Counted from the first letter of the stretch, positions 1 through 64,000 are shown. The stretch: 64,000 nt of DNA from Vampirovibrio sp. (GCF_041737375.1 NZ_JBGSRV010000008.1:88500-152499), one strand, 5' to 3'. Translations and numbers: made by a program. The notes: a model not told the origin generated them from the sequence alone.

Positions 1-8
1 GGTCAGCT

Positions 9-1880
9 TTAGGGCTGAATCCAGACTTCTTCCGTGTTGTGGAAGGCTTCCAGCGGGGTGGGATCAAAATTCTGGATGCGTTCCCGCACGGCGATAATGT
101 TGAGCGGAGAGTACAGGTAAATGAACGGGGCCTGCTCATAAACCACCTGCTGCAATGCGTCATAAACCTGATGGCGCTCTTTCTCATCAAAGGTTTGAGA
201 TCCGGTTTCCACCAGAGCGTCCAGTTGTTTCTCCCAAGGGAAGCGATCGTTGATGTTGGTGGCTTTGCCCGCTTCAATTTTGCGTTGGTTAAACATGTGA
301 ATGGATCCATCGCTTTTCCATACGTTGGCCCCGCTGTGGGGATCCAGCGGACTGCCGGTCAAGCCCATCACCATGGCCTCCCAGGTGCCATCTTTCAGGT
401 TGCCAATAAGTACGTTGAAATCAATGGGCTTAAAATTCACTTTCATGCCCAGCTGAGCCAAGTCCTGCTTCAGGTTCACCCCAACCGCTTCTCGCTCGGT
501 GTTGCCGCTGTTGGTATACAGGTTAAACTCAACCACGTTGCCCTGTTTGTCATGCAAAATGCCTTGCTTATCCCAGGTAAACCCGCTTTTTTTAAGCAGG
601 CTTTTGGCGTAATCAATATCGGCGTCAAACCCTTTGGCCAGTTTGGGGTTGAGGTAAATGGAGGATAGCGATTCCGAGGTAAATAGCGGAGCGCCCACCC
701 CTTTCAGGATATTGGCCACAATATCTTGCCGTTTGATGGCATGATTAATGGCTTGTCGAAAATTAACATCTCTAAACCAGGCCGATTTGACGGGGTTTAC
801 AAACGGCTTGCCTTCGGCGTTGTTGCGGTTATTCATATTCAGGGTCAGAAAGACCGTGCCGGTGGCAGGACCCAGGTTATAGAGTTTGAAGTCCGGCTTT
901 TTTAATTGGCGCACATGGGAAAGCAGATTGCCGGGAACGTTGTAGATATCCACCTTGCCTTGCTCAAACTGCAGGCTCTGGTTGTTCATATCCCCCACAA
1001 AGCTAATGGAAAACTTATCCATGTAAGGAAGCCGTTGCCCCTTGCTATCCACCATAAAAAAGTGGGGATTGCGCTTGAAAATGGCTTTTTGGCGAGGCAC
1101 ATAACTTTCCAGCAGCCACATGCCGCCAGATACAAATTTCTGGGGCGCTTTGGCCGCATCCGACACCCCCATAAAGGCGGAGAAGGCGGTATCTCCTTTG
1201 GCCACCACTGGCTTGAAAATATGGGCGGGGGCAATGCCTTCACTTAAATTGCGCATGAAAGGGGCAAAGGGTTTGGCGGTTTTAAACTGAATGGTTAAAT
1301 CATCCAGCGCCTTCACGTCTGGAAATTGCCCGTCCACCAGCACCACATCCCGGTGGCTGGCGTTGCCCAACCCGGCTTTCACAATTTCGTTCCAGGTAAA
1401 AACAACGTCTTTAGAAGTGATTGGCTGACCATCAGACCATTTCAGCCCCTTGCGGAGGGTGACCGTGTAAGTCATCTTGTCATCAGACAGTTTGACGGAT
1501 TTGGCCAGATATGGCACCGGCTCACCGCTGTAAGCATCAGTCACCATTAAACCGGCGTAAAGCATGCCGCCTAAGGTGCTGGAGGTGGCATCGGTAGAAG
1601 CCCATGGGTTGAAGGTTTTGGGGCCATCGCTGATTTGATTATCGTAGAAAGTGCCACCCAATTGTCCCACGGGGCCACGGGCTTGCAGTCGTTCCGCGCC
1701 ATCTATTAACACGGTTTTAAAAGGCCCTCTGGGGGTGGGTTGAACACTGACAATCGGTTTACCGCTACCGCCAATGGTTTTGCCGTAGTTGGCGGCCGAA
1801 CCGCTTTTGGGGGGCGGGGCGCATCCGGCCATGGGGGTTAAAACCAACAAAATTGTTAAAGCAGACAGGGTTTGTTTCAT
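9..1880 (-). CDS. ABC transporter substrate-binding lipoprotein, family 5 (peptide/nickel)
   Basis: Lipobox-like PMAGC; family 5 motifs YTVTLRKGLKWSDGQPITSKDVVFT and FRQAINHAI; start moved to MKQTL, which has GAGG upstream. Confidence 0.9.
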   Translation of the reverse strand: MKQTLSALTILLVLTPMAGCAPPPKSGSAANYGKTIGGSGKPIVSVQPTPRGPFKTVLIDGAERLQARGPVGQLGGTFYDNQISDGPKTFNPWASTDATSSTLGGMLYAGLMVTDAYSGEPVPYLAKSVKLSDDKMTYTVTLRKGLKWSDGQPITSKDVVFTWNEIVKAGLGNASHRDVVLVDGQFPDVKALDDLTIQFKTAKPFAPFMRNLSEGIAPAHIFKPVVAKGDTAFSAFMGVSDAAKAPQKFVSGGMWLLESYVPRQKAIFKRNPHFFMVDSKGQRLPYMDKFSISFVGDMNNQSLQFEQGKVDIYNVPGNLLSHVRQLKKPDFKLYNLGPATGTVFLTLNMNNRNNAEGKPFVNPVKSAWFRDVNFRQAINHAIKRQDIVANILKGVGAPLFTSESLSSIYLNPKLAKGFDADIDYAKSLLKKSGFTWDKQGILHDKQGNVVEFNLYTNSGNTEREAVGVNLKQDLAQLGMKVNFKPIDFNVLIGNLKDGTWEAMVMGLTGSPLDPHSGANVWKSDGSIHMFNQRKIEAGKATNINDRFPWEKQLDALVETGSQTFDEKERHQVYDALQQVVYEQAPFIYLYSPLNIIAVRERIQNFDPTPLEAFHNTEEVWIQP

Positions 1881-2090
1881 ATTTTTTACCGCCTCACCAG
1901 ATGAAAACGCCATTATTATAGCCTGAAAGCCCTGATTTGACGACTATTCCGCACCTTGCGCAAGGAGCTTGTTTTTGTTTTAAAAATTTAAAAGCAAAAA
2001 TATTGACCATCCGGCGGATGAGCGAACCGAGGTGAACTTCTACAATGAGGAAAGTTGATCCAATTACGTAATCAAGAGAGTGTGTGAAAG

Positions 2091-2267
2091 ATGACCTTTC
2101 GAGATCTGGCCTTCCAGGAGGATCTTAAGTTGACCTCCTCCGTGTTTGATCAGGATGAGCGTAAAAGCCCCTTCAAAGCGCTGTTAGACAATCAAAGTCC
2201 GGTCATGAAAGTTTGGTTTGTGATTATGCTGCTGAATCTGGGATTGTTTTTAGTGGTGATTCACTAG
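2091..2267 (+). CDS. Small 58-aa membrane protein (not in ORF track)
   Basis: ATG..TAG translates MTFRDLAFQEDLKLTSSVFDQDERKSPFKALLDNQSPVMKVWFVIMLLNLGLFLVVIH; C-terminal hydrophobic helix; purine-rich upstream; fills an intergenic gap. Confidence 0.55.
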   Translation: MTFRDLAFQEDLKLTSSVFDQDERKSPFKALLDNQSPVMKVWFVIMLLNLGLFLVVIH

Positions 2268-2378
2268 ATTTCATTTTTTTGAGACGTTTACAAGGTGCGT
2301 CCAGTGGAAGGGCTGCTGTAGGCCCCTAAAATTTAATAGCCAAAAAGCTGTTTCTGTTAGAAGAATCGGCTTTTTGCG

Positions 2379-3284
2379 TTACTGCCCCTCGGGGGAAGCC
2401 TGGATGCCTTGCACCAGACAGGCCTTATCCAGAAACGGCGGGATTTCCTGACCGGTTAAGGTGGGCCGGTTGCTGTTGAAAATTCTGTTTTTTACATTCT
2501 GCACTTTTACCGCTAAGCCTTGGGCCATGGCCATATCATTGCGATCGCTGAGGATTTGAATGGCCCGCCCCATTTGACGATAGGCTTCCTCCTCAAAGCT
2601 CAAATCGCTGAGCACCAGCCCCAGGTTATAACGGGCCTCGTAACTGTTGGGGCTGACCACCAGCGCTTGGCAATAAGCTTTGGCCGCAGCGGTGTTATCG
2701 TCTATATTCTGGTAAGAAACCCCCAGGTTAAAGTGGGTTTGAAACTGCTGATTGTTCAGCTTTAAAGATTGCTGGTAATAGTAACGGGCCTGAGCGTACA
2801 GCCATTTTTGAGTGGCCTCCCGTTTTTCCGCCGGGTTTTCGGCGGCCGTTTTATAAACGTTACCAATACTGGCTAACAGTTGGGGGTTTTTGGGATGCGC
2901 TTTCAGGGCCTGACGCAGTTCTACAATGGCCTCATTCACACGCTTGGCATCATTTTTTAGCAAGCCTGCCAATGCCATGCGGGCTTCCAGATGATCGGGA
3001 GCTTGCTTGAGTAGGGTTCGGTAAGTGGCTTCCGCTTGTGAATTTTGCTGGTTTTTTCGATACAGCCAGGCCAGCCTTAGCGCAATAGTGGCATTGTCGG
3101 GGAACTGCTTATGGCCTTCCTCGTAAAGCTGAATGCCTTTTTCCCAGTTTTGAGCCTCAATGGCCTTTTGGGCCGATTGCTCAATTTGATTAGCCCGCCC
3201 GTAACTTAAAAGGGCATTAAAATTAAACGCCACAATTACCACAATGATCAAAAACAGGGCAAAGCTCAGGATACGGCTCATCAT
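2379..3284 (-). CDS. Membrane-anchored tetratricopeptide repeat protein
   Basis: N-terminal TM helix; TPR consensus segments (FNLGVSY, YEARYNLGLVL). Confidence 0.85.
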   Translation of the reverse strand: MMSRILSFALFLIIVVIVAFNFNALLSYGRANQIEQSAQKAIEAQNWEKGIQLYEEGHKQFPDNATIALRLAWLYRKNQQNSQAEATYRTLLKQAPDHLEARMALAGLLKNDAKRVNEAIVELRQALKAHPKNPQLLASIGNVYKTAAENPAEKREATQKWLYAQARYYYQQSLKLNNQQFQTHFNLGVSYQNIDDNTAAAKAYCQALVVSPNSYEARYNLGLVLSDLSFEEEAYRQMGRAIQILSDRNDMAMAQGLAVKVQNVKNRIFNSNRPTLTGQEIPPFLDKACLVQGIQASPEGQ

Positions 3285-3823
3285 ACTTTAGGCCGGTTTT
3301 CTTTGGGGTTCGCAAGGGGGTGATCCATAAACGGGGTCAACAGTATCAGCAGAATGACGATCCATAAGTTGGCCTTATAAATGCCTTCGGATAATTTGTG
3401 CTTTTGCTCAAACTGTCGACCGGCCACCGTGGTTAAATCCCGATGGGTTCCGGCTCGGTTCAGGCGCTCAATATCGGCATTGAGGAACTGGGTGGCGTAC
3501 AGCAAGCTGAGGGTTAATGCGCCCAGTAAAATCCAGCGCAACGCAGGAAGCAAGCCATGGTGTTTGAGCTGCCGGGTTCCGATACGCAGGGACTCTCCCA
3601 GCAGGGCCAGCAACAGGGCGACTTGTAACACCATATCGAAGCGACGAAAAATAATGGCCATAACCGGGCCCGCCTCTATTCTGGAAAATTGTCCAAAAAC
3701 CACGGGGGCGGTAAAAGCGCCCAGGGCCAGCATACCGCCTGCCATGATCGCAAAACCCAGGTTTTGTAGCCCGCTGCCCAGCGAGAGCCAACGACTTGAA
3801 AGGAAGCAACACTTGGTATTCAT
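3281..3823 (-). CDS. DUF4149/TMEM205-like membrane protein
   Basis: Four hydrophobic segments; APVVF...AGPVM...F and F..xHKLSE pattern; stop overlaps start of the TPR gene. Confidence 0.7.
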   Translation of the reverse strand: MNTKCCFLSSRWLSLGSGLQNLGFAIMAGGMLALGAFTAPVVFGQFSRIEAGPVMAIIFRRFDMVLQVALLLALLGESLRIGTRQLKHHGLLPALRWILLGALTLSLLYATQFLNADIERLNRAGTHRDLTTVAGRQFEQKHKLSEGIYKANLWIVILLILLTPFMDHPLANPKENRPKV

Positions 3824-4407
3824 ACTTAGAAACTTTCTGCCCAAACAGCTGATTGGTTTAACTGTATTATAAAGGACCCTCGGTTTTACGGGGATAACGC
3901 ATGCCCCCTCGGTTACTTTTATCCGGTTAATAAAGGGGCTTGTTGAGATCCCCGGAGAGAGACAACCTATGGGCGATTTCAGAAAATATGAATGAAATTT
4001 TACAATGAATTTTAAGCGCTGACCTTAAGAATTGATGCTCATCTGGAGACAGGTTAAAAACGCAAACGCATGGCTGAAATCAGGGCGGTTTTAGCAGAGG
4101 TTCAATGTCAGGAACTATTCTTCTGTTGGTAGTGGGTTTTGATTTTGAGTGTGCCAGCTGGTTTGATAATTTATATTTATGGTGATACTATAAAAACAAA
4201 CGTATGTCCTTGAGTTCGTTCGTTAATTTCGCCAAGTTGAGTGTGTCTGTAAGTGTATGTAATGGGCCTTGTGGGCTTTATTTTAGTAAATCGTCATCCG
4301 TTTTCTTGTAGTTAGTAGTTACTTGTGTAGTGGGTTCGTTTTCGAGCAGGAATTTTCATAGAAAGCGCCCTGTGTAAGAAATCGAGCTTAAATGGAGTGA
4401 ATTGAAC

Positions 4408-5643
4408 ATGTTTCGGAACCCAATCCGTCTAACTTTGGCTTGCTTACTTTCTGTAGTGGCACTTCAAAGTAGCGATGCCTTCGCCTATCAGCTGGATGCT
4501 AAAAGCCGTACCCTTAGCGTCACACCGGGTACGTCTGCCTCTGCCACCACCACCGACCTGAAAAACGCCTTTAATTATCTGGTGAACCGCAGCGATAAAA
4601 CCAGTTTGTGGACCTTGAAGCTGGCACCGGGAAACTATTATGTGCTTAGTCAGATTCCGGTTCGTAACCTGCAAAATACGGCGTTGCTCAGCGATATGAG
4701 TCAACCCGCTAAACTCATCAAGGATAAGAGCTTTACCAGTGCCTCTGGCGGAGAGTATCTGCTGAATTTCCAGTTTAGTAAAAATATTTCTATTACCGGA
4801 ATGCAGTTTTATGGGCAGACCGATTTTGCCAAGAGTCTGGCGCCAGTGTGGCCGGATCAGGGTGTGTATTTTGGTTCGTGTAACACGGTGAATGTTAAAA
4901 ACAACGCGTTTTACAACTTCGGAAATGGAGCGTTGAGAGTGACCACCACCGAACGCGATCCGGTGATTGGGGTTAATAGCTTCAATACGGTTGTGGCCAA
5001 TAATTTATTTAATAACGTATATCAAGTAACAACCACCCCCAATGATGATGTTCACGGTGGCTCCGCCAATTTCACCCTGCAAAGCAACGTGTTTTATAAC
5101 TTGAGAGGCTCCATTAAATTCGCCTCCCGCACGGCTGGCGCTAAAAATGTGAAAATTTTGAGTAATAAAATCAACGGCGGCGATCATTACGGGCTGGAGG
5201 TGAATAATTACGATGACATGGAAATCAGGGGCAATACCATTCAAAACATGAAGGAATTTGCCATTAACATCTACAACAACCCTCGTGCCACCTCAACCTT
5301 CAACTGGGGCAATAACTTTGTTATTGCCGATAATAATATTAGCAACGTAGGCCGAGGGATTCGCTTCAGTACCGAACCGTATGCCAATGGCACCCAAGTG
5401 CTTCCCCGTAACGTATCATTCATTAACAACACCATGAACGGCGTGAAGGACACCAGTGGGTTGGCGGCCATTTCTCAAATTAATGGCAAAGTGAATGGCT
5501 TAACCATTACTGGCAATAAGTTAAGCAACATCGCCAATAAAAAATATATTAATTACAGTACCGCCAGCACAAGTGTTAAATATTATAATAACCTGGTGAA
5601 TGGGGTGGCTTTCGGGCCTCAACAATCCACCGCCTCTAAATAA
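4408..5643 (+). CDS. Secreted right-handed parallel beta-helix protein
   Basis: Signal peptide ending AFA; Asn-rich repeats (I..N.F.N, I..NTI.N) typical of the pectin-lyase-like fold. Confidence 0.75.
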   Translation: MFRNPIRLTLACLLSVVALQSSDAFAYQLDAKSRTLSVTPGTSASATTTDLKNAFNYLVNRSDKTSLWTLKLAPGNYYVLSQIPVRNLQNTALLSDMSQPAKLIKDKSFTSASGGEYLLNFQFSKNISITGMQFYGQTDFAKSLAPVWPDQGVYFGSCNTVNVKNNAFYNFGNGALRVTTTERDPVIGVNSFNTVVANNLFNNVYQVTTTPNDDVHGGSANFTLQSNVFYNLRGSIKFASRTAGAKNVKILSNKINGGDHYGLEVNNYDDMEIRGNTIQNMKEFAINIYNNPRATSTFNWGNNFVIADNNISNVGRGIRFSTEPYANGTQVLPRNVSFINNTMNGVKDTSGLAAISQINGKVNGLTITGNKLSNIANKKYINYSTASTSVKYYNNLVNGVAFGPQQSTASK

Positions 5644-5825
5644 AACTTAGGCTGGTTATAATCACTTAAAAACGGGCTGACTTGACTGGGTTCAATTTCG
5701 GCCCGTTTTTTAATGGCAATATGTTTTTTTGATGTTGCTTGCTTTCACAGGCAGCAATCTCCTCATTGAAGGCCATGCTTATGAATAGTACAATGGCCAT
5801 GCAGAATAAAGGAGCTTTTTGCCCG

Positions 5826-6674
5826 ATGAGCGCCACACCAGCCATTCCCGCCATTCTTCCTTTAGAAGATGGATTTACGGATGTTTTAGGAAAAGCCCGC
5901 AAGGGATTAAAACTGACTTTGGAGGAGATGGCCGAGCGAGCGGGATTGTCTTTGAGTCAGGTGGAACAGGTGTTAAACGGGCAGGTGGATAACCACGCAT
6001 TGGAAAAATTAGCGTTTGTGCTGGGTTTGCACGGCCCTTCTCTCATTGCTTTGGCCCGGAATGAGTGGCAACCCCAGGTGCTGCCAGAAATACCGGGGCT
6101 TCGGCAATTTACCACCTGGTACGGCGATATGACCGTTAACGCTTATCTGGTGTGGGACCCTAACACCGGGGAGGCATGCTCTTTTGACACCGGTTCCAGT
6201 TGTCAGCCCATGCTGGATTTTTTGCAAACGAATGATTTGGGCTTGCAAAAAATTTGTATCACCCACACCCATATGGATCATTTGGCTGATTTAGAGCGTT
6301 TGGCGGCTGAGTTTCCGCAGGCCCACTGCTACGGTTCCGCGGCCGAAAACCCGTTGGGCTTAAAGCCATTGGTAGGGGGCGATGGCCTGTGTGTTGGCAA
6401 TCTGAAAATTCGGGTGCTGGGTACTTCTGGTCACACGCCGGGTGGTTTAAGTTATTTCATTGAAGGGCTTCAACGTCCTTTGGTGGTGGTTGGAGACGCT
6501 CTGTTTTCGGCCTCTATGGGTGGGGCACCCTACGCTTATCATGAGGCTCGCCAGAATAATCTGGAACAATTATTGAGCTTGCCGGATAATACCATTATTT
6601 GCCCCGGTCATGGCCCTCTCACCACAGTGGGTCAGGAAAAAGCCCATAATCCTTTTTTCCCGGAATTGAAATAA
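5826..6674 (+). CDS. XRE-type HTH fused to MBL-fold metallo-hydrolase
   Basis: HTH LTLEEMAERAGLS; THTHMDH, GHTPG, GD, PGHG metal motifs; AAGGAG RBS at 5809. Confidence 0.85.
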   Translation: MSATPAIPAILPLEDGFTDVLGKARKGLKLTLEEMAERAGLSLSQVEQVLNGQVDNHALEKLAFVLGLHGPSLIALARNEWQPQVLPEIPGLRQFTTWYGDMTVNAYLVWDPNTGEACSFDTGSSCQPMLDFLQTNDLGLQKICITHTHMDHLADLERLAAEFPQAHCYGSAAENPLGLKPLVGGDGLCVGNLKIRVLGTSGHTPGGLSYFIEGLQRPLVVVGDALFSASMGGAPYAYHEARQNNLEQLLSLPDNTIICPGHGPLTTVGQEKAHNPFFPELK

Positions 6675-6744
6675 ACCGGCATTTAAATCAAAAAATCGGA
6701 TTGGATTAGATTCAACAATAAAGAACACAAGGATATTGAGAACC

Positions 6745-7692
6745 ATGCCTCAGCAAACCGTCACTCAAAAAGCGGAGATTCAAAAAATTGGCTTGGTGGG
6801 CGTTGGACGAATGGGCGCCAATATGGCTCGCCGTCTGAAAGATCAAGGGTTTGAAATCGCTGCCATTTATGATGCGGACCTGCAGCTGGCCGCTCAGGTT
6901 GCTCAGGAATTAAAGGCCACCGCTTGTGATCGCCTGTCGGAGGTGACCCGTTTATCGGACGTGGTGATTACGGTGGTGAGCGATGATCAGGCCATGCGGG
7001 ATATTTTTGGTCGGGAGTCAGACAATTTGTGGGTAGGGGCCCAGGGCAAGCTGTTTTTAAATTGCGCCACGGTGAGTCCGCAGATTCATGTGGATTTGCA
7101 GCATCAAGCCGCCGCTGTGGGGGCCAAAGTGCTGGAATGCCCCATGGCCTCCAGTATTACTCAGGCTCGAGAAGGCACTTTGTACTTAATGTGCGCCGGG
7201 GATGAAGCTGTTTATCAGGAAGCTCGCCCCTTGCTGGACGCCTTGGCCACGACCAGCGTTTACACCGGGCTGGCCGGTTCCGCGGCGCAAATTAAGGCTT
7301 TGGTGAATATGGTGATGAACATCAATACGGCAGGGCTGGCCGAGGGCTTGGGACTGGCCAACGCATTAGGGCTGGACTTGGATTTGGTACGGACTATCTT
7401 TGCTCAAACCGGCGCGAACTCTCGGGTGCTGGAAACAGATGGTCAGGACATGCAGCACCGGGAGCATGATACTTATTTCTCAGCCGCTCATGCCGCCAAA
7501 GACACTTGCATTGCTCTGGATTTGGGTCAGCAACAGGGGCTTTCCCTGCCTTTGGCAAAGGCGTCTAAGGATCAGTATGATCGAATGATCGCTTTGGGCT
7601 TAGGCGAGCTGGATAAATCCGGGGTGTCGGAACTCACCTTTCAATCCCGTTTATCAGAGCATGCCGCACAGCCTGCCAGGCAAACTCGCTAA
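6745..7692 (+). CDS. NAD(P)-dependent oxidoreductase, 3-hydroxyisobutyrate dehydrogenase family
   Basis: GLVGVGRMGANMA Rossmann motif; catalytic K..VN segment. Confidence 0.9.
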   Translation: MPQQTVTQKAEIQKIGLVGVGRMGANMARRLKDQGFEIAAIYDADLQLAAQVAQELKATACDRLSEVTRLSDVVITVVSDDQAMRDIFGRESDNLWVGAQGKLFLNCATVSPQIHVDLQHQAAAVGAKVLECPMASSITQAREGTLYLMCAGDEAVYQEARPLLDALATTSVYTGLAGSAAQIKALVNMVMNINTAGLAEGLGLANALGLDLDLVRTIFAQTGANSRVLETDGQDMQHREHDTYFSAAHAAKDTCIALDLGQQQGLSLPLAKASKDQYDRMIALGLGELDKSGVSELTFQSRLSEHAAQPARQTR

Positions 7693-7849
7693 ACAATCAG
7701 GCCCTGAGGCACCAATTGCCGTTTGGGCTGGATTGGATCGGGTTCAAAATTTCAGATGGGTTATTGATAATAATTACTTGGCAACAATTGATAGGGATTG
7801 GATTTATTATAACTATCTGAATTGAATCCATTAACTTTTGAGGTTTGGC

Positions 7850-8242
7850 ATGGCTTCGGTATCCATTCGTCCTGATTTTTCGCCCTCAACTCGGGGATTG
7901 CTACCTCAACAGCCTGCTGGTTTCGTCTCAGGGGCTTCGGTTGGCCCCGCTTCAATCAGCAAGGCCCCGGTGGGTATTTCTCCCGCGCTTTCCGATTTTA
8001 TTGAATTTCAAACCATGATGGCTTCCTCTAAAAATTTGCATTTAAAGGATCATAGTCGAGTGTCTGTGGCCAAAACATCGTTCTTGTCAGGGATGCTGGC
8101 TGCGGTTCTCACCGCCATTCCCACTACCGTTTCCGCCATTAATGGGCAAGGCGACAAGTTGTTTTTGGTGCCTATTTTGGGAACGCTGGCTGCCTTTCAT
8201 GGCGCGCTTTTGGGCTTGCTGTTAAACCACAATCGGGATTAA
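7850..8242 (+). CDS. Hypothetical protein, Ser/Pro-rich N-terminus plus two C-terminal TM helices
   Basis: ORF with GAGG upstream; hydrophobic hairpin at C-terminus. Confidence 0.6.
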   Translation: MASVSIRPDFSPSTRGLLPQQPAGFVSGASVGPASISKAPVGISPALSDFIEFQTMMASSKNLHLKDHSRVSVAKTSFLSGMLAAVLTAIPTTVSAINGQGDKLFLVPILGTLAAFHGALLGLLLNHNRD

Positions 8243-8247
8243 CTGCT

Positions 8248-10428
8248 TTAGTCAGCCAGCTTCATGGAAAGGGCAATCCGCTTGCGGGGAATATCCACTT
8301 CCATCACTTTTACCTGTACGATATCCCCTGCTTTAACCACGGTGTGCGGATCTTTTACAAAGCGATCGGCCAGCATGGAAATATGCACCAGTCCGTCCTG
8401 ATGCACCCCCACATCCACAAAGGCCCCGAAATTGGTGACGTTGGTCACCACCCCTTCCAACAGCATGCCGGTTTGCAGGTCTTTTAAATGCTCAACCCCT
8501 TCCTGAAAAGTGGCTGTTTTAAATTCGGGTCTGGGATCACGACCGGGTTTTTCCAGTTCCAGCAAAATATCTTTGACGGTGGGTAATCCAAAGCGCTCAT
8601 CGGTAAAGTCAGTGGCTTTCAGGGCGGTTAAGAAAGGTTTATCCCCAATAATGGTTCGCATGTCCCGGCCCGATTGGCGCAAAATTTTCTGCACAACGGG
8701 GTAGGCTTCCGGGTGAACCGCTGAGGCGTCCAGCGGGTTATCGCCATTGATCACCCGTAAGAATCCAGCGGCCTGTTCATAGGCTTTAGGCCCCAGGCGA
8801 GGGACTTTTTTCAGGGCTTCCCGGTTGGGGAAAGGCCCATTTTTATCACGGGTTTCCACCACCGCTTTGGCCAGTGCGGGGGAAAGCCCTGCCACATACC
8901 TCAGCAAGGCCGGAGACGCCGTGTTGACATCCACCCCTACTGCGTTCACGCAATCCTGTACCACCGCATCCAGACCCCGCTCCAGCTGGCCTTGATTGAC
9001 ATCATGCTGATACTGACCCACCCCGATGGCTTTGGGTTCAATTTTTACCAGCTCAGCCAGCGGATCTTGCAGACGGCGGGCAATGGAAACCGCCCCCCGC
9101 AAAGACACATCCAGATCGGGCATTTCCTGTGCCGCCAGCGCAGAAGCAGAATAGACCGAGGCCCCTGCTTCAGACACCATGACTTTGGTGATGGCCAGAT
9201 GCGGGTATTTTTTGATCACCGCGCTGACCAGTCGATCGGTTTCCCGAGAGCCAGTGCCATTGCCGATACTGACCAGACTGACTGAAAATTTTTGAATCAG
9301 TTCAGCCAGCTTTTCAATGCTTTTGTCCCATTCATTTTGAGGCACATGCGGGTAAATAACGGTGGTAGCCAATATTTTTCCAGTGGCATCCACCACCACG
9401 GTTTTAACTCCGGTTCGCAAGCCCGGATCGAGTCCCAGGGTCACTTGATGGCCCGCTGGGGCTGCCAGCAACAAATCTCGCAAATTACGGGCAAAAACGT
9501 GGATGGCCTCTTCCTCGGAGCGCTCCCGCAGCTGGGTCATTAAATCATTTTCCAAATGCGGCAATATTTTATCGCGCCATGCACTTTGCACGCAGCCTGC
9601 CAGCCAGTCATCGGCTGGAAGATTTTGGTGCTGGATATTAAAGTGCCGGGCAATGCGTTGTTCTATATGATCGGTGGCGGTTTTCAGCTCGTCTTTACCT
9701 GCGGCTGGTTTTAAAGAAATTCTTAAAAACCCTTCGTTTTTGCCTCGAAATAAGGCCAAGGCCCGGTGAGAGGGAATGGCCCGAATGGGTTCCACGTAGT
9801 TAAAATAATCGGTAAATTTAGCGGCTTCCTCTTTTTTGGTTTTAACCACCGTGGAAACCACCACCCCGGTATTCCATAAAAATTGGCGCAAGGTGCCAAT
9901 CAGTTCTGATGATTCTGAAAAATCCTCAATTAAAATTTGGGCAGCGCCTTCCAAAGCCGCGGCGGCATCGGCAATGCCTTGCTCCGGGTTAATAAAGCGC
10001 ATGGCCGCTTGTTCGGGCGATTGATCCGGGTGATCAAAGAGGGTATCCGCCAGTGGGGTTAACCCGGCTTCTCGGGCTATCAGCGCTTTGGTGCGTCGTT
10101 TGATTTTGTAGGGCAGGTATAAATCTTCCAGCCGTGCTTTGCTGTCGGCCCTTAAAATGGATTCTTTCAACGCAGGGGTTAATTTTCCCTGCTCCTCAAT
10201 GCTTTGTAAAATCGATTCACGCCGTTTGTCCAGATCTTTCAGGTATTGCAGCCGCTCATCCAGTGTGCGTAGCTGGGTATCATCCAGCCCGCCGGTGGCC
10301 TCTTTTCGGTAACGGGCAATGAAGGGAATGGTGGCGCCTTCTTCCAGCAATTTAAGCACCGCGTTGACTTGCGGTTCTCTCACCTGAAGTTCGTTGGCGA
10401 TTTGGCGGCTAATCCAGTTCTCGTTCAT
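8248..10428 (-). CDS. tex: Tex family transcriptional accessory protein
   Basis: EGATIPFIARYRKEATG; YqgF-like LGLDPG; HhH repeats; C-terminal S1 domain (NFGAFVDVGVHQDGLVHIS). Confidence 0.95.
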   Translation of the reverse strand: MNENWISRQIANELQVREPQVNAVLKLLEEGATIPFIARYRKEATGGLDDTQLRTLDERLQYLKDLDKRRESILQSIEEQGKLTPALKESILRADSKARLEDLYLPYKIKRRTKALIAREAGLTPLADTLFDHPDQSPEQAAMRFINPEQGIADAAAALEGAAQILIEDFSESSELIGTLRQFLWNTGVVVSTVVKTKKEEAAKFTDYFNYVEPIRAIPSHRALALFRGKNEGFLRISLKPAAGKDELKTATDHIEQRIARHFNIQHQNLPADDWLAGCVQSAWRDKILPHLENDLMTQLRERSEEEAIHVFARNLRDLLLAAPAGHQVTLGLDPGLRTGVKTVVVDATGKILATTVIYPHVPQNEWDKSIEKLAELIQKFSVSLVSIGNGTGSRETDRLVSAVIKKYPHLAITKVMVSEAGASVYSASALAAQEMPDLDVSLRGAVSIARRLQDPLAELVKIEPKAIGVGQYQHDVNQGQLERGLDAVVQDCVNAVGVDVNTASPALLRYVAGLSPALAKAVVETRDKNGPFPNREALKKVPRLGPKAYEQAAGFLRVINGDNPLDASAVHPEAYPVVQKILRQSGRDMRTIIGDKPFLTALKATDFTDERFGLPTVKDILLELEKPGRDPRPEFKTATFQEGVEHLKDLQTGMLLEGVVTNVTNFGAFVDVGVHQDGLVHISMLADRFVKDPHTVVKAGDIVQVKVMEVDIPRKRIALSMKLAD

Positions 10429-10539
10429 AAGAAGCACTTACTTTCGTGATCCGCCCGTGGAAGCAGGGGGGCGGTTTTTAACAGGTTTCTTTGTTATACC
10501 CAAAGCGGGCTATAATGTCATCGTTCTGGTTTTAAAGTA

Positions 10540-11433
10540 ATGGACCCTTTCATGCGTATTTACGGACTGGATTTTACCAGTGCGCCCACCCCCAAAAAGC
10601 CGATTACCGTTGCTTGCTGCGACTTTACGCTAAACCAGCTGATTTTGCGGGACTTATTGGAGCTGACTGATTTTAACCAGTTTGAAGCCTTTTTGAACCG
10701 CAGTGGCCCTTGGCTGGCGGCCATGGATTTTCCGCTGTCCTTACCACATAGCTGGCTGCAAGCCATGGCCTGGCCCACGGCATGGGCGGATTCCGTGAGC
10801 TGGGTTCATCAACTTTCCATGCAAAAATTTTGCCAACACATTACCACTTACGCCCAAGGGAAACCGGCTGGCCAGAAGCATCATTTTCGTCCCATCGATC
10901 GCATTGCGGGGGCTTGCAGCCCCATGACCATTCACTATACGCCGGTGGGGCGCATGTTTTATCAGGGCGCTCACCGGCTTTTAAATGCGGGGGTTTATGT
11001 ACTGCCTTTTATGAGCCATCAACCGCTGGATCTGTCTCGGGATCGCATAGTGGTCGAAGGTTACCCGGCACTGATTGCCCGACAGTTGTGCCCGGGGCAA
11101 GGGTATAAATATGAAAAAACGGCCAAGGCTTCAGCGGCGCAAAGTAGCGCCAAGGACTTTGCCCGTCAGGAAATGATTCAGAAACTGGCGGCGGATTTAT
11201 TAATGGATGATTTTGGCTTTTCCGTTGATTTAAACGGGTTTCAGCAAGCCTTGTATGAGGATTCCAGCGGAGATCGGCTGGATGCTTTTTTGTGCGCCAT
11301 GCAGGCTGCTTGGGCCTACACTCAACGAGACAATCATTTTGGCATTCCTCAAGCCCAAGAGGCTGAACAGGGCTGGATTACGGCGCCACCCTACTTATTT
11401 AGAAAGTCCTTTTTGAGCGCGCCTGAAGCCTAG
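10540..11433 (+). CDS. DUF429 family (RNase H-like) protein
   Basis: IYGLDFTS, AAMDFP, VEGYP and D.LDA motifs. Confidence 0.75.
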   Translation: MDPFMRIYGLDFTSAPTPKKPITVACCDFTLNQLILRDLLELTDFNQFEAFLNRSGPWLAAMDFPLSLPHSWLQAMAWPTAWADSVSWVHQLSMQKFCQHITTYAQGKPAGQKHHFRPIDRIAGACSPMTIHYTPVGRMFYQGAHRLLNAGVYVLPFMSHQPLDLSRDRIVVEGYPALIARQLCPGQGYKYEKTAKASAAQSSAKDFARQEMIQKLAADLLMDDFGFSVDLNGFQQALYEDSSGDRLDAFLCAMQAAWAYTQRDNHFGIPQAQEAEQGWITAPPYLFRKSFLSAPEA

Positions 11434-11616
11434 CCGATAACACTTTTTTGACACTGTTTTTTGAAAGATTTCGTTTGTTTAAGCGCTGGTTTTAAGTAGG
11501 CAATTTTCAGGCGAAAAAAGTTTTTATTCAAACAGCATAACAGCACAGGCCGAGGCGAACTGCATTTGTGCGTGCTAAAAATAAAGTGCAGTTCAATTTT
11601 AGCCCGGCCTGTGTTT

Positions 11617-11961
11617 TTAGCTTTCTGGCGGAAATGCCGCTAGCAGCTTTTGAATGGCGTTGGGGCTTGCCCCTTTTCCCAGTGACACCAGTTTTTGATT
11701 GAGAAACACAATATCCACTCGGGTGTTGCAAGCCGATAAATATTGACTGGTTTGAGAAAACTGCTGATCAAGATCGCCGGGAACCAGGTTTTTCAGGGCC
11801 ATGGCCTGCTTTAGCAGTTCAACGCCCGCCACTACGTTAGGTATTTTTAGCTCCAGAATATTCTGGGATTCGTGTGGCACCGATTTTAACTGAAGCTGGT
11901 GGCGGTCATTCAGTTGTATTTTTAGATCGGACTCGATCAGCAGATTCTCAAACATCATCAA
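11617..11961 (-). CDS. Hypothetical protein
   Basis: 114-aa ORF starting 9 nt after the upstream small gene. Confidence 0.55.
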   Translation of the reverse strand: MMMFENLLIESDLKIQLNDRHQLQLKSVPHESQNILELKIPNVVAGVELLKQAMALKNLVPGDLDQQFSQTSQYLSACNTRVDIVFLNQKLVSLGKGASPNAIQKLLAAFPPES

Positions 11962-11970
11962 AATAACCGC

Positions 11971-12183
11971 TTAAGCGTTATCATCGCGGGTGGTAATTTT
12001 AATCACCCCATTCAGCTTCCATTTGGCCTGCTGAGAATCCTGAGCGGTGCTGGATGGCACATACACTTCCATATTCTCAAACTGGTAAGTAATTTGGGCG
12101 CCTCTGCCAGTGAGCTTGTCATATAGGCCAATTGCCAAATCTGGCCATGTGTGAGTTTCTTTTTCGCTGATGGTGTTTGCCAT
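11971..12183 (-). CDS. Small hypothetical protein (70 aa)
   Basis: GAGGGG RBS; globular-looking sequence WPDLAIGLYDKLTGR...WKLNG. Confidence 0.7.
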   Translation of the reverse strand: MANTISEKETHTWPDLAIGLYDKLTGRGAQITYQFENMEVYVPSSTAQDSQQAKWKLNGVIKITTRDDNA

Positions 12184-12476
12184 GATCTCTAATCCCCTCT
12201 GATTTCAAACATATAATAAATTCAATGTATACCGATCAGTATAGATGGTTGTTCTAAAAAAACAAGCTGAACTTTTCATCATTAAAATAGTCTGTTTCAA
12301 CAAGAACCCATCACTTTTAAAATGTTCCCCGATTTGAGAGGCAATGGGTTTTTTAAGCAGAGCGTTTAGAACCTAGCGAAGCGTTTAGAACACATTAGAG
12401 CGTGTTTAAAAAAAAACACAACCAAACCTGAGTATCCTGCTTAACCTTTGTGGGGAATTGATTTAGACTATTACAC

Positions 12477-12947
12477 ATGAAAAAATACTTGCCCTTTTTT
12501 ATGATTTTTTTATTGATCAGCGCAGTACCCGCTGTGGTATTTATACTGTTTCCCGATGCGGCCTCTAACATTAATAGTGGCGATATTCCTTCTTTTAACG
12601 CCGTTAGTGCAGGCGATGGGGCCGATGGCATGGTAGAACAACAAACCAGTCACTATCTGGTCAGGCTTAAGCCGTTAGCTGCGCCGGTGCAGTTGGGCAA
12701 GGAAGCCTTTGAGCTGGAGATCTTGAATAGAAATACGGGCAGTCACTGGGTGGGCTTGCCCACCGCTCAGTTGAGCGCCCCCGATGGAAAACAGCAACAA
12801 ATCACCTCGCTAACGCTGAAGCCGGGCTTGCAAGATGGGGTTTTCAGGGTGCAAGCCACTTTTGATCAGCCCGGTTACTGGCAGCTGACCCTGAATTTAA
12901 AGGACCCGGATCAGCAGGTTTCCTTGAGGCTAAACGTGCAATCCTGA
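12477..12947 (+). CDS. Membrane-anchored Ig-like (YtkA/FixH-like) protein
   Basis: N-terminal TM helix; GVF.....FDQPGYWQL pattern. Confidence 0.6.
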   Translation: MKKYLPFFMIFLLISAVPAVVFILFPDAASNINSGDIPSFNAVSAGDGADGMVEQQTSHYLVRLKPLAAPVQLGKEAFELEILNRNTGSHWVGLPTAQLSAPDGKQQQITSLTLKPGLQDGVFRVQATFDQPGYWQLTLNLKDPDQQVSLRLNVQS

Positions 12948-12979
12948 GAATACGTTCCGAAAGCGGCCCTGCCGGTCCA

Positions 12980-14047
12980 TTAGGGAGAGGGGTTGGGGTG
13001 CTGGGTATGAATGGCTTCAATGTCGGCTAACACGGCATCCGACAGCTGAAGGGCGGCGCTTTCAATGTTCTCTTTTAATTGCGCCAAACTGGTGGCCCCA
13101 ATAATATTGCTGGACACAAACGGTTGCCGGTTGACAAAGGCCAACGACATTTGAGCCGGTGTGAGTCCGTTTTTATGAGCTAGTTCAATGTAGGCTTTGG
13201 CCGCCGATAGGGCTTGGGGGCTGGCGTAGCGGTCAAAATACTCTCCAAACAGGGCCAAGCGAGAGCCGGAAGGTTTTTGGCCGTTTTGATATTTACCGCT
13301 GAGCAACCCGAAGGCCATGGGCGAATAAGCCAGCAGTCCGACTTTTTCCCGAATGGCCATTTCGGCCAGGCCCACTTCAAAGCTGCGGTTGAGTAGGCTG
13401 TAAGGGTTCTGGATGCTAACCACCCGTGGCAAATTCAGGGTTTCAGACAGCTTTAAAAACTGAGAGACGCCCCACGGGGTTTCATTGGAAAGCCCTACCG
13501 CCCGTATTTTTCCAGCCTTTACCAAATCCGATAACACATACAGGGTTTCTTCAATGGGGGTTAAGGTTTCGCTGGGGTTATGGGTGTAGCCCAGTTGCCC
13601 GAAAAAATTGGTGTTTCGATCGGGCCAGTGGAGTTGATACAGGTCCAGATAATCGGTTTGCAGGCGTTTTAAACTGCCCTCAATAGCCTGCTCAATATTA
13701 ACGCGATTAAGTCGGGGTTCGACCGCACGCAGGTAAGTAATACGTTCTGAAGGGCCTGCCACTTTGGAGGCCAGCACCACTTGATCCCGGCACTTGCGGG
13801 CCGCCAGCCAGGTGCCGATATAGGTTTCTGTCAGTCCTGAGGTTTCTTGGCGGATGGGAACCGGATACACTTCGGCGGTATCAAAAAAGTTGACCCCTTG
13901 AGCCAGCGCGTAATCCATTTGGGCATGGGCTTCGGCTTCCGTGTTTTGCTCTCCCCAAGTCATGGTGCCCAAACCAATCAGGCTGACCTTGATATCCGTA
14001 TTGCCAAGGGAACGGGTTTCCATACAGGCTGTTGCCTCACTGCTCAA
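12980..14047 (-). CDS. tas: NADP(H)-dependent aldo/keto reductase, Tas-like
   Basis: GLGTMTWGEQN, FFDTAEVYP, YLDLYQLHWP, SIQNPYSLLNR; real start may be 14023. Confidence 0.9.
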   Translation of the reverse strand: MSSEATACMETRSLGNTDIKVSLIGLGTMTWGEQNTEAEAHAQMDYALAQGVNFFDTAEVYPVPIRQETSGLTETYIGTWLAARKCRDQVVLASKVAGPSERITYLRAVEPRLNRVNIEQAIEGSLKRLQTDYLDLYQLHWPDRNTNFFGQLGYTHNPSETLTPIEETLYVLSDLVKAGKIRAVGLSNETPWGVSQFLKLSETLNLPRVVSIQNPYSLLNRSFEVGLAEMAIREKVGLLAYSPMAFGLLSGKYQNGQKPSGSRLALFGEYFDRYASPQALSAAKAYIELAHKNGLTPAQMSLAFVNRQPFVSSNIIGATSLAQLKENIESAALQLSDAVLADIEAIHTQHPNPSP

Positions 14048-14082
14048 TGCTTGGCCCTTATCTTAACAGCCACGTGGCCGAT

Positions 14083-14117
14083 AAAAAAGCCATTGCCCTA
14101 AACAAAGGCAATGGCTT
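14083..14117 (-). terminator. Rho-independent terminator
   Basis: GCCATTGCC/GGCAATGGC stem followed by T6 on the minus strand. Confidence 0.7.
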
Positions 14118-14254
14118 GAAAATAGGTATAGTTGAACTAAATTGTTAAAGTCAACGCTAATTCTAGCAACTAAATTCAAATTTGTATGTAAACAAGAATA
14201 ATTGGTAACAAAAATTTACAGGCAGGGCTTCAAATTTTGAGAAAGCAAACAGGG

Positions 14255-14818
14255 CTATTTGTTGATTTTGGTGATTTTGGAACCTTCCAGGCTAAGGTTG
14301 TACATTAAGCCTTTTTGATCCACCACGAAGGCTAAAATGGGCTTGTTCAGGGTGGTGGTATTAATACTGCCTTCCGCACCCACGGTGATTAAGGTTACGG
14401 AGGCATCTGCGCCAATTTTCCATCCTTTGCTGGCCCGGAATTTGTTCAGCACCTCATCGTTCATAAAGGCCAGAATAATGGCCTTGCGCTGCCCGCCCAG
14501 CTGAAACCCGTAAGAGCCTGAGGCGATATTGTAGTAGGCCTGGGTGGCTCCGTTCACTAAAAGGGCGCCTTCTCCGTATTCCCCGCCCACCACAATAATG
14601 CCTGCCTGATAGACCCGAGGAAAGACCAGAACGCCCCGTGCTTTGGCCAATACCTCGTTGGCCCCTTTTACGTTTTGTTTGAATACAGTGAGGGCTTCCT
14701 GCACTTGCTGATTCACCACCTGAGCAGAGGCGGCATGCGCCACCGGCATTGCAAAAGGGCCGCCCAAGCCGATCAGGGTTAGTAACGATATGGCGATTTT
14801 CAGTAGGTTTGCTTTCAT
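14255..14818 (-). CDS. Ysc84/SYLF lipid-binding domain protein, exported
   Basis: Signal peptide ending AHA; GVLVFP, GGEYGEG, GSYGFQLG, GLMYNLSLEG motifs. Confidence 0.9.
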   Translation of the reverse strand: MKANLLKIAISLLTLIGLGGPFAMPVAHAASAQVVNQQVQEALTVFKQNVKGANEVLAKARGVLVFPRVYQAGIIVVGGEYGEGALLVNGATQAYYNIASGSYGFQLGGQRKAIILAFMNDEVLNKFRASKGWKIGADASVTLITVGAEGSINTTTLNKPILAFVVDQKGLMYNLSLEGSKITKINK

Positions 14819-14838
14819 GGGTTCATTCCTTTCAAATC

Positions 14839-14875
14839 GATGGGTCAAAGTGATGGGTCAAAGCGATTGGGTCGA
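14839..14875. repeat. 13-bp-period tandem repeat GATGGGTCAAAG
   Basis: Exact copies at 14839 and 14852; degenerate third at 14865. Confidence 0.8.
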
Positions 14876-14954
14876 TTTTGAAATTCGTGCTGAGCGTGCG
14901 TTTTTGCCAGGTTAAATGGACAACCGCTACCAGAGGCATGATTAGGCCTTTCGC

Positions 14955-17636
14955 TTATGGACTGTTGGTCACCACCCCATTTTTCAGGCTGCCATTCACG
15001 TTAATGTCTCCGTTTTGGTTATTGACGCTTTGGCCATGCATACGAATGTTTCCGCCATAGCCCCGGTTCCCGGAAAGTGCTGTGGCAAAAACGAAAACCG
15101 GGCTAAAAGCTTCATTACCGTTTTGCACGTTGCCTACCGCCCGGAGCTGTATATTGCCCCCGGTGGCCGCCAGGTTGGGTTGATCGTTATGGGCCACGGC
15201 TTGGAAATCTCCCAGGTTTAACAGGTTGCCATTGGTGTTTAAGCGTTGGGTTCCACCAATCAGTCGGCCATTCACCCCAATCAGTCGAAATCCAAAGTTG
15301 CTTAAATCGCCACGGGCGTTGAGCTGGATACTGCCCCCATGGATATTGCTGTCATCGTTTGCCCCTTGCACGGAAAGCAAATCAAAGTTTTCAATGGCGC
15401 TTCGGCTGGCCAGATTAATGCTTCCCCCGGAAATCCGCCCTTGGGTGACAAGCCCGGTGCCATTTTGCAGGGCACCCCCAGATAACAGCGACAGTCGTCC
15501 TCCGCCCATATTTTGAAAAGAACCTGTTCCCCACTCGTGGGTATTGGTAAGCGCTCCATCGGTTAGTACCGTGAGCGTATTCAAATTGTTCAGGTTAATT
15601 TCATAGGCGTCTTTCAGGAAAAAAGCGGGTTCTTTTACCAGGGTTAAGCCCAGTTGGTTGGCGTTACTGCCAATGATGAAATTTCGGTAAGGTCTGTTGC
15701 TGCCGGTGGTATCTTTAACAATGATTTGATCGGCGGCAAGGTTTGCGTTTAAAGGGTTCAGTACTGAGCGCACCGTGGCGCTTTCCGCCCGATCGTTCAG
15801 CCGGGTAAAGTTTTGACCGCCCTGAATGGTGCGGGATAGCAAAATCAGGTTTTCGGCGTTACTCAGCAGTTCGTTTTCAGCCGTTAAAAAGCTGGTGGGC
15901 CGATTGCCCCCCGTGCCTCTGCTGTTGTTTTGGTTCAGCCCCGCATTGCCAAATTTTTGAGAAACCCGTTGGCTTTGCGCTAAGGAAACAGGGTTGGGGG
16001 TGGCAATAACGCCTGCCACTCCGCCTATGGCCTGTACAGAAAGCGGGTTGTTGCCTTGCCCACCATTGCCGCCGTTAACTTGCAGAAGGCCACCCCCGGT
16101 TGGATTGCTGGGTCCACTGATCACCAGCAACCCCCCTTGTCCGCCAGATCCCCCCGAAGTTCTGAAGCTGCCGCCTGCCTGCGAACCCAGGCCACCCGAG
16201 CCTCCCTGAGCGATGATCTCTCCCAAGTTGGCCATGCCGGTTTTATGGCTAAAGGCCAGCAATCCGCCTTTGCCGCCAACAGCGCCCCCATACTGGGTGT
16301 CACTGGCCGATCCACCACTCCCCCCATTGGCCTGAAACTGGCCAAGCAAACCATTGTTTCGGGTGGTGTAGCTAAATAAATCGTTGGCAATCCTGTCACC
16401 TGCGGTTGCCACAAGGGTGCCGCCGTTTCCTCCCCTCACCGGGTTGCCCTGCGATACGCCGTTTCCTCCATTGGCCTCCACGATACCCAGATTTTGTACG
16501 TTTCGCATGGCGCTCAGGATGATGGTGCCACCATCTCCGGCCCGTAAGGTGTTTTCCTGCAATGTGTCATTGCTGGCGGCCACCGCCCCGGCACTTCCAT
16601 TGGCGCTTAAGAGCGCTGGAAACACCTGACTTTGGTTTTGAGGATTAAAAGTACCGCTGATCTGGATATCCCCGTCCAGCCGGTTCACCGTATCCTGCAA
16701 TTCGCTATTTAATGTGTTGCGCTCACTGTTAGAAAAAGTGGGAATCAACTGCCCCGTTTGGGTGCCGGGTGTGGTGGCATCCTGTAAGGCTTGACGAACT
16801 TGATTAAGGTTCGTATTCCCCGTGGCAATCAATCGAATGGTGCCGCCTCGGGAGCCTTCCTGTACATTGGTAACCACCCCGTTGGCCCGCATGGCGCCTG
16901 CCGCTCGAACGGCTCCGGCTTCAATGTTAATAAGGTTTCCATCAAAAGTACCAGCCACTTTGCCGGAGCTGTCCAGCAAGGTATTGGGTTTCAGTTGAAC
17001 CACCCCATCTGATTGAATGGAGATGACGCCTCCTGCTCCCCCAAAGCCTTTGGCCTGAATGCTGGCCCCAGGCTGAATGGTGGCTGAGCCGACGTTGAGT
17101 TGAACCAGGCCCCCACTGAACCCGTTGGCGAAAATATGGCCGCTTTGATAGTAATAGGCCGCATCTACAAATACCTTGCCCCCTTGTCCCAAATAAGCAC
17201 CCTGATTGTTTTGCAAGGCGTTGACGTTAATTCGGCCATCGATTCGCACCACACTGTTGGGGGCGTAAAAATGCAAGGTTCCTCCATTGTTGGTGGGTGT
17301 TCCGGCGGCGTTAACCTCAATACCTCTAATGGTGCCGTTCTCCCGAACCCAGAGCCCCCCTGAACCGCTGTTGATGAAGGTGGTTTTTCCGTTGGCCGTG
17401 TTGGAAAAATTGCCACTGGTTACCACTCGTCCGTCGTGCACGTCATTCACCGCATTGGCCGGTAAAGCGGCAAATAGCGACAAGCTTAACAGGGCAACGG
17501 TTAAGCTGCTTCCAACCCATTTGGGACTGATCAACAAGCTTTGAGGTCCGTGGTTGCAGGCTTGAGAATTGTAATAAAATGAAGCAAAAACTGGTATTGA
17601 GATTCCCCGTGTCATTGTAAAGTCCCTTCGTTTCAC
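14955..17636 (-). CDS. Large secreted Gly/Asn-rich beta-helix (haemagglutinin-like) protein
   Basis: Signal-like LTVALLSLSLFAALPANA; repeated GG.I.(L/I).A strands and GG.GG repeats; start uncertain. Confidence 0.75.
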   Translation of the reverse strand: MKRRDFTMTRGISIPVFASFYYNSQACNHGPQSLLISPKWVGSSLTVALLSLSLFAALPANAVNDVHDGRVVTSGNFSNTANGKTTFINSGSGGLWVRENGTIRGIEVNAAGTPTNNGGTLHFYAPNSVVRIDGRINVNALQNNQGAYLGQGGKVFVDAAYYYQSGHIFANGFSGGLVQLNVGSATIQPGASIQAKGFGGAGGVISIQSDGVVQLKPNTLLDSSGKVAGTFDGNLINIEAGAVRAAGAMRANGVVTNVQEGSRGGTIRLIATGNTNLNQVRQALQDATTPGTQTGQLIPTFSNSERNTLNSELQDTVNRLDGDIQISGTFNPQNQSQVFPALLSANGSAGAVAASNDTLQENTLRAGDGGTIILSAMRNVQNLGIVEANGGNGVSQGNPVRGGNGGTLVATAGDRIANDLFSYTTRNNGLLGQFQANGGSGGSASDTQYGGAVGGKGGLLAFSHKTGMANLGEIIAQGGSGGLGSQAGGSFRTSGGSGGQGGLLVISGPSNPTGGGLLQVNGGNGGQGNNPLSVQAIGGVAGVIATPNPVSLAQSQRVSQKFGNAGLNQNNSRGTGGNRPTSFLTAENELLSNAENLILLSRTIQGGQNFTRLNDRAESATVRSVLNPLNANLAADQIIVKDTTGSNRPYRNFIIGSNANQLGLTLVKEPAFFLKDAYEINLNNLNTLTVLTDGALTNTHEWGTGSFQNMGGGRLSLLSGGALQNGTGLVTQGRISGGSINLASRSAIENFDLLSVQGANDDSNIHGGSIQLNARGDLSNFGFRLIGVNGRLIGGTQRLNTNGNLLNLGDFQAVAHNDQPNLAATGGNIQLRAVGNVQNGNEAFSPVFVFATALSGNRGYGGNIRMHGQSVNNQNGDINVNGSLKNGVVTNSP

Positions 17637-17843
17637 TCGGCCATCAAGTCCATCAAAAATACGTCCCGCTCAACAGAATATTTGCGCGGGCGGGCGGGAA
17701 ATGAGTAAGACTAACAGACTAGCTAACTTGGTGGGCAATGGGTATTGCCGAGATAGGCTATTTCTGCAAAAAATGGTTTTTTCAGAAATAGCAAAGCAGT
17801 CTCAATGAGAGCTTTTTAGGCAGGAGTAAGCGCCTGTTTTCGC

Positions 17844-18893
17844 TTAACTGGAATGAGGTTTCATTCGGCTCAGCATGGCCGTGGTGATATCCACAATGGC
17901 CTTTTGTTGTTCTTTCCGGCTCATGGTTGCCGCCAAGTCGGGAAACTGCAAGCCGTAATCTCCAAATTGAGAATGATTGCCCCCTTTTAGCTCGATAACG
18001 GGGGTGTCTTTGGGCATCAGGCGCTGGAAATCGTAAAAAATATGCTTTCCAAACAGGTTATCGTTGCTGCCCTGAATAAACACCATTTCCATCTTTTTCT
18101 GGCTTAAGTCCACAAAGGGAAAAGAGGCCCAAAAAGCGACGCCTTTGACTTTGGGGTCCGGTTTTCCGGTAATGTATTTCTGGGCCATGGCCCCCCCCAA
18201 GGAGTGGCCTGCGATGGCCCAAGCCTTGACCGCAGGGAATTCCTGAATGATTGAATCGGCTTTTTGGCTGCCTACAAGGATCATGTTGTGAGGCATATGG
18301 GCAATCACCGTGGTGTAGCCGCGTTCCGCAAACTGGCGGGCCATTGCCGCATAACTCTGGAAGTCCACCATGGCCCCTGGGTAAATAATCATGCCTTGTT
18401 TTTTGGGTGTTTTGGGTAAAAAGGCAATCCGGTCTTTCTGAATGCTGACGCTGACTTTTTGATCCGGCTTCAATGCGTCAAGCGCCCTTTGGGACGGCAA
18501 TTGAGAAGGCCCGTGAAGGCCAGTTTTTTCAGTGCGTTCGCGTTGCTCTGCTTTTGAAGGAGAAGGCTCCAGAACCCATCTGGGGTAAGCGCTCAATGCC
18601 CGATGCATTTTAGAACGCAAATGAGAAGGCACTTTGGGGGCGTTGGTTTGAAGAGGAGACAGGCTCGCTGTAACGGGTTGACGCGTGGAAGATTGTCCTG
18701 TTTTTGGGCGGATGTTGCCCAATTGACCCGGCTCGGCCTTTTGCTTTTTACTGAACAAGAAGTGATCTTGCGGCTTATCTAATGTTTTTAGCCGGAGGAG
18801 GGGGTAGGTTTCATTATCCGGTATCCCTGCTGTTTTTAGAGAACCCGTTGGGTTTGAATATCCACGGATAGAAAAAGACGTAAAAACAACCAT
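17844..18893 (-). CDS. Alpha/beta hydrolase with long N-terminal extension
   Basis: YPGA, GHSLGG nucleophile elbow, GSND, GGNHSQFG; GGGAGG RBS. Confidence 0.85.
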   Translation of the reverse strand: MVVFTSFSIRGYSNPTGSLKTAGIPDNETYPLLRLKTLDKPQDHFLFSKKQKAEPGQLGNIRPKTGQSSTRQPVTASLSPLQTNAPKVPSHLRSKMHRALSAYPRWVLEPSPSKAEQRERTEKTGLHGPSQLPSQRALDALKPDQKVSVSIQKDRIAFLPKTPKKQGMIIYPGAMVDFQSYAAMARQFAERGYTTVIAHMPHNMILVGSQKADSIIQEFPAVKAWAIAGHSLGGAMAQKYITGKPDPKVKGVAFWASFPFVDLSQKKMEMVFIQGSNDNLFGKHIFYDFQRLMPKDTPVIELKGGNHSQFGDYGLQFPDLAATMSRKEQQKAIVDITTAMLSRMKPHSS

Positions 18894-19078
18894 TAAGCCC
18901 TCCCTCTTATTTTAAAAATATGCCCACTCATTGATAAAGAACAATCGAAACCCCCTCGACTTTATTTTGATTCGACTGCTCACAAAACCCACTAAAAAAT
19001 AATGCACGCATCTTAGGCCAAACACAAAGAACTGTCGATACCAGTGGCGTTAAAAGAGGCCTGATCTTGTATTTTGGC

Positions 19079-20392
19079 TTAAACCCCTGCCGCAAGCGCT
19101 TTTTCAAGTTCATTAAGGGCGTTTTGCAATTCTTTTAACGATTCAAGATGCCCCAGCACCGCTTCCGTATATTGCTCTTGCGCGTTTAGGGCGGCCAAAA
19201 CCGATGTATCCCCTGTTTCAAAATAGCGAAGCCCTTTTTCTCGCAGGTTTTTGGCCAGCGGCAGAATTTCCGTTTCAAACCGCACCACTGCCTCCTCGTG
19301 GGTCATTACGGCGTTATAGGCATTGCTGACTTCCCGTTTTAACCGATTTTTAATAAAGGCCACTTCTAAAGCCTGCTGGTTTGTTTCGGCCTGAATGCGT
19401 TGAATGGGGCCTTGTTGCCGGTTGAATACAGGCAGATCCATGGTGGCGATTACAAACACCGAATAGGTTGGTGTAGGTTCTGTAATGGTATCAGGGCCCA
19501 CCGTTACGCTGAGGTTGGGAATGCGTTTGGCCTTGCTCAGTCTAAGTTCTTCCGGCAGCACGGCGGCTTTGGCCTCAGCCGCCTTTAAGGCCGGATGGCG
19601 TTCCAGGGCTTGCGATATCAGTGTCCCCAAGTCCATGGCGGCCAGTGCGTCTCGGGAAGGCAATGGGGTTGCTGTGTTTCCTAACAGTAGGCTGGGAAAA
19701 ATAGTGGGCGGCTCCAAAATATGCTGAGTACTGAGCGGGAGGTTTAACACAAAATTTAAATCGTTACGGGCCTCTTGAATCAGGCGGCCTTCTACCAAAA
19801 GGTTATTTTTAATGCTGAGTAGTTTAATTTCGGTTTGCATCACATCCAGTTCATTGCCTTGTCCCGATTCCAGTCGTTTGTTGGCTGCTTCCACCAGTTT
19901 TTCAGCAGTTTCCTCAAAGTGCTGGTAGGTCTGGTAACGGGCCTGATCGTAATAAAGCTGGGTGTAGGTTTGTCGCACATGATCATACAGGGCCAGTAAT
20001 CCTTCCCGGATCTCTTCCTCAACCAAACGTTTTTCAGCTTGGGCCACCGCCGTTCGCCGTACCCGTTTACCGCCCAGTTCAAAGGTTTGTTCAATCCCGA
20101 AACGATAGGTATATTCCGCAACCCCGTTATCCGCCAAAAAACTGGGATTGAGACGTGTTCGGGCGGTTACGATGTCGGCGTCACTGATTCCCAGTTCCGC
20201 TTGTAAGGCTTTAAAACGAAGGTTATTGCGGGCGGCAATGGCCAGCGCTTGCTGTAAATTCAGGTTCATTTTTAATTGAGCCCAGCCTTTGAGGCTGAGG
20301 TTAACGCTAAGGCTTAAAGCAACGCTCAGCACCAGAGAACCCAGCAGAATGCCCTGTTTTTGGTAGCAACCCCTTTTTTTGCAAATATTCAT
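19079..20392 (-). CDS. TolC/CzcC-family outer membrane efflux protein
   Basis: Two OEP repeats (NPSF...EQTFELGGKR..R; P.L...LPVFNRQQG). Confidence 0.85.
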   Translation of the reverse strand: MNICKKRGCYQKQGILLGSLVLSVALSLSVNLSLKGWAQLKMNLNLQQALAIAARNNLRFKALQAELGISDADIVTARTRLNPSFLADNGVAEYTYRFGIEQTFELGGKRVRRTAVAQAEKRLVEEEIREGLLALYDHVRQTYTQLYYDQARYQTYQHFEETAEKLVEAANKRLESGQGNELDVMQTEIKLLSIKNNLLVEGRLIQEARNDLNFVLNLPLSTQHILEPPTIFPSLLLGNTATPLPSRDALAAMDLGTLISQALERHPALKAAEAKAAVLPEELRLSKAKRIPNLSVTVGPDTITEPTPTYSVFVIATMDLPVFNRQQGPIQRIQAETNQQALEVAFIKNRLKREVSNAYNAVMTHEEAVVRFETEILPLAKNLREKGLRYFETGDTSVLAALNAQEQYTEAVLGHLESLKELQNALNELEKALAAGV

Positions 20393-20600
20393 AGCGCTTA
20401 TATTTTCCCGGCCTGTTGCTGGAAATAAAAGTTGCGGCCCGCAGGCCTGGTTTGGCAAGGTAAAAAATTTAAATATCATCCCCCAGAATTTTTAAGCCCA
20501 ATTTAGCTCAAGCCCAATTTAGCATTAAATCCAAATAGAGGACTCTTTTAAAAAAAATCGCCAATTTGCCGGGTTTTCCTTTAAAATCAAAAGAAGACTT

Positions 20601-21725
20601 TTGGGGTTACCTTTAGCATTGGGAAAGAGGTTTTGGATGCGGTTATCCGGTTGGTGGATGCGGAAACCCTGGATGGGCCAATGTTTAGGGTGGGCCTTGC
20701 TTCTGGCTACGGTTTTGCCTGCTTCATCTCTGGCTTTGCCCCCCGTGCCGGTTCAGCCGATGGTGCCGCTCAGCAGTCCGGTTATTTCTGGTTTGGCCGA
20801 TTTACCCTTGCTCTATCCGGTTATTTCAGCGCAAATAGTGGCGGGAGAATTACAGATTGCCACCCCGCCGGGTTCTCAATTGCTGATTAAAAACCGGTTT
20901 TTATTATCCAGTCCAACCCGTCTGGTGCTCGATATTGATCAGGCCGAATTGCCCAGCAAGGTCATTCAGTTACCGGGCGGTCATCTTGGCCCTTTGCCTT
21001 ATCAAAATATCCGTTTAGGTCAGTTTGACGCCACCACGGTGCGAGTGGTGATCGAGTCTCCAGTTGCGGATCGGTTGAATGTGAGTCTGGGGCGGGGAAC
21101 CAACCACTTGTTAAGGGTGTATGCGCCCCATTCCTCCGGTATCGCCACCCGCTTTTTTAATCGGGTTCTGGGTCATCGACCTCATCCTCAGGCTCCGCAA
21201 ATTGCCTATAACGCACCGGCCAGGTCTGTGCGCAGTGACCTGCGGACTCCCTTTATGGGGCCGCCCATGATGTATTCCGCCACCCCGCCCAATCGGTTTA
21301 AAATTGTAGATATCGCCCGTTCCCAGTTGGGTGTCAGTAAAGCGGTGGATCGAAACTATGTGAACAACACCTTTAGCCTGGGTAAAGATCAGGCCTGGTG
21401 CGCGGATTTTGTCTCTACCATTTTAAACTGGGCCGGTGGTTCTCCATGGGGGCATACCGCCTTGGTGCGGGATATTTACGATTGGGGTCTGGCCAATCAG
21501 CGATTCAAGCCTTTTCCTGAGCCCGGTGATGTTGCGGTTTTTCGGTTTAGCGTTTCCGGTTTTGATCATACCGCCATTGTGGAGTCCATCCAGCCGGATC
21601 GCAGCATTACCACCATTGGCGGGAATGAAGGCACTCGCTCTGGCACAGCGCCGGGGGGCATGGTGCAGCGCACCCGCTACCAAATGGAAGATCCCCGCAT
21701 TTTAGGGTATGTGGCTCCCTTTTGA
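20601..21725 (+). CDS. AMIN domain + CHAP peptidoglycan hydrolase
   Basis: AMIN signatures PTRLVLDI and IRLGQF..TVRVVI; CHAP WCADFV...HTAIVE...GGNE; start uncertain. Confidence 0.85.
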   Translation: MGLPLALGKRFWMRLSGWWMRKPWMGQCLGWALLLATVLPASSLALPPVPVQPMVPLSSPVISGLADLPLLYPVISAQIVAGELQIATPPGSQLLIKNRFLLSSPTRLVLDIDQAELPSKVIQLPGGHLGPLPYQNIRLGQFDATTVRVVIESPVADRLNVSLGRGTNHLLRVYAPHSSGIATRFFNRVLGHRPHPQAPQIAYNAPARSVRSDLRTPFMGPPMMYSATPPNRFKIVDIARSQLGVSKAVDRNYVNNTFSLGKDQAWCADFVSTILNWAGGSPWGHTALVRDIYDWGLANQRFKPFPEPGDVAVFRFSVSGFDHTAIVESIQPDRSITTIGGNEGTRSGTAPGGMVQRTRYQMEDPRILGYVAPF

Positions 21726-21867
21726 TGTTCTCTTACAACTAGAACAGTGTCATCAACTGTTTGTTCTGTAAGCTGGTTTTAATGCCAGAATGGGAGAATA
21801 GAAAAGCGAGCGATTATCAGATTGCTTTTTCTGTAGAATAGACTACCTACATTGGAAACGATTTTGC

Positions 21868-22797
21868 ATGTCCCCGGTATTAAACGCTTTAACCATTGGT
21901 AGTTCCCAGTTTAGTGTGCTGCTGTTTTACACGCTACTGGTTTTTGCTTTATATGCCACGCTGGGTGCTTTTATCTGGTTGAAGCCATTGGAAGTGGCCA
22001 AAAAACCGTACCTGACCTGGGCCATTATGATTCCGTTGTTAATGCTACCGCTGTGGCTGGGCGCCTCGGTCTGGGTGTTTGCGGTCTTGCTCATTTCCGT
22101 GTATGGCTTCAAGGAATTCGCCAAGGGAACCGGCTTGTACGAGAAAAAAGCGTACTGTGTGGTGGTTTATATCGCCATGATTTTAATGGCCGCCACCAGT
22201 ATTTTGCGGGATTATGGCATGTTTATGGCGGTGCCTATTTGGGGAGTAGCGGCCTTAACCACCATTCCGGTTTTTACCAATCGTTTTGAAAACGCCATCC
22301 AGAATATCGCCCTGTCTGTGATTGGTCTGGTTTATTTTGGCTGGTTTCTGGGGCATTTGGGCATGCTGGCCCAGTCCACTTACGGTTTGGGCTATGTGCT
22401 GTATGTATTGATTTTTACCCAGTTTAATGACGCCATGTGTTTTTTATGGGGCAAACTATTCGGCAAAACCCCTTTCACCCATATTTCCCCCAAAAAAACA
22501 CTGGAGGGATCCATGCTGGCTTTGCTCAGCAGCATTTTAATCGCCTATTTAAACTGGCCCATCGCTTTTCCGCATTTTGAATGGTGGCTGGTGGCGCTGG
22601 CTGCTATTGTCATTAGTTTTGGGGGCCAAATGGGCGATTTGGTCATGAGTAGCTTTAAGCGGGACTTGGGCATTAAGGATTTTGGAACCCTGTTGCCCGG
22701 CCATGGCGGTATTCTGGATCGGGTGGATAGTTTGGTGTGGGTGGCTCCGCTATTTTTTCATATGGTGCGTTATTTCCATGCGGGGTTTGGGTCTTAA
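21868..22797 (+). CDS. Phosphatidate cytidylyltransferase, CdsA/YnbB-like
   Basis: ISPKKTLEG; GDLVMSSFKRDLGIKD; PGHGGILDRVDS. Confidence 0.92.
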   Translation: MSPVLNALTIGSSQFSVLLFYTLLVFALYATLGAFIWLKPLEVAKKPYLTWAIMIPLLMLPLWLGASVWVFAVLLISVYGFKEFAKGTGLYEKKAYCVVVYIAMILMAATSILRDYGMFMAVPIWGVAALTTIPVFTNRFENAIQNIALSVIGLVYFGWFLGHLGMLAQSTYGLGYVLYVLIFTQFNDAMCFLWGKLFGKTPFTHISPKKTLEGSMLALLSSILIAYLNWPIAFPHFEWWLVALAAIVISFGGQMGDLVMSSFKRDLGIKDFGTLLPGHGGILDRVDSLVWVAPLFFHMVRYFHAGFGS

Positions 22798-22798
22798 A

Positions 22799-22951
22799 AT
22801 GAACGATATTCTTCAAGCCAGCGTTAATCGGGATAGCGTGTGCCCGCCGCTCTATCAGTCTCAAAAACAGGATCAAAAAAATGAAGCGATCTCCAATGGG
22901 TTGCTGCTTGGGTTAGCGCCGTTGAACGCCTGTCTGGGAGCGCCGTTGTGA
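22799..22951 (+). CDS. Possible 50-aa coupled ORF
   Basis: ATG 1 nt after the upstream stop; its TGA overlaps the GTG start of the next gene. Confidence 0.35.
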   Translation: MNDILQASVNRDSVCPPLYQSQKQDQKNEAISNGLLLGLAPLNACLGAPL

Positions 22952-23616
22952 AGTTCCAGTACCAACACACCCCGGACTTTGGCCAGCCGCTTCACAAGCG
23001 TTTGGGCAACTATCCGCGCATTCCAGATTTCACCTGGGATTTTTGCCGCTGGGTGGGCAGTTGGCTCAGTGTGCTGTTTATTCGCAGTCAGTTTAAATTG
23101 GAGGTGCATGGCACTTTTCCGGCTGTGGATCGGTTGGCCATTGTGGCCAATCATCAGTCTCATCTGGATACCGCTACTTTGTTAGCGGCCTTGCCTTATG
23201 CCTGTCGTCAAAACACGGTGGTGCTGGCGGCAGAAGATTATTTTTTCAGAAGCGCGCCCAAGGCCTTGGCGGCATCGCTGCTGTGTCAGGGGGTGGCCTT
23301 TGATCGATTGCACTGGACAGCGGTTCGGGCCTGGTATCAACATCTCAAAAAACTGAAAAAAGGCTGGCTGCTTTTTTATCCCAGTGGCAGCAGGCACTCT
23401 TGCGAGATTCAGAGCGGCCTGCTCAAAATTCTGCTTCGGGAAGGCTGGACCATTCTGCCGGTGCGGCTGGATGGGGCCGATTTGGCATGGCCTTCTCACG
23501 CTTCCGTATGGCGTCCCTTCCGGCCCTTAAAAGTTACAGTTTATGACCCTTTTCAAGGGCATGACTTAGACGGTTTAATAGAAAAGTTAAAGCGAGAACT
23601 TTACCCTCATGCCTGA
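22948..23616 (+). CDS. PlsC-like lysophospholipid acyltransferase
   Basis: NHQSHLD (HxxxxD); variant block III YPSGSR. Confidence 0.85.
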   Translation: MKFQYQHTPDFGQPLHKRLGNYPRIPDFTWDFCRWVGSWLSVLFIRSQFKLEVHGTFPAVDRLAIVANHQSHLDTATLLAALPYACRQNTVVLAAEDYFFRSAPKALAASLLCQGVAFDRLHWTAVRAWYQHLKKLKKGWLLFYPSGSRHSCEIQSGLLKILLREGWTILPVRLDGADLAWPSHASVWRPFRPLKVTVYDPFQGHDLDGLIEKLKRELYPHA

Positions 23617-24250
23617 TAACCCGCCACCTCCCATAAAGCCTGATTTGGGCCTGTATCAAACCAAGTACCTGTTGCGGAATATTCTGCGAAACATTCCTGG
23701 CGTGGGGGCTTTGTCTCCCAATGCGCTTTCCCTGTTTGCGGTGGTGCCGGGTTTACTGGCCGCATGGTTTCTGATGCAGGGCCAGTGGTTGGCGGCTTTG
23801 CTCAGTATTATGGGCCGAATGATCGTGAATACCCTGGACGGTCTGGTGGCCGAGGAGTTTAATAAAAAATCCAATCTGGGCGCTTATTTAAACCGCTTGC
23901 CGGGTGAATTTACGGACATCCTGATTGTGCTTGCGCTGAGTTGGAAGGTTGCTCCGGTTTCGATTGGGTCTATGTTGCTGGTTCCTTTAACCGGTTGGGT
24001 GCAAATATTAGGCTTGCTGGGCCTGGCGGCAGGGGGAACCACGCAATCAGTAGGGCCCTGTGGGCAAACCGATCGGCTGGCGATTATCGCCATAGGTTGT
24101 CTGCTGGCTTTGCTGGGGTTGAATGGTTGGCCCATTTTAATTCCTATCCTGTGTATTGGGTGTGGGCTTACCATCGTCTTAAGAATTTTTCGTTCCATAC
24201 GGGACATTCGGAAACTGGATCAAACTCAGGAACATATGAACCGATGCTGA
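23609..24250 (+). CDS. CDP-alcohol phosphatidyltransferase, YnbA-like
   Basis: SPNALS; NTLDGLVA...LGAYLN......D; GP.G..DR. Confidence 0.85.
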   Translation: MPDNPPPPIKPDLGLYQTKYLLRNILRNIPGVGALSPNALSLFAVVPGLLAAWFLMQGQWLAALLSIMGRMIVNTLDGLVAEEFNKKSNLGAYLNRLPGEFTDILIVLALSWKVAPVSIGSMLLVPLTGWVQILGLLGLAAGGTTQSVGPCGQTDRLAIIAIGCLLALLGLNGWPILIPILCIGCGLTIVLRIFRSIRDIRKLDQTQEHMNRC

Positions 24251-25284
24251 CCTATCTGAACTATGCGGGAATGGCCCCCTTACGACCCGAGGCTTATTTA
24301 AAAAGTCTGATTGCGCCGGAATTATTTGGCAATATGCGCTTGCCACAATGGTTTGCCCAAGCCGAAAAATTGCGTGAACAGGTGGCCGACTGGCTGGGCT
24401 GCCAGCCAGAGCAGGTGGCGTTTGTGCCGTCCACCAGCATGGCCTTAACCATTGCGTCCCATAGCCTCAACTGGCAGCCGGGCGATACGGTTCTGTTCAA
24501 TCGGGACGATTTTCCGGCCAACGTGTTGCCGTGGGAAAAACTGTCTCGCTTTGGGGTGAATGCGCTGCCTGTGCAAAACTGGCAGGAAGTTTGGCCCAGT
24601 CGCACTCGCATGATCAGCATTTCAACCGTGAATTACGCCACCGGTATTGAGCAACCTTGGCGGGAAGTGCTGGCCAAGGCTCAGGAGCGGGGGGTGTGGA
24701 CTTGTGTGGACGCCATCCAGTCTGCCGGTATTTTGCCCAGTTGGGATCCGGCCATCGATTTTTGGTGCGTGGGGACTCAAAAATGGCTGGTAGCTGGAAC
24801 GGGCATGGCCATTTTGGTTTTAAGCGAACGGGTTTTAAAACAGTTGCAACCGCCTTTCCCCAATTGGTTAAGCTTAAAGGATCCTTCTAATCTGGATTCC
24901 GGCTTGCTGGAAACGGCCAGGGCCTGGGAGTGTGGCTGGATTAGTCAGGCCAATTTAATTCGCCTGAGTGTTAATCTGGATTATTTTTCTCGCATTGGCT
25001 GGGAAACCATTACCGAAAAAATTAAAATACGCCGAAATTATTTACACGAGCGTTTGTTGGATATGGGCTGGCATGTGGTGTCTTGTCCCAAGCGTTGGTC
25101 GGGAATTGTCTCTTTTGATCCCGGACCGGGTAGGGCCGCCCTGATTGTAAAAAACGCCCAGGATCGCCGTATTATTGTGGCCCAGCGGGGCGATTACGTA
25201 CGGTTGTCTCCCCATATTTTCAACTCAATGGGTCAGCTCAAAAAAGTGTCACAGTGGCTGTCGGATTGTTACACCAGTCTGTAA
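24244..25284 (+). CDS. Class V PLP-dependent aminotransferase-fold enzyme
   Basis: YLNYAG, DAIQSAG, QKWL (PLP Lys), RLSPH.FN; start overlaps the upstream stop. Confidence 0.88.
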   Translation: MLTYLNYAGMAPLRPEAYLKSLIAPELFGNMRLPQWFAQAEKLREQVADWLGCQPEQVAFVPSTSMALTIASHSLNWQPGDTVLFNRDDFPANVLPWEKLSRFGVNALPVQNWQEVWPSRTRMISISTVNYATGIEQPWREVLAKAQERGVWTCVDAIQSAGILPSWDPAIDFWCVGTQKWLVAGTGMAILVLSERVLKQLQPPFPNWLSLKDPSNLDSGLLETARAWECGWISQANLIRLSVNLDYFSRIGWETITEKIKIRRNYLHERLLDMGWHVVSCPKRWSGIVSFDPGPGRAALIVKNAQDRRIIVAQRGDYVRLSPHIFNSMGQLKKVSQWLSDCYTSL

Positions 25285-25316
25285 CAATAAAAGGGTTCAC
25301 AGAAAAGGACACCAGC

Positions 25317-26072
25317 ATGAAATACGCTTTAATCCGATGGTTGTTACAAACGGTAGGCCGACTGAGTAAGGGCATTCAACTGGGCTGGCGAACCGGCTTT
25401 GATTCCGGGGTGATGCTGGAATACATTTACCAAAATAAACCTCAGGGAATCACCCCGCTGGGGGTATGGATTGATCGGCAATTTATCTCCCACCCGGTTT
25501 GGGATGGGGTGCGTTCTCGCCGGAATTTTTTAATCGGTCAGCTGAATGAGGCATTGAAGCATTATGATCACCCTGCTCTCTTTGATTTCGCTGCGGGCGT
25601 TGGTTCGTATCTGTTCGCGCTTCCGCAAGGCAAAGCCGTTATAACGGCGGGAGATTATGAGCCGGAAGCTGTTCAGCGGGGTCAGGAAAAGGCCAGCCGC
25701 TTGGGCCGAACGGATATTACCTTTCACAAAAACAACGCTTTTGATTTGAATGAATTTGCGGTGCGGCAGGCTGATATTCTGGTGTGTTCCGGCTTCTTTG
25801 ATATTTTGGTGAAAGAAGAGGAAATTTTAAAAGTGCTGCAAAATGGCTCGCATATTACCCAACCCGGCGCGCGATGGGTGTTTACCATTCAGGAGCATCA
25901 TCCTGATTTGCGCCTGTTGAAGGAAACCATGGTGGATTTGAATCACCAAAAATGGGAACTGGTTCCCCGTTCCGCTGAACAATTGGCGGAATGGGCCAAG
26001 CCGTTTGGCTGGGTGCTGGAAACCGTGGAGAGAAACGATTTTTTCGCCGTCGGTACGATGGTGCGTCAGTAG
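25317..26072 (+). CDS. Class I SAM-dependent methyltransferase resembling the YnbC C-terminal domain
   Basis: SKGIQLGWRTGFDSGVMLEYIY.N.PQG; DFAAGVG; AAGGA RBS. Confidence 0.85.
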   Translation: MKYALIRWLLQTVGRLSKGIQLGWRTGFDSGVMLEYIYQNKPQGITPLGVWIDRQFISHPVWDGVRSRRNFLIGQLNEALKHYDHPALFDFAAGVGSYLFALPQGKAVITAGDYEPEAVQRGQEKASRLGRTDITFHKNNAFDLNEFAVRQADILVCSGFFDILVKEEEILKVLQNGSHITQPGARWVFTIQEHHPDLRLLKETMVDLNHQKWELVPRSAEQLAEWAKPFGWVLETVERNDFFAVGTMVRQ

Positions 26073-26101
26073 CACAGGCAATTGAGAAAGCGAAACAAGG
26101 C

Positions 26102-26788
26102 ATGGTGAATATGGGTGACAATCCGGGCATCGCATGGGTCAGTGGCGCTAGCGGCTACTGGGGCCGAAAAACAGTGATGAGCCTGCTGCGTTTGAACTGG
26201 CAGGTCATTGCCCTCAGCCGTCAGGAACCTAAAGATTTGCCGGACTGGGCCATTGCCCAGCACAAAAGCCTGTTTTGGCAGCCGTTGGATCTGGAAGCAC
26301 CGGACTGGCCCAGTGCGTTGAGCGAGTTGCCCGGCCCTCAGGCGTTGTTTCATTGCGTGGGTTTGTTTGATGATGACTTTGAGCGCATGTTGCGGGTGAA
26401 CGTGGTGCAATCGGCCCAATTGATTGACTTGGCCGCAGAGCGGATGCAGGCCCAGCAATCGGGGCGAATCGGAATTTATCTGGGTCAGAACGGGCGACTG
26501 GGTATGCCGGGGCTGGGCGCCTTTAGCGCTACGCAGGGCGCCTTGTGGACCTGGACGGAGTCTCGGGCAAAAGCGTTGAAGCAGGAACGCACCGGGGTTA
26601 GCTTGAGTCTGGTTTTCCCGGAACGAGCCCCATCCCACTTGCAGGGACAACTGGCCGAGCGCCTGAACCGAAAAATCAAGTTAACTCCCCCTGAAACGGC
26701 GGATGATTTGGTGGCAGGTGTTTTAAAAGGTCAACCCAGGGTAGGCCGAAAGCCTTGGCTTGCTGGACTTTCTACGCTGCTGACCTGA
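26102..26788 (+). CDS. SDR-fold protein with degenerate active site
   Basis: SGASGYWG nucleotide-binding motif; FSATQ at the YxxxK position. Confidence 0.75.
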   Translation: MVNMGDNPGIAWVSGASGYWGRKTVMSLLRLNWQVIALSRQEPKDLPDWAIAQHKSLFWQPLDLEAPDWPSALSELPGPQALFHCVGLFDDDFERMLRVNVVQSAQLIDLAAERMQAQQSGRIGIYLGQNGRLGMPGLGAFSATQGALWTWTESRAKALKQERTGVSLSLVFPERAPSHLQGQLAERLNRKIKLTPPETADDLVAGVLKGQPRVGRKPWLAGLSTLLT

Positions 26789-26884
26789 TAGGTTCCTTGA
26801 TGATCTCCAAAGACAGTGGCGCTCAGGCGGTGGGATTTTCTTAATCAATTGGGTGAGCAATTTTGAGCGACTAATCTCACTGGA

Positions 26885-28006
26885 TCACTCGGGTTTCGGT
26901 TCAGTTTTTAAAAACTCGCTCAGGCGAGAGAGGGCTTGGGGGAGCGTGTGGCTGCCAAAGCCCATGCGCACAAAGGCCCCCCCCGAATCATAAAGCGAAC
27001 CGGGCAGCACCAGTATTTTGTGAGCTTTTAAAACATCCAGCGCAAACTGATCCGCATGGGGGGTGTTTAAAAGCTGGATATAGCCCAAACAGCCTGCCTT
27101 TGGGGGAACCCAGCCTAGCTGGCTTTGATGCTGATTCATAAATTGCTCAAAAATGGCGTAACCGGTTTTAAGGGTTGCACGATGGGCTTCCAGAATGGGT
27201 GTTTGAGCGCTTAAAGCGATTTGAGCCAGTATTTCACTGCCGGTATTGGGGCAAATGGTTAAGTAATGCCGCAGAGACAGCAATTTTGAAATGACGCTTT
27301 GATCGGGCGTCGCCAGCCAGCCAATGCGCAGGCCGGGAAGTCCGTAGGCTTTGGACAGACTGAAAACGCTCAAGCCTTTTTCATACTGATCCGCAATGGG
27401 TGGCAACCGATCCGCAGGATTGAATTCCAGGTGCCGGTACACTTCATCGCAGAAAATCCAGGCGTTCTGTTGGCGGGCAATGGCTATCAGCGCTTGCATT
27501 TCCGAGGCGCTGAGTATGGCCCCGGTGGGGTTATTGGGAAAATTTACCACAATCATGCGGGTATTGGGCCGCATGGCGCTTTGGACGCGGGTGGGGTTGA
27601 AGGCCCACTGTTCCTCGTATAACAAGGGCACTTCGGTAACTTGGCAAATGCTGGCGGCCACGCTTTTCAGCGACTGATAGCAAGGGGTCACCACAATGAC
27701 GTGATCATCCGCCTGAAGTAAGGCTTGCATGGCGCAGTAAATGGCCTCACAGGCCCCGTTAAAAACCATCACCCCATCGGCTTCAATGGTTGTGTATTCA
27801 GCGGCTATCAAAGCCCTTAAAGCGGGTGAGCCTTGGGGGGTGGCATAGCCCAACGGCAAGGTTTCCCAGCTTTTTAACTGTTGGGGATGGGCGTAGGCCA
27901 ATAACTGAGCCAAAGGCATGCTGTCCAGCCCGGATGAACACAGCGAAATTTCTGCCTGATGCTCGTATTTGAACAGGTATTCTTCCAGTTTAAAAAGGGG
28001 TAGCAT
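26885..28006 (-). CDS. Class I/II PLP-dependent aminotransferase
   Basis: NFPNNPTG, DEVY, SLSKAYGLPGLRIGW. Confidence 0.92.
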   Translation of the reverse strand: MLPLFKLEEYLFKYEHQAEISLCSSGLDSMPLAQLLAYAHPQQLKSWETLPLGYATPQGSPALRALIAAEYTTIEADGVMVFNGACEAIYCAMQALLQADDHVIVVTPCYQSLKSVAASICQVTEVPLLYEEQWAFNPTRVQSAMRPNTRMIVVNFPNNPTGAILSASEMQALIAIARQQNAWIFCDEVYRHLEFNPADRLPPIADQYEKGLSVFSLSKAYGLPGLRIGWLATPDQSVISKLLSLRHYLTICPNTGSEILAQIALSAQTPILEAHRATLKTGYAIFEQFMNQHQSQLGWVPPKAGCLGYIQLLNTPHADQFALDVLKAHKILVLPGSLYDSGGAFVRMGFGSHTLPQALSRLSEFLKTEPKPE

Positions 28007-28516
28007 GGATCACTCCGGCTCAATGTTTTATGATTGCTTGGTTTGCCTCTTTCTATGTTACCAAAGGCTTGCGTTGCTTGAATTCCGGTTTTCCGAAGTG
28101 AAAGAGCGGATGACAGTGGCGACCGTGGGGTTGCTGAAGAGAGACTGGGTAAATTTAATTTATTAAGAAATATAAAGCAATTGGGCGCGCCACAAAACAA
28201 AGCGCAAAAGCGGACGTCATCAGTACTTAAAGCTCACTTTGGTTGAGATGAAATGATGCGTTTTAACGGTCGAGGTCATTCAATTGAGCTTGTGTAGGGG
28301 CCGGTTCTAAAGTTTTGATGAGGGGAACCGAAAGAAGAGTTATGGATTCATTTTTTTTAATTCCAATTTCTGTAATTTCGGATTTATATTCTGGAAAATG
28401 GGGTTTGCTGAACGGCATGGCCTTCAAGGGTTTAGTGGAAGGCTTTTTTGCCCGCAATCGTTTTCTGGCTTTGAAGTATTGAACACAGACGCACTGATAT
28501 GAAAGTGGGAAGTGAT

Positions 28517-31500
28517 ATGCCAACCAACAATTCGCCCATTCACGCTTTATACAAGTTGTTGATTTACACCCTGATGTCCCCGTTGCGGGATCAGGCGTTT
28601 CAGGGCACCCGCAAGGCCAAGATTTCCGATACCGAAAAAGAGGCGCTGGCCTCTGGTTCTATTGGGTTTGAACGAGAAATTCTCAGCGGACACCCGGATT
28701 GGTCTAAATTGCTGGATTTGCCCAAACCGCATTTAAACGAAATAGAGAAAGCCTTTCTGGATGGTCCGGTGGAGCAATTATGCGACTTGCTGGATGACTG
28801 GAAAATTCGCACCGAGTTGAAAGATTTACCGCCCGAAGTGTGGGCTTTTATGAAGGAAAAAGGCTTCTTCGGGATGATTATTCCCAAGGAGTACGGGGGG
28901 CTGGGCTTCTCTGCCAGAGCGCATTCGGAAGTGGTGATGAAACTGGCCAGCCGCAGCACCACCGCTTGCGTGACGGCTATGGTGCCCAATTCCTTAGGGC
29001 CTGCCGAATTGCTGATTCGTTATGGCACCGATGCTCAAAAAACACACTACCTGCCTCGTCTGGCCAAAGGCATTGAAATTCCCTCCTTTGCGCTGACTGA
29101 GCCGGATGCCGGATCGGATGCCTCCAGCATGACCGCCAACGGGATGGTCTGTGAGCGAGAGGGTCAGTTGGGTATTTTGCTCAATTGGGAAAAGCGCTAC
29201 ATTACCCTCAGCCCCATTACCACCTTGTTGGGGCTGGCCTTTAAATTACGCGATCCCGATGGCTTATTGGGTCATCAAAAAGAGTTGGGCATTACGCTGG
29301 CTTTAATTCCGGTTGAAACCGCCGGGACCGAAATTGGGCGCCGCCACAACCCGCTGGGCATACCCTTTATGAACGGCCCTACTTATGGAAAAGATGTCTG
29401 GATTTCGCTCGATCAAATTATTGGGGGCCGGGAATTCGCCGGTCAGGGCTGGCGCATGTTAATGGAATGTTTATCGGTGGGGCGCTGTATTTCTTTGCCC
29501 GCTTTATCGGTGGGTTCCGCCAAATTGGTGAGCCGCATGACAGGGGCTTACAGTCGGGTGCGTAAGCAGTTTAAAGTTTCTATTAATCAGTTTGAAGGGG
29601 TGGAAGAGTTGCTGGCCCGTATGGCGGGCACCACTTACCTGATGGAAGCTTCTCGTATGGTTACTTTGCAGATGCTGGATCGGGGCGAGCATCCCACCAT
29701 TCTTTCCGCTATTTTGAAATACCATATGACCGAATATGGGCGAAAAATCGTGAATGACGGCATGGATATTTTGGGCGGCAAAGCCATTTGCGAAGGGCCG
29801 GATAATTTAATTGGGGCGCTGTATCACGGCATTCCCATTGGCATTACGGTAGAAGGGGCCAATATTTTGACCCGAAATATGATTATTTTCGGGCAAGGAT
29901 CGGTGCGCTCTCACCCCTACCTGTTGCGAGAAATTGAAGCGGCCCGCTTGGACGATGAAAAAGAAGCCCGTGCTAAATTCAGCGATTTAATGGCCCAGCA
30001 TGTACGGCATAGCGTGGAAAATACGTTCCGTAGCCTGTTTTTCGGGCTGACCAGCGGTCACTTCAGTGGAGTCCCTCAGGCTGATAAGACAGAAGCGTTT
30101 TACTTTCGGCATATCAATCGCCTCAGTGCGGCTTATGCCACGCTGGCCGATAATATCCTGATGCTGCTGGGCGATAGCGTGAAGCGGAAAGAACGCATTT
30201 CCGCCTTGTTGGGGGACAGCATGAGTTACCTGTTTATGGCCTCCGCGGTGTTGCGCCATTATCAGGCCAACGGACGGCTGGAAGATGAGCGTTTGTTAGT
30301 ACACTGGTCTTGTCAAACCCTGCTGCATCAAGCGGAAGAAAGCATGGATCGCTTGTTGAACAACTTCCCCAACCCTGTATTGGGTGCCTTGTTGCGGCCC
30401 GTTATTTTCCCGCTGGGGCGCAGAATTGATTTGCCGTCTCACCGACTGGATCGCAAAGTGGCCAGAGTATTAATTGAGCCGGGTTCGCTGCGGGATCGGT
30501 TGACGGATGGCATTTACCTGCCCACCAGTGAAACAGAACCTTTGGGCAAACTGGAGCAGTGCATGCGCATGGCCATTCAGGCCGATGCGCTGGAAGTCAC
30601 CATTCGCCAAGCCAAAAAAGAAGGCCGCCTCACCTCGCAAACCCCGGCTGCCTTGTTGCAGGAAGCGGCGGCTCAAAAAATTCTGAGCGTTGATGAGTTG
30701 AGCTTGCTGAAACGGGTGGAAGTGTTGCGGAAGCAGGTGCTGGCCGTGGATGATTTTGATCTCCATTTTAATTTCGAGGAAAAAAAAACGGCATTTGCCG
30801 ACGGGAAACGGTTAAAGGCCATTTATCCACTGGGCACCCGGTGGAATCTGGACATTCCACGCACTGATTTGGTGCAAATGGTGGAACAAGCCGTTGATCA
30901 ATACAAGGATTTGCCTTGTATCGATTCGCTGGGCAAAAAATATAATTACGCCGAGTTTGGGGCCTTGGTAAGTAAAGCGGCCGCCGGTTTACAGGCTATT
31001 GGGGTTCAAAAAGGCGATAAAATTGGCTTGTATATGGCCAACACGCCTTATTACCCCATTTTGTTTTTCGCGGCCCTGAAGGCGGGTGCCATTGTGGTGA
31101 ATTTTTGCCCGATGCACACGTTAAACGAGTTGCGGGATCAGGCCGTGGACAGCCAAACCAAAATGATGGTCACGCTGGACTTAAAAGATTCTTTCGAGAA
31201 GTCCATGCACCTGCAAAAAGAGGGCATTCTGGAGCGAGTGATCGCCTGTAAAATGGAAGAGGTGTTGCCCTTCTTCAAGTCTCACGCCTACCGTCTTTTC
31301 AGGGGATCTCAAATTGCACGGCCCGAGGAAAATGGCGACACCCGTTTAGTGGCCAATTCTGGTGCGGATCAACTGATCTGGTTTCGCGAGCTGATTACCC
31401 AGAAAAAAGCGTTTACGCCGGTTTTGATTGAGCCAGAGGATGTGGCCGTGTTGCAGTACACCGGCGGCACCACCGGAACCCCCAAGGGGGCCATGCTGAC

Positions 31501-32611
31501 CCATGCTAATCTGGTATCCAACGTTTACCAGATTGAGGAATACTTCGGGGTATCCGCCAATAAGCCCCAGTGTGAAGCGTTACTGCGCCCCGGAAAAGAG
31601 CGTGTTTTGGCCACCATTCCTTATTTTCATATTTTCGGAATGACGGTGGCCATGTTGTCCAGTTTGAAAATGGGCAGTGAAATCCTGATTTTGCCGGACC
31701 CTCGAAATACACTGGAAATTTTGAAAACCATTCAGGAAAAAAAGCCGACCTTGTTTCCAGCCGTTCCCCGCTTGCTGCAAGCCATTTGCGAAAGTCCAAA
31801 AATGGCAAACTTTGACCTGGGAGGCTTTGAAAAAGTCATTTCAGGGGGAGCCGCTTTGCCGGATAATTTTAAGCAATCTTTTGAAAAAGCCACCGGCAAA
31901 AAAGGGCTGATCAAACAGGGGTATGGGTTGACGGAAACCTCGCCCGTTGCTGCCGCAAACCCACCGTATGGCATCAATAAATCAGAATCTGTGGGCTTGC
32001 CATTGCCGCAAACCCGCATTCAAATTGTGGATGCCGAGGACCCGGATCGGGTGCTGACCATGGGCGAAGTGGGAGAAATTTGCGTGAGTGGTCCGCAGGT
32101 GATGAAAGGCTATTACAATCGACCGGAGGAAACGGCCCAGATTTTGCGAAACGGCTGGTTTCTGACCGGCGATTTGGGATACCTGGATGATGATTATTAT
32201 CTGCATATTGTGGATCGTAAAAAGCGTTTGATTCTGGTCAATGGATTGAACGTTTACCCCACCCAGATTGAGCAGGCCATTTCTCGACATCCTGCGGTGA
32301 TGGAGTGTATGGTGATTAGTGTGGCCGATAGTCGTTCGGGTGAGGCAGCCAAGGCCTTGATTCGCCTAAAGGCGGGGCATGCGGTTTCGGCCCAGCAAAT
32401 TCAGGTATTTCTTAGTGAATATTTAAGCCGCATTGAATTGCCTAAACACATTGAATTTATCAATTATGAGTTACCCAAAACGGCGGTGGGCAAACCCGAC
32501 TGGCGAACCATGCAGGAGCGTGAAAAGCTGGCCGCCTTGCCGCATGGAGACGTTGGTATTTCCGGTATTACAGACATTCAGGACGGTTTAGATATGGAGC
32601 AGGCATCATGA
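28517..32611 (+). CDS. Acyl-CoA dehydrogenase (FadE-type) fused to long-chain fatty acyl-CoA ligase (FadD-type)
   Basis: N-half: MVPNSLGP, FALTEPDAGSDA, ITVEGANILTR; C-half: YTGGTTGTPKG, GYGLTE, TGD, VDRKK, PKTAVGK. Confidence 0.92.
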   Translation: MPTNNSPIHALYKLLIYTLMSPLRDQAFQGTRKAKISDTEKEALASGSIGFEREILSGHPDWSKLLDLPKPHLNEIEKAFLDGPVEQLCDLLDDWKIRTELKDLPPEVWAFMKEKGFFGMIIPKEYGGLGFSARAHSEVVMKLASRSTTACVTAMVPNSLGPAELLIRYGTDAQKTHYLPRLAKGIEIPSFALTEPDAGSDASSMTANGMVCEREGQLGILLNWEKRYITLSPITTLLGLAFKLRDPDGLLGHQKELGITLALIPVETAGTEIGRRHNPLGIPFMNGPTYGKDVWISLDQIIGGREFAGQGWRMLMECLSVGRCISLPALSVGSAKLVSRMTGAYSRVRKQFKVSINQFEGVEELLARMAGTTYLMEASRMVTLQMLDRGEHPTILSAILKYHMTEYGRKIVNDGMDILGGKAICEGPDNLIGALYHGIPIGITVEGANILTRNMIIFGQGSVRSHPYLLREIEAARLDDEKEARAKFSDLMAQHVRHSVENTFRSLFFGLTSGHFSGVPQADKTEAFYFRHINRLSAAYATLADNILMLLGDSVKRKERISALLGDSMSYLFMASAVLRHYQANGRLEDERLLVHWSCQTLLHQAEESMDRLLNNFPNPVLGALLRPVIFPLGRRIDLPSHRLDRKVARVLIEPGSLRDRLTDGIYLPTSETEPLGKLEQCMRMAIQADALEVTIRQAKKEGRLTSQTPAALLQEAAAQKILSVDELSLLKRVEVLRKQVLAVDDFDLHFNFEEKKTAFADGKRLKAIYPLGTRWNLDIPRTDLVQMVEQAVDQYKDLPCIDSLGKKYNYAEFGALVSKAAAGLQAIGVQKGDKIGLYMANTPYYPILFFAALKAGAIVVNFCPMHTLNELRDQAVDSQTKMMVTLDLKDSFEKSMHLQKEGILERVIACKMEEVLPFFKSHAYRLFRGSQIARPEENGDTRLVANSGADQLIWFRELITQKKAFTPVLIEPEDVAVLQYTGGTTGTPKGAMLTHANLVSNVYQIEEYFGVSANKPQCEALLRPGKERVLATIPYFHIFGMTVAMLSSLKMGSEILILPDPRNTLEILKTIQEKKPTLFPAVPRLLQAICESPKMANFDLGGFEKVISGGAALPDNFKQSFEKATGKKGLIKQGYGLTETSPVAAANPPYGINKSESVGLPLPQTRIQIVDAEDPDRVLTMGEVGEICVSGPQVMKGYYNRPEETAQILRNGWFLTGDLGYLDDDYYLHIVDRKKRLILVNGLNVYPTQIEQAISRHPAVMECMVISVADSRSGEAAKALIRLKAGHAVSAQQIQVFLSEYLSRIELPKHIEFINYELPKTAVGKPDWRTMQEREKLAALPHGDVGISGITDIQDGLDMEQAS

Positions 32612-33792
32612 AGCAAGCGGTGATTGTGGACTATTTACGGACTCCCTTTGCCAAAGCGGTGGAGCCGACCTCAGGCAGCACCCGACACGGTAAATTCGCT
32701 ACCTGCTTGCCGGATGACATGGTGGCCGCCCTCATTGCGGAAAGCTTGCGACGCACCGGGGTGAACGCTCAGGATATTGAAAATCTGTTGCTGGGCTGTG
32801 TCCATCAGGAGGCAGAGCAGGGGCTGAATTTAGCCCGCATGATTGTGCTGAACCCGGATTCCCGCTTGCCGCAAAGCGTGGGCGGGGTGAGCGTGGATCG
32901 GTTTTGTGGATCGTCCATGCACATTATTGCCGATGCCAAAAACGCCATTATGGCCGGTGAGGCCGATGTGATGCTGTGCGCTGGCGTTCAGTCCATCAGC
33001 CGGGTGCCTATGGCGGGCTGGAATCCCATGCTGAATCCCAAGGTGTATGACGGCAATGCCAAAGGGTTTATGAACATGGGCATCACCGCTGAAAATCTGG
33101 CGGAGCGCTATCAAATTTCCAGAGAAGCGCAGGAAGAATTCGCGCTGCTGTCTCATCAAAAAGCGGCCAAAGCGCAAGCGGCCGGACATTTTGGAACAGA
33201 GATCATGCGCTATCAGGGGCTGGATCTGGATGACAGTGTGCGGGCCGATTCTTCGCTGGCGCAACTGGCCAAATTAAAACCCGCCTTTAAGCAGGAAGGC
33301 ACGGTGACGGCGGCCACTTCATCGCCGCATACGGATGGGGCTTCGCTGGTGTTGCTGGCCGCTGAGGATTACGCGCAAGCCCACCAGTTACCGGTTTTGG
33401 CTCGGGTGATAGCCTTTGCCGGATCGGGTTGTGAGCCTGAAATAATGGGCATTGGTCCGGTTCATGCCATTCAAAAAGCCCTGAGCCGAGCGGGATTATC
33501 CATGCGGGATATTGGGGTGGTGGAGTTGAATGAAGCCTTTGCGGTGCAAGCGTTGGCCGTGTTAAAAGCACTGGATGAATTGGGCTTAACCGTGGACCCT
33601 CACAAATTGAATATGGATGGCGGGGCCATTGCGCTGGGCCATCCGCTGGGGGCTTCCGGCGCTCGCATTACCGGGAAGGTGGCCCAGTTGTTGCAGCGTA
33701 CCGGGCAGCGCTATGGTCTGGCTTCCATGTGTATTGGCGGGGGCCAGGGGGTGGCCATTGTGCTGGAGAATCCTTTAGCCAGCAAAGCCTGA
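32608..33792 (+). CDS. fadA: Acetyl-CoA C-acyltransferase (thiolase)
   Basis: RFCGSS, ELNEAFA, GAIALGHPLG, MCIGGGQG; ATGA overlap with upstream gene. Confidence 0.93.
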   Translation: MKQAVIVDYLRTPFAKAVEPTSGSTRHGKFATCLPDDMVAALIAESLRRTGVNAQDIENLLLGCVHQEAEQGLNLARMIVLNPDSRLPQSVGGVSVDRFCGSSMHIIADAKNAIMAGEADVMLCAGVQSISRVPMAGWNPMLNPKVYDGNAKGFMNMGITAENLAERYQISREAQEEFALLSHQKAAKAQAAGHFGTEIMRYQGLDLDDSVRADSSLAQLAKLKPAFKQEGTVTAATSSPHTDGASLVLLAAEDYAQAHQLPVLARVIAFAGSGCEPEIMGIGPVHAIQKALSRAGLSMRDIGVVELNEAFAVQALAVLKALDELGLTVDPHKLNMDGGAIALGHPLGASGARITGKVAQLLQRTGQRYGLASMCIGGGQGVAIVLENPLASKA

Positions 33793-33887
33793 TCAGGCCC
33801 CCAAAACATGCTGAGCTTGCCGTGAATTTTTGACCGGCTGACGCGTTTAAAACGAATTAAAAAGACGAACCAAAAAGGCTGTACTGT

Positions 33888-36503
33888 ATGACAGAAATTC
33901 ATTCCATCAAAAAAGCGGCAGTCATTGGGGCAGGGGCCATGGGATCGGGAATTGCCGCTCAACTGGCCAACGCGGGCGTTCAGGTTTACTTGCTGGATAT
34001 TGTTCCCCAGGACAATCCTGATAGAAACTGGATAGCCAATAATGCCATTCAACGCATGCTCAAAGCCACCCCTGCCACCGATCCGCTGAATGCGGGCCTG
34101 ATGATTCCAGATAATGCCCGGCGCATTACCACCGGCAATCTGGAAGACCATTTGGCAGAGGCAGTGCGGGATGCCGACTGGGTGGTGGAAGTGATTGTGG
34201 AAAATCTGGAAATTAAGCAGGCCTTGTATGCCAAGCTGGAAACGCTTTGTAAGCCAGAGGCCATTTTGTCTTCTAACACCTCCACCATTCCTTTAAAAGC
34301 GTTAATTGAAGGACGCTCGATGGGGTTTAAGCAGCGTTTTGTGATTACCCACTTTTTTAATCCGCCCCGTTTTATGCACTTGCTGGAAATTGTGACCGGC
34401 CCGGAAACCGATGCCGGTATTGCGGACAGCATGCGGGAATTTGGGGATAGCCGCCTTGGAAAAAATGTGGTTATTTGCAAAGATACCCCTGCTTTTTTAG
34501 CCAACCGCATTGGCATTTATTTTATGTTTCGGGCCATTACGGAAGCCATTGAAACCCATATGAATATTGAGGACGTGGATGCCATTTTGGGGAAACCCAT
34601 TGGGTACCCCAAGGAAGGCATTTTTGGGCTGCTGGATTTGGTGGGCATTGGCATTATTCCCCTGGTGACCGATAGCTTGTTGAAAACCTTACCCGCAAAT
34701 GACGCGTTTCGGAAGTTTGATCATGAAAAAGGGTTGACCCTGGTGGGTAACTTGTTGAAAGATGGCTGCTCGGGCCGTAATTCACCCAAAGGCGGCTTTT
34801 ACCGCATGCAAAAAAACGCGGATGGCAGCAAACAAAAACAAGCGGTTCAGCTCCATAGCCGTGAGTATTACCCGGTGGAAAAATCCAGACTGGCTTGCGT
34901 GAAATCGGCTCGCAAATATGGTCCCAAAGCCATGTATGAAACCGATGATCGCTATGGTCGCTTTGCCTGGGTGGTGGTGCGGGATACCTTGCTGTATGCC
35001 GCCTCGCTGATTCCTGAAATCGCCGATGATATCGCCGATGTGGATGCCGCGTTGCGGGGTGGGTACAACGCCCATTGGGGTCCCTTTGAGCAAATTGATC
35101 AGGTGGGCGTGGCCTGGTTTTGTGAGCGCTTGAAAGCGGATGGTATTGAATTACCCCCGGTGCTTCAGCTGGCCAACAACCGGCAATTTTACAGAACGGT
35201 GAATGGAAAAACCACACGCTTGGTGTTTGATTTTGAGAACAACCGGGCGGATTACGTGGAACTGCCCGCTCGGGCCGGATGTTTGAATCTGGGCGAATGG
35301 AAGCACCGTCAATCGCCCTTGGTGAGCCATTATTCGGCCAGCCTGTGGGATATTGGCGACGGGGTAACCTGTCTAGAGTTTCACTCCAAAATGAACACTC
35401 TGGATCCTTCCGTGTTGCGGGTGGTAAATGACAGCGTTCAGTTTATGATACGCAACGCCAGTGAATACAAGGCCATGGTGATTTACAACGAGGAAAAAAA
35501 CTTCTCATTGGGTGCCAATCTGGGACTCATTGACGCCGGGTTTCAGTTGATGGGTCATTCCTGGATTCGAAAAACTGGACTGGGCGGGCCATTGGGGGCT
35601 TGCCTGTATCAGCAGGTGGAAGCGCTGATTTATCAGGGGCAAAGTGTGTTTAGCGCCTTGCGAAACGCCCCCTTTCCGGTGGTAGGCGCACCCAAGGGCA
35701 TGGCCATTGGCGGAGGCTGCGAAATTTTGCTGCATTGCGATGCCTTGCAAGCCAATGCCGAAACCTATATGGGTTTGGTGGAAAGCGGAGTGGGCCTGAT
35801 TCCCGGATGGGGTGGCTGTGCCCGTTATCTGGAGCGAGCCATGCGGGAACCGGCGCTGCAAGGCGGGGTCATTCCTCCGGTGCGAAAGGCGTTTCAGGCC
35901 ATTTTAATGCCGCAGGTGGCGGTGTCCACCTCTGGGCAGGATGCCCGCCAAAAGTTGTGGCTAGGCCCTGAGGATGGCATCACCATGAACCCGGATCGGT
36001 TGCTGGCGGATGCCAAGGCCAAGGCGCTGGCCATGGCGGAGGGTTATCAAGCCCCGTCGCCAGTGGTGTTTCGCTTGCCCGGAGCCGCTGGTAAAGCGGC
36101 CTTACGCATGGCCATTGATGACTTTTACGCTAAGGGAGACGCCACCTGGCACGATGTGGTAGTAGCGGATGCGTTGGCTGATGTGTTAACGGGCGGAGAT
36201 ACCCATTCTTCCTTCACCCTCAGCGAAAATGATGTATTGCAACTGGAGCGGGAGCATTTTCTATCCCTCATTCGCACCGAACAAACCCAAAAACGAATTG
36301 CCCATACCCTTAAAGCCGGTAAGCCACTGCGGGAAGACCCGGCCAAAGTGAGCGAATCACTGGATGCGTTAAGGGCCATGCGGAAACCCAAGCGCTTAGG
36401 CAAGCGCCACGTTTCGGGTCAGCCCTTAACGGGCGTGGATGCGCTTCAGTTGAACTGGATGGCTGGATTAACCGCCTTTCTTTTAAAAAAAGTGGCTCCT
36501 TAA
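33888..36503 (+). CDS. 3-hydroxyacyl-CoA dehydrogenase / enoyl-CoA hydratase (dehydrogenase-first, FadN-like)
   Basis: GAGAMGSG, SSNTST, HFFNPP; crotonase FSLGANL, GGGCE, LVESGVGLIPG. Confidence 0.92.
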   Translation: MTEIHSIKKAAVIGAGAMGSGIAAQLANAGVQVYLLDIVPQDNPDRNWIANNAIQRMLKATPATDPLNAGLMIPDNARRITTGNLEDHLAEAVRDADWVVEVIVENLEIKQALYAKLETLCKPEAILSSNTSTIPLKALIEGRSMGFKQRFVITHFFNPPRFMHLLEIVTGPETDAGIADSMREFGDSRLGKNVVICKDTPAFLANRIGIYFMFRAITEAIETHMNIEDVDAILGKPIGYPKEGIFGLLDLVGIGIIPLVTDSLLKTLPANDAFRKFDHEKGLTLVGNLLKDGCSGRNSPKGGFYRMQKNADGSKQKQAVQLHSREYYPVEKSRLACVKSARKYGPKAMYETDDRYGRFAWVVVRDTLLYAASLIPEIADDIADVDAALRGGYNAHWGPFEQIDQVGVAWFCERLKADGIELPPVLQLANNRQFYRTVNGKTTRLVFDFENNRADYVELPARAGCLNLGEWKHRQSPLVSHYSASLWDIGDGVTCLEFHSKMNTLDPSVLRVVNDSVQFMIRNASEYKAMVIYNEEKNFSLGANLGLIDAGFQLMGHSWIRKTGLGGPLGACLYQQVEALIYQGQSVFSALRNAPFPVVGAPKGMAIGGGCEILLHCDALQANAETYMGLVESGVGLIPGWGGCARYLERAMREPALQGGVIPPVRKAFQAILMPQVAVSTSGQDARQKLWLGPEDGITMNPDRLLADAKAKALAMAEGYQAPSPVVFRLPGAAGKAALRMAIDDFYAKGDATWHDVVVADALADVLTGGDTHSSFTLSENDVLQLEREHFLSLIRTEQTQKRIAHTLKAGKPLREDPAKVSESLDALRAMRKPKRLGKRHVSGQPLTGVDALQLNWMAGLTAFLLKKVAP

Positions 36504-37379
36504 TGCTTTGAAATTGCCGTCAAATGCCATCCAGCCCTTTACGTTTTGATGGGTTGGATTGATGGCGCCATAGGGCATTCCGTTATTCAGGGCTTTGCTT
36601 AAAGTGGTAAAACCATGATCTTGATAGAGGTTTTTTAACGCTTCATTTTCTGGTTTGACCATGATGCGAATATCATGGAGCCGAGCTTGCCGAGTGGCTT
36701 CTTTAATTAAATGGTTTTGAATAGGGCCGCCAACTGGTGAGTCGGCAATTGCGTCTGACAAATCCAGTTCAATTCGGTAGAACGATTTGGGTAATTTGTC
36801 TCCCAGTGTTTGAGACAAGCGGCTTTTGCGAAGTAATCCCATGGTTTCGCCCTTTGTATTTTCCAGCCAAAACGCACCATGGGGACTGAGATTGCCAAAC
36901 TGGTTAAAGGTATGCTGGTTGCGTTCTGAATCAAGAAAGGAAATACTTTTTTGCCAATCGGGCGTGTGAGGCAGTGCTATATTGCGAGGCTGACTTGCTT
37001 GGGCTTTTTGGGGCAGTGGGGCCGCTGGGTCGGACAGACGGATGTCCTCTGCGTTGTTTAAAGTGGGGCTTAAGGCTGGAAAAAATGCCGTCTGGGTACT
37101 TTTTTCTTTTTGGGGAGATGAGTCCCAGTGGGGGTAGTATGGTTTGAGCGAGGCCGACAGGTTTTTCAGTGTGTCCTTAACCTGGTGTTTCCAGCCGGAC
37201 TGATCTGGGCTGGGTGATGGTAATTCCAGGGGCAATGGCGCCGTGTGTGGCCAGTCTCGTTCCAGTTTTTCTGCCACTTTGTCTGAGGCGTATTGGGTAT
37301 CTTGCTCTAAACACGCTGATTCTCTGGATTTTCGGGCAGGCCAAACTGGGCTGCCTGAAAGATGAATACCCACCATCAC
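36483..37379 (-). CDS. Hypothetical protein with low-complexity N-half and possible GNAT-like C-terminus
   Basis: NEALKNLYQDHGF resembles the GNAT C-terminal motif; 21-nt convergent overlap with the preceding gene. Confidence 0.55.
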   Translation of the reverse strand: MMVGIHLSGSPVWPARKSRESACLEQDTQYASDKVAEKLERDWPHTAPLPLELPSPSPDQSGWKHQVKDTLKNLSASLKPYYPHWDSSPQKEKSTQTAFFPALSPTLNNAEDIRLSDPAAPLPQKAQASQPRNIALPHTPDWQKSISFLDSERNQHTFNQFGNLSPHGAFWLENTKGETMGLLRKSRLSQTLGDKLPKSFYRIELDLSDAIADSPVGGPIQNHLIKEATRQARLHDIRIMVKPENEALKNLYQDHGFTTLSKALNNGMPYGAINPTHQNVKGWMAFDGNFKALRSHFF

Positions 37380-37680
37380 AACAATCCTCTTTTCTTTTGT
37401 GTAAACCCCATTGAATGAAAAATTTTTAAATAGACAGTGATTTTATTGGAAAACGAATAGTCATTTTTACAATAAAAAAAGCAAAAATAAAATGCACTGT
37501 TTCCTTTGGGTGAGTTTAATCGTATTGAGGTGAATTGAATTCTATAGGAACGGATTTGAAATTATCCACTTGGGGAGTTCGTTAACCTCCCAATACAGGC
37601 GATTTGAATGCTTTTAAAAAAGACTAAAATTAAAACGATATGATGAAAATCAGGAGGCAATTTTATAAAGGAGGCTCCTG

Positions 37681-38085
37681 ATGGCCTGCTTCCACTTACC
37701 CGATCGTCACCATTTGGCCGTATTGGCCTTGAAAAAACTCCCGCCGTTCCAGGTTCCAGATCGACCCCAAGGCTTGCAGCCTCTGGTTGAACACCTGAGA
37801 GGGGTACTGGAAACCTTTGGAAAAGGTCACCCTCCGGCGGTACAAATTCCATCGGTGATTGCCATGGCACTCTTTTATCGGTGTGACATTCTGGATCTGC
37901 TGGAAAGTTTGAGCTTACTGCGAGAAGACCGGTATGACTATTTGATGAAGGGCTTGGATTTACCCATTGTACTGGTAGACCCCTTGTCTCGCCTGCGACG
38001 CAGCCGGGTTAAGTTGCGTCGCATCGCTCGAGCCATTCGATTGAACCAGACCCACCGGCCTATTTTTCCAGAGTATCCGCTCTAA
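37681..38085 (+). CDS. Hypothetical protein
   Basis: Strong AAGGAGG RBS; upstream of the USP gene. Confidence 0.65.
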   Translation: MACFHLPDRHHLAVLALKKLPPFQVPDRPQGLQPLVEHLRGVLETFGKGHPPAVQIPSVIAMALFYRCDILDLLESLSLLREDRYDYLMKGLDLPIVLVDPLSRLRRSRVKLRRIARAIRLNQTHRPIFPEYPL

Positions 38086-38126
38086 CGCTTCACCGTTATT
38101 TAGGTTACTGAGACAGGAGGGTATTC

Positions 38127-38573
38127 ATGAAGATTCTGCTTCCCATTGATGGCTCCGATTGCGCCAATCATACCCTGAGTTGGGTCGCTGACACGTTTGA
38201 CCGGCAAAACACCCAATATTATTTGTTGTTTGTGATTCCGGTGCTACCGGATTTAAACACCGTTGAGTTTGACATTGTGGAGGCCAACGCCATGTTGCGT
38301 AAGGCTCGAAATTTGCTTGAGGGCAAAGGGTGTATGGTGGTTAGCACCGATTATGCTTTGGGGGATATTGTGGAGCAAATTTGCAGTTACGCCGATGAAA
38401 TTGAGGCGGATCAAATTGTGATTGGCTCTCACGGGCGCACCGGTTTTTCCAAGTTGTTAATGGGCAGCACCAGTATTCGGGTGTTGGAGCATAGTCATCG
38501 TCCGGTGACCTTGCATCGCAATATCGAGCGTCCTGTTAGAGAGCGAGGCCTCTCGTCCGGCACGGTGTTTTAG
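38127..38573 (+). CDS. Universal stress protein
   Basis: KILLPIDGS; IVIGSHGRTG....MGSTS. Confidence 0.93.
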   Translation: MKILLPIDGSDCANHTLSWVADTFDRQNTQYYLLFVIPVLPDLNTVEFDIVEANAMLRKARNLLEGKGCMVVSTDYALGDIVEQICSYADEIEADQIVIGSHGRTGFSKLLMGSTSIRVLEHSHRPVTLHRNIERPVRERGLSSGTVF

Positions 38574-39040
38574 CCTTTTGTAAACACTTATTCAAGACGG
38601 AATTGATGGTTGAAACGATGGGCTTAATAATCTGCCAATCTTTACCTTCTCTTAATCCGGCGGATGGTTGCAGTAGGGCTTTGTTTGCTCCGTTGTTTAA
38701 ATTTTTCAAAAAACCTGATTGGGAGTGGCTCGAACGCTCAGCCGTTTTGGGCAGGCTTTGGTTTTTTATATACTGTTTTAAAAACAAATTTAGCCATTGA
38801 GGGAGAGGAGATACCCAGATGGTTAGGTACTCATCCCGTCTGTTTTGAATACAATTATTTTTGTTCAGTCCGCTAGCAAAGCGGCCTACGGTCTTATAAT
38901 CCGGTATTTTACGTTTGGAATGGTTGAATCGTGGAAGAGAGTTTATTGATTGCTTGAATCAAGCGTTCTGCTTCATGCGGCATTGGGCTGCGTGGTTGCA
39001 GGACATTAATCTTAGCGTGGTCACAGTACATCATTCCCTT

Positions 39041-39073
39041 GCCCCTCCCGGCTTTTTTTGAGGGGCTTTTTTA
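39041..39073 (+). terminator. Rho-independent terminator
   Basis: GCCCCTC/GAGGGGC stem followed by T6. Confidence 0.65.
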
Positions 39074-39103
39074 TGCGCTGTTTCAGATCGATTTCTGTCA
39101 GCT

Positions 39104-39451
39104 TTAGCGCTGATAAGGCATCCGGTTAGGGTGGGGCGCTTGTTTTAAAGGGCGTTGATAACGAACGTTTCCAGTGACGGATGTGGTTGCGCTTACGGGA
39201 GCGGCCAGCAAAGAGTCCTGTCTGTAGAGCTGGTTTTTAGACTCCAGAATATCCTGTAAGCTCTGGTTTGCTTTGAGTTCGCTTCGCTTTAAATTGACAG
39301 GGCCAAGCATCTGCATAACCTGACGGGTTCCTGATAGTTCGCTGGATAAACTGAGTCGGGGTTCTGCCTGGGCTAACCCGGAGGTTAAAGCGTTTAGGTT
39401 TAACAGGCCGCCGAATAAGCCAAGTATTAATGCGTGAGCAATTCGATTCAT
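39104..39451 (-). CDS. Hypothetical exported protein
   Basis: Signal peptide ending AQA; GAGG RBS. Confidence 0.6.
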   Translation of the reverse strand: MNRIAHALILGLFGGLLNLNALTSGLAQAEPRLSLSSELSGTRQVMQMLGPVNLKRSELKANQSLQDILESKNQLYRQDSLLAAPVSATTSVTGNVRYQRPLKQAPHPNRMPYQR

Positions 39452-39510
39452 GGTTACCTCTTTGGGACCAATGTCACCGTTATTTTTAAGGGTTGGGCCG
39501 ATGCAAGTCA

Positions 39511-39543
39511 TCAAACTTTGTTCAAACTTTGTTCAAGCTTTGT
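39511..39543. promoter_or_regulatory. Three 11-bp direct repeats TCAA(A/G)CTTTGT
   Basis: Copies at 39511, 39522, 39533, upstream of the 39451 start. Confidence 0.6.
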
Positions 39544-39732
39544 AATGATTAAGCGGCTTCACCCTTAAAAAACCAAACGATCAAAACAGTTGCCTGTTGA
39601 TAGAGTCAATCAGGAAAATCACCGGGAAAAATTCACCGGCCAGCAAAAATCGCAGGAATAAAAACCACAGAATCATCCGAGAGACTGAACTGCTTTTATT
39701 ATAAAACAATGGTTGTGGGCCTGCCAAAACAG

Positions 39733-39769
39733 CAAAAAGCGCAGAGCTTTGAGGGATCTGCGCTTTTTG
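39733..39769. terminator. Bidirectional terminator after the PFOR genes
   Basis: AAAAAGCGCAGA...TCTGCGCTTTTT inverted repeat. Confidence 0.8.
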
Positions 39770-39794
39770 GAATGTGATTGACCGATGCTTGTGG

Positions 39795-41435
39795 TTAGGA
39801 AGCGGTGACGGTCTTTTTGGCTTCGATTTCAGCCAGAAGGTCTTTGTTATCAACCCCAGCCAGTTCTTGCAACAAACGCCAGTTTAATTGACGATCCAGT
39901 TTGGCGTTCTGCATATCCTGAGTGGTTGGGTTTCCGTCTTTATCAAAGTGCTTTTTAAAGCGCCCTTCGGTCTTGGCCCAGTCAATAAAGGTCAGCTCCT
40001 GCATGTTGCCATCGGCGCCTTTCACCCATGCCCAGTCACGATCGGGGTTGGGGTTGCCGGTCAGGTTGAACCGACTCTTCATGGTGGGGCCCGCATCGGG
40101 GTCGTAGATGAAGAGGGGGAAAGCCCGACTTTGGACGGCCAGTTTGGCTTGATGAGCGGCCAGGTTATCGGCCACCCCATGCTCCGGCTGGCAGGTGGTA
40201 AACACATTAATGACGGCAGGCCCTTTGAAATCCAGCGCCCGGTTGATGGTTTTAAAGAAGTGGGTGGAGTTGGAACCAATGGTTTGAGCTACAAATACGT
40301 TGGGATGCATTACGCAGATTTGGCCCAATTCCTTGCGTCGCTCAATTTTGCCGTGATGGGATTTGCCGTAGGCGCCCATCTTGGATTCCTGACCGGTGTA
40401 AGAAGAGGTGGACTGTTGTCCGCCGGTGTTGGAGTACACCTGGGTGTCCAGAACCAGCACTTTAATGTTCATCCCGGACATCAGCATCCGGCTCAGCGCC
40501 TGGAATCCGATATCCAGCATGGCGCCATCGCCGCCCATGTTCCACAGTACCCAGTCTTCATGACCGTTTTGATCCCAGTAGGCGCGTACGCCCATGGCAT
40601 CGGTGGGGCCGTTTTCAAACAGGGAGTTGGTCCAGGGCACAGTGTACGGGTTGTAAGGATAGGTAGAGCCATACACGGTATTACAACCGGTAGAAGCCAC
40701 AATGCCGAAACGATCGCCGACTTTTTCGTGGGTGGCGGCCAGCATTTGACGAATAACGGAAGCCTCGCCGCAACCCATGCAGGAGCCAGCGCCCCCTTTG
40801 TACATGTTCAGGTTACCCAGTTTCAGCATCAAATCACGCATGTCGCTTTTGTTGATGTGGGTGATGGGTGATTCTGGCAAGGTTTTGTAAAAACCGTAAG
40901 TTTCCAGGTAGGTAGGCAGGTTTTCCGGCGTTTTCTTGATCATCTTCAAGGCGTCATGGTTGCCGCACACTTCCACGCACTCGCCGCACCCTTTGCATTT
41001 GGTGGGATCAATGAAAATACCGAACAGCGCCCCTTCAGGCTGGGACGGATCTTTGGCCCGTTTTTTCTCAAACTGGCCGTGGTATTTCACGGTGGTGGCA
41101 AACTGCTTACGCAGGTATTCCTTGTGCGCTTCATCGGTCACGTTGGCCAATTCGGCTTCCAGACTTTCCGGGGTTACAATTTTGCCCAAAATAGCGGTAT
41201 CCGGGCAATTGTTGACGCAATCCATGCAGCCTACGCAGTTTTCCGCCAGATACTCAGGCAGCTCGGGAGCGATGTAGCTGAAGTCACGGGCGCCACCGGT
41301 ACCGGCTGGCAAAACGCTTTGGGCAACAAATTCATCAGCAGGTTGGCTGGAACCGGCGCCCTTGTTGTAAGCGTCAACCACTTCTTCGGCACGCTGGTAG
41401 TCATACCAGTGATTGTTTTTTTCTTGTGCACTCAT
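39795..41435 (-). CDS. Pyruvate:ferredoxin oxidoreductase, ferredoxin + TPP-binding (delta-beta) subunit
   Basis: CVGCMDCVNNCP, CKGCGECVEVC, GSCMGCGE, GGDG...VYSNTGGQ. Confidence 0.93.
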   Translation of the reverse strand: MSAQEKNNHWYDYQRAEEVVDAYNKGAGSSQPADEFVAQSVLPAGTGGARDFSYIAPELPEYLAENCVGCMDCVNNCPDTAILGKIVTPESLEAELANVTDEAHKEYLRKQFATTVKYHGQFEKKRAKDPSQPEGALFGIFIDPTKCKGCGECVEVCGNHDALKMIKKTPENLPTYLETYGFYKTLPESPITHINKSDMRDLMLKLGNLNMYKGGAGSCMGCGEASVIRQMLAATHEKVGDRFGIVASTGCNTVYGSTYPYNPYTVPWTNSLFENGPTDAMGVRAYWDQNGHEDWVLWNMGGDGAMLDIGFQALSRMLMSGMNIKVLVLDTQVYSNTGGQQSTSSYTGQESKMGAYGKSHHGKIERRKELGQICVMHPNVFVAQTIGSNSTHFFKTINRALDFKGPAVINVFTTCQPEHGVADNLAAHQAKLAVQSRAFPLFIYDPDAGPTMKSRFNLTGNPNPDRDWAWVKGADGNMQELTFIDWAKTEGRFKKHFDKDGNPTTQDMQNAKLDRQLNWRLLQELAGVDNKDLLAEIEAKKTVTAS

Positions 41436-41505
41436 TTGGGGGTTAAACTCCTTTAATTTGCAAGTCTTGAATATAGTCTCAGCGGCGGCCTAGATAAAGA
41501 ACGCG

Positions 41506-43563
41506 CTAAATAAAGAACGCATTGGTATCTTTGCCCTTGGCTTCCCATTCCAGACGGCCTTTTTCCAGCACATCCGCAGGGGTGGACTCAATAACGGCCC
41601 GAGGCACTTCAAAGACTTCTTTAAAGCCTTTACGAGCGGCCTCTACGTTGTCTCTTACAACATCCGCGCCTTTACGGCCAAAGTATTTTTCAATGGGAAT
41701 GCGTACTCGCTCAAACAGCTCATCTTCGCTCAAGCCCGCATCCTTTTGGAATGGGGTCAACCGTAAGAACACGCCCAGTAACACGATACCCTGGAAGCGC
41801 TGTACCAGCGAGTCATCCGATTTACAGCTTTCATGAGCGATACGAATGGTATCCACACTGTAGAACTGAATGTTGTTTTCCTTAATGTAGTACTTGGCCC
41901 AATCCGGCACCGAATTCCACAACTGCTGCGGATCTTCGTTGGGGGTGTGCTGGAAAAGGGTGCATCCAGGTTGCAGACCCACCAGCGGGTTGCCCATGTT
42001 CCAGGTGTTGGGGTCCATCAGCGGTACAAATTCAACTTGAATCAGTTCACTGTGCGTTCCAATTTTTCCGCTTTTGGTGGTGGTCAGATAGGTGTTGGTG
42101 GGCAAGCCTTTTTTCTCGGAACCATATTTGGGAGAGGCTTGCACTTTGAACCCAAAGATATCACCCAGACAGGTTGCGATAATTTTGTTGGTGGTAACCG
42201 AACCATAACCGCCCACCGAATGGCCGCGAATAGAGAAGGAGCCAACAGGGCGGACATCCGGCTCTTCATCCACTTCCAGGTTGGCGTGGTGATCGATGCC
42301 CAGACTGAAGAAGCGTTTGTTCTCGCCAGCTTCAGTCATGTTTTTAACCGTGGAAACCATTTGTCCCGGCGTGACATCACGACTGCCCAAACCGGCCACA
42401 CCGGAGTAAATGACCGGAATACGGTCAATTTTGGGATAGCCCGGTGTACCCATGGCTGCTTTGGCGAACGCGGCTTCGATTTCAGCGGTCAGGGGGTTGG
42501 AAACACCCAGAGGGTTATCCATCCGCTCAATAACGGCAAAGGCTTTCACGTTTTTCAACGCTTCTACCACTTGTGGGCCGGGGAAAGGACGGAAAGACGT
42601 AATATTCAGACTGCCTGTTTTGAGGCCTAACTTGCGGAGGTGATCCAGGCTGACCGATGCGGTTTCCGCAGTGGAACCCATAGCCACAATGGCGTATTCA
42701 GCGTCTTCCAGCTGGGTGGGAACCACCATGCTGTACCGGCGGCCGGTGAGCTTGTAAAATTCATCCATAGACTCTTGCAGTACGCCCGGAATTTGATCGT
42801 AAAAGATGCGCTGGGCGATTTTGCCGGTCATGTAGCTGTCCTGGTTCTGCACCACGCCGCTCATTAAAGGGAAATCCGGGTCAAACAGTTTGCGCAGCTT
42901 GTCTCCGGGGGCGCCCAGGAAGTCGCGAATCAGCTCATCTTCAGGGAAAAGCACGTTTTCGATGGTGTGGGTGGTTAAAAAACCATCCTGAATATTCATA
43001 AAAGGCGTTTTGGTTTTTTCAGCGGTGCGGCGGGAAATCATGCACAAATCGCCCGCTTCTTGGGCATTCTGGGCAAAAAGCATACCCCAGCCTACATCGG
43101 TTACGGACATCACGTCATCGTGACCGGCATGAACGTTGAGGGAGTGGGAGGTTAAGGCTCTTGCGCCAATGTTAAACACCAAGCCAAGGCGCTTCCCGGA
43201 GATGGTGTATAGCACTTCTTTCATCAGCACCAGCCCTTGGCCAGAGGTGAAGTTGGTAACCCGGCCACCGGCCACTGCGTACCCTTCTGAAGCGGAGGCG
43301 GAACTATGCTCGGACTCCGGTTGAAGCCACATAATTTCTTTGCCCCACAGGTTTTTCATCCCGTTAGAGTAAGCGGTTTGGTAGCCTACGCCCATGCTGG
43401 TGGAAGGCGTAATCGGGTAGGCGATTCCGGCCTCACAGGCGCGTGTTTCCACATGCACCACCATGGCGGAACCGTCAGCCGTTCCTGGAATACCGGGATA
43501 CTTGAATTTTCCAGCTGCCGTGCTGCTTTCACCCTGTGTTTTGGGCGGTTGGGCAAGTGCCAT
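41506..43563 (-). CDS. Pyruvate:ferredoxin oxidoreductase, alpha-gamma subunit
   Basis: YPITPST, ESEH, FTSGQGLVLM, DGFLTTH, GGYGSVT, YGSEKKG. Confidence 0.93.
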   Translation of the reverse strand: MALAQPPKTQGESSTAAGKFKYPGIPGTADGSAMVVHVETRACEAGIAYPITPSTSMGVGYQTAYSNGMKNLWGKEIMWLQPESEHSSASASEGYAVAGGRVTNFTSGQGLVLMKEVLYTISGKRLGLVFNIGARALTSHSLNVHAGHDDVMSVTDVGWGMLFAQNAQEAGDLCMISRRTAEKTKTPFMNIQDGFLTTHTIENVLFPEDELIRDFLGAPGDKLRKLFDPDFPLMSGVVQNQDSYMTGKIAQRIFYDQIPGVLQESMDEFYKLTGRRYSMVVPTQLEDAEYAIVAMGSTAETASVSLDHLRKLGLKTGSLNITSFRPFPGPQVVEALKNVKAFAVIERMDNPLGVSNPLTAEIEAAFAKAAMGTPGYPKIDRIPVIYSGVAGLGSRDVTPGQMVSTVKNMTEAGENKRFFSLGIDHHANLEVDEEPDVRPVGSFSIRGHSVGGYGSVTTNKIIATCLGDIFGFKVQASPKYGSEKKGLPTNTYLTTTKSGKIGTHSELIQVEFVPLMDPNTWNMGNPLVGLQPGCTLFQHTPNEDPQQLWNSVPDWAKYYIKENNIQFYSVDTIRIAHESCKSDDSLVQRFQGIVLLGVFLRLTPFQKDAGLSEDELFERVRIPIEKYFGRKGADVVRDNVEAARKGFKEVFEVPRAVIESTPADVLEKGRLEWEAKGKDTNAFFI

Positions 43564-43603
43564 AAACGCTTCTCCTATTTCAGTACGATCAAAAAAATCA
43601 GTC

Positions 43604-43647
43604 GAGGACTATTAAAATTACTTTAGAGGACTATTAGAATCACTTTA
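43604..43647. repeat. 22-bp tandem repeat upstream of PFOR
   Basis: GAGGACTATTAAAATTACTTTA / GAGGACTATTAGAATCACTTTA (2 mismatches). Confidence 0.75.
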
Positions 43648-44002
43648 AATGATTTAATCATTTCGCCGAAACAGAACTGTTTTTTAGGACAATGCCAGTG
43701 CAGAAATCCGCTAAAACCGGGTAACGGCGGGTGAGGATCTAAAACTGCCTTTTATTGTACAGAAAACGGGGTATTTTCAAAGTGCTCTTTTCGAGAATCA
43801 ACGCACAAGTGACTCTTGGTTGAGCGTTGAGCAGTCCTGAGGCCAGATTATTATGGCACACCTCGGCTCAAAGGGCGAACAGAGCCGTTCTTTAAAAGGC
43901 TTTGAACTGGGCGTTTTGCTTAACGCAAATGATTAATCATCCTGAAATGTAGGTTTTATCAATGGTTTTGACTGTTTTGCTATGCTTGTCGAAATTCCGG
44001 TC

Positions 44003-44081
44003 GAATTTTTTTTCGAATTTTCGCTTGCCTTTTTAAATGGGAAGAGTATCATAGAATTTATGTTCGATAGAAAAATCGTTC
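44003..44081 (+). promoter_or_regulatory. lexA promoter with three candidate SOS boxes
   Basis: -35 TTGCCT (44025) and -10 TATCAT (44047); GAAT-N4-TTTC (44003), GAAT-N4-GTTC (44054), GAAA-N4-GTTC (44070). Confidence 0.65.
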
Positions 44082-44124
44082 GAGGCTAACAACCCATCCC
44101 TGTTAAAACTTTATATACAGAAAG

Positions 44125-44811
44125 ATGCCAATGTCCCCTAAAGATGAACTGACTTCTAAACAACGCGAAGTGCTGAATCAGCTGCTGGCTTTTGTTCTGG
44201 AGAACAATTACCCGCCTTCCATTCAACAGCTTTGCCAGTTGTGTGGGGTTAGTTCCACTTCCACCATTCATTTCCACTTGAGCGGCCTTAAAAAAAAGGG
44301 GCTTATCGATTGGAATCCGGCGGAAAAACGAGCCATTAGCATTCGTGAGGACTTGCGAGACGAGTTTCGCTTAGCCCGGAACGCTTTGCTGGAGGATAGT
44401 GATGCCTTATTGGATCGGGCGGATGCCAAAGAAGGCAAAGTGGGCGTATTACCAATGCTAGGCTCCATTGCCGCTGGCTCTCCATTGCAAACCCTGAAAG
44501 ATAGCGTTGAGCGGATTGATTTGAGCGAGGATATCTGTCCGCCGGGTTGTTATGCCCTCAAAGTGCGTGGCACCAGCATGATTGAAGACCATATTATGGA
44601 CGAGGACGTGGTCATCATTAACCCTCAAGCCCGTGTGCGGGAAGGGGATGTGGTTGTGGCCCTGATTGACAATGAAACCGCAACCCTGAAACGATTCTAC
44701 CGTGAGAAGGATCGAATTCGGCTGCAACCGGCCAACTCGGAGATGGAACCTATCTATGTAACAGACGTCCATATCCAGGGTAGGGTTGAAGCTGTCATTC
44801 GAAAATACTGA
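44125..44811 (+). CDS. lexA: SOS repressor LexA
   Basis: LT.KQ...YPPS..QL HTH; IAAG cleavage site; GTSM (Ser) and TLK (Lys) dyad. Confidence 0.95.
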   Translation: MPMSPKDELTSKQREVLNQLLAFVLENNYPPSIQQLCQLCGVSSTSTIHFHLSGLKKKGLIDWNPAEKRAISIREDLRDEFRLARNALLEDSDALLDRADAKEGKVGVLPMLGSIAAGSPLQTLKDSVERIDLSEDICPPGCYALKVRGTSMIEDHIMDEDVVIINPQARVREGDVVVALIDNETATLKRFYREKDRIRLQPANSEMEPIYVTDVHIQGRVEAVIRKY

Positions 44812-44917
44812 AGACCCCTGATTCCAGAAACGATGCACGTAGCCGCTGTCTTTTCAGCGGGCAGTTATTAGCGAATTGGTTAGACAACCCAACCTGAAAT
44901 GAAGGAGCTTATCCGTT

Positions 44918-45001
44918 ATGAGTATCCGTACTTTGTTACGCGATTTGTTTTGTGGCGCCCTGTTGATTTGGCCCTACTTCTTTATCCCCGGCAATATTTA
45001 A
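44918..45001 (+). CDS. 27-aa hydrophobic peptide (not in ORF track)
   Basis: AAGGAG at 44902; MSIRTLLRDLFCGALLIWPYFFIPGNI*. Confidence 0.5.
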   Translation: MSIRTLLRDLFCGALLIWPYFFIPGNI

Positions 45002-45215
45002 ACAAACTCCGGGCTTTTTATACAGATGTTCTCTGAGGGCAACCTGCCATCCGGTTCATCGTGAAGAACCCCAGTTTTTCCAGTTTTAACAACGCTCTAA
45101 ATACACACACTCCACTCTTTATCCCACAAATCTCACAGAGGCAAATCTATTTGCCTCTTTTTCTTTTATTATAGGTACACCATTTCCCCAATCACCACAA
45201 AGGTCATCTTTTATT

Positions 45216-46316
45216 ATGAACGCAGTCTTGTCCCCTTTATCCGATATCGATACCGAGACATCCGCTCCCGCTGTTTCTTTTACACCCAAAGAGGTGCTTT
45301 TGGGCATGTCTCTGGAAGCCTTGCGGGCTTTGGTTAAAACGATGGATGAGCCTGCTTTTCGGGCCGAACAGTTGCACCAGTGGCTGTATGTAAAATGCGT
45401 CCGTAGTTTTGATGAGATGACCAACCTGAAAAAATCCTTTCGGGACAAACTGGCAGAACGCTTTCAGGTAGGCTCGCTGGTGGTGGATCAGAAAGAGAGT
45501 AGTCAGGACGGCACGGTAAAGTACCTGTTCCGGTTGCCGGATGGCAAAGTGGTTGAATCGGTCCTGATGTACTTCGAGGAACGGGGCTCTTACGCCATGT
45601 GCCTGAGCACTCAAGTAGGCTGCGCTGTGAATTGCGGGTTTTGTGCCACGGGGAAGCTTGGTTTTATGAGAAATCTGAGCGTTTCCGAAATCGTGGAGCA
45701 GTACGTTTATGTGCAAGCCGATAGCGGTAAGGAAGTCCGCAATATTGTGTTTATGGGTCAGGGCGAACCCATGCTGAATTACGACAATTTGATGGACGCC
45801 ATCGAGATTCTGAATCGCTCTGCTGAAGTGGGGATGCGGCATATCACCATTTCCACCTCCGGGGTGGTGCCTCGAATCTACGATTTGGCGGCCAAAAACA
45901 TGCAGTTGACCCTGGCGGTTTCATTGCATGCCCCCGACAACGAAACCCGTGAGGCCATTATGCCCATTAACCGAAAATGGCCTCTGGAATCCCTGATGCC
46001 TGCTTTGCATCACTACGTGGATACCACTGGCAAGCGCTTGACCATTGAGTATATTTTGCTGGCAGGGGTGAACGATCAACCTAGTCACGCTCACGCCTTG
46101 GGGGCATTGCTGCAAACCCTGAAGTGTAACGTCAACCTGATTCCTTACAACCCCATTGGCGATGATTACGGCTATAAACGCCCATCCGGCAATGTCACTC
46201 ACCGTTTTCGGGAAGTGCTGAGCGGTTACGGCAAAAAAGTCACCATTCGGGTGGAGCGGGGCGTTGATATCGCAGCCGCCTGCGGACAATTGGCCAACAA
46301 GGTACAGGACGCCTAG
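45216..46316 (+). CDS. rlmN: Dual-specificity RNA m2A methyltransferase RlmN
   Basis: CAVNCGFC radical-SAM motif; FMGQGEP; SLHAP; IAAACGQL. Confidence 0.96.
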   Translation: MNAVLSPLSDIDTETSAPAVSFTPKEVLLGMSLEALRALVKTMDEPAFRAEQLHQWLYVKCVRSFDEMTNLKKSFRDKLAERFQVGSLVVDQKESSQDGTVKYLFRLPDGKVVESVLMYFEERGSYAMCLSTQVGCAVNCGFCATGKLGFMRNLSVSEIVEQYVYVQADSGKEVRNIVFMGQGEPMLNYDNLMDAIEILNRSAEVGMRHITISTSGVVPRIYDLAAKNMQLTLAVSLHAPDNETREAIMPINRKWPLESLMPALHHYVDTTGKRLTIEYILLAGVNDQPSHAHALGALLQTLKCNVNLIPYNPIGDDYGYKRPSGNVTHRFREVLSGYGKKVTIRVERGVDIAAACGQLANKVQDA

Positions 46317-46371
46317 ACGTCCTGTGAGACTTGAATACCTAACGGGCCATCCGGTTGAATGGCCTGTTGGA

Positions 46372-46650
46372 TCAGGCGATTAAATCAATTTTTTTGCCTT
46401 TTTGGCTGACCACAATCAATTGCGGTTCATCGGCCCCGGTCATGTAGGCAATGCCGTTAACACCCAGCAAAACCGGAATGGTCATCAGCATGCTGGCCTG
46501 TTGTAGGGCATTTTGCATGGTGCTTTGATGTTTGCGAGCCTCGGTTGCTTTATTACCAAAGGCCACTGGATTTTGAGCCAGGTTGGTATTGAAAGATGTT
46601 TGGAGGGTGGTGCGAGAAGGCACCACTGCATGGGTATATATAGATGTCAT
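46372..46650 (-). CDS. Small hypothetical protein with F-G leader and one hydrophobic segment
   Basis: GAGG RBS; PVAFGN at about residue 30. Confidence 0.65.
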   Translation of the reverse strand: MTSIYTHAVVPSRTTLQTSFNTNLAQNPVAFGNKATEARKHQSTMQNALQQASMLMTIPVLLGVNGIAYMTGADEPQLIVVSQKGKKIDLIA

Positions 46651-47275
46651 AATTTAAACCACCTCTGCGGCAATGGATAGATGAATTGGACCCTTCCATC
46701 ATTTTTGAAAAATGAGCTTGAAAATGGAATTATTCTTACGTTTATGAACCCAAGGGTGAATTTAAAACTTAATAAAATTCAACAGGTGAACTCTGCAACT
46801 TAGAAGGGTAAGTCATCATAATACAGATCCGGGGTTTTGCAAAGTATCTACTTCGGCGATAGCCATGGCGGTCTTTAAGTGTTAATTTTCTTTAATTTTT
46901 TGTGTGAATCTTGAGCCTTGTTTGGGAAAACCACACTTTTTTTATGAAAAGCTTTCACTGTCTTTGTTTTGACTGCATGGTCGCTGCTTTGGGGCGAGCC
47001 ATTTTGGGGGTGGCGAGGTTTTCCAAGGGTAAGTTTAAACCGGTTGAAAACGCTGTAAACCTTTACTTAAAGAGGGTTTTCAGATTTTTTAACAGAATGG
47101 GTGATGAAGCGGGTGGGACCCAAAACAAAGGGCGGTATTTTTAAGGCTTTTGCTTGCTTGGCCTACTTTTTTCATATCATGGTCACAAAGTTTTGTTGCA
47201 ATTAGTGCAAACGGGCAAATTTTCCCCTTCACCATCTTTCATTGCAGTACAAAGCTCGTTAGCTACTAGGGTGTT

Positions 47276-48340
47276 ATGGTAACGACAATTTCACAATATA
47301 ATGCCTTGCCGTCCGAAAGGACGAGGGGGAAGTCTATACCGCCGCGGTTTGGCGGTGGGGCTATGGCTTTGGCCAAAATGGCCGGACAGCAACCTCAGCA
47401 AGAGGCTGTGGTGCGGGGAATTCGCCTGGCCACCGCGTTGAAAGAGAACCTGTTTGGGGCCAAACTCTTTAACAAAGACGTGCGGATGGGCGGACTGTCT
47501 CTGGAAGATGTGGCAGGCCGTTTGCAGACCCTGATTGGGGTTTACCTGCTGCAAGGCTACTATGCGGTTAAGGATGATAAGCACCCTTGGGAAACCAACG
47601 GGCGTAACGCCATGATTTGGGTGATGACCCTGGTGCTGCAAAACCTCACCAAAAGTGAGAATTATGGCTTGAATACCTTGCTGTGCAACCCGTTTATGCG
47701 CCAAAAGGGCCATCTCTCTTCCGAGATGAGCTGGCTGCAAAACGGCCTGGATAAGGTGCGTATGGATGCGGATTATCTGGATATCCTCCAGGATGCCGGG
47801 ATTTCCATCGACCCCGATGAAATGAAGGGCGCCCGAAAAGGCAAGAAGGCCCTGTGGGCGTCTTCTTGGCTGGATGCTAATAAAACCGACCTGATTAAGC
47901 GACGATATGAAGCCCTGAAAGCCAAAGTATCGACGCAGGACGGTAAAGAGGTACTCAGTCAGTTATCCAGAGAAGAACAGAAAATCTATAAAAGCATCCC
48001 CTCATTTTTCTATCGAATTAACGCCTGGAACGGCCTCTCTACCGCTATTATTGTGGGGTCAACCATTTATCTGATAGGTGGGGTGGCCATGAAAATCGTC
48101 AACAAGGTCATCTCGCCCCTGGATAAGGACTTTGACGGACCCAAAAACAAGCAGGCGGGGCAACCTTTCAAGCCCTCCCCCTTCGCTAAATCGCACCCAC
48201 CGCAAAGCCCCAGTCAGTCAGCCGCCGAAGCCAACCCGTCTCAATCCAGTTTAAACCCCACTCCCCCTATCCAATTTTTCCAGAGTTATGTGAGTCAACG
48301 TAGAAACACCCCATCCACCCTATCAGGGGGGGCTTATTAA
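47276..48340 (+). CDS. Hypothetical membrane protein with PRFGG leader and Pro/Ser-rich tail
   Basis: 354-aa ORF; several hydrophobic segments; TAATG coupling to the next gene. Confidence 0.8.
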   Translation: MVTTISQYNALPSERTRGKSIPPRFGGGAMALAKMAGQQPQQEAVVRGIRLATALKENLFGAKLFNKDVRMGGLSLEDVAGRLQTLIGVYLLQGYYAVKDDKHPWETNGRNAMIWVMTLVLQNLTKSENYGLNTLLCNPFMRQKGHLSSEMSWLQNGLDKVRMDADYLDILQDAGISIDPDEMKGARKGKKALWASSWLDANKTDLIKRRYEALKAKVSTQDGKEVLSQLSREEQKIYKSIPSFFYRINAWNGLSTAIIVGSTIYLIGGVAMKIVNKVISPLDKDFDGPKNKQAGQPFKPSPFAKSHPPQSPSQSAAEANPSQSSLNPTPPIQFFQSYVSQRRNTPSTLSGGAY

Positions 48341-51087
48341 TGTCGATATTGCCTTTCCCAATGGCCATGAACCCTTTTTCCCAAAAGCTGCTGGCTCAGT
48401 CAGTCAACCTGAGTTACGCCGGTCGGGGCGTTTACCGGGTTTCTGAAACCCAGCCCAGCCGTAAAGGCGACTATTGGTTCCGTGATTTTGGTATGGTGAT
48501 GGCTTGTACCTACATGACGGAAATGGGTTTTCGTGGCACTGAGCGGTTTTATACCATGCCATTGCTGACCAGCGCCCTGGAGTTGCATGCCCTGAACACC
48601 AATCAGGGTCAAAAGCAGGTGATTCCCGATTACAAAAACAAAAACCAGCTGCTGAGCGCCAAGGCTTTATACCCCAACGCGTTTAACTACACTGATATGC
48701 CGGATGCCCTCCGCAAAAAAATGATGGGTACTGTCATTCGCAACAGTGCTGATTTGGTTCCTCAAACCCTGCAACAGGAAGCGCTGAAAGAAATCAGTGA
48801 GTTGAAAGTGGATTCAACGCTCAAGGCACCGTTCAAGGCACAGTTAAAGTCATTGATTGAAAAGCCCATGGATGCTCAAAACGCTTCCAAGGTGGGTGAG
48901 TACCTGGGTAGCGCTACCTTAAAGCCCTATGCCCAGGATCTGAAGCGTATTGCCAAGCTGGATAACCAAACCGCGGTGGATGTTGAAATTGGCAAGCTGC
49001 TGGCTTCAAAAAAAGAATCGCCCGGCATCAATGTCTTGACGGCTCAGGTGCAAAACGGGGTTCGTCTCATTAAGGCCCAGCAGTTGGGCTTTTTACTAAA
49101 CCATCTGGATCGCACCCTGAATTTCCAGCATTATCTGGAAAGCAATTTTTTAGAGCCGAAAGACAGTTTGAAGTCTGTTGGCTCTGTGATCCCTCGTCAT
49201 TTTGAGATGCCTCGGGCTTTGATGCGTCAAAACAAGTTTAGCCCGCTGGATGAAATGGGTGAAATTGTCTCTGATCGTTTGCAGTTTTATGTCGGCAAGC
49301 TGGATTCTCTGCAAAGCAAGGCCAAAACCGAGCTGCGGGCCTTGGCTGAGGAAGTTCGCAAGTTGCCACTGGATCAGCGGGATGATGTGTTCTCTAAAAA
49401 GATCGGGGCCATTGAGAATCTGCAATTTCTCTACAAAAAAGAGTCTTTGACCGACTTTTGGCATGTGGGGCCTGAAGATCGCACCGCCATGCAGGAAATT
49501 TATAAAGAGCTGTATTCGCCCGAAAATTTCAACCATGAGCTGAAGAATAGTGCGAACCAAGGGGCTGAAGGAAAGTGGGCTCAAAATTCGGTAAACTGGG
49601 AAAACGAGTTTAAAGTTCAGAAAGATCGGCTGCGAGAATTTCTGATTCATCCCCCGGAGCATTCCTCCACGGGGCCACTAAAACGGCATAAGGGCTACAT
49701 CTCTCCCAACCAACTCAACACCCAGTTGTCGCACTTTGAAGGCTGGTTTGAAACCATGGCCAAAAGTCAGGAAGTTCGGCACAAAACCCTGGATAATTTA
49801 TGGCGCTATCTGGGCGCTGATATGATGCTACAGGTTAAAAAGAAAGTGAAAGTGGCTTTTGAGGAAGTCAACAAGCTGTCTTTTGACTATTTGCCGGAAA
49901 CCCACGCTTCTATGGCCCTGAGAAAAAGCGATCCTTCCCAGCCAGCCGAACGGGTGAGCAAGCAGCAGTTGCTGGCGGCTCGTTTGGAAGATATGGGACT
50001 GGGTCGCTGGCTTGAGCCTCATGAAATCGTGAACCTCAGCAAGGATCTGGAGCGCCATCTGCCTAAAATGCCTGCCAATTTAGAACAACATAGCGTTGAG
50101 CCTGTAATGGACAAGGTCAAGAAAACCATTTGGGCTCATTTAACCGGCACTGTTGACTGGGCAACGCTGAAAAAAGTGGCCCCCGAATTAAAGAAGCATT
50201 TGGATCATGAATTGGAACAGCTGAAAGTATCGGCACCTGAACAGCATCAAGCGGCTCAGGCCACTCAAAAAGTACGGGGTAAACTGTTTAGGCATTTAAC
50301 CAGTACAAATGCCTTTTGTGTGGAAGCGAAAGACCTGGGCGGAAAGCCTGCTTTCAGTCTGGAAACCTTGTTAAAGCCCCTGTTTCAAACCCACAACCTT
50401 CACGACATTCAGGATGAAGCCGGTAACTTGGTAAAAAGCGCTGAATGGACCTTTAAAAGCTTGATTGAGGACGGCAAACAAAGCCGTGCCATCAAATCCG
50501 CCGTTGATAAAATTCAGAGAAATGGCACCTGGCCCAAAATGATTGCCACGGTTGCCCTGAATTTCATTTTCTATGGCTGGTTGGCCAGTCGTTTTGACAA
50601 TAAAGTGTTGCAACCCTACGAAGAAAAGCTGGTGGCTCGCAAAGGAACCTCTCAGGATATCGTGACTGCGGGCTATCTGGGCTTGCTTCCAGCTGGTGTG
50701 GTTCTCAGCCAGATGTTTGATGCAGCGGCGGTACCGGTCTTCAAGCAAATGAACCACTTTACCCGGTTTGCCTCGGTGGGTGGGGCGGCGCTGGCCACTT
50801 TTGCGGGGTCTACCTACGGGTTTTTAAAATTACTGGAAAAGAATACACCGCCTTTACCGGGCTATCCACAAGCCCGTCAATCCAATGCCTCTCAAATTGG
50901 TTTTAAAAGCCTGGCCTCTCAGCCCTTGAATCGACCAGTCCGTGAAAACGCCCCTGCCTTGGGCAATGCCGCCTTCCCCTCCTCAGGCATGAACTCCCCG
51001 TTTGCTTCTCGCCTTCGGCCCACCTTTTCTCTACCCCTACCTCGCCCAGAATCAGCGGCGGCCAACCCCTTTATCACTTACCCGTAG
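48340..51087 (+). CDS. Large hypothetical membrane protein
   Basis: 915 aa; charged helical middle; three C-terminal TM segments; Pro/Ser-rich tail. Confidence 0.8.
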   Translation: MSILPFPMAMNPFSQKLLAQSVNLSYAGRGVYRVSETQPSRKGDYWFRDFGMVMACTYMTEMGFRGTERFYTMPLLTSALELHALNTNQGQKQVIPDYKNKNQLLSAKALYPNAFNYTDMPDALRKKMMGTVIRNSADLVPQTLQQEALKEISELKVDSTLKAPFKAQLKSLIEKPMDAQNASKVGEYLGSATLKPYAQDLKRIAKLDNQTAVDVEIGKLLASKKESPGINVLTAQVQNGVRLIKAQQLGFLLNHLDRTLNFQHYLESNFLEPKDSLKSVGSVIPRHFEMPRALMRQNKFSPLDEMGEIVSDRLQFYVGKLDSLQSKAKTELRALAEEVRKLPLDQRDDVFSKKIGAIENLQFLYKKESLTDFWHVGPEDRTAMQEIYKELYSPENFNHELKNSANQGAEGKWAQNSVNWENEFKVQKDRLREFLIHPPEHSSTGPLKRHKGYISPNQLNTQLSHFEGWFETMAKSQEVRHKTLDNLWRYLGADMMLQVKKKVKVAFEEVNKLSFDYLPETHASMALRKSDPSQPAERVSKQQLLAARLEDMGLGRWLEPHEIVNLSKDLERHLPKMPANLEQHSVEPVMDKVKKTIWAHLTGTVDWATLKKVAPELKKHLDHELEQLKVSAPEQHQAAQATQKVRGKLFRHLTSTNAFCVEAKDLGGKPAFSLETLLKPLFQTHNLHDIQDEAGNLVKSAEWTFKSLIEDGKQSRAIKSAVDKIQRNGTWPKMIATVALNFIFYGWLASRFDNKVLQPYEEKLVARKGTSQDIVTAGYLGLLPAGVVLSQMFDAAAVPVFKQMNHFTRFASVGGAALATFAGSTYGFLKLLEKNTPPLPGYPQARQSNASQIGFKSLASQPLNRPVRENAPALGNAAFPSSGMNSPFASRLRPTFSLPLPRPESAAANPFITYP

Positions 51088-51116
51088 TGATGGCTGGTTG
51101 CTAATCGCTTGATTTG

Positions 51117-51509
51117 CTAGGATCGCCCTGTTTTGACCTGGCGAATGGCTTGCCCTTCGGACTCCCAGATTTCCAGCACCCGATCCATGTGGGTCAATTC
51201 CATTAAACGAGACACCTGATCGTTCAGTCCGTACAGGGTCAGGTTGCCTTTAATTTCCTTGCACAGCTTTAACAGGGAAATTAATACGGCAATGCCAAAA
51301 CTGTCCAGGGTTTCCACCTGGGCCAGGTTTAAAACCACATGCCGATGCCCTTCGCTCAGGAGTTTGGCCACATGGCTTTTTAAAATCAGGGTTTTGGGGT
51401 AGCCAAACTTGTCATCCACAATGTCCACCACCACACACTCCGCTAAAAACCGATTGGCCAGTTCCATGCAATTGCTCCCCAAACCTTCTTTGCCAGTTGA
51501 TTTTACCAT
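51117..51509 (-). CDS. STAS-domain anti-sigma factor antagonist
   Basis: VVLNLAQVETLDSFGI phosphorylatable Ser; AAGGAG RBS. Confidence 0.9.
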   Translation of the reverse strand: MVKSTGKEGLGSNCMELANRFLAECVVVDIVDDKFGYPKTLILKSHVAKLLSEGHRHVVLNLAQVETLDSFGIAVLISLLKLCKEIKGNLTLYGLNDQVSRLMELTHMDRVLEIWESEGQAIRQVKTGRS

Positions 51510-51734
51510 TTTTACTCCTTTTGTTTTGAGCCAATGATTTAAAATCGGCACAATGATTGATTCCAGCTGGCTTGATTGTTGTTTTTTGATTTACACAAAA
51601 TAGGGGATATAAAAATTTTTAAAACGGGCATAATGTTTGGGGAAGATGTTTATGCTTTTTGTCTGGAGCCGATTTTGAGGGCGTCTCCCTGAAGAGGCGT
51701 ATTAATCAGAAATGCAAGGGATTTGGACTAATAA

Positions 51735-52556
51735 ATGATCGATCGTATTTTTGCAGCTCCTAAAGGCCCCGATTTACAGCAGGGTATTGATTTTGCTTTG
51801 AACAACCAGCTGGATTATGAAATCCCCACATTTTATTATGTGGAAAATCTGGACAATCAGGAAGCCGAAATCGCCCGATATCGCCATTTACTGCGTGATT
51901 TTCATGGGATGCTTTCCATGCACGGCCCCATTTTTGATACCAATGTGGTCAGCATGGATCCAGAAATTCTGAAAATTTCGCAACACCGCTACCGCCAAGC
52001 CATTCAGGTGGCCAAAGCGCTGGATGTTCGGTATCTGGTGTTTCACTCCCAGTGGACCCCCATTTATACGGCGGCCAATGTAACCCGGCTGTGGCTCAAC
52101 AAAGTAACCGATTTTTGGGAACGGTTGATTGATGAGGAGCACCTTCAGGATTCTAACCTGACCATTCTGGTGGAAAATTTTCTGGATGACGTGCCAGACA
52201 CCATGAACACGCTACTGAGCCGGGTGGACTCTCCCCGACTTAAGGCCTGCGTGGATACTGGCCATATCAATATTTTTTCCGAGCACTCTCCCATTGACTG
52301 GATTAGGGAGCTGGGCAGTCATGTGGCTTATATTCATGCTCATAACAACGGTGGAGAGCTGGACAGCCACGATTCCTTTGAAAAAGGCATGCTGGATATG
52401 GAAGGCTTTCTCAATCACGTGGCCCTGCTTCCCCAAAAAATTCATCTGGCCATTGAAACCTCGACCATTCAAGGGCTTGAAAGCAGTTATGAGATGCTGA
52501 AGCCTTATTTAAGCCTTCAAAAAGAACAGTTTGCTTCCAAAAGCTTCCTGATTTAA
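51735..52556 (+). CDS. Sugar phosphate isomerase/epimerase (AP endonuclease 2 / xylose isomerase-like TIM barrel)
   Basis: HGP, VFH, VEN, DTGH, HAHNN...DSH, IE metal ligands. Confidence 0.85.
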   Translation: MIDRIFAAPKGPDLQQGIDFALNNQLDYEIPTFYYVENLDNQEAEIARYRHLLRDFHGMLSMHGPIFDTNVVSMDPEILKISQHRYRQAIQVAKALDVRYLVFHSQWTPIYTAANVTRLWLNKVTDFWERLIDEEHLQDSNLTILVENFLDDVPDTMNTLLSRVDSPRLKACVDTGHINIFSEHSPIDWIRELGSHVAYIHAHNNGGELDSHDSFEKGMLDMEGFLNHVALLPQKIHLAIETSTIQGLESSYEMLKPYLSLQKEQFASKSFLI

Positions 52557-52634
52557 TAGGGGGCACCTGAAGGCACCCCCTGAAAAAGATTGAGAGCTTT
52601 GAGAATGACCTCTTTTGAAGATTGAAGAGGGGCT

Positions 52635-53015
52635 TTATTTCTTAAAGAGCCATACGGACCCAATGGCTCCGGCCAGAGGAATGCCGATGGTTAAAGCTCC
52701 GGTAATCAGCAGCGGGTGAAAAAACAAGCCCACGGCCATTTGCATCAGTCCCAACGGAACGCCCACAGTCAGGCCAACAGTGGATAAAAGCCCTACCGTA
52801 ACGGCCGTGGCTTTTTTGGTGAAATTCCAGAGGGAATTAAGAATGCCACCCTCTTCCTTGTCCCCAAATTTCGCGAGGGGGGGGCGATTGGTTTGAAATC
52901 GGTCGTTTGGGAGTCCAGCCTTTTGGGTCTCAGGGCGCAGGTTTCGAGATTTGCCAGCCGGTTGGCTGGGCTTTGTTTGGCTGGATTGTAAGGGCTGGGC
53001 GATTGCATGAACCAT
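52635..53015 (-). CDS. Hypothetical protein with DRF...KFG leader and C-terminal TM hairpin
   Basis: AGGGAG RBS before MVHAIAQ; long Gly-rich hydrophobic C-terminus. Confidence 0.7.
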   Translation of the reverse strand: MVHAIAQPLQSSQTKPSQPAGKSRNLRPETQKAGLPNDRFQTNRPPLAKFGDKEEGGILNSLWNFTKKATAVTVGLLSTVGLTVGVPLGLMQMAVGLFFHPLLITGALTIGIPLAGAIGSVWLFKK

Positions 53016-53305
53016 AGTAAGCGACTCCCTGTTAGGGCTGGAATTTAGATTCTTGAAAGTATAAAACCCGCTCAAGGATTTTGTTGCTAGTGGGATTGTT
53101 CATTAGTCAATTCCTTATCCTGTTTGTGTTAGCCGCTTGTGTAAATTTGAAATGGGAGGTCGTTTTTTTGGCTTGGTTAACAATGACAGGTTAATTATAT
53201 TCTTTTGTGGGATTTACCTTTTGCATGGACTTGGTAGGATTTTGCACATTATCTAGTCGTTGAATGTGGTTATCATTAAAGTAGATTTAATATGAAGAAT
53301 GCGTC

Positions 53306-55585
53306 ATGATCGCTCTACAGGGTTATGAGCCAGAGGGGCTGCTGAACGCTTTGTTTCAGCAAGCCTGTGCAGGTCTGGCCATTGTTAGTAAGGACGGGTT
53401 TTTTTTAAGCGTCAATCCACGCTTTTGTGACATTACCGGATACTCTGAAGCGGAACTTCTGGAGCGAACCTTTGCCAGTATTACGTTTTCGGATGATCTG
53501 GAGCTGGACTTAAGTCAGGCTGCACTGCTATTTCAGGGGCAAATTGCCCAGTATGAAATAGAGAAGCGTTATATTCATAAAAACGGAACCATTGTTTGGG
53601 TTAGCCTTTCCTGCTCGGTGTTTGATGCCTGTAAGGGGCTGGGTTTGGCCGTGGTGCAGGAAATCAGCCTGAGAAAGCAAAGGGAGCAGGAGCTTCAACA
53701 GAGCCAGCAGCAGTTTCAGCGGATTATTGCCGGTTCCAACGAAGGTTTTTTTGATTGGGATTTGGTCACAAACACCATGTACTGGAGTGAGCGGCTTTAT
53801 CACATTCTGGGGATTTCTTCCAATGATTACCCCGCTAATCTGGAGACCTTGCTCTATTTTGTGCTGGCGGAAGATCGGGAACGAAAGCGAGCGTCAATTC
53901 AGCATGTCATAGCCACGGGTATTCCCTTGGTGGAGGAGTTTCGGATTCGCCAGCCAGCTGGTAAAATCCTGACGCTTCGATGTCGTGCCCAGCCGGAAGC
54001 CGATGCAAAAGGCCATGTCGTTCGACTTTCGGGAATGTTAACGGACATTACCGAAAACAGGCAACAGGAAGAGACTTTAAAGTTTAGTGAAGCCCACTTT
54101 CGGTTTGTGACTGATACGGTGCCTTTAACGATTTGGCTGACCAACGATCAGCTGGAAATCACTTATCTTAATTTGCCGTGGTTTGAATTTACCGGCCAAT
54201 CTTTTAATGAGGTTCTGAATCTGGGGTGGCTGGATAAAGTCCATCCAGACGATCGCGAGGCAACCCGTCTTCTTTTTTTCCAAACCGCCAGCCAACGCCA
54301 AAAAGTCCAGCTGGAATACCGCTTAATGCGCAAAGACGGTGTTTATTGTCACATGTCGTCTGTGGGGGCACCCTTGCTGCACCCCGATGGTGTTTTTCAA
54401 GGTTACATTGGTTATGTCATTGATATTTCTGAAAGAAAGCAGGTAGAGGCCGCCGTTTACCAGAGTGAGGAAAACTGGCGGGTCATGGCCAATTCGATAC
54501 CTCAGTTTGCATGGATGGCGGACGCTGAGGGACGAATTTTCTGGTTTAACCAGCGGTATTACGATTACACGGGGCTTCCGTTTTCTGAAATAGAAGGTTG
54601 GGCATGGACCCGACTGATTCATGAGACTCAGGCCGAATCGGTGATTCACACCCTTCATTTGGCCTGGGAAACTGGAGAGCCCTGGGAGGCTACTTTTCTG
54701 CTGCGAGGGAATGAAGGGCATTATCGGTGGTTTTTATCCCGTGCCATGCCCATTCGGAACGCTCAAGGGCTGATTACCCGCTGGTTTGGTACGCATACCG
54801 ATGTAACCGAGCTTCAGGAGACTCAGGATGCGTTGAAGCAAAGTGAAAGAAAGCTGGCCCGGAGTAATCGGGATTTGGAGCAATTTGCGGCCATTGCCTC
54901 TCATGATTTGCAAGCGCCATTACGCAAGGCCAAAACCTTTTGCGACATGATTCACGAAAGAGTCAAAGATCAGCTGGATGCTGAATCGCTGATGCTAATG
55001 GAGCGGGTTCATGCCTCGTTAGAAAGTATGCAGGCTTTGATTAGCGATTTATTGCTGCTTTCCAAAGTCTCCAGAGAGCCCAAAACTTTTCAATCGGTTG
55101 ATTTATGGGCTGTGGTGCAGCAGGTGTTGCTGACCTTATCGGATTTGATTGAAGAAAAAGAGGCGAGTATTCAGCTGGGTCCACTGGAAACGGTGTATGG
55201 CGATCCTGATCAGCTGGCCCAATTGTTCCAAAACCTTTTACAAAACGCCCTGAAGTACCAACCGGAAGCTCAAAAACCGGTGGTGGATATCCAGGTGTTT
55301 CCGTCAGAGCTTCAACGGTGTCAGATTGTGATTAGCGACAATGGCATCGGCTTTTCACCAGAGAAGGCTGAGCATATTTTCAGGCCCTTTGAGCGCTTGC
55401 ATGGCAAGCAAAGCCCTTACGATGGCAACGGCATCGGACTGGCGATTTGTCAGCGCATTGTAGAGCGCCATGGGGGACGGATTTGGGCGCATAGCGAAGT
55501 GGGCCAAGGTGCTACTTTTACGGTACTGTTGCCCAAAGACCCTCGCCACAATGAAATTTGGGATACTCAATTTCAATTGGCTTGA
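53306..55585 (+). CDS. Cytoplasmic multi-PAS sensor histidine kinase
   Basis: Four PAS/PAC repeats; H-box ASHDLQAPL; N-box QNALKY; DNGIGF; GIGLAIC. Confidence 0.95.
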   Translation: MIALQGYEPEGLLNALFQQACAGLAIVSKDGFFLSVNPRFCDITGYSEAELLERTFASITFSDDLELDLSQAALLFQGQIAQYEIEKRYIHKNGTIVWVSLSCSVFDACKGLGLAVVQEISLRKQREQELQQSQQQFQRIIAGSNEGFFDWDLVTNTMYWSERLYHILGISSNDYPANLETLLYFVLAEDRERKRASIQHVIATGIPLVEEFRIRQPAGKILTLRCRAQPEADAKGHVVRLSGMLTDITENRQQEETLKFSEAHFRFVTDTVPLTIWLTNDQLEITYLNLPWFEFTGQSFNEVLNLGWLDKVHPDDREATRLLFFQTASQRQKVQLEYRLMRKDGVYCHMSSVGAPLLHPDGVFQGYIGYVIDISERKQVEAAVYQSEENWRVMANSIPQFAWMADAEGRIFWFNQRYYDYTGLPFSEIEGWAWTRLIHETQAESVIHTLHLAWETGEPWEATFLLRGNEGHYRWFLSRAMPIRNAQGLITRWFGTHTDVTELQETQDALKQSERKLARSNRDLEQFAAIASHDLQAPLRKAKTFCDMIHERVKDQLDAESLMLMERVHASLESMQALISDLLLLSKVSREPKTFQSVDLWAVVQQVLLTLSDLIEEKEASIQLGPLETVYGDPDQLAQLFQNLLQNALKYQPEAQKPVVDIQVFPSELQRCQIVISDNGIGFSPEKAEHIFRPFERLHGKQSPYDGNGIGLAICQRIVERHGGRIWAHSEVGQGATFTVLLPKDPRHNEIWDTQFQLA

Positions 55586-56841
55586 TGAAAGTCTGTGTTG
55601 CGCATGTTGTAAGAAGATTTCAGGTGCTTTTCTGTTTTGAACAAGGCTTGTAATCGATTAAGCCAACTGGGCTTTGCCTGAAAGCGAGGCGATTGCTCCC
55701 ATTGCCAAGCGGTTTTGATGATTTGATTTAAATCATGACGGGGTGCCCAGCCTAGCGTTTTTTGAGCCTGATCGTAGCTAGCCACCAGCCGATCGGGGTC
55801 GCCTTCCCGTCGAGGGGCTTGTTCTACCTGAATGGGTTTTCCGGTGATGGTTCTGCATGCCTCAATCACCTCTCGCACTGAATTGCCGGTTCCCGTTCCC
55901 AAATTCAGGGCCAACCCGGTGTTTGGATGCTGTTCCAGATAATTGAGGGCTTTGATGTGGGCGTCAGCCAAATCCTGGATATGGATATAATCTCGAATGC
56001 AGGTGCCGTCCGGGGTGTTATAGTCATTTCCAAATTGCTGGATGGCCCTTTTTTGCCCTTTGGCCACTTGTAATACCAAAGGGATCAAATGGCTTTCATT
56101 GCGGTGGGCTTCCCCTAGTTTGCCAGCTTCATCGGCGCCTGCCGCGTTGAAGTATCTTAAAGCCACATAATCCATTTTTCCGGCTTCTTTCAGTTGGGCC
56201 AAGCTTTGCTCCATGTTGAGTTTGGAAGCGCCATAGTTGTTGATGGGTCTGGTTGGGCTGGTTTCCACAATGGGCACTTCAGTGGGGTTGCCATACACGG
56301 CGGCTGTGGATGAGAACACAAAGCGCTTTACTCCTTTGTTTAGCGCAGATTTCAACAGCTGAATGGTCTGGCTCACGTTATTGTCCAGATACTTCATAGG
56401 ATCTTCCTGAGATTCGGATACCGAAGCGCTGGCCGCAAAATGGACAATCGCTTTTACTTTAAATCGGCCCATCAGGCCCTGAACCTTTCCATCTCCCACT
56501 TTGGCTTTGACAAAGCGAATCCGCCCAGGGTAGCGCTTTTTGAGTGCCTGAATGGCCCCGAGATGCCCCTCCGATAAGTCATCAAGGACTACTACTTTTT
56601 GGCAAGCCGGTTTTTGCATCAAATATTCATTCACAAAATGGCTACCAATATAGCCCGCTCCGCCAGTGACCAGAATGAATTCGTCATTGGATACTTTCGA
56701 TATTTTTGATAGTTTCGATTTTTGGCTTCCTGAAAATGGCACAACCGGGCAAAGTGCCTGCTTATTGGCCATGCTGGGCGCTTGATTGCGTTTTGCCAGA
56801 TAGGAATTAACCCGCTTTTCTACCGGAAATCCAAGTTGCAT
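55573..56841 (-). CDS. galE: UDP-glucose 4-epimerase with N- and C-terminal extensions
   Basis: VTGGAGYIGSH, FSSTAAVYG, YGASK, LRYFNAAGA, DGTCIRDYIH; GAGGAGG RBS supports the long start. Confidence 0.92.
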   Translation of the reverse strand: MQLGFPVEKRVNSYLAKRNQAPSMANKQALCPVVPFSGSQKSKLSKISKVSNDEFILVTGGAGYIGSHFVNEYLMQKPACQKVVVLDDLSEGHLGAIQALKKRYPGRIRFVKAKVGDGKVQGLMGRFKVKAIVHFAASASVSESQEDPMKYLDNNVSQTIQLLKSALNKGVKRFVFSSTAAVYGNPTEVPIVETSPTRPINNYGASKLNMEQSLAQLKEAGKMDYVALRYFNAAGADEAGKLGEAHRNESHLIPLVLQVAKGQKRAIQQFGNDYNTPDGTCIRDYIHIQDLADAHIKALNYLEQHPNTGLALNLGTGTGNSVREVIEACRTITGKPIQVEQAPRREGDPDRLVASYDQAQKTLGWAPRHDLNQIIKTAWQWEQSPRFQAKPSWLNRLQALFKTEKHLKSSYNMRNTDFHQAN

Positions 56842-57026
56842 AATCCACCATCCTCCTCATTCCTTTTATAATTCCCAACTGGATTTTAGCGCTGTGGTAG
56901 GCGGAAATCCAGCGGTATGTCATTGGGCGCACTGTTCTAAGCGGGGCTGTATTTGTTAATGCAATAATGTTAAAATTGCCAGCTGTCATAGCTGAAGTCT
57001 GTTCCACTTTTACAAGGAGAAATCGG

Positions 57027-58172
57027 TTGCAGCGCGCTCATCGGATTTACAGTATTGATGTGTTACGTGGGCTGGTGATTGTTTTGATGACCGTTGATCA
57101 CGCCCGTGAGTTCTTTTTCAGAACCATTTCACTGGGCGATCCCATGGCCGTGGCCGGTTTACCGGTTGAGGTTTTTTTGACGCGCTGGATGACCCATTTC
57201 TGCGCCCCCACTTTTGTGTTTCTAGCCGGTTTGTCCGCTTATTTGTATGGCCAAAAAGCGGGAATCACCAAGGCTGATCTCTCTTCTTTTTTGCTGAAAC
57301 GAGCTTCTGTGTTGATTTTACTGGAACTCACTGTCATCAGCTTTGCCTGGACCTTTGTGCTGTCTCCCCTGAAAATTTATTTACAGGTCATTTGGGCCAT
57401 TGGGGTGGGCATGGTTTGTCTGGCTGGCATGATTTGGTTGCCTACCACTGTGATTACGGTGCTAACGGTGTTGCTGATAGCGGCCCACCCTTTGCTGAAC
57501 GACATCCGGTTTCCGGTGCATAGCGCCATGCATGCCTTATGGTCGGTGCTGCATCAGCGCAATTTAATTCCGGTGACCGAGGCCTTGTTGGTGCGCACTT
57601 CCTACCCTGTATTGCCCTGGATTGGCATTATGGGAGCGGGTTATCTCAGTGGGCGCATTTTTTCACCCGCTTATCCGCTGGAGAAGCGGAAGCGCTGGCT
57701 GGTGTGGGGTGGGGCGGCGTTGTTATTGGGTTATGGGGTGCTGCGGCTTTGCAACGGTTACGGGGAGGCCAGTCCGTTTGTGGTGTATGCGGGGCAGCCT
57801 GTGCAAACCTTCATGTCGTTTTTAAACCCCACCAAGTATCCGCCCTCTTTACTGTTCGCCTTAATGACTTTGGGGGCTACCGGTCTTGCGCTTGCTTGGC
57901 TGGAGCGACCTTTGGGTGCTTTGAGCCAAGTGCTTTTACAGTTTGGGCGGGTGCCTATGTTTTATTATATTTTGCATTTGTACTTGCTGCATGGGGCCGC
58001 TTGGCTTGCAGGTTTGCTTTTGGGGCTTCCGCCTTCTCAAAAGTTTAATGTGCCGCATGTGGGTGTGGTTTGGCTGATTGCCTTGATGGCCTTGCTGGTG
58101 GCCTACCCCATGGTTCGGTGGTTCGCGGCGGTTAAAGCCGCTCGTCCCCGCAGCTGGTTACGCTATATCTAG
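57027..58172 (+). CDS. DUF1624 / HGSNAT-like membrane acyltransferase
   Basis: IDVLRGLVIVLM..DH, THFCAP.F, KYPPSL, FYYILH; AAGGAG before TTG 57027. Confidence 0.88.
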   Translation: MQRAHRIYSIDVLRGLVIVLMTVDHAREFFFRTISLGDPMAVAGLPVEVFLTRWMTHFCAPTFVFLAGLSAYLYGQKAGITKADLSSFLLKRASVLILLELTVISFAWTFVLSPLKIYLQVIWAIGVGMVCLAGMIWLPTTVITVLTVLLIAAHPLLNDIRFPVHSAMHALWSVLHQRNLIPVTEALLVRTSYPVLPWIGIMGAGYLSGRIFSPAYPLEKRKRWLVWGGAALLLGYGVLRLCNGYGEASPFVVYAGQPVQTFMSFLNPTKYPPSLLFALMTLGATGLALAWLERPLGALSQVLLQFGRVPMFYYILHLYLLHGAAWLAGLLLGLPPSQKFNVPHVGVVWLIALMALLVAYPMVRWFAAVKAARPRSWLRYI

Positions 58173-58388
58173 CGGAATGAATTCAGGCGGCCTCAGACAT
58201 GGGCGGTGCTTTTTGATTAAATCAGGTCAGTGATTGCGGGTGTTCGTGCTACCATAATGGTGTCCTTTCAATAATTAACGTTTGCGAATGGACTTGAGCC
58301 CTTGAGAGCTTCTATTTCAAGGGCTCTTTATGATGTAGACATTCTGCAACAATACCCGGAAGCCTCTTATTTCAGGAGAGGAATAACC

Positions 58389-58661
58389 ATGTGCAATAAT
58401 CATGACGTACCCATCAGCGACCCTCAGGGGCAAGAATGCCATGTGGCAAACCCGGTTGGAATGGACTTGGCGGACTTTGTAGCATTGGCCCAGAATGACC
58501 GGGAAACTGCCATTCAAGTGTTTATGAAAGACGTTCCTTCTGCTTATCTGGATGAAGCCAACCGCCCCTTATTGGAGCAAGCCTTTGATGGCTACATTGC
58601 CTTTTTGAATGAACAACAGCAGCAGCAAGCCCCACAGGAGAAAAAGCATGTCCCTTGCTAA
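58389..58661 (+). CDS. Small acidic hypothetical protein A
   Basis: GGAGAGGA RBS; similar to the next gene. Confidence 0.7.
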   Translation: MCNNHDVPISDPQGQECHVANPVGMDLADFVALAQNDRETAIQVFMKDVPSAYLDEANRPLLEQAFDGYIAFLNEQQQQQAPQEKKHVPC

Positions 58662-58884
58662 GGAAGCCCCTATTCAGGCGTGTTTAGCGGAGCCGGTTGC
58701 TGAATTGAGTGATGCCGAGTTTATCGCTTTGGCAGAACGGGACCGGGATGCCGCGATTGCCTTGATGTGGCCGGAGCCGGAAGAGCAAGCGGCTATGAAG
58801 CTGCTGGATGCGGTGGCCTTTGATGGGTTTATCGCTTCTCTCAAAGGAAAATTGGCGGAGCAATCCTTGCCAAAGGCTGATTAA
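58648..58884 (+). CDS. Small acidic hypothetical protein B (paralog of A)
   Basis: AGGAG RBS; shared F(V/I)ALA..DR..AI and AFDG(Y/F)IA.L motifs. Confidence 0.7.
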   Translation: MSLAKEAPIQACLAEPVAELSDAEFIALAERDRDAAIALMWPEPEEQAAMKLLDAVAFDGFIASLKGKLAEQSLPKAD

Positions 58885-59349
58885 ATGAGCAAGCCCCCGC
58901 CCCCAGAGAAAAAACCAGTGTACGTTCAGTTCAATGATAAGTTACTGGATGTTCCCTGCCTGCTGGTTCAGAAAGGCAAGGCTCAGCGCAAGTTTATTGA
59001 TGCCCGCTGGATTTATCTCAAGTCCACCGACACCTCATACGAGGACAGTGAGTTCTACGAGCAGTTTGACGCTTGGCTGAAAGACATTTTGAAGTACTTT
59101 AAACCGGTGGAAGGCAACGATTACGTCACTTGGCGCCGGGTTGACTTTCCGGAGAAAAAGCCCCGACACGATATCGCCTTTCGCTTTGATCTCGCGGTGG
59201 ACATTGGCGGGTTTTTCTTTGCGGATATGGAGAAGGTGAGGCCCGAAGAAGCGCTGGATATGATTTTTGAGGTGTTGAAAGATTTTAAGCTGATTTCCTG
59301 GGAGGACGAGGAGGAAGGCGAGATTTTGATTCGATCCCGCAAAAAGTAA
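58885..59349 (+). CDS. Hypothetical protein
   Basis: 154 aa; ATG immediately after the upstream TAA. Confidence 0.7.
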   Translation: MSKPPPPEKKPVYVQFNDKLLDVPCLLVQKGKAQRKFIDARWIYLKSTDTSYEDSEFYEQFDAWLKDILKYFKPVEGNDYVTWRRVDFPEKKPRHDIAFRFDLAVDIGGFFFADMEKVRPEEALDMIFEVLKDFKLISWEDEEEGEILIRSRKK

Positions 59350-59424
59350 TCAAGTTTATGGGCGTTGGGTGCTTTTTAGGGCAAATCTCGTTTTTCGTGT
59401 GAGTGAGCTTGAGAATCCACGCAA

Positions 59425-59464
59425 ATTAAAACACCCCCGGATTCTTTGTAATCCTGTGGGAGTG
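59425..59464 (-). terminator. Terminator-like hairpin downstream of the tRNA
   Basis: Minus strand CACTCCCACAGGATT-loop-AATCCGGGGGTG then TTTTAA. Confidence 0.55.
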
Positions 59465-59487
59465 TGACGTTTCGGAGTTTAGGAATA

Positions 59488-59559
59488 TGGGCGCTACTGG
59501 ACTTGAACCAGTGACTTCCACCGTGTGAAGGTGGCACTCTACCGCTGAGTTAAGCGCAT
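59488..59559 (-). tRNA. tRNA-Val(CAC) copy with mismatched 5' end (probable att remnant or pseudo-tRNA)
   Basis: Intact D arm, anticodon arm CCACC-TTCACAC-GGTGG and T arm (TTCAAG); acceptor 5' strand ATGCGCT against 3' AGCGCCC leaves pairs 1-2 unpaired; no encoded CCA. Confidence 0.85.
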
Positions 59560-59808
59560 CTGGCGTACGTTTTGCCATTTTTGTTTCTCCTGACCTTTGC
59601 TTGAATGTTGAAGTTTTGTTGAACTTGTTATTGGATCGGGATCATATGGCACATCCGAAGCAAGGTTCAAGATGAGGTGCTTGTAGAGTCAGCCGCTTGT
59701 GTAGTCAAAAGAATGATGGGCAATGCCAACCTGTGCCAGTCAGAGATTCAGGAAAAAAACGGGCAAGCTCCTGTTAGAATCAGACAGTGCGGAACCGGAG
59801 GAAGTTTT

Positions 59809-60123
59809 ATGAATCGGATTAAAACTGGAGATATTGTTCGAGCATTTAAAAAAATATGGCCCCACATGACGGGCGATATGGTTCGCAAAGCGGAGCAGGC
59901 GCAAATGATTCGAGCCATCCGCAGCCCGTTTTCAGATCGATCAGGCTTATTTTATGATTCCGACAGCATTAAGTCCTTCGTTCAAAAGCAGGTACTGCAA
60001 AAAGAAATTACCCCCGACCAAGCCCGAATCGTTTTGGCCGAGCTGGGAATCAATCAGACCCCATTGAGATTGCCTAACCCAATAATATATTTACCCCTGG
60101 TTACCATCCGAGCTCAAGGCTAA
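59809..60123 (+). CDS. Possible excisionase/MerR-like HTH protein
   Basis: GGAGGA RBS; TGDIVRA...VRKAE...I.AIRSP....FYDSD pattern resembles Xis/MerR HTH; adjacent to the att candidate. Confidence 0.5.
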   Translation: MNRIKTGDIVRAFKKIWPHMTGDMVRKAEQAQMIRAIRSPFSDRSGLFYDSDSIKSFVQKQVLQKEITPDQARIVLAELGINQTPLRLPNPIIYLPLVTIRAQG

Positions 60124-60312
60124 GTTTGATTCCTCGGCCTTCAACTCTTCAAATATTTTCAACACTCTCTTTCTGAAATTTTCATCATTCCTGCACATTT
60201 CTAAAAACAGGGCATCGGAGATCAGCTCATCAAAGTTAATCAAGTTTTTTTCGGGCCCCTGGCTGAGCGCTTGCAGGCGCTTTCCGCCCTGATTATTCAC
60301 TTGTGCTACCAT
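60091..60312 (-). CDS. Small hypothetical protein
   Basis: GAAAGGA RBS; preceded by a strong hairpin. Confidence 0.6.
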   Translation of the reverse strand: MVAQVNNQGGKRLQALSQGPEKNLINFDELISDALFLEMCRNDENFRKRVLKIFEELKAEESNLALSSDGNQG

Positions 60313-60677
60313 TGTCTCGTTTCCTTTCATTGTCGTTGCTATGCGGCTAACTGGATGGATGCCGAAGCCTCGACGGTTGCACCCGTCGGGGCTTCATCGT
60401 TTTGAGGGAGTACCAACGCCCCGCTCATGATTAGAAAATAAAGTGCCCCGTTCGATTGCTATGGTGTCCATAGGTTTTGTGGCTCGTTTGGTAAGCATCC
60501 ATTAGGTGTTCCATTAAGCCCTTAAATTCTCTCTATAACTAAGTTTAAAGCTTTTGTTTACGAAAACAATATATCTCGGCAAGTTGTTTATGTCAACAAA
60601 AAACTAAAACGCTTGCCAATGGATAGACTAACCTCTATATTGTTAAAGTGAACATTAACAATGAAAGGGCTTAGAAG

Positions 60678-60902
60678 ATGCCAAGAGGCGGTTGGCGTGG
60701 AGGGGGAAGACCCCCAAAAACAGAGGGTGTAAAGCGTACCCTGTTGGGATGCCGGGTTAAGGATGACGTTAAAAACTGGCTTTATGCCGAAAAGGATCGA
60801 ACGGGCGCCAGCGTGGGGGAAATCGTAGACCTGGCCGTTACCGTACTCCAAGAGACACCAGCCCGCCATCTGCCGGAGGCGACAGTAGAAACGGAGGAGT
60901 AA
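60678..60902 (+). CDS. Small DNA-binding protein (GGRP hook + ribbon-helix-helix-like)
   Basis: MPRGGWRGGGRPPK then strand-helix-helix pattern (RTLLGCRV...S.GEIVDLAV). Confidence 0.65.
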   Translation: MPRGGWRGGGRPPKTEGVKRTLLGCRVKDDVKNWLYAEKDRTGASVGEIVDLAVTVLQETPARHLPEATVETEE

Positions 60903-60907
60903 ACGCC

Positions 60908-61054
60908 ATGGCCAATTTCAAGCGTAGGAAAACCCGACGCAACGTGCGTTGCACCATGTGTACCCAGTCCCGCTTTCTCGGTAATAACAAAGGCCGCTAC
61001 AAGGCGAAAGAGGAAGCGTCCCGAAAGGCGGATGCTTTTGATGGGGAGACGTAA
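60908..61054 (+). CDS. 48-aa basic CxxC protein (not in ORF track)
   Basis: GGAGGAG RBS; MANFKRRKTRRNVRCTMCTQSRFLGNNKGRYKAKEEASRKADAFDGET*. Confidence 0.6.
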   Translation: MANFKRRKTRRNVRCTMCTQSRFLGNNKGRYKAKEEASRKADAFDGET

Positions 61055-61225
61055 GGACACCCAGCGGATGGAATGCCTTATGGGTCCTTCCAGGGATAGG
61101 GGATCTGGCGGGTGACGCGCAACCCCGGAAGGCTGAGATGAATATCAAAAAAAATATTATTTCGTTTCGTTTTGCAAGGTTGAAGATTTAAACAGAGGTT
61201 ATAACTTGGAGTCCACAGGAAGGCT

Positions 61226-62023
61226 ATGACAGGCAAGAGACTAACAATTGGTCCTTACATGGATCAGCCCTATGGTCCGAATCCGCATTATCTTGATCCA
61301 AAAAAGGGGCGGCTCATGTGCGATATTCCCTTTTCTGAAATAAAAGAAGGAGGCTTTTATCAATTTGAAATAATGCAAGCCGCAGCAGAACTCTTCTATC
61401 TGTTCAACGGTAGTTTAAAAGCCACAGCTTTTTATGAAAAGTTTTTTCGATATGAATTTATAGATTTACGTTCTGCTTTTATTGAAAACGATTATAAAAA
61501 ATGGCCCCTACGGCGTTATAAGCTTCTACAGGACGATAAAGAGAAAATAGATTTTTTTGAATATTCGGAGCAACTACAAGCGTTGCTTGTGAGCATTGCT
61601 ATGGCTTGGGATAGGGAAACCCCTATAAGTCTTGGGGACCTACTCAAAACCTTTTCAGCGGCTCCTATTATGAGCCAAGCCCTTTATAATCAATTCCTTG
61701 AGAACCCACCAGCTTTCTCCTATTCCCTTCCAAAATATCCGGGTTATGAAGAGTACATAAAATCAAAAATTGAAACGATCAATATTGTTAATTCACAGCC
61801 AAAACTGACGGGAATGCGAAATAAAATTTATGAGCTGCTGTTAAGCAATCGAGAAGGTCTGACAGTTAAAGACTTATGCCGCTTGCTTCCCAATAACAAT
61901 GAAGGCGAAAGACCAGAGAGCACGATTACTGTGAACCTGGGCGAACTTCGAAATCAAGGTTTAGCTCATCCTAAAGACGACAGACCTCGCGGAAAAATAT
62001 GGGTTTTTACCGGTTATTTGTAA
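61226..62023 (+). CDS. AT-rich hypothetical protein with C-terminal winged helix
   Basis: IYELL....GLTVKDLCRLL...ESTI...LGELRNQGL. Confidence 0.7.
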   Translation: MTGKRLTIGPYMDQPYGPNPHYLDPKKGRLMCDIPFSEIKEGGFYQFEIMQAAAELFYLFNGSLKATAFYEKFFRYEFIDLRSAFIENDYKKWPLRRYKLLQDDKEKIDFFEYSEQLQALLVSIAMAWDRETPISLGDLLKTFSAAPIMSQALYNQFLENPPAFSYSLPKYPGYEEYIKSKIETINIVNSQPKLTGMRNKIYELLLSNREGLTVKDLCRLLPNNNEGERPESTITVNLGELRNQGLAHPKDDRPRGKIWVFTGYL

Positions 62024-62249
62024 CAAAATATTTCCCTATTTTTCCCTATATTTTCCCTACAGCCTCTATTAATAAGGGTTTAAGCTGATTTTTGGGGTGA
62101 ACCCCTACATAGGGAAACGTTTCATTAAATTCTGCCAAGATGCTTCTACCAGCCAACGCGGCGCAGAGAGCTCAAGGCGAAGATTTTCTTAACCTTTGTT
62201 CTGTCAGCCTAGCGGCTGGCAGTTTTTTTAATTTATTGAGGTTAAGACT

Positions 62250-62843
62250 ATGCATTACCCAACCAGCCATTTTAGGGGCTTAGATCAAGCTGCGGAAGAA
62301 GCGTTCCTGAGGGCTTACCAGTCGCTCATCATCTTCGAGGGAGAGCGGCCCACTGTTCGCTTTTCTCGTGACGCCGCCGAAATCTTCCGCCAGTTGGCAG
62401 AATTGCGTCGGAAAAACTGGAGCACCTCCACCCACTGGAATCAGACGGCAGAGCAAGTTGGTCTTGCTGGTGAGCTTGCCGTCCAGTTCTACCTTGGCAT
62501 CTCTGCGGAAACGGCCATGGCCGAGTTTAAAGCTGGACTCATGGGCGATCAAGGGCATGACGTGGAAGCCTTAGGCCTGAAGCTGGATGTTAAAAGTACG
62601 AGGGGCAGTGCTTTAAAATTTAAATTTTCCCGCACGAACTCCCATGCTAGTCGGGCGGATGGCTTCATTTTCACCTATGTCGAAAATGAAGGTTTTGAAA
62701 TGCGGGTTCAGTTGTTGGGCTGGAGCCATCGGGCAAAGGTAAAGCCGCATTTGAGGGATGACGGCCAACGTTTTTTTGTCCGCATGGAGACACTCCGACG
62801 GGAGGGTGCGTTGCACCTCGTCCGTCAGTTGAGAAACGCATAG
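62250..62843 (+). CDS. PD-(D/E)xK nuclease-like protein
   Basis: GLAGELAV...GDQGHDV....LDVKST; GAGG RBS. Confidence 0.6.
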   Translation: MHYPTSHFRGLDQAAEEAFLRAYQSLIIFEGERPTVRFSRDAAEIFRQLAELRRKNWSTSTHWNQTAEQVGLAGELAVQFYLGISAETAMAEFKAGLMGDQGHDVEALGLKLDVKSTRGSALKFKFSRTNSHASRADGFIFTYVENEGFEMRVQLLGWSHRAKVKPHLRDDGQRFFVRMETLRREGALHLVRQLRNA

Positions 62844-62847
62844 CAGG

Positions 62848-63132
62848 ATGCAGAAAGGAAACCCCATGAACGGTAATAAAAAAGCTGGGGAGCCGTCTAG
62901 CATCCCTGACAGCAATCTAAAACATTCCATCAGCGGCCATGGCATTAGACGCCATATCGTCAGTTTCCGGGACTTATGCGATTTAGCCTTCAGTCCATTA
63001 TGGGCAAGGCTCACACAGGCAAGACAGCGCGCTTTCTTCCAATGGCTGGTGATTTGCCTCGGTGACACACGCTTATTCGGGGAAATTGGTGCCTCCTACA
63101 TCCGGTTCCTGCAAAGAAAGGCGGTGAAATAA
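62848..63132 (+). CDS. Hypothetical protein
   Basis: ORF coupled by TAATG to the replication gene. Confidence 0.5.
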   Translation: MQKGNPMNGNKKAGEPSSIPDSNLKHSISGHGIRRHIVSFRDLCDLAFSPLWARLTQARQRAFFQWLVICLGDTRLFGEIGASYIRFLQRKAVK

Positions 63133-64000
63133 TGGCGAGAGCAAGAAACATCAAGCCGGGATTCTTCAAAAATGAATATTTGGCAGCTTTGTCCCCCTAT
63201 GCCCGCCTTTTGTTTATCGGCTTGTGGACCCTGGCAGATGTGGCGGGGCGGATGGAATATCGGCCCGCCCGAATCAAGGCTGAGATTTTTCCTTATGAAT
63301 CTGTTGATGTTGATTCGCTGATAAGCGAATTGGCCTCCTCCCCTGAGCGGTTCATCATTCGTTATCAAGTTGACGCTTCTCTTTACCTGGAGATTCCTAA
63401 TTTTTCCAAACATCAGAATCCCCATAAAAATGAAAAGCAGGCAGGAAGCCGAATTCCAGCTTATCCAGAAAAAGACGGAACTTGCACCGTACTTGCACCA
63501 GACCAGTACCGTACTAGTACGGTACAAGAACGGAACTTGCACCGTACCGCTCCAGCTGATTCCCTATTACTGATTCCTGATTCCCTCACACTGAAACCTG
63601 AGGGATCCGAACCTGTTGGTTCGGGTGTGCGTGTGATCGGTTTGGAAAATGAAACAGATCCCAATCAAACACTTGCCAAGGAAGGCATGCTTTACCTGGC
63701 ATCCCTAAACAGCCCCAATCATCAAAATATGGGATGGATCCAGGGATTCCTGAAAATCCAGTTTCAGGAGCTGGCGCAAACCAAACCTGATATTCCCAAA
63801 CCGGAAATCCTTCGGTTATGGAGAGACACTTGCGATCTTGCGGTGTCGAAAAACGCAACAGCGCCCCAATGGCTCAAAACGACGCTTAAAAATAAATTAG
63901 AGGCATGGGCAGCCGAAGCGCCAAAAGCGCATGTTCTCGATGATCTCAGCAGCCAAGCAGAAGCCTTGCTAAAGTTCCCCTTCATCCGGCATAAGTACAC
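63132..64000 (+). CDS. Phage replication initiator (partial, not in ORF track)
   Basis: MARARNIKPGFFKNE.LA.....ARLLFIGLWTLAD..GR...RP..IKAEIFPY...F.KHQ is a common phage Rep N-terminus; frame stays open to the window end. Confidence 0.85.
   Translation, partial: MARARNIKPGFFKNEYLAALSPYARLLFIGLWTLADVAGRMEYRPARIKAEIFPYESVDVDSLISELASSPERFIIRYQVDASLYLEIPNFSKHQNPHKNEKQAGSRIPAYPEKDGTCTVLAPDQYRTSTVQERNLHRTAPADSLLLIPDSLTLKPEGSEPVGSGVRVIGLENETDPNQTLAKEGMLYLASLNSPNHQNMGWIQGFLKIQFQELAQTKPDIPKPEILRLWRDTCDLAVSKNATAPQWLKTTLKNKLEAWAAEAPKAHVLDDLSSQAEALLKFPFIRHKY
63475..63547. repeat. Iteron-like origin inside the Rep gene
   Basis: ACGGAACTTGCACCGTAC at 63475 and 63530 flanking perfect 20-bp palindrome GTACCGTACTAGTACGGTAC (63506-63525). 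Confidence 0.85.

Follow-up and report, generated by a model that had tools for sequence, protein, structure and literature searches.

The stretch of DNA analysed here, a 64,000-nucleotide window from a genome of the genus Vampirovibrio, non-photosynthetic relatives of cyanobacteria, encodes several orphan proteins that begin with long disordered leaders carrying a short Phe-centred motif, referred to below as the tag. The type species of the genus preys on Chlorella, and the lifestyle is epibiotic rather than intracellular. An earlier note had described low-complexity leaders on unrelated proteins of this region, and the open reading frames and leaders do lie where it had placed them, the leaders having no hydrophobic core, as it had also stated. 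Genes and their starts were called with a home-made caller, which is a caveat on the sorting reading preferred below, and hydrophobic segments were identified by Kyte-Doolittle windows.

The archetypal carrier is a 354-aa orphan protein encoded on the forward strand (47276..48340), in which a disordered leader (residues 1-74) is followed by a core of helices, then by a hydrophobic helix towards the C-terminus and a tail rich in Pro, Gln and Phe; AF2 pLDDT is below 50 at residues 1-12, 14-53, 58-74, and 295-354. No Pfam family was found for this protein, whose family is present in 29 of the 41 related genomes. The database copy of the gene begins at Met30 (325 aa); nonetheless, both the reading frame upstream of it and the start used here are retained in relatives. 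The tag, P-P-R-F-G-G (residues 22-27; 47339..47356, forward strand), is a genuine site, since the start M-V/L-T/I and the island P/L/V-R-F-G-[GS] are retained in all eight genus orthologues. Among 25 family sequences, no column other than Phe25 is invariant between Met1 and Arg70, those around it being only 20-40% conserved, and because the tag codons differ synonymously among the eight orthologues, constraint acts at the protein level. The same operon encodes a 915-aa orphan protein (48340..51087, forward) with hydrophobic segments at its C-terminal end and a tail rich in Pro and Phe, for which sequence inspection revealed no tag and Pfam returned only a sub-threshold match; the two genes are syntenic in six congeners.

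Divergent to the 354-aa gene lies that of a 92-aa orphan protein (46372..46650, reverse strand), composed of a leader and one hydrophobic segment, also without a Pfam family; the gene is syntenic in four congeners, and the protein database adds three homologues. Its N-P-V-A-F-G-N (residues 27-33; 46552..46572, reverse) is recognized by homologue alignment as a real variant of the tag, F31 and G32 being invariant in four database homologue sequences, while in the four genus orthologues the Phe stands beside a conserved Pro and is followed by Gly within two residues, directly so in one. A 126-aa orphan protein (52635..53015, reverse), for which no Pfam family was found either, combines a leader of approximately 70 residues with a two-helix hydrophobic hairpin (52680..52802, reverse; windows 92-110 and 114-132 of the long form), and starts at a conserved Met rather than at the TTG at 53075. 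It has six homologues of 104-126 aa, and its family was found in only 2 of the 41 related genomes. In the alignment of these seven sequences, its A-K-F-G-D tag (residues 48-52 in the 126-aa form; 52860..52874, reverse) is confirmed by the invariance of F50 and G51; the Asp of an upstream D-R-F is also invariant, the hairpin region is nearly so, and a congener orthologue displays P-R-F-G-G-G at the corresponding place. Hydrophobic hairpins following the leader, reported earlier, were seen in the 146-aa and 134-aa forms (residues 92-132 and 83-128, respectively), the former hairpin being the one just described.

While three of the four proteins originally proposed within this span carry a conserved tag, three of the six proposed sites (VVPFSG, QDHFLFSK and SDFIEFQ) fall outside the motif. 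VVPFSG belongs to a 55-residue N-terminal extension of a GalE paralogue (56677..56841, reverse), which comparison with congeners leaves unsupported as a tag carrier. The Rossmann domain starts at residue 56 (Pfam), AGGAGGA precedes the ATG at 56841, and there is no nearer canonical start; all eight matches in five congeners, with open frames of 333-356 aa, begin at query residue 51-56, and the extension is therefore unique to this genome. QDHFLFSK is found in an alpha/beta hydrolase (17844..18893, reverse; Pfam Abhydrolase_5, residues 168-330) with a low-complexity leader of approximately 165 residues; no orthologue of the protein was found in five congeners, and the site is unsupported. SDFIEFQ, in a 130-aa leader-plus-hairpin protein (7850..8242, forward) studied by sequence inspection and congener comparison, is conserved in three of five congeners, yet it is part of a juxtamembrane block whose sequence differs from the tag.

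Definition and statistics of the tag

The loose motif F[GS] within the first 25-55 residues, as initially put forward, occurs at chance level and without positional enrichment: in a census of 2378 proteins from our own gene call, its frequency is 5.86 per 1000 aa overall versus 6.1-7.0 per 1000 for bins one to three (10 residues each), a background from which approximately one third of proteins are expected to display it. The real signal inside this loose motif is a sharper tag, [Pro/Val]-[Arg/Lys/Gln/His]-Phe-[Gly/Ser/Ala]-[Gly/Ser/Ala], located 5-70 residues from the protein start as a conserved island within an otherwise variable, disordered leader. In 28 family members the residue before Phe is a single basic or polar one (R/K/Q/H/Y), and the second small position after Phe is often occupied by Leu, Val, or Asn. 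Approximately 20 proteins of this genome, from unrelated families, bear the tag.

Matches to the sharper pattern fall within the first 80 aa in 12 of 17 cases, versus 4.0 expected. A profile built from other genomes was scored on the N-termini, using as control 100 local shuffles that keep the composition of each N-terminus; it gave 12 N-terminal matches at 14 bits or more versus 1.2 in shuffles (sd 1.2, maximum 6), and 22 versus 5.7 at 12 bits or more. Only 1 of the 13 matches of at least 14 bits lies beyond the first 80 residues, and 7 of the 12 N-terminal ones are non-orthologous to the training families, two of these seven being remote relatives of one such family. The word PRFG has eight of its ten occurrences in the first 70 aa (p=1e-4), which is not Bonferroni-significant among 7442 words, and an unbiased reduced-alphabet (Murphy-8 class) word, with six of ten occurrences N-terminal (p=0.015, rank 336 of 9300), is not significant either; that these unbiased tests fail to single the motif out counts against its being a sorting tag. 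Results in the whole genome of a second genus were mixed: 11 of 20 matches to the pre-set pattern fell within the first 60 aa, versus 3.6 under a uniform expectation, and the profile was not enriched over local shuffles (7 versus 5.0 at 12 bits, 2 versus 1.1 at 14 bits).

Leaders and carrier repertoire

The leaders are rich in Pro, Ser, Thr and Gln, basic, acid-poor, and disordered in the AF2 model, and the part preceding the tag varies greatly in both sequence and length. In 14 carriers, Pro amounts to 12.9% (versus 6.0%), Ser and Thr to 17.3%, Lys and Arg to 12.7% versus 4.0% for Asp and Glu (9.9 and 9.4 in proteome N-termini), and hydrophobic residues to 20.6%, versus 32% in the proteome. 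N-termini in these genomes are Ser/Pro-rich in general. No Sec core was found in the first 80 residues of nine carriers examined (19-residue window, mean hydropathy of at least 1.6), so that these proteins do not resemble Sec substrates or lipoproteins, for which a hydrophobic core in the first ~30 residues (with a lipobox Cys in lipoproteins) is diagnostic. A Tat signal, defined by a twin arginine, a hydrophobic stretch and an AxA site, was likewise set aside, a single basic or polar residue preceding Phe and no hydrophobic core following it, as was a type IV prepilin leader, in which a ~20-residue hydrophobic helix with Glu5 comes after a Gly-Phe cleavage site, the order here being Phe-Gly with no hydrophobic helix directly after; the true prepilin-type proteins of the genome differ.

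The cargo, of 92-1138 aa, includes many orphan membrane proteins, as well as proteins carrying ankyrin or pentapeptide repeats, a protein with a double AAA+ domain, alpha/beta hydrolases, an ABC1-like kinase, and an acyltransferase of the PlsC type; some soluble carriers with ankyrin, kinase, acyltransferase or hydrolase domains are species-specific. Carriers are grouped in small operons, and several have a C-terminal membrane helix and a Pro/Phe-rich tail. When the 354-aa family is aligned by hhalign with other carriers (six families or single proteins), the probability is at most 4.5%, and it is 9% for the 508-aa family against the 496-aa one, while the 496-aa, 621-aa and 291-aa carriers are remote homologues (84-95%). 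In the 508-aa family (C19:20038-21564), found in 24 of 26 relatives, the motif is retained across two families of the order; orthologues in the third family do not have it, though both export gates described below are present there, which counts against a sorting role. The tag is also retained in five of five congeners in the 496-aa family, and in five other genomes, including one of another family, in the acyltransferase family, which was outside profile training; in the ABC1-kinase family, R-F-G is present in three of four N-termini. What the analysis shows is a motif that is conserved, biased towards N-termini, and spread in modular fashion across domains with no relation to one another.

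Possible roles: sorting label, docking site or cleavage site

Our preferred reading, which we hold tentatively, is that the tag may be a lineage-specific, modular N-terminal recognition or sorting label. The leader would confer it on approximately 20 proteins of unrelated families; one common cytoplasmic partner would bind the exposed Phe-Gly island and sort the carrier, which would most likely be handed to a putative export or membrane-targeting route, flagellar-type type III export gates being the candidate machine. The proposal of a lineage-specific signal in the earlier note is borne out as regards a conserved N-terminal motif, a disordered leader, and carriers without detectable homology, but not as regards its type III/flagellar analogy. 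Carriers include eukaryote-like or enzyme domains, as is typical of effector sets; many are core conserved membrane proteins, and resident envelope components could fit equally.

A reading that we consider rather less probable involves no export: the tag would dock on a hub, on a chaperone, or on an AAA+ protease or adaptor, and would control the assembly or lifetime of resident proteins, acting for instance as a degron at the N-terminus of membrane proteins. FtsH initiates proteolysis at unstructured N-terminal tails, and such a docking or turnover role would also agree with the many conserved membrane carriers whose leader lies on the basic, presumably cytoplasmic side, with their C-terminal membrane helices and Pro/Phe-rich tails, with the wide presence of the 508-aa (24/26) and 354-aa (29/41) families, and with the clustering in small operons expected for subunits of one complex. 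N-terminal placement, however, would be unneeded for docking, yet only 1 of 13 strong profile matches (14 bits or more) lies beyond residue 80 and the tag is missing from the C-terminal tails, long and disordered, that these proteins also have; in addition, the soluble ankyrin, kinase, acyltransferase and hydrolase carriers, some of them species-specific, look more like accessory cargo. It is improbable that the motif has no common function, reflecting shared descent in a few diverged paralogous families together with chance in Pro/Gly/Ser-rich low-complexity N-termini. The remote homology of the 496-aa, 621-aa and 291-aa carriers (hhalign 84-95%), the non-significant unbiased word tests, the lack of profile enrichment in the second genus, and the general Ser/Pro richness of N-termini would all be accommodated by this explanation, which nevertheless has to face the composition-keeping shuffles (1.2 versus 12 observed), the standing of Phe as the best-conserved leader residue across families without detectable homology, and the retention of the motif across genera in the untrained acyltransferase family.

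Cleavage of the leader as a propeptide by a dedicated protease at or next to Phe-Gly, by analogy with double-glycine, prepilin or PEXEL-type processing, is quite improbable. The leader ends in two small residues (G/S/A, then G/S/A) reminiscent of double-glycine sites, and the variability in sequence and length upstream of the tag is propeptide-like; however, double-glycine leaders have a conserved helix pattern, whereas the conserved residue here is Phe; the second small position is frequently Leu, Val or Asn, and cargo of 92-1138 aa is atypical for such leaders. The tag is not succeeded by a hydrophobic helix of the prepilin kind with Glu5, a candidate protease did not emerge, and C39 peptidase-ABC transporters were found in only 12 of 41 genomes, not being found in congeners G001, G005, G006 and G007, all of which retain the tag. 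Patchiness also affects the very improbable and already disfavoured possibility that the tag is a substrate signal of a VirB/D4-type type IV secretion system (T4SS), a class whose known signals are C-terminal: of 41 related genomes, only 6 yielded VirB4, which was not found in three congeners or in any other genus but one, although these retain the tag. This genome does have two VirB4 genes, and Soo et al. 2015 (PMC4451040) propose T4SS delivery of hydrolytic effectors as the conduit for V. chlorellavorus predation. As readers of the tag, T4SS and PCAT exporters are both too patchy.

Export gates and known N-terminal signals

Among the machines tested, only two flagellar-type type III export gates, universal in the order, have the right phyletic breadth for the sorting reading, and they are candidates that nothing links to the tag. 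FHIPEP export-gate genes are present in 41 of 41 related genomes, with at least two copies in 40. FlhB, FliP, FliF, and the T3SS ATPase are each encoded twice in this genome; of its FHIPEP genes, one is part of a fliPQR-flhBA operon and the other sits next to rod, FliE, FliF and FliH genes, while a second operon, FlgB-FlgC-FliE-FliF-FliG-FliH-FliI, is on another contig. Both FHIPEP genes belong to flagellar-type sets, and neither a non-flagellar injectisome nor a gene for a type VI sheath was found. Elsewhere in the class, families in which the 508-aa carrier family was not found have two FHIPEP copies as well; therefore, the gates do not co-vary with the tag.

In several respects the tag recalls the motif-marked effector classes, such as oomycete RxLR, Plasmodium PEXEL and type VI MIX/RIX, in which a short conserved N-terminal motif is placed on unrelated, fast-evolving lineage proteins, including enzymes and repeat proteins; it differs in having another sequence and no preceding signal peptide, and no type VI sheath gene was found here. 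Chlamydial Inc proteins combine an N-terminal type III signal with a bilobed hydrophobic domain, and the 126-aa and 130-aa window proteins are similarly built, with a disordered leader of approximately 50-80 residues and a pair of membrane helices that a short loop connects. Only some carriers have such a domain after an unstructured N-terminus, though, and Inc proteins are not known to share a consensus motif; in addition, no injectisome was found in this genome, and the lifestyle is epibiotic. Type III signals are not known to have such a consensus, which also weighs against the sorting reading. A likeness that is only compositional exists to chloroplast transit peptides, for which the review PMC8645953 describes semi-conserved FGLK and FP/RK motifs and prolines that matter for membrane-protein cargo: both are hydroxylated, Pro-rich, basic, acid-poor, unstructured extensions with a loose motif of Phe, Gly or Pro, and basic residues, but transit peptides are eukaryotic, nuclear-encoded signals, unlike the bacterial leaders.

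The closest flagellar counterpart is the gate-recognition motif (GRM; F-x-x-x-hydrophobic) of rod and hook subunits, whose docking partner is FlhB-C (Evans 2013, as referred to by Bryant et al. 2022, PMC8983047) and which, according to the latter, is located 30 or more residues away from the start. The GRM resembles the tag as a short Phe-centred motif in a disordered N-terminal region that is read in the cytoplasm, as is proposed for the tag, and flagellar-type gates are present here, but it differs in that the tag may stand at residue 5-13 and has small residues after Phe instead of a hydrophobic one at +4. Three G000 carriers have the tag Phe at residues 6, 11 and 18, the tag begins at 7-13 in several G008 carriers, and position +4 is Ala, Met, Val, Glu, His, Asp or Gly; several carriers having the tag 5-13 residues in, its spacing contradicts the suggested analogy with type III motifs for chaperone binding or flagellar gate recognition. 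None of the canonical flagellar subunits encoded here bears the tag. As context in favour of the sorting reading, the flagellin gene array contains one carrier, both here and in five congeners.

The N-terminal tag on proteins of the window

A lineage-specific N-terminal short linear motif is a real feature of unrelated proteins of this Vampirovibrio genome, and takes the form of a [Pro/Val]-[Arg/Lys/Gln/His]-Phe-[Gly/Ser/Ala]-[Gly/Ser/Ala] island (the tag) in a disordered leader. The earlier note had proposed leaders with a Phe-Gly or Phe-Ser motif as a candidate export signal for effectors. The four open reading frames between 46372 and 56841 that it listed are present as described, three of them without a Pfam family and the fourth being GalE. 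The motif itself, stated as Phe then Gly or Ser within 25-55 residues, does not hold in that form, the rate of F[GS] in 2378 proteins of the genome being 6.1-7.0 per 1000 over residues 1-30 and 5.86 per 1000 overall.

The best-conserved example is the 354-residue protein (47276-48340), whose start and P/L/V-R-F-G-[GS] island are kept in all eight genus orthologues, one of them reading I-P-Y-F-G-G. Among 25 members of the family, Phe25 is the sole invariant column from Met1 to Arg70, and its codons differ synonymously. The database entry for this gene begins at Met30 (325 residues) and thus omits the leader (47276-47362); sequence comparison points to the ATG at 47276 as the true start, because the upstream 29 codons are conserved in more than 20 homologues. 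Homologues with 38-65% identity are found in Vampirovibrio chlorellavorus, Vampirovibrio sp. and Vampirovibrionales. AF2 models the family with a mean pLDDT of 61.4 and a disordered leader and tail; Foldseek returned no PDB match to this model at E<=0.001, and the family profile reached a best value of only E ~0.3 against PDB sequences.

Two further proteins of the window carry the island. The 126-residue hairpin protein (52635-53015) keeps F50 and G51 unchanged in seven sequences, the site reading P-R-F-G-G-G in one congener. In the 92-residue protein (46372-46650) F31 and G32 are invariant in four database homologues, and four genus orthologues keep Pro and Phe with a Gly at most two residues away. 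The divergently transcribed genes for the 92- and 354-residue proteins are separated by a 625-bp non-coding gap (46651-47275). A phmmer search of the source genome for paralogues of these and the other orphan proteins of the window was negative.

Other sites of the earlier note do not belong to this set. The GalE paralogue (55573-56841, minus strand) has a unique 55-residue N-terminal extension, absent from all eight matches in five congeners, as well as a C-terminal extension of ~33 residues; it is only ~52% identical to the GalE of congeners, and a second, ordinary GalE is encoded at C9:20191-21165. No orthologue of the QDHFLFSK protein was found in five congeners, and SDFIEFQ is conserved but is a juxtamembrane block of a different kind.

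Recurrence across the genome

The source genome (2.98 Mb, 23 contigs), in which the window spans C1:88500-152499, yielded 2535 genes, called with a codon-bias and ribosome-binding-site model built for this analysis, and N-terminal analyses took the longest open start unless another was fixed by orthologues. Patterns defined post hoc fall within the first 80 residues in 12 of 17 cases, against 4.0 expected. A profile was trained on 53 sequence windows from five equally weighted families, drawn only from genomes other than the source genome and G008, a member of another genus. At 14 bits or more it gave 12 N-terminal matches in the source genome, against 1.2 (maximum 6) in 100 shuffles preserving the composition of each N-terminus, and at 12 bits 22 against 5.7; a single match of at least 14 bits lies elsewhere in the proteins. 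Of 20 occurrences of a pre-set pattern across the whole G008 genome, 11 lie within residues 1-60, against an expected 3.6, and the profile is not enriched there (7 versus 5.0 at 12 bits; 2 versus 1.1 at 14 bits). De novo N-terminal word tests, with exact words or a reduced alphabet, fell short of multiple-test significance. The top exact 5-mer enrichments came from eight paralogues with an identical prepilin-type N-terminal block, one copy of which adjoins a 621-residue carrier of the tag.

Near the start of other proteins of the genome, the tag is found in an ABC1-like kinase, in orphan families of 508 and 496 residues and in several small proteins, and is conserved in their orthologues. The 12 profile matches comprise five orthologues of training families, two remote relatives of these and five new proteins. 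Among the new profile matches are an alpha/beta hydrolase, a PlsC-type acyltransferase, a 620-residue ankyrin-repeat protein, a pentapeptide-repeat protein and a double AAA+ protein of 1138 residues. The acyltransferase tag is kept in five other genomes, including one from another family of the order, and more distant homologues have no leader; the ankyrin protein has no orthologue of its N-terminal part in 25 relatives. The 508-residue family is restricted to the order (14/14 genomes there, 0/66 in other families of the class), lacks the tag in the order's third family, and matches nothing but unnamed Melainabacteria clusters in the ESM Atlas.

A Pro/Gln/Ser/Phe-rich tail is a second low-complexity feature common to carriers. 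In many of them, and in the untagged 915-residue neighbour (48340-51087), a C-terminal hydrophobic helix is followed by a 50-70-residue tail of this type holding PF, NPF and FG dipeptides (window 48150-48340 and 50880-51087; carriers on contigs C19, C23 and C5).

Candidate export machines

Readings of the leader as a Tat, Sec, lipoprotein or prepilin signal were rejected against the defining features of each class, as were those invoking PCAT, T4SS or T6SS. Of the order's 41 genomes, C39 exporters were found in 12 and VirB4 type IV systems in 6, each being absent from congeners in which the tag is kept, and a search for a type VI sheath gene was negative. Four secretins are present. PMC4451040 proposes a model of V. 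chlorellavorus predation based on a type IV secretion system and describes Vampirovibrio with a single polar flagellum; since VirB4 was found in only those few genomes, this model cannot be general for the group.

All 41 genomes have genes for the flagellar/type III export gate (FHIPEP family), 40 of them in at least two copies; pairs of these genes are also found in certain other families of the class. The source genome holds two flagellar-type gene sets, outside the window (C11:146980-152206, C2:98762-105480, C14:407951-418518, C19:10672-14674 and C5:199007-200080). Family searches recovered two genes each for FlhA, FlhB, FliP, FliF and the ATPase; by position or Pfam, FliQ, FliR and FliH also have a second copy, and FlgB, FlgC and FliE occur as two sets. 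The second gene set is divergent, the FlhA paralogues being ~38% identical and FliG not recognisable, and G008 has orthologues of both gene sets. Only one carrier is closely associated with flagellar-type genes, the 496-residue orphan membrane protein, which lies, also outside the window, within an array of seven flagellin genes (C23:88-10243), an arrangement seen in six genomes (this one and five congeners). Inspection by eye revealed no promoter evidently shared by flagellin genes and carriers. The tag differs in form and spacing from the flagellar gate-recognition motif described in PMC8983047.

Readings of the tag

Vampirovibrio, a pest of algal ponds that attacks Chlorella, is to our knowledge alone among the predatory relatives of cyanobacteria in having been cultured. 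We tentatively regard a recognition or sorting tag as the likeliest reading of the island, and a putative role in sending effectors through a type III route would be plausible. It is unlikely that the recurrence reflects chance plus paralogy. The 496-, 621- and 291-residue carriers are joined by hhalign (84-95%) and the 354-residue family shows no relationship to other carriers (4.5% or less), so the tag sits on several independent families, not all carriers being independent. A cytoplasmic docking or turnover signal is a possible account, if a less probable one than sorting, and a processing site is unlikely. Carrier neighbourhoods showed no recurrent chaperone-like or protease gene.

The 14 leaders analysed have about twice the Pro content of average N-termini, are rich in Lys and Arg (12.7%) relative to Asp and Glu (4.0%), and contain few hydrophobic residues. 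A two-stage address, very improbable in our judgement, would have the Phe-Gly tag pass the protein to one of the two flagellar-type gates, converted in the predator to a conduit for effectors. Once in the algal prey, the basic, acid-poor leader, rich in Pro, Ser and Thr and bearing the Phe/Gly/basic island, would mimic a chloroplast transit peptide and direct its cargo to the plastid envelope, this cargo comprising ankyrin and kinase proteins, lipid-modifying proteins and membrane proteins of the hairpin type. In largely open-access literature on the pentapeptide, Vampirovibrio secretion, Melainabacteria flagella or type III systems and V. chlorellavorus pathogenicity, no description of such a motif was found.

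As a recognition or sorting tag, the island would mark some 20 proteins specific to the lineage, several of which have eukaryote-like domains. It would thereby allow candidate predation factors to be listed from sequence and would offer a concrete handle on the machinery by which it is read. Were it instead to serve the docking or turnover of envelope proteins, it would still define a new set of co-regulated proteins in a phylum about which little is known. Towards the end of the window (58300-64000), densely packed short open reading frames show no obvious housekeeping character; possibly this region is an island of mobile or phage origin.
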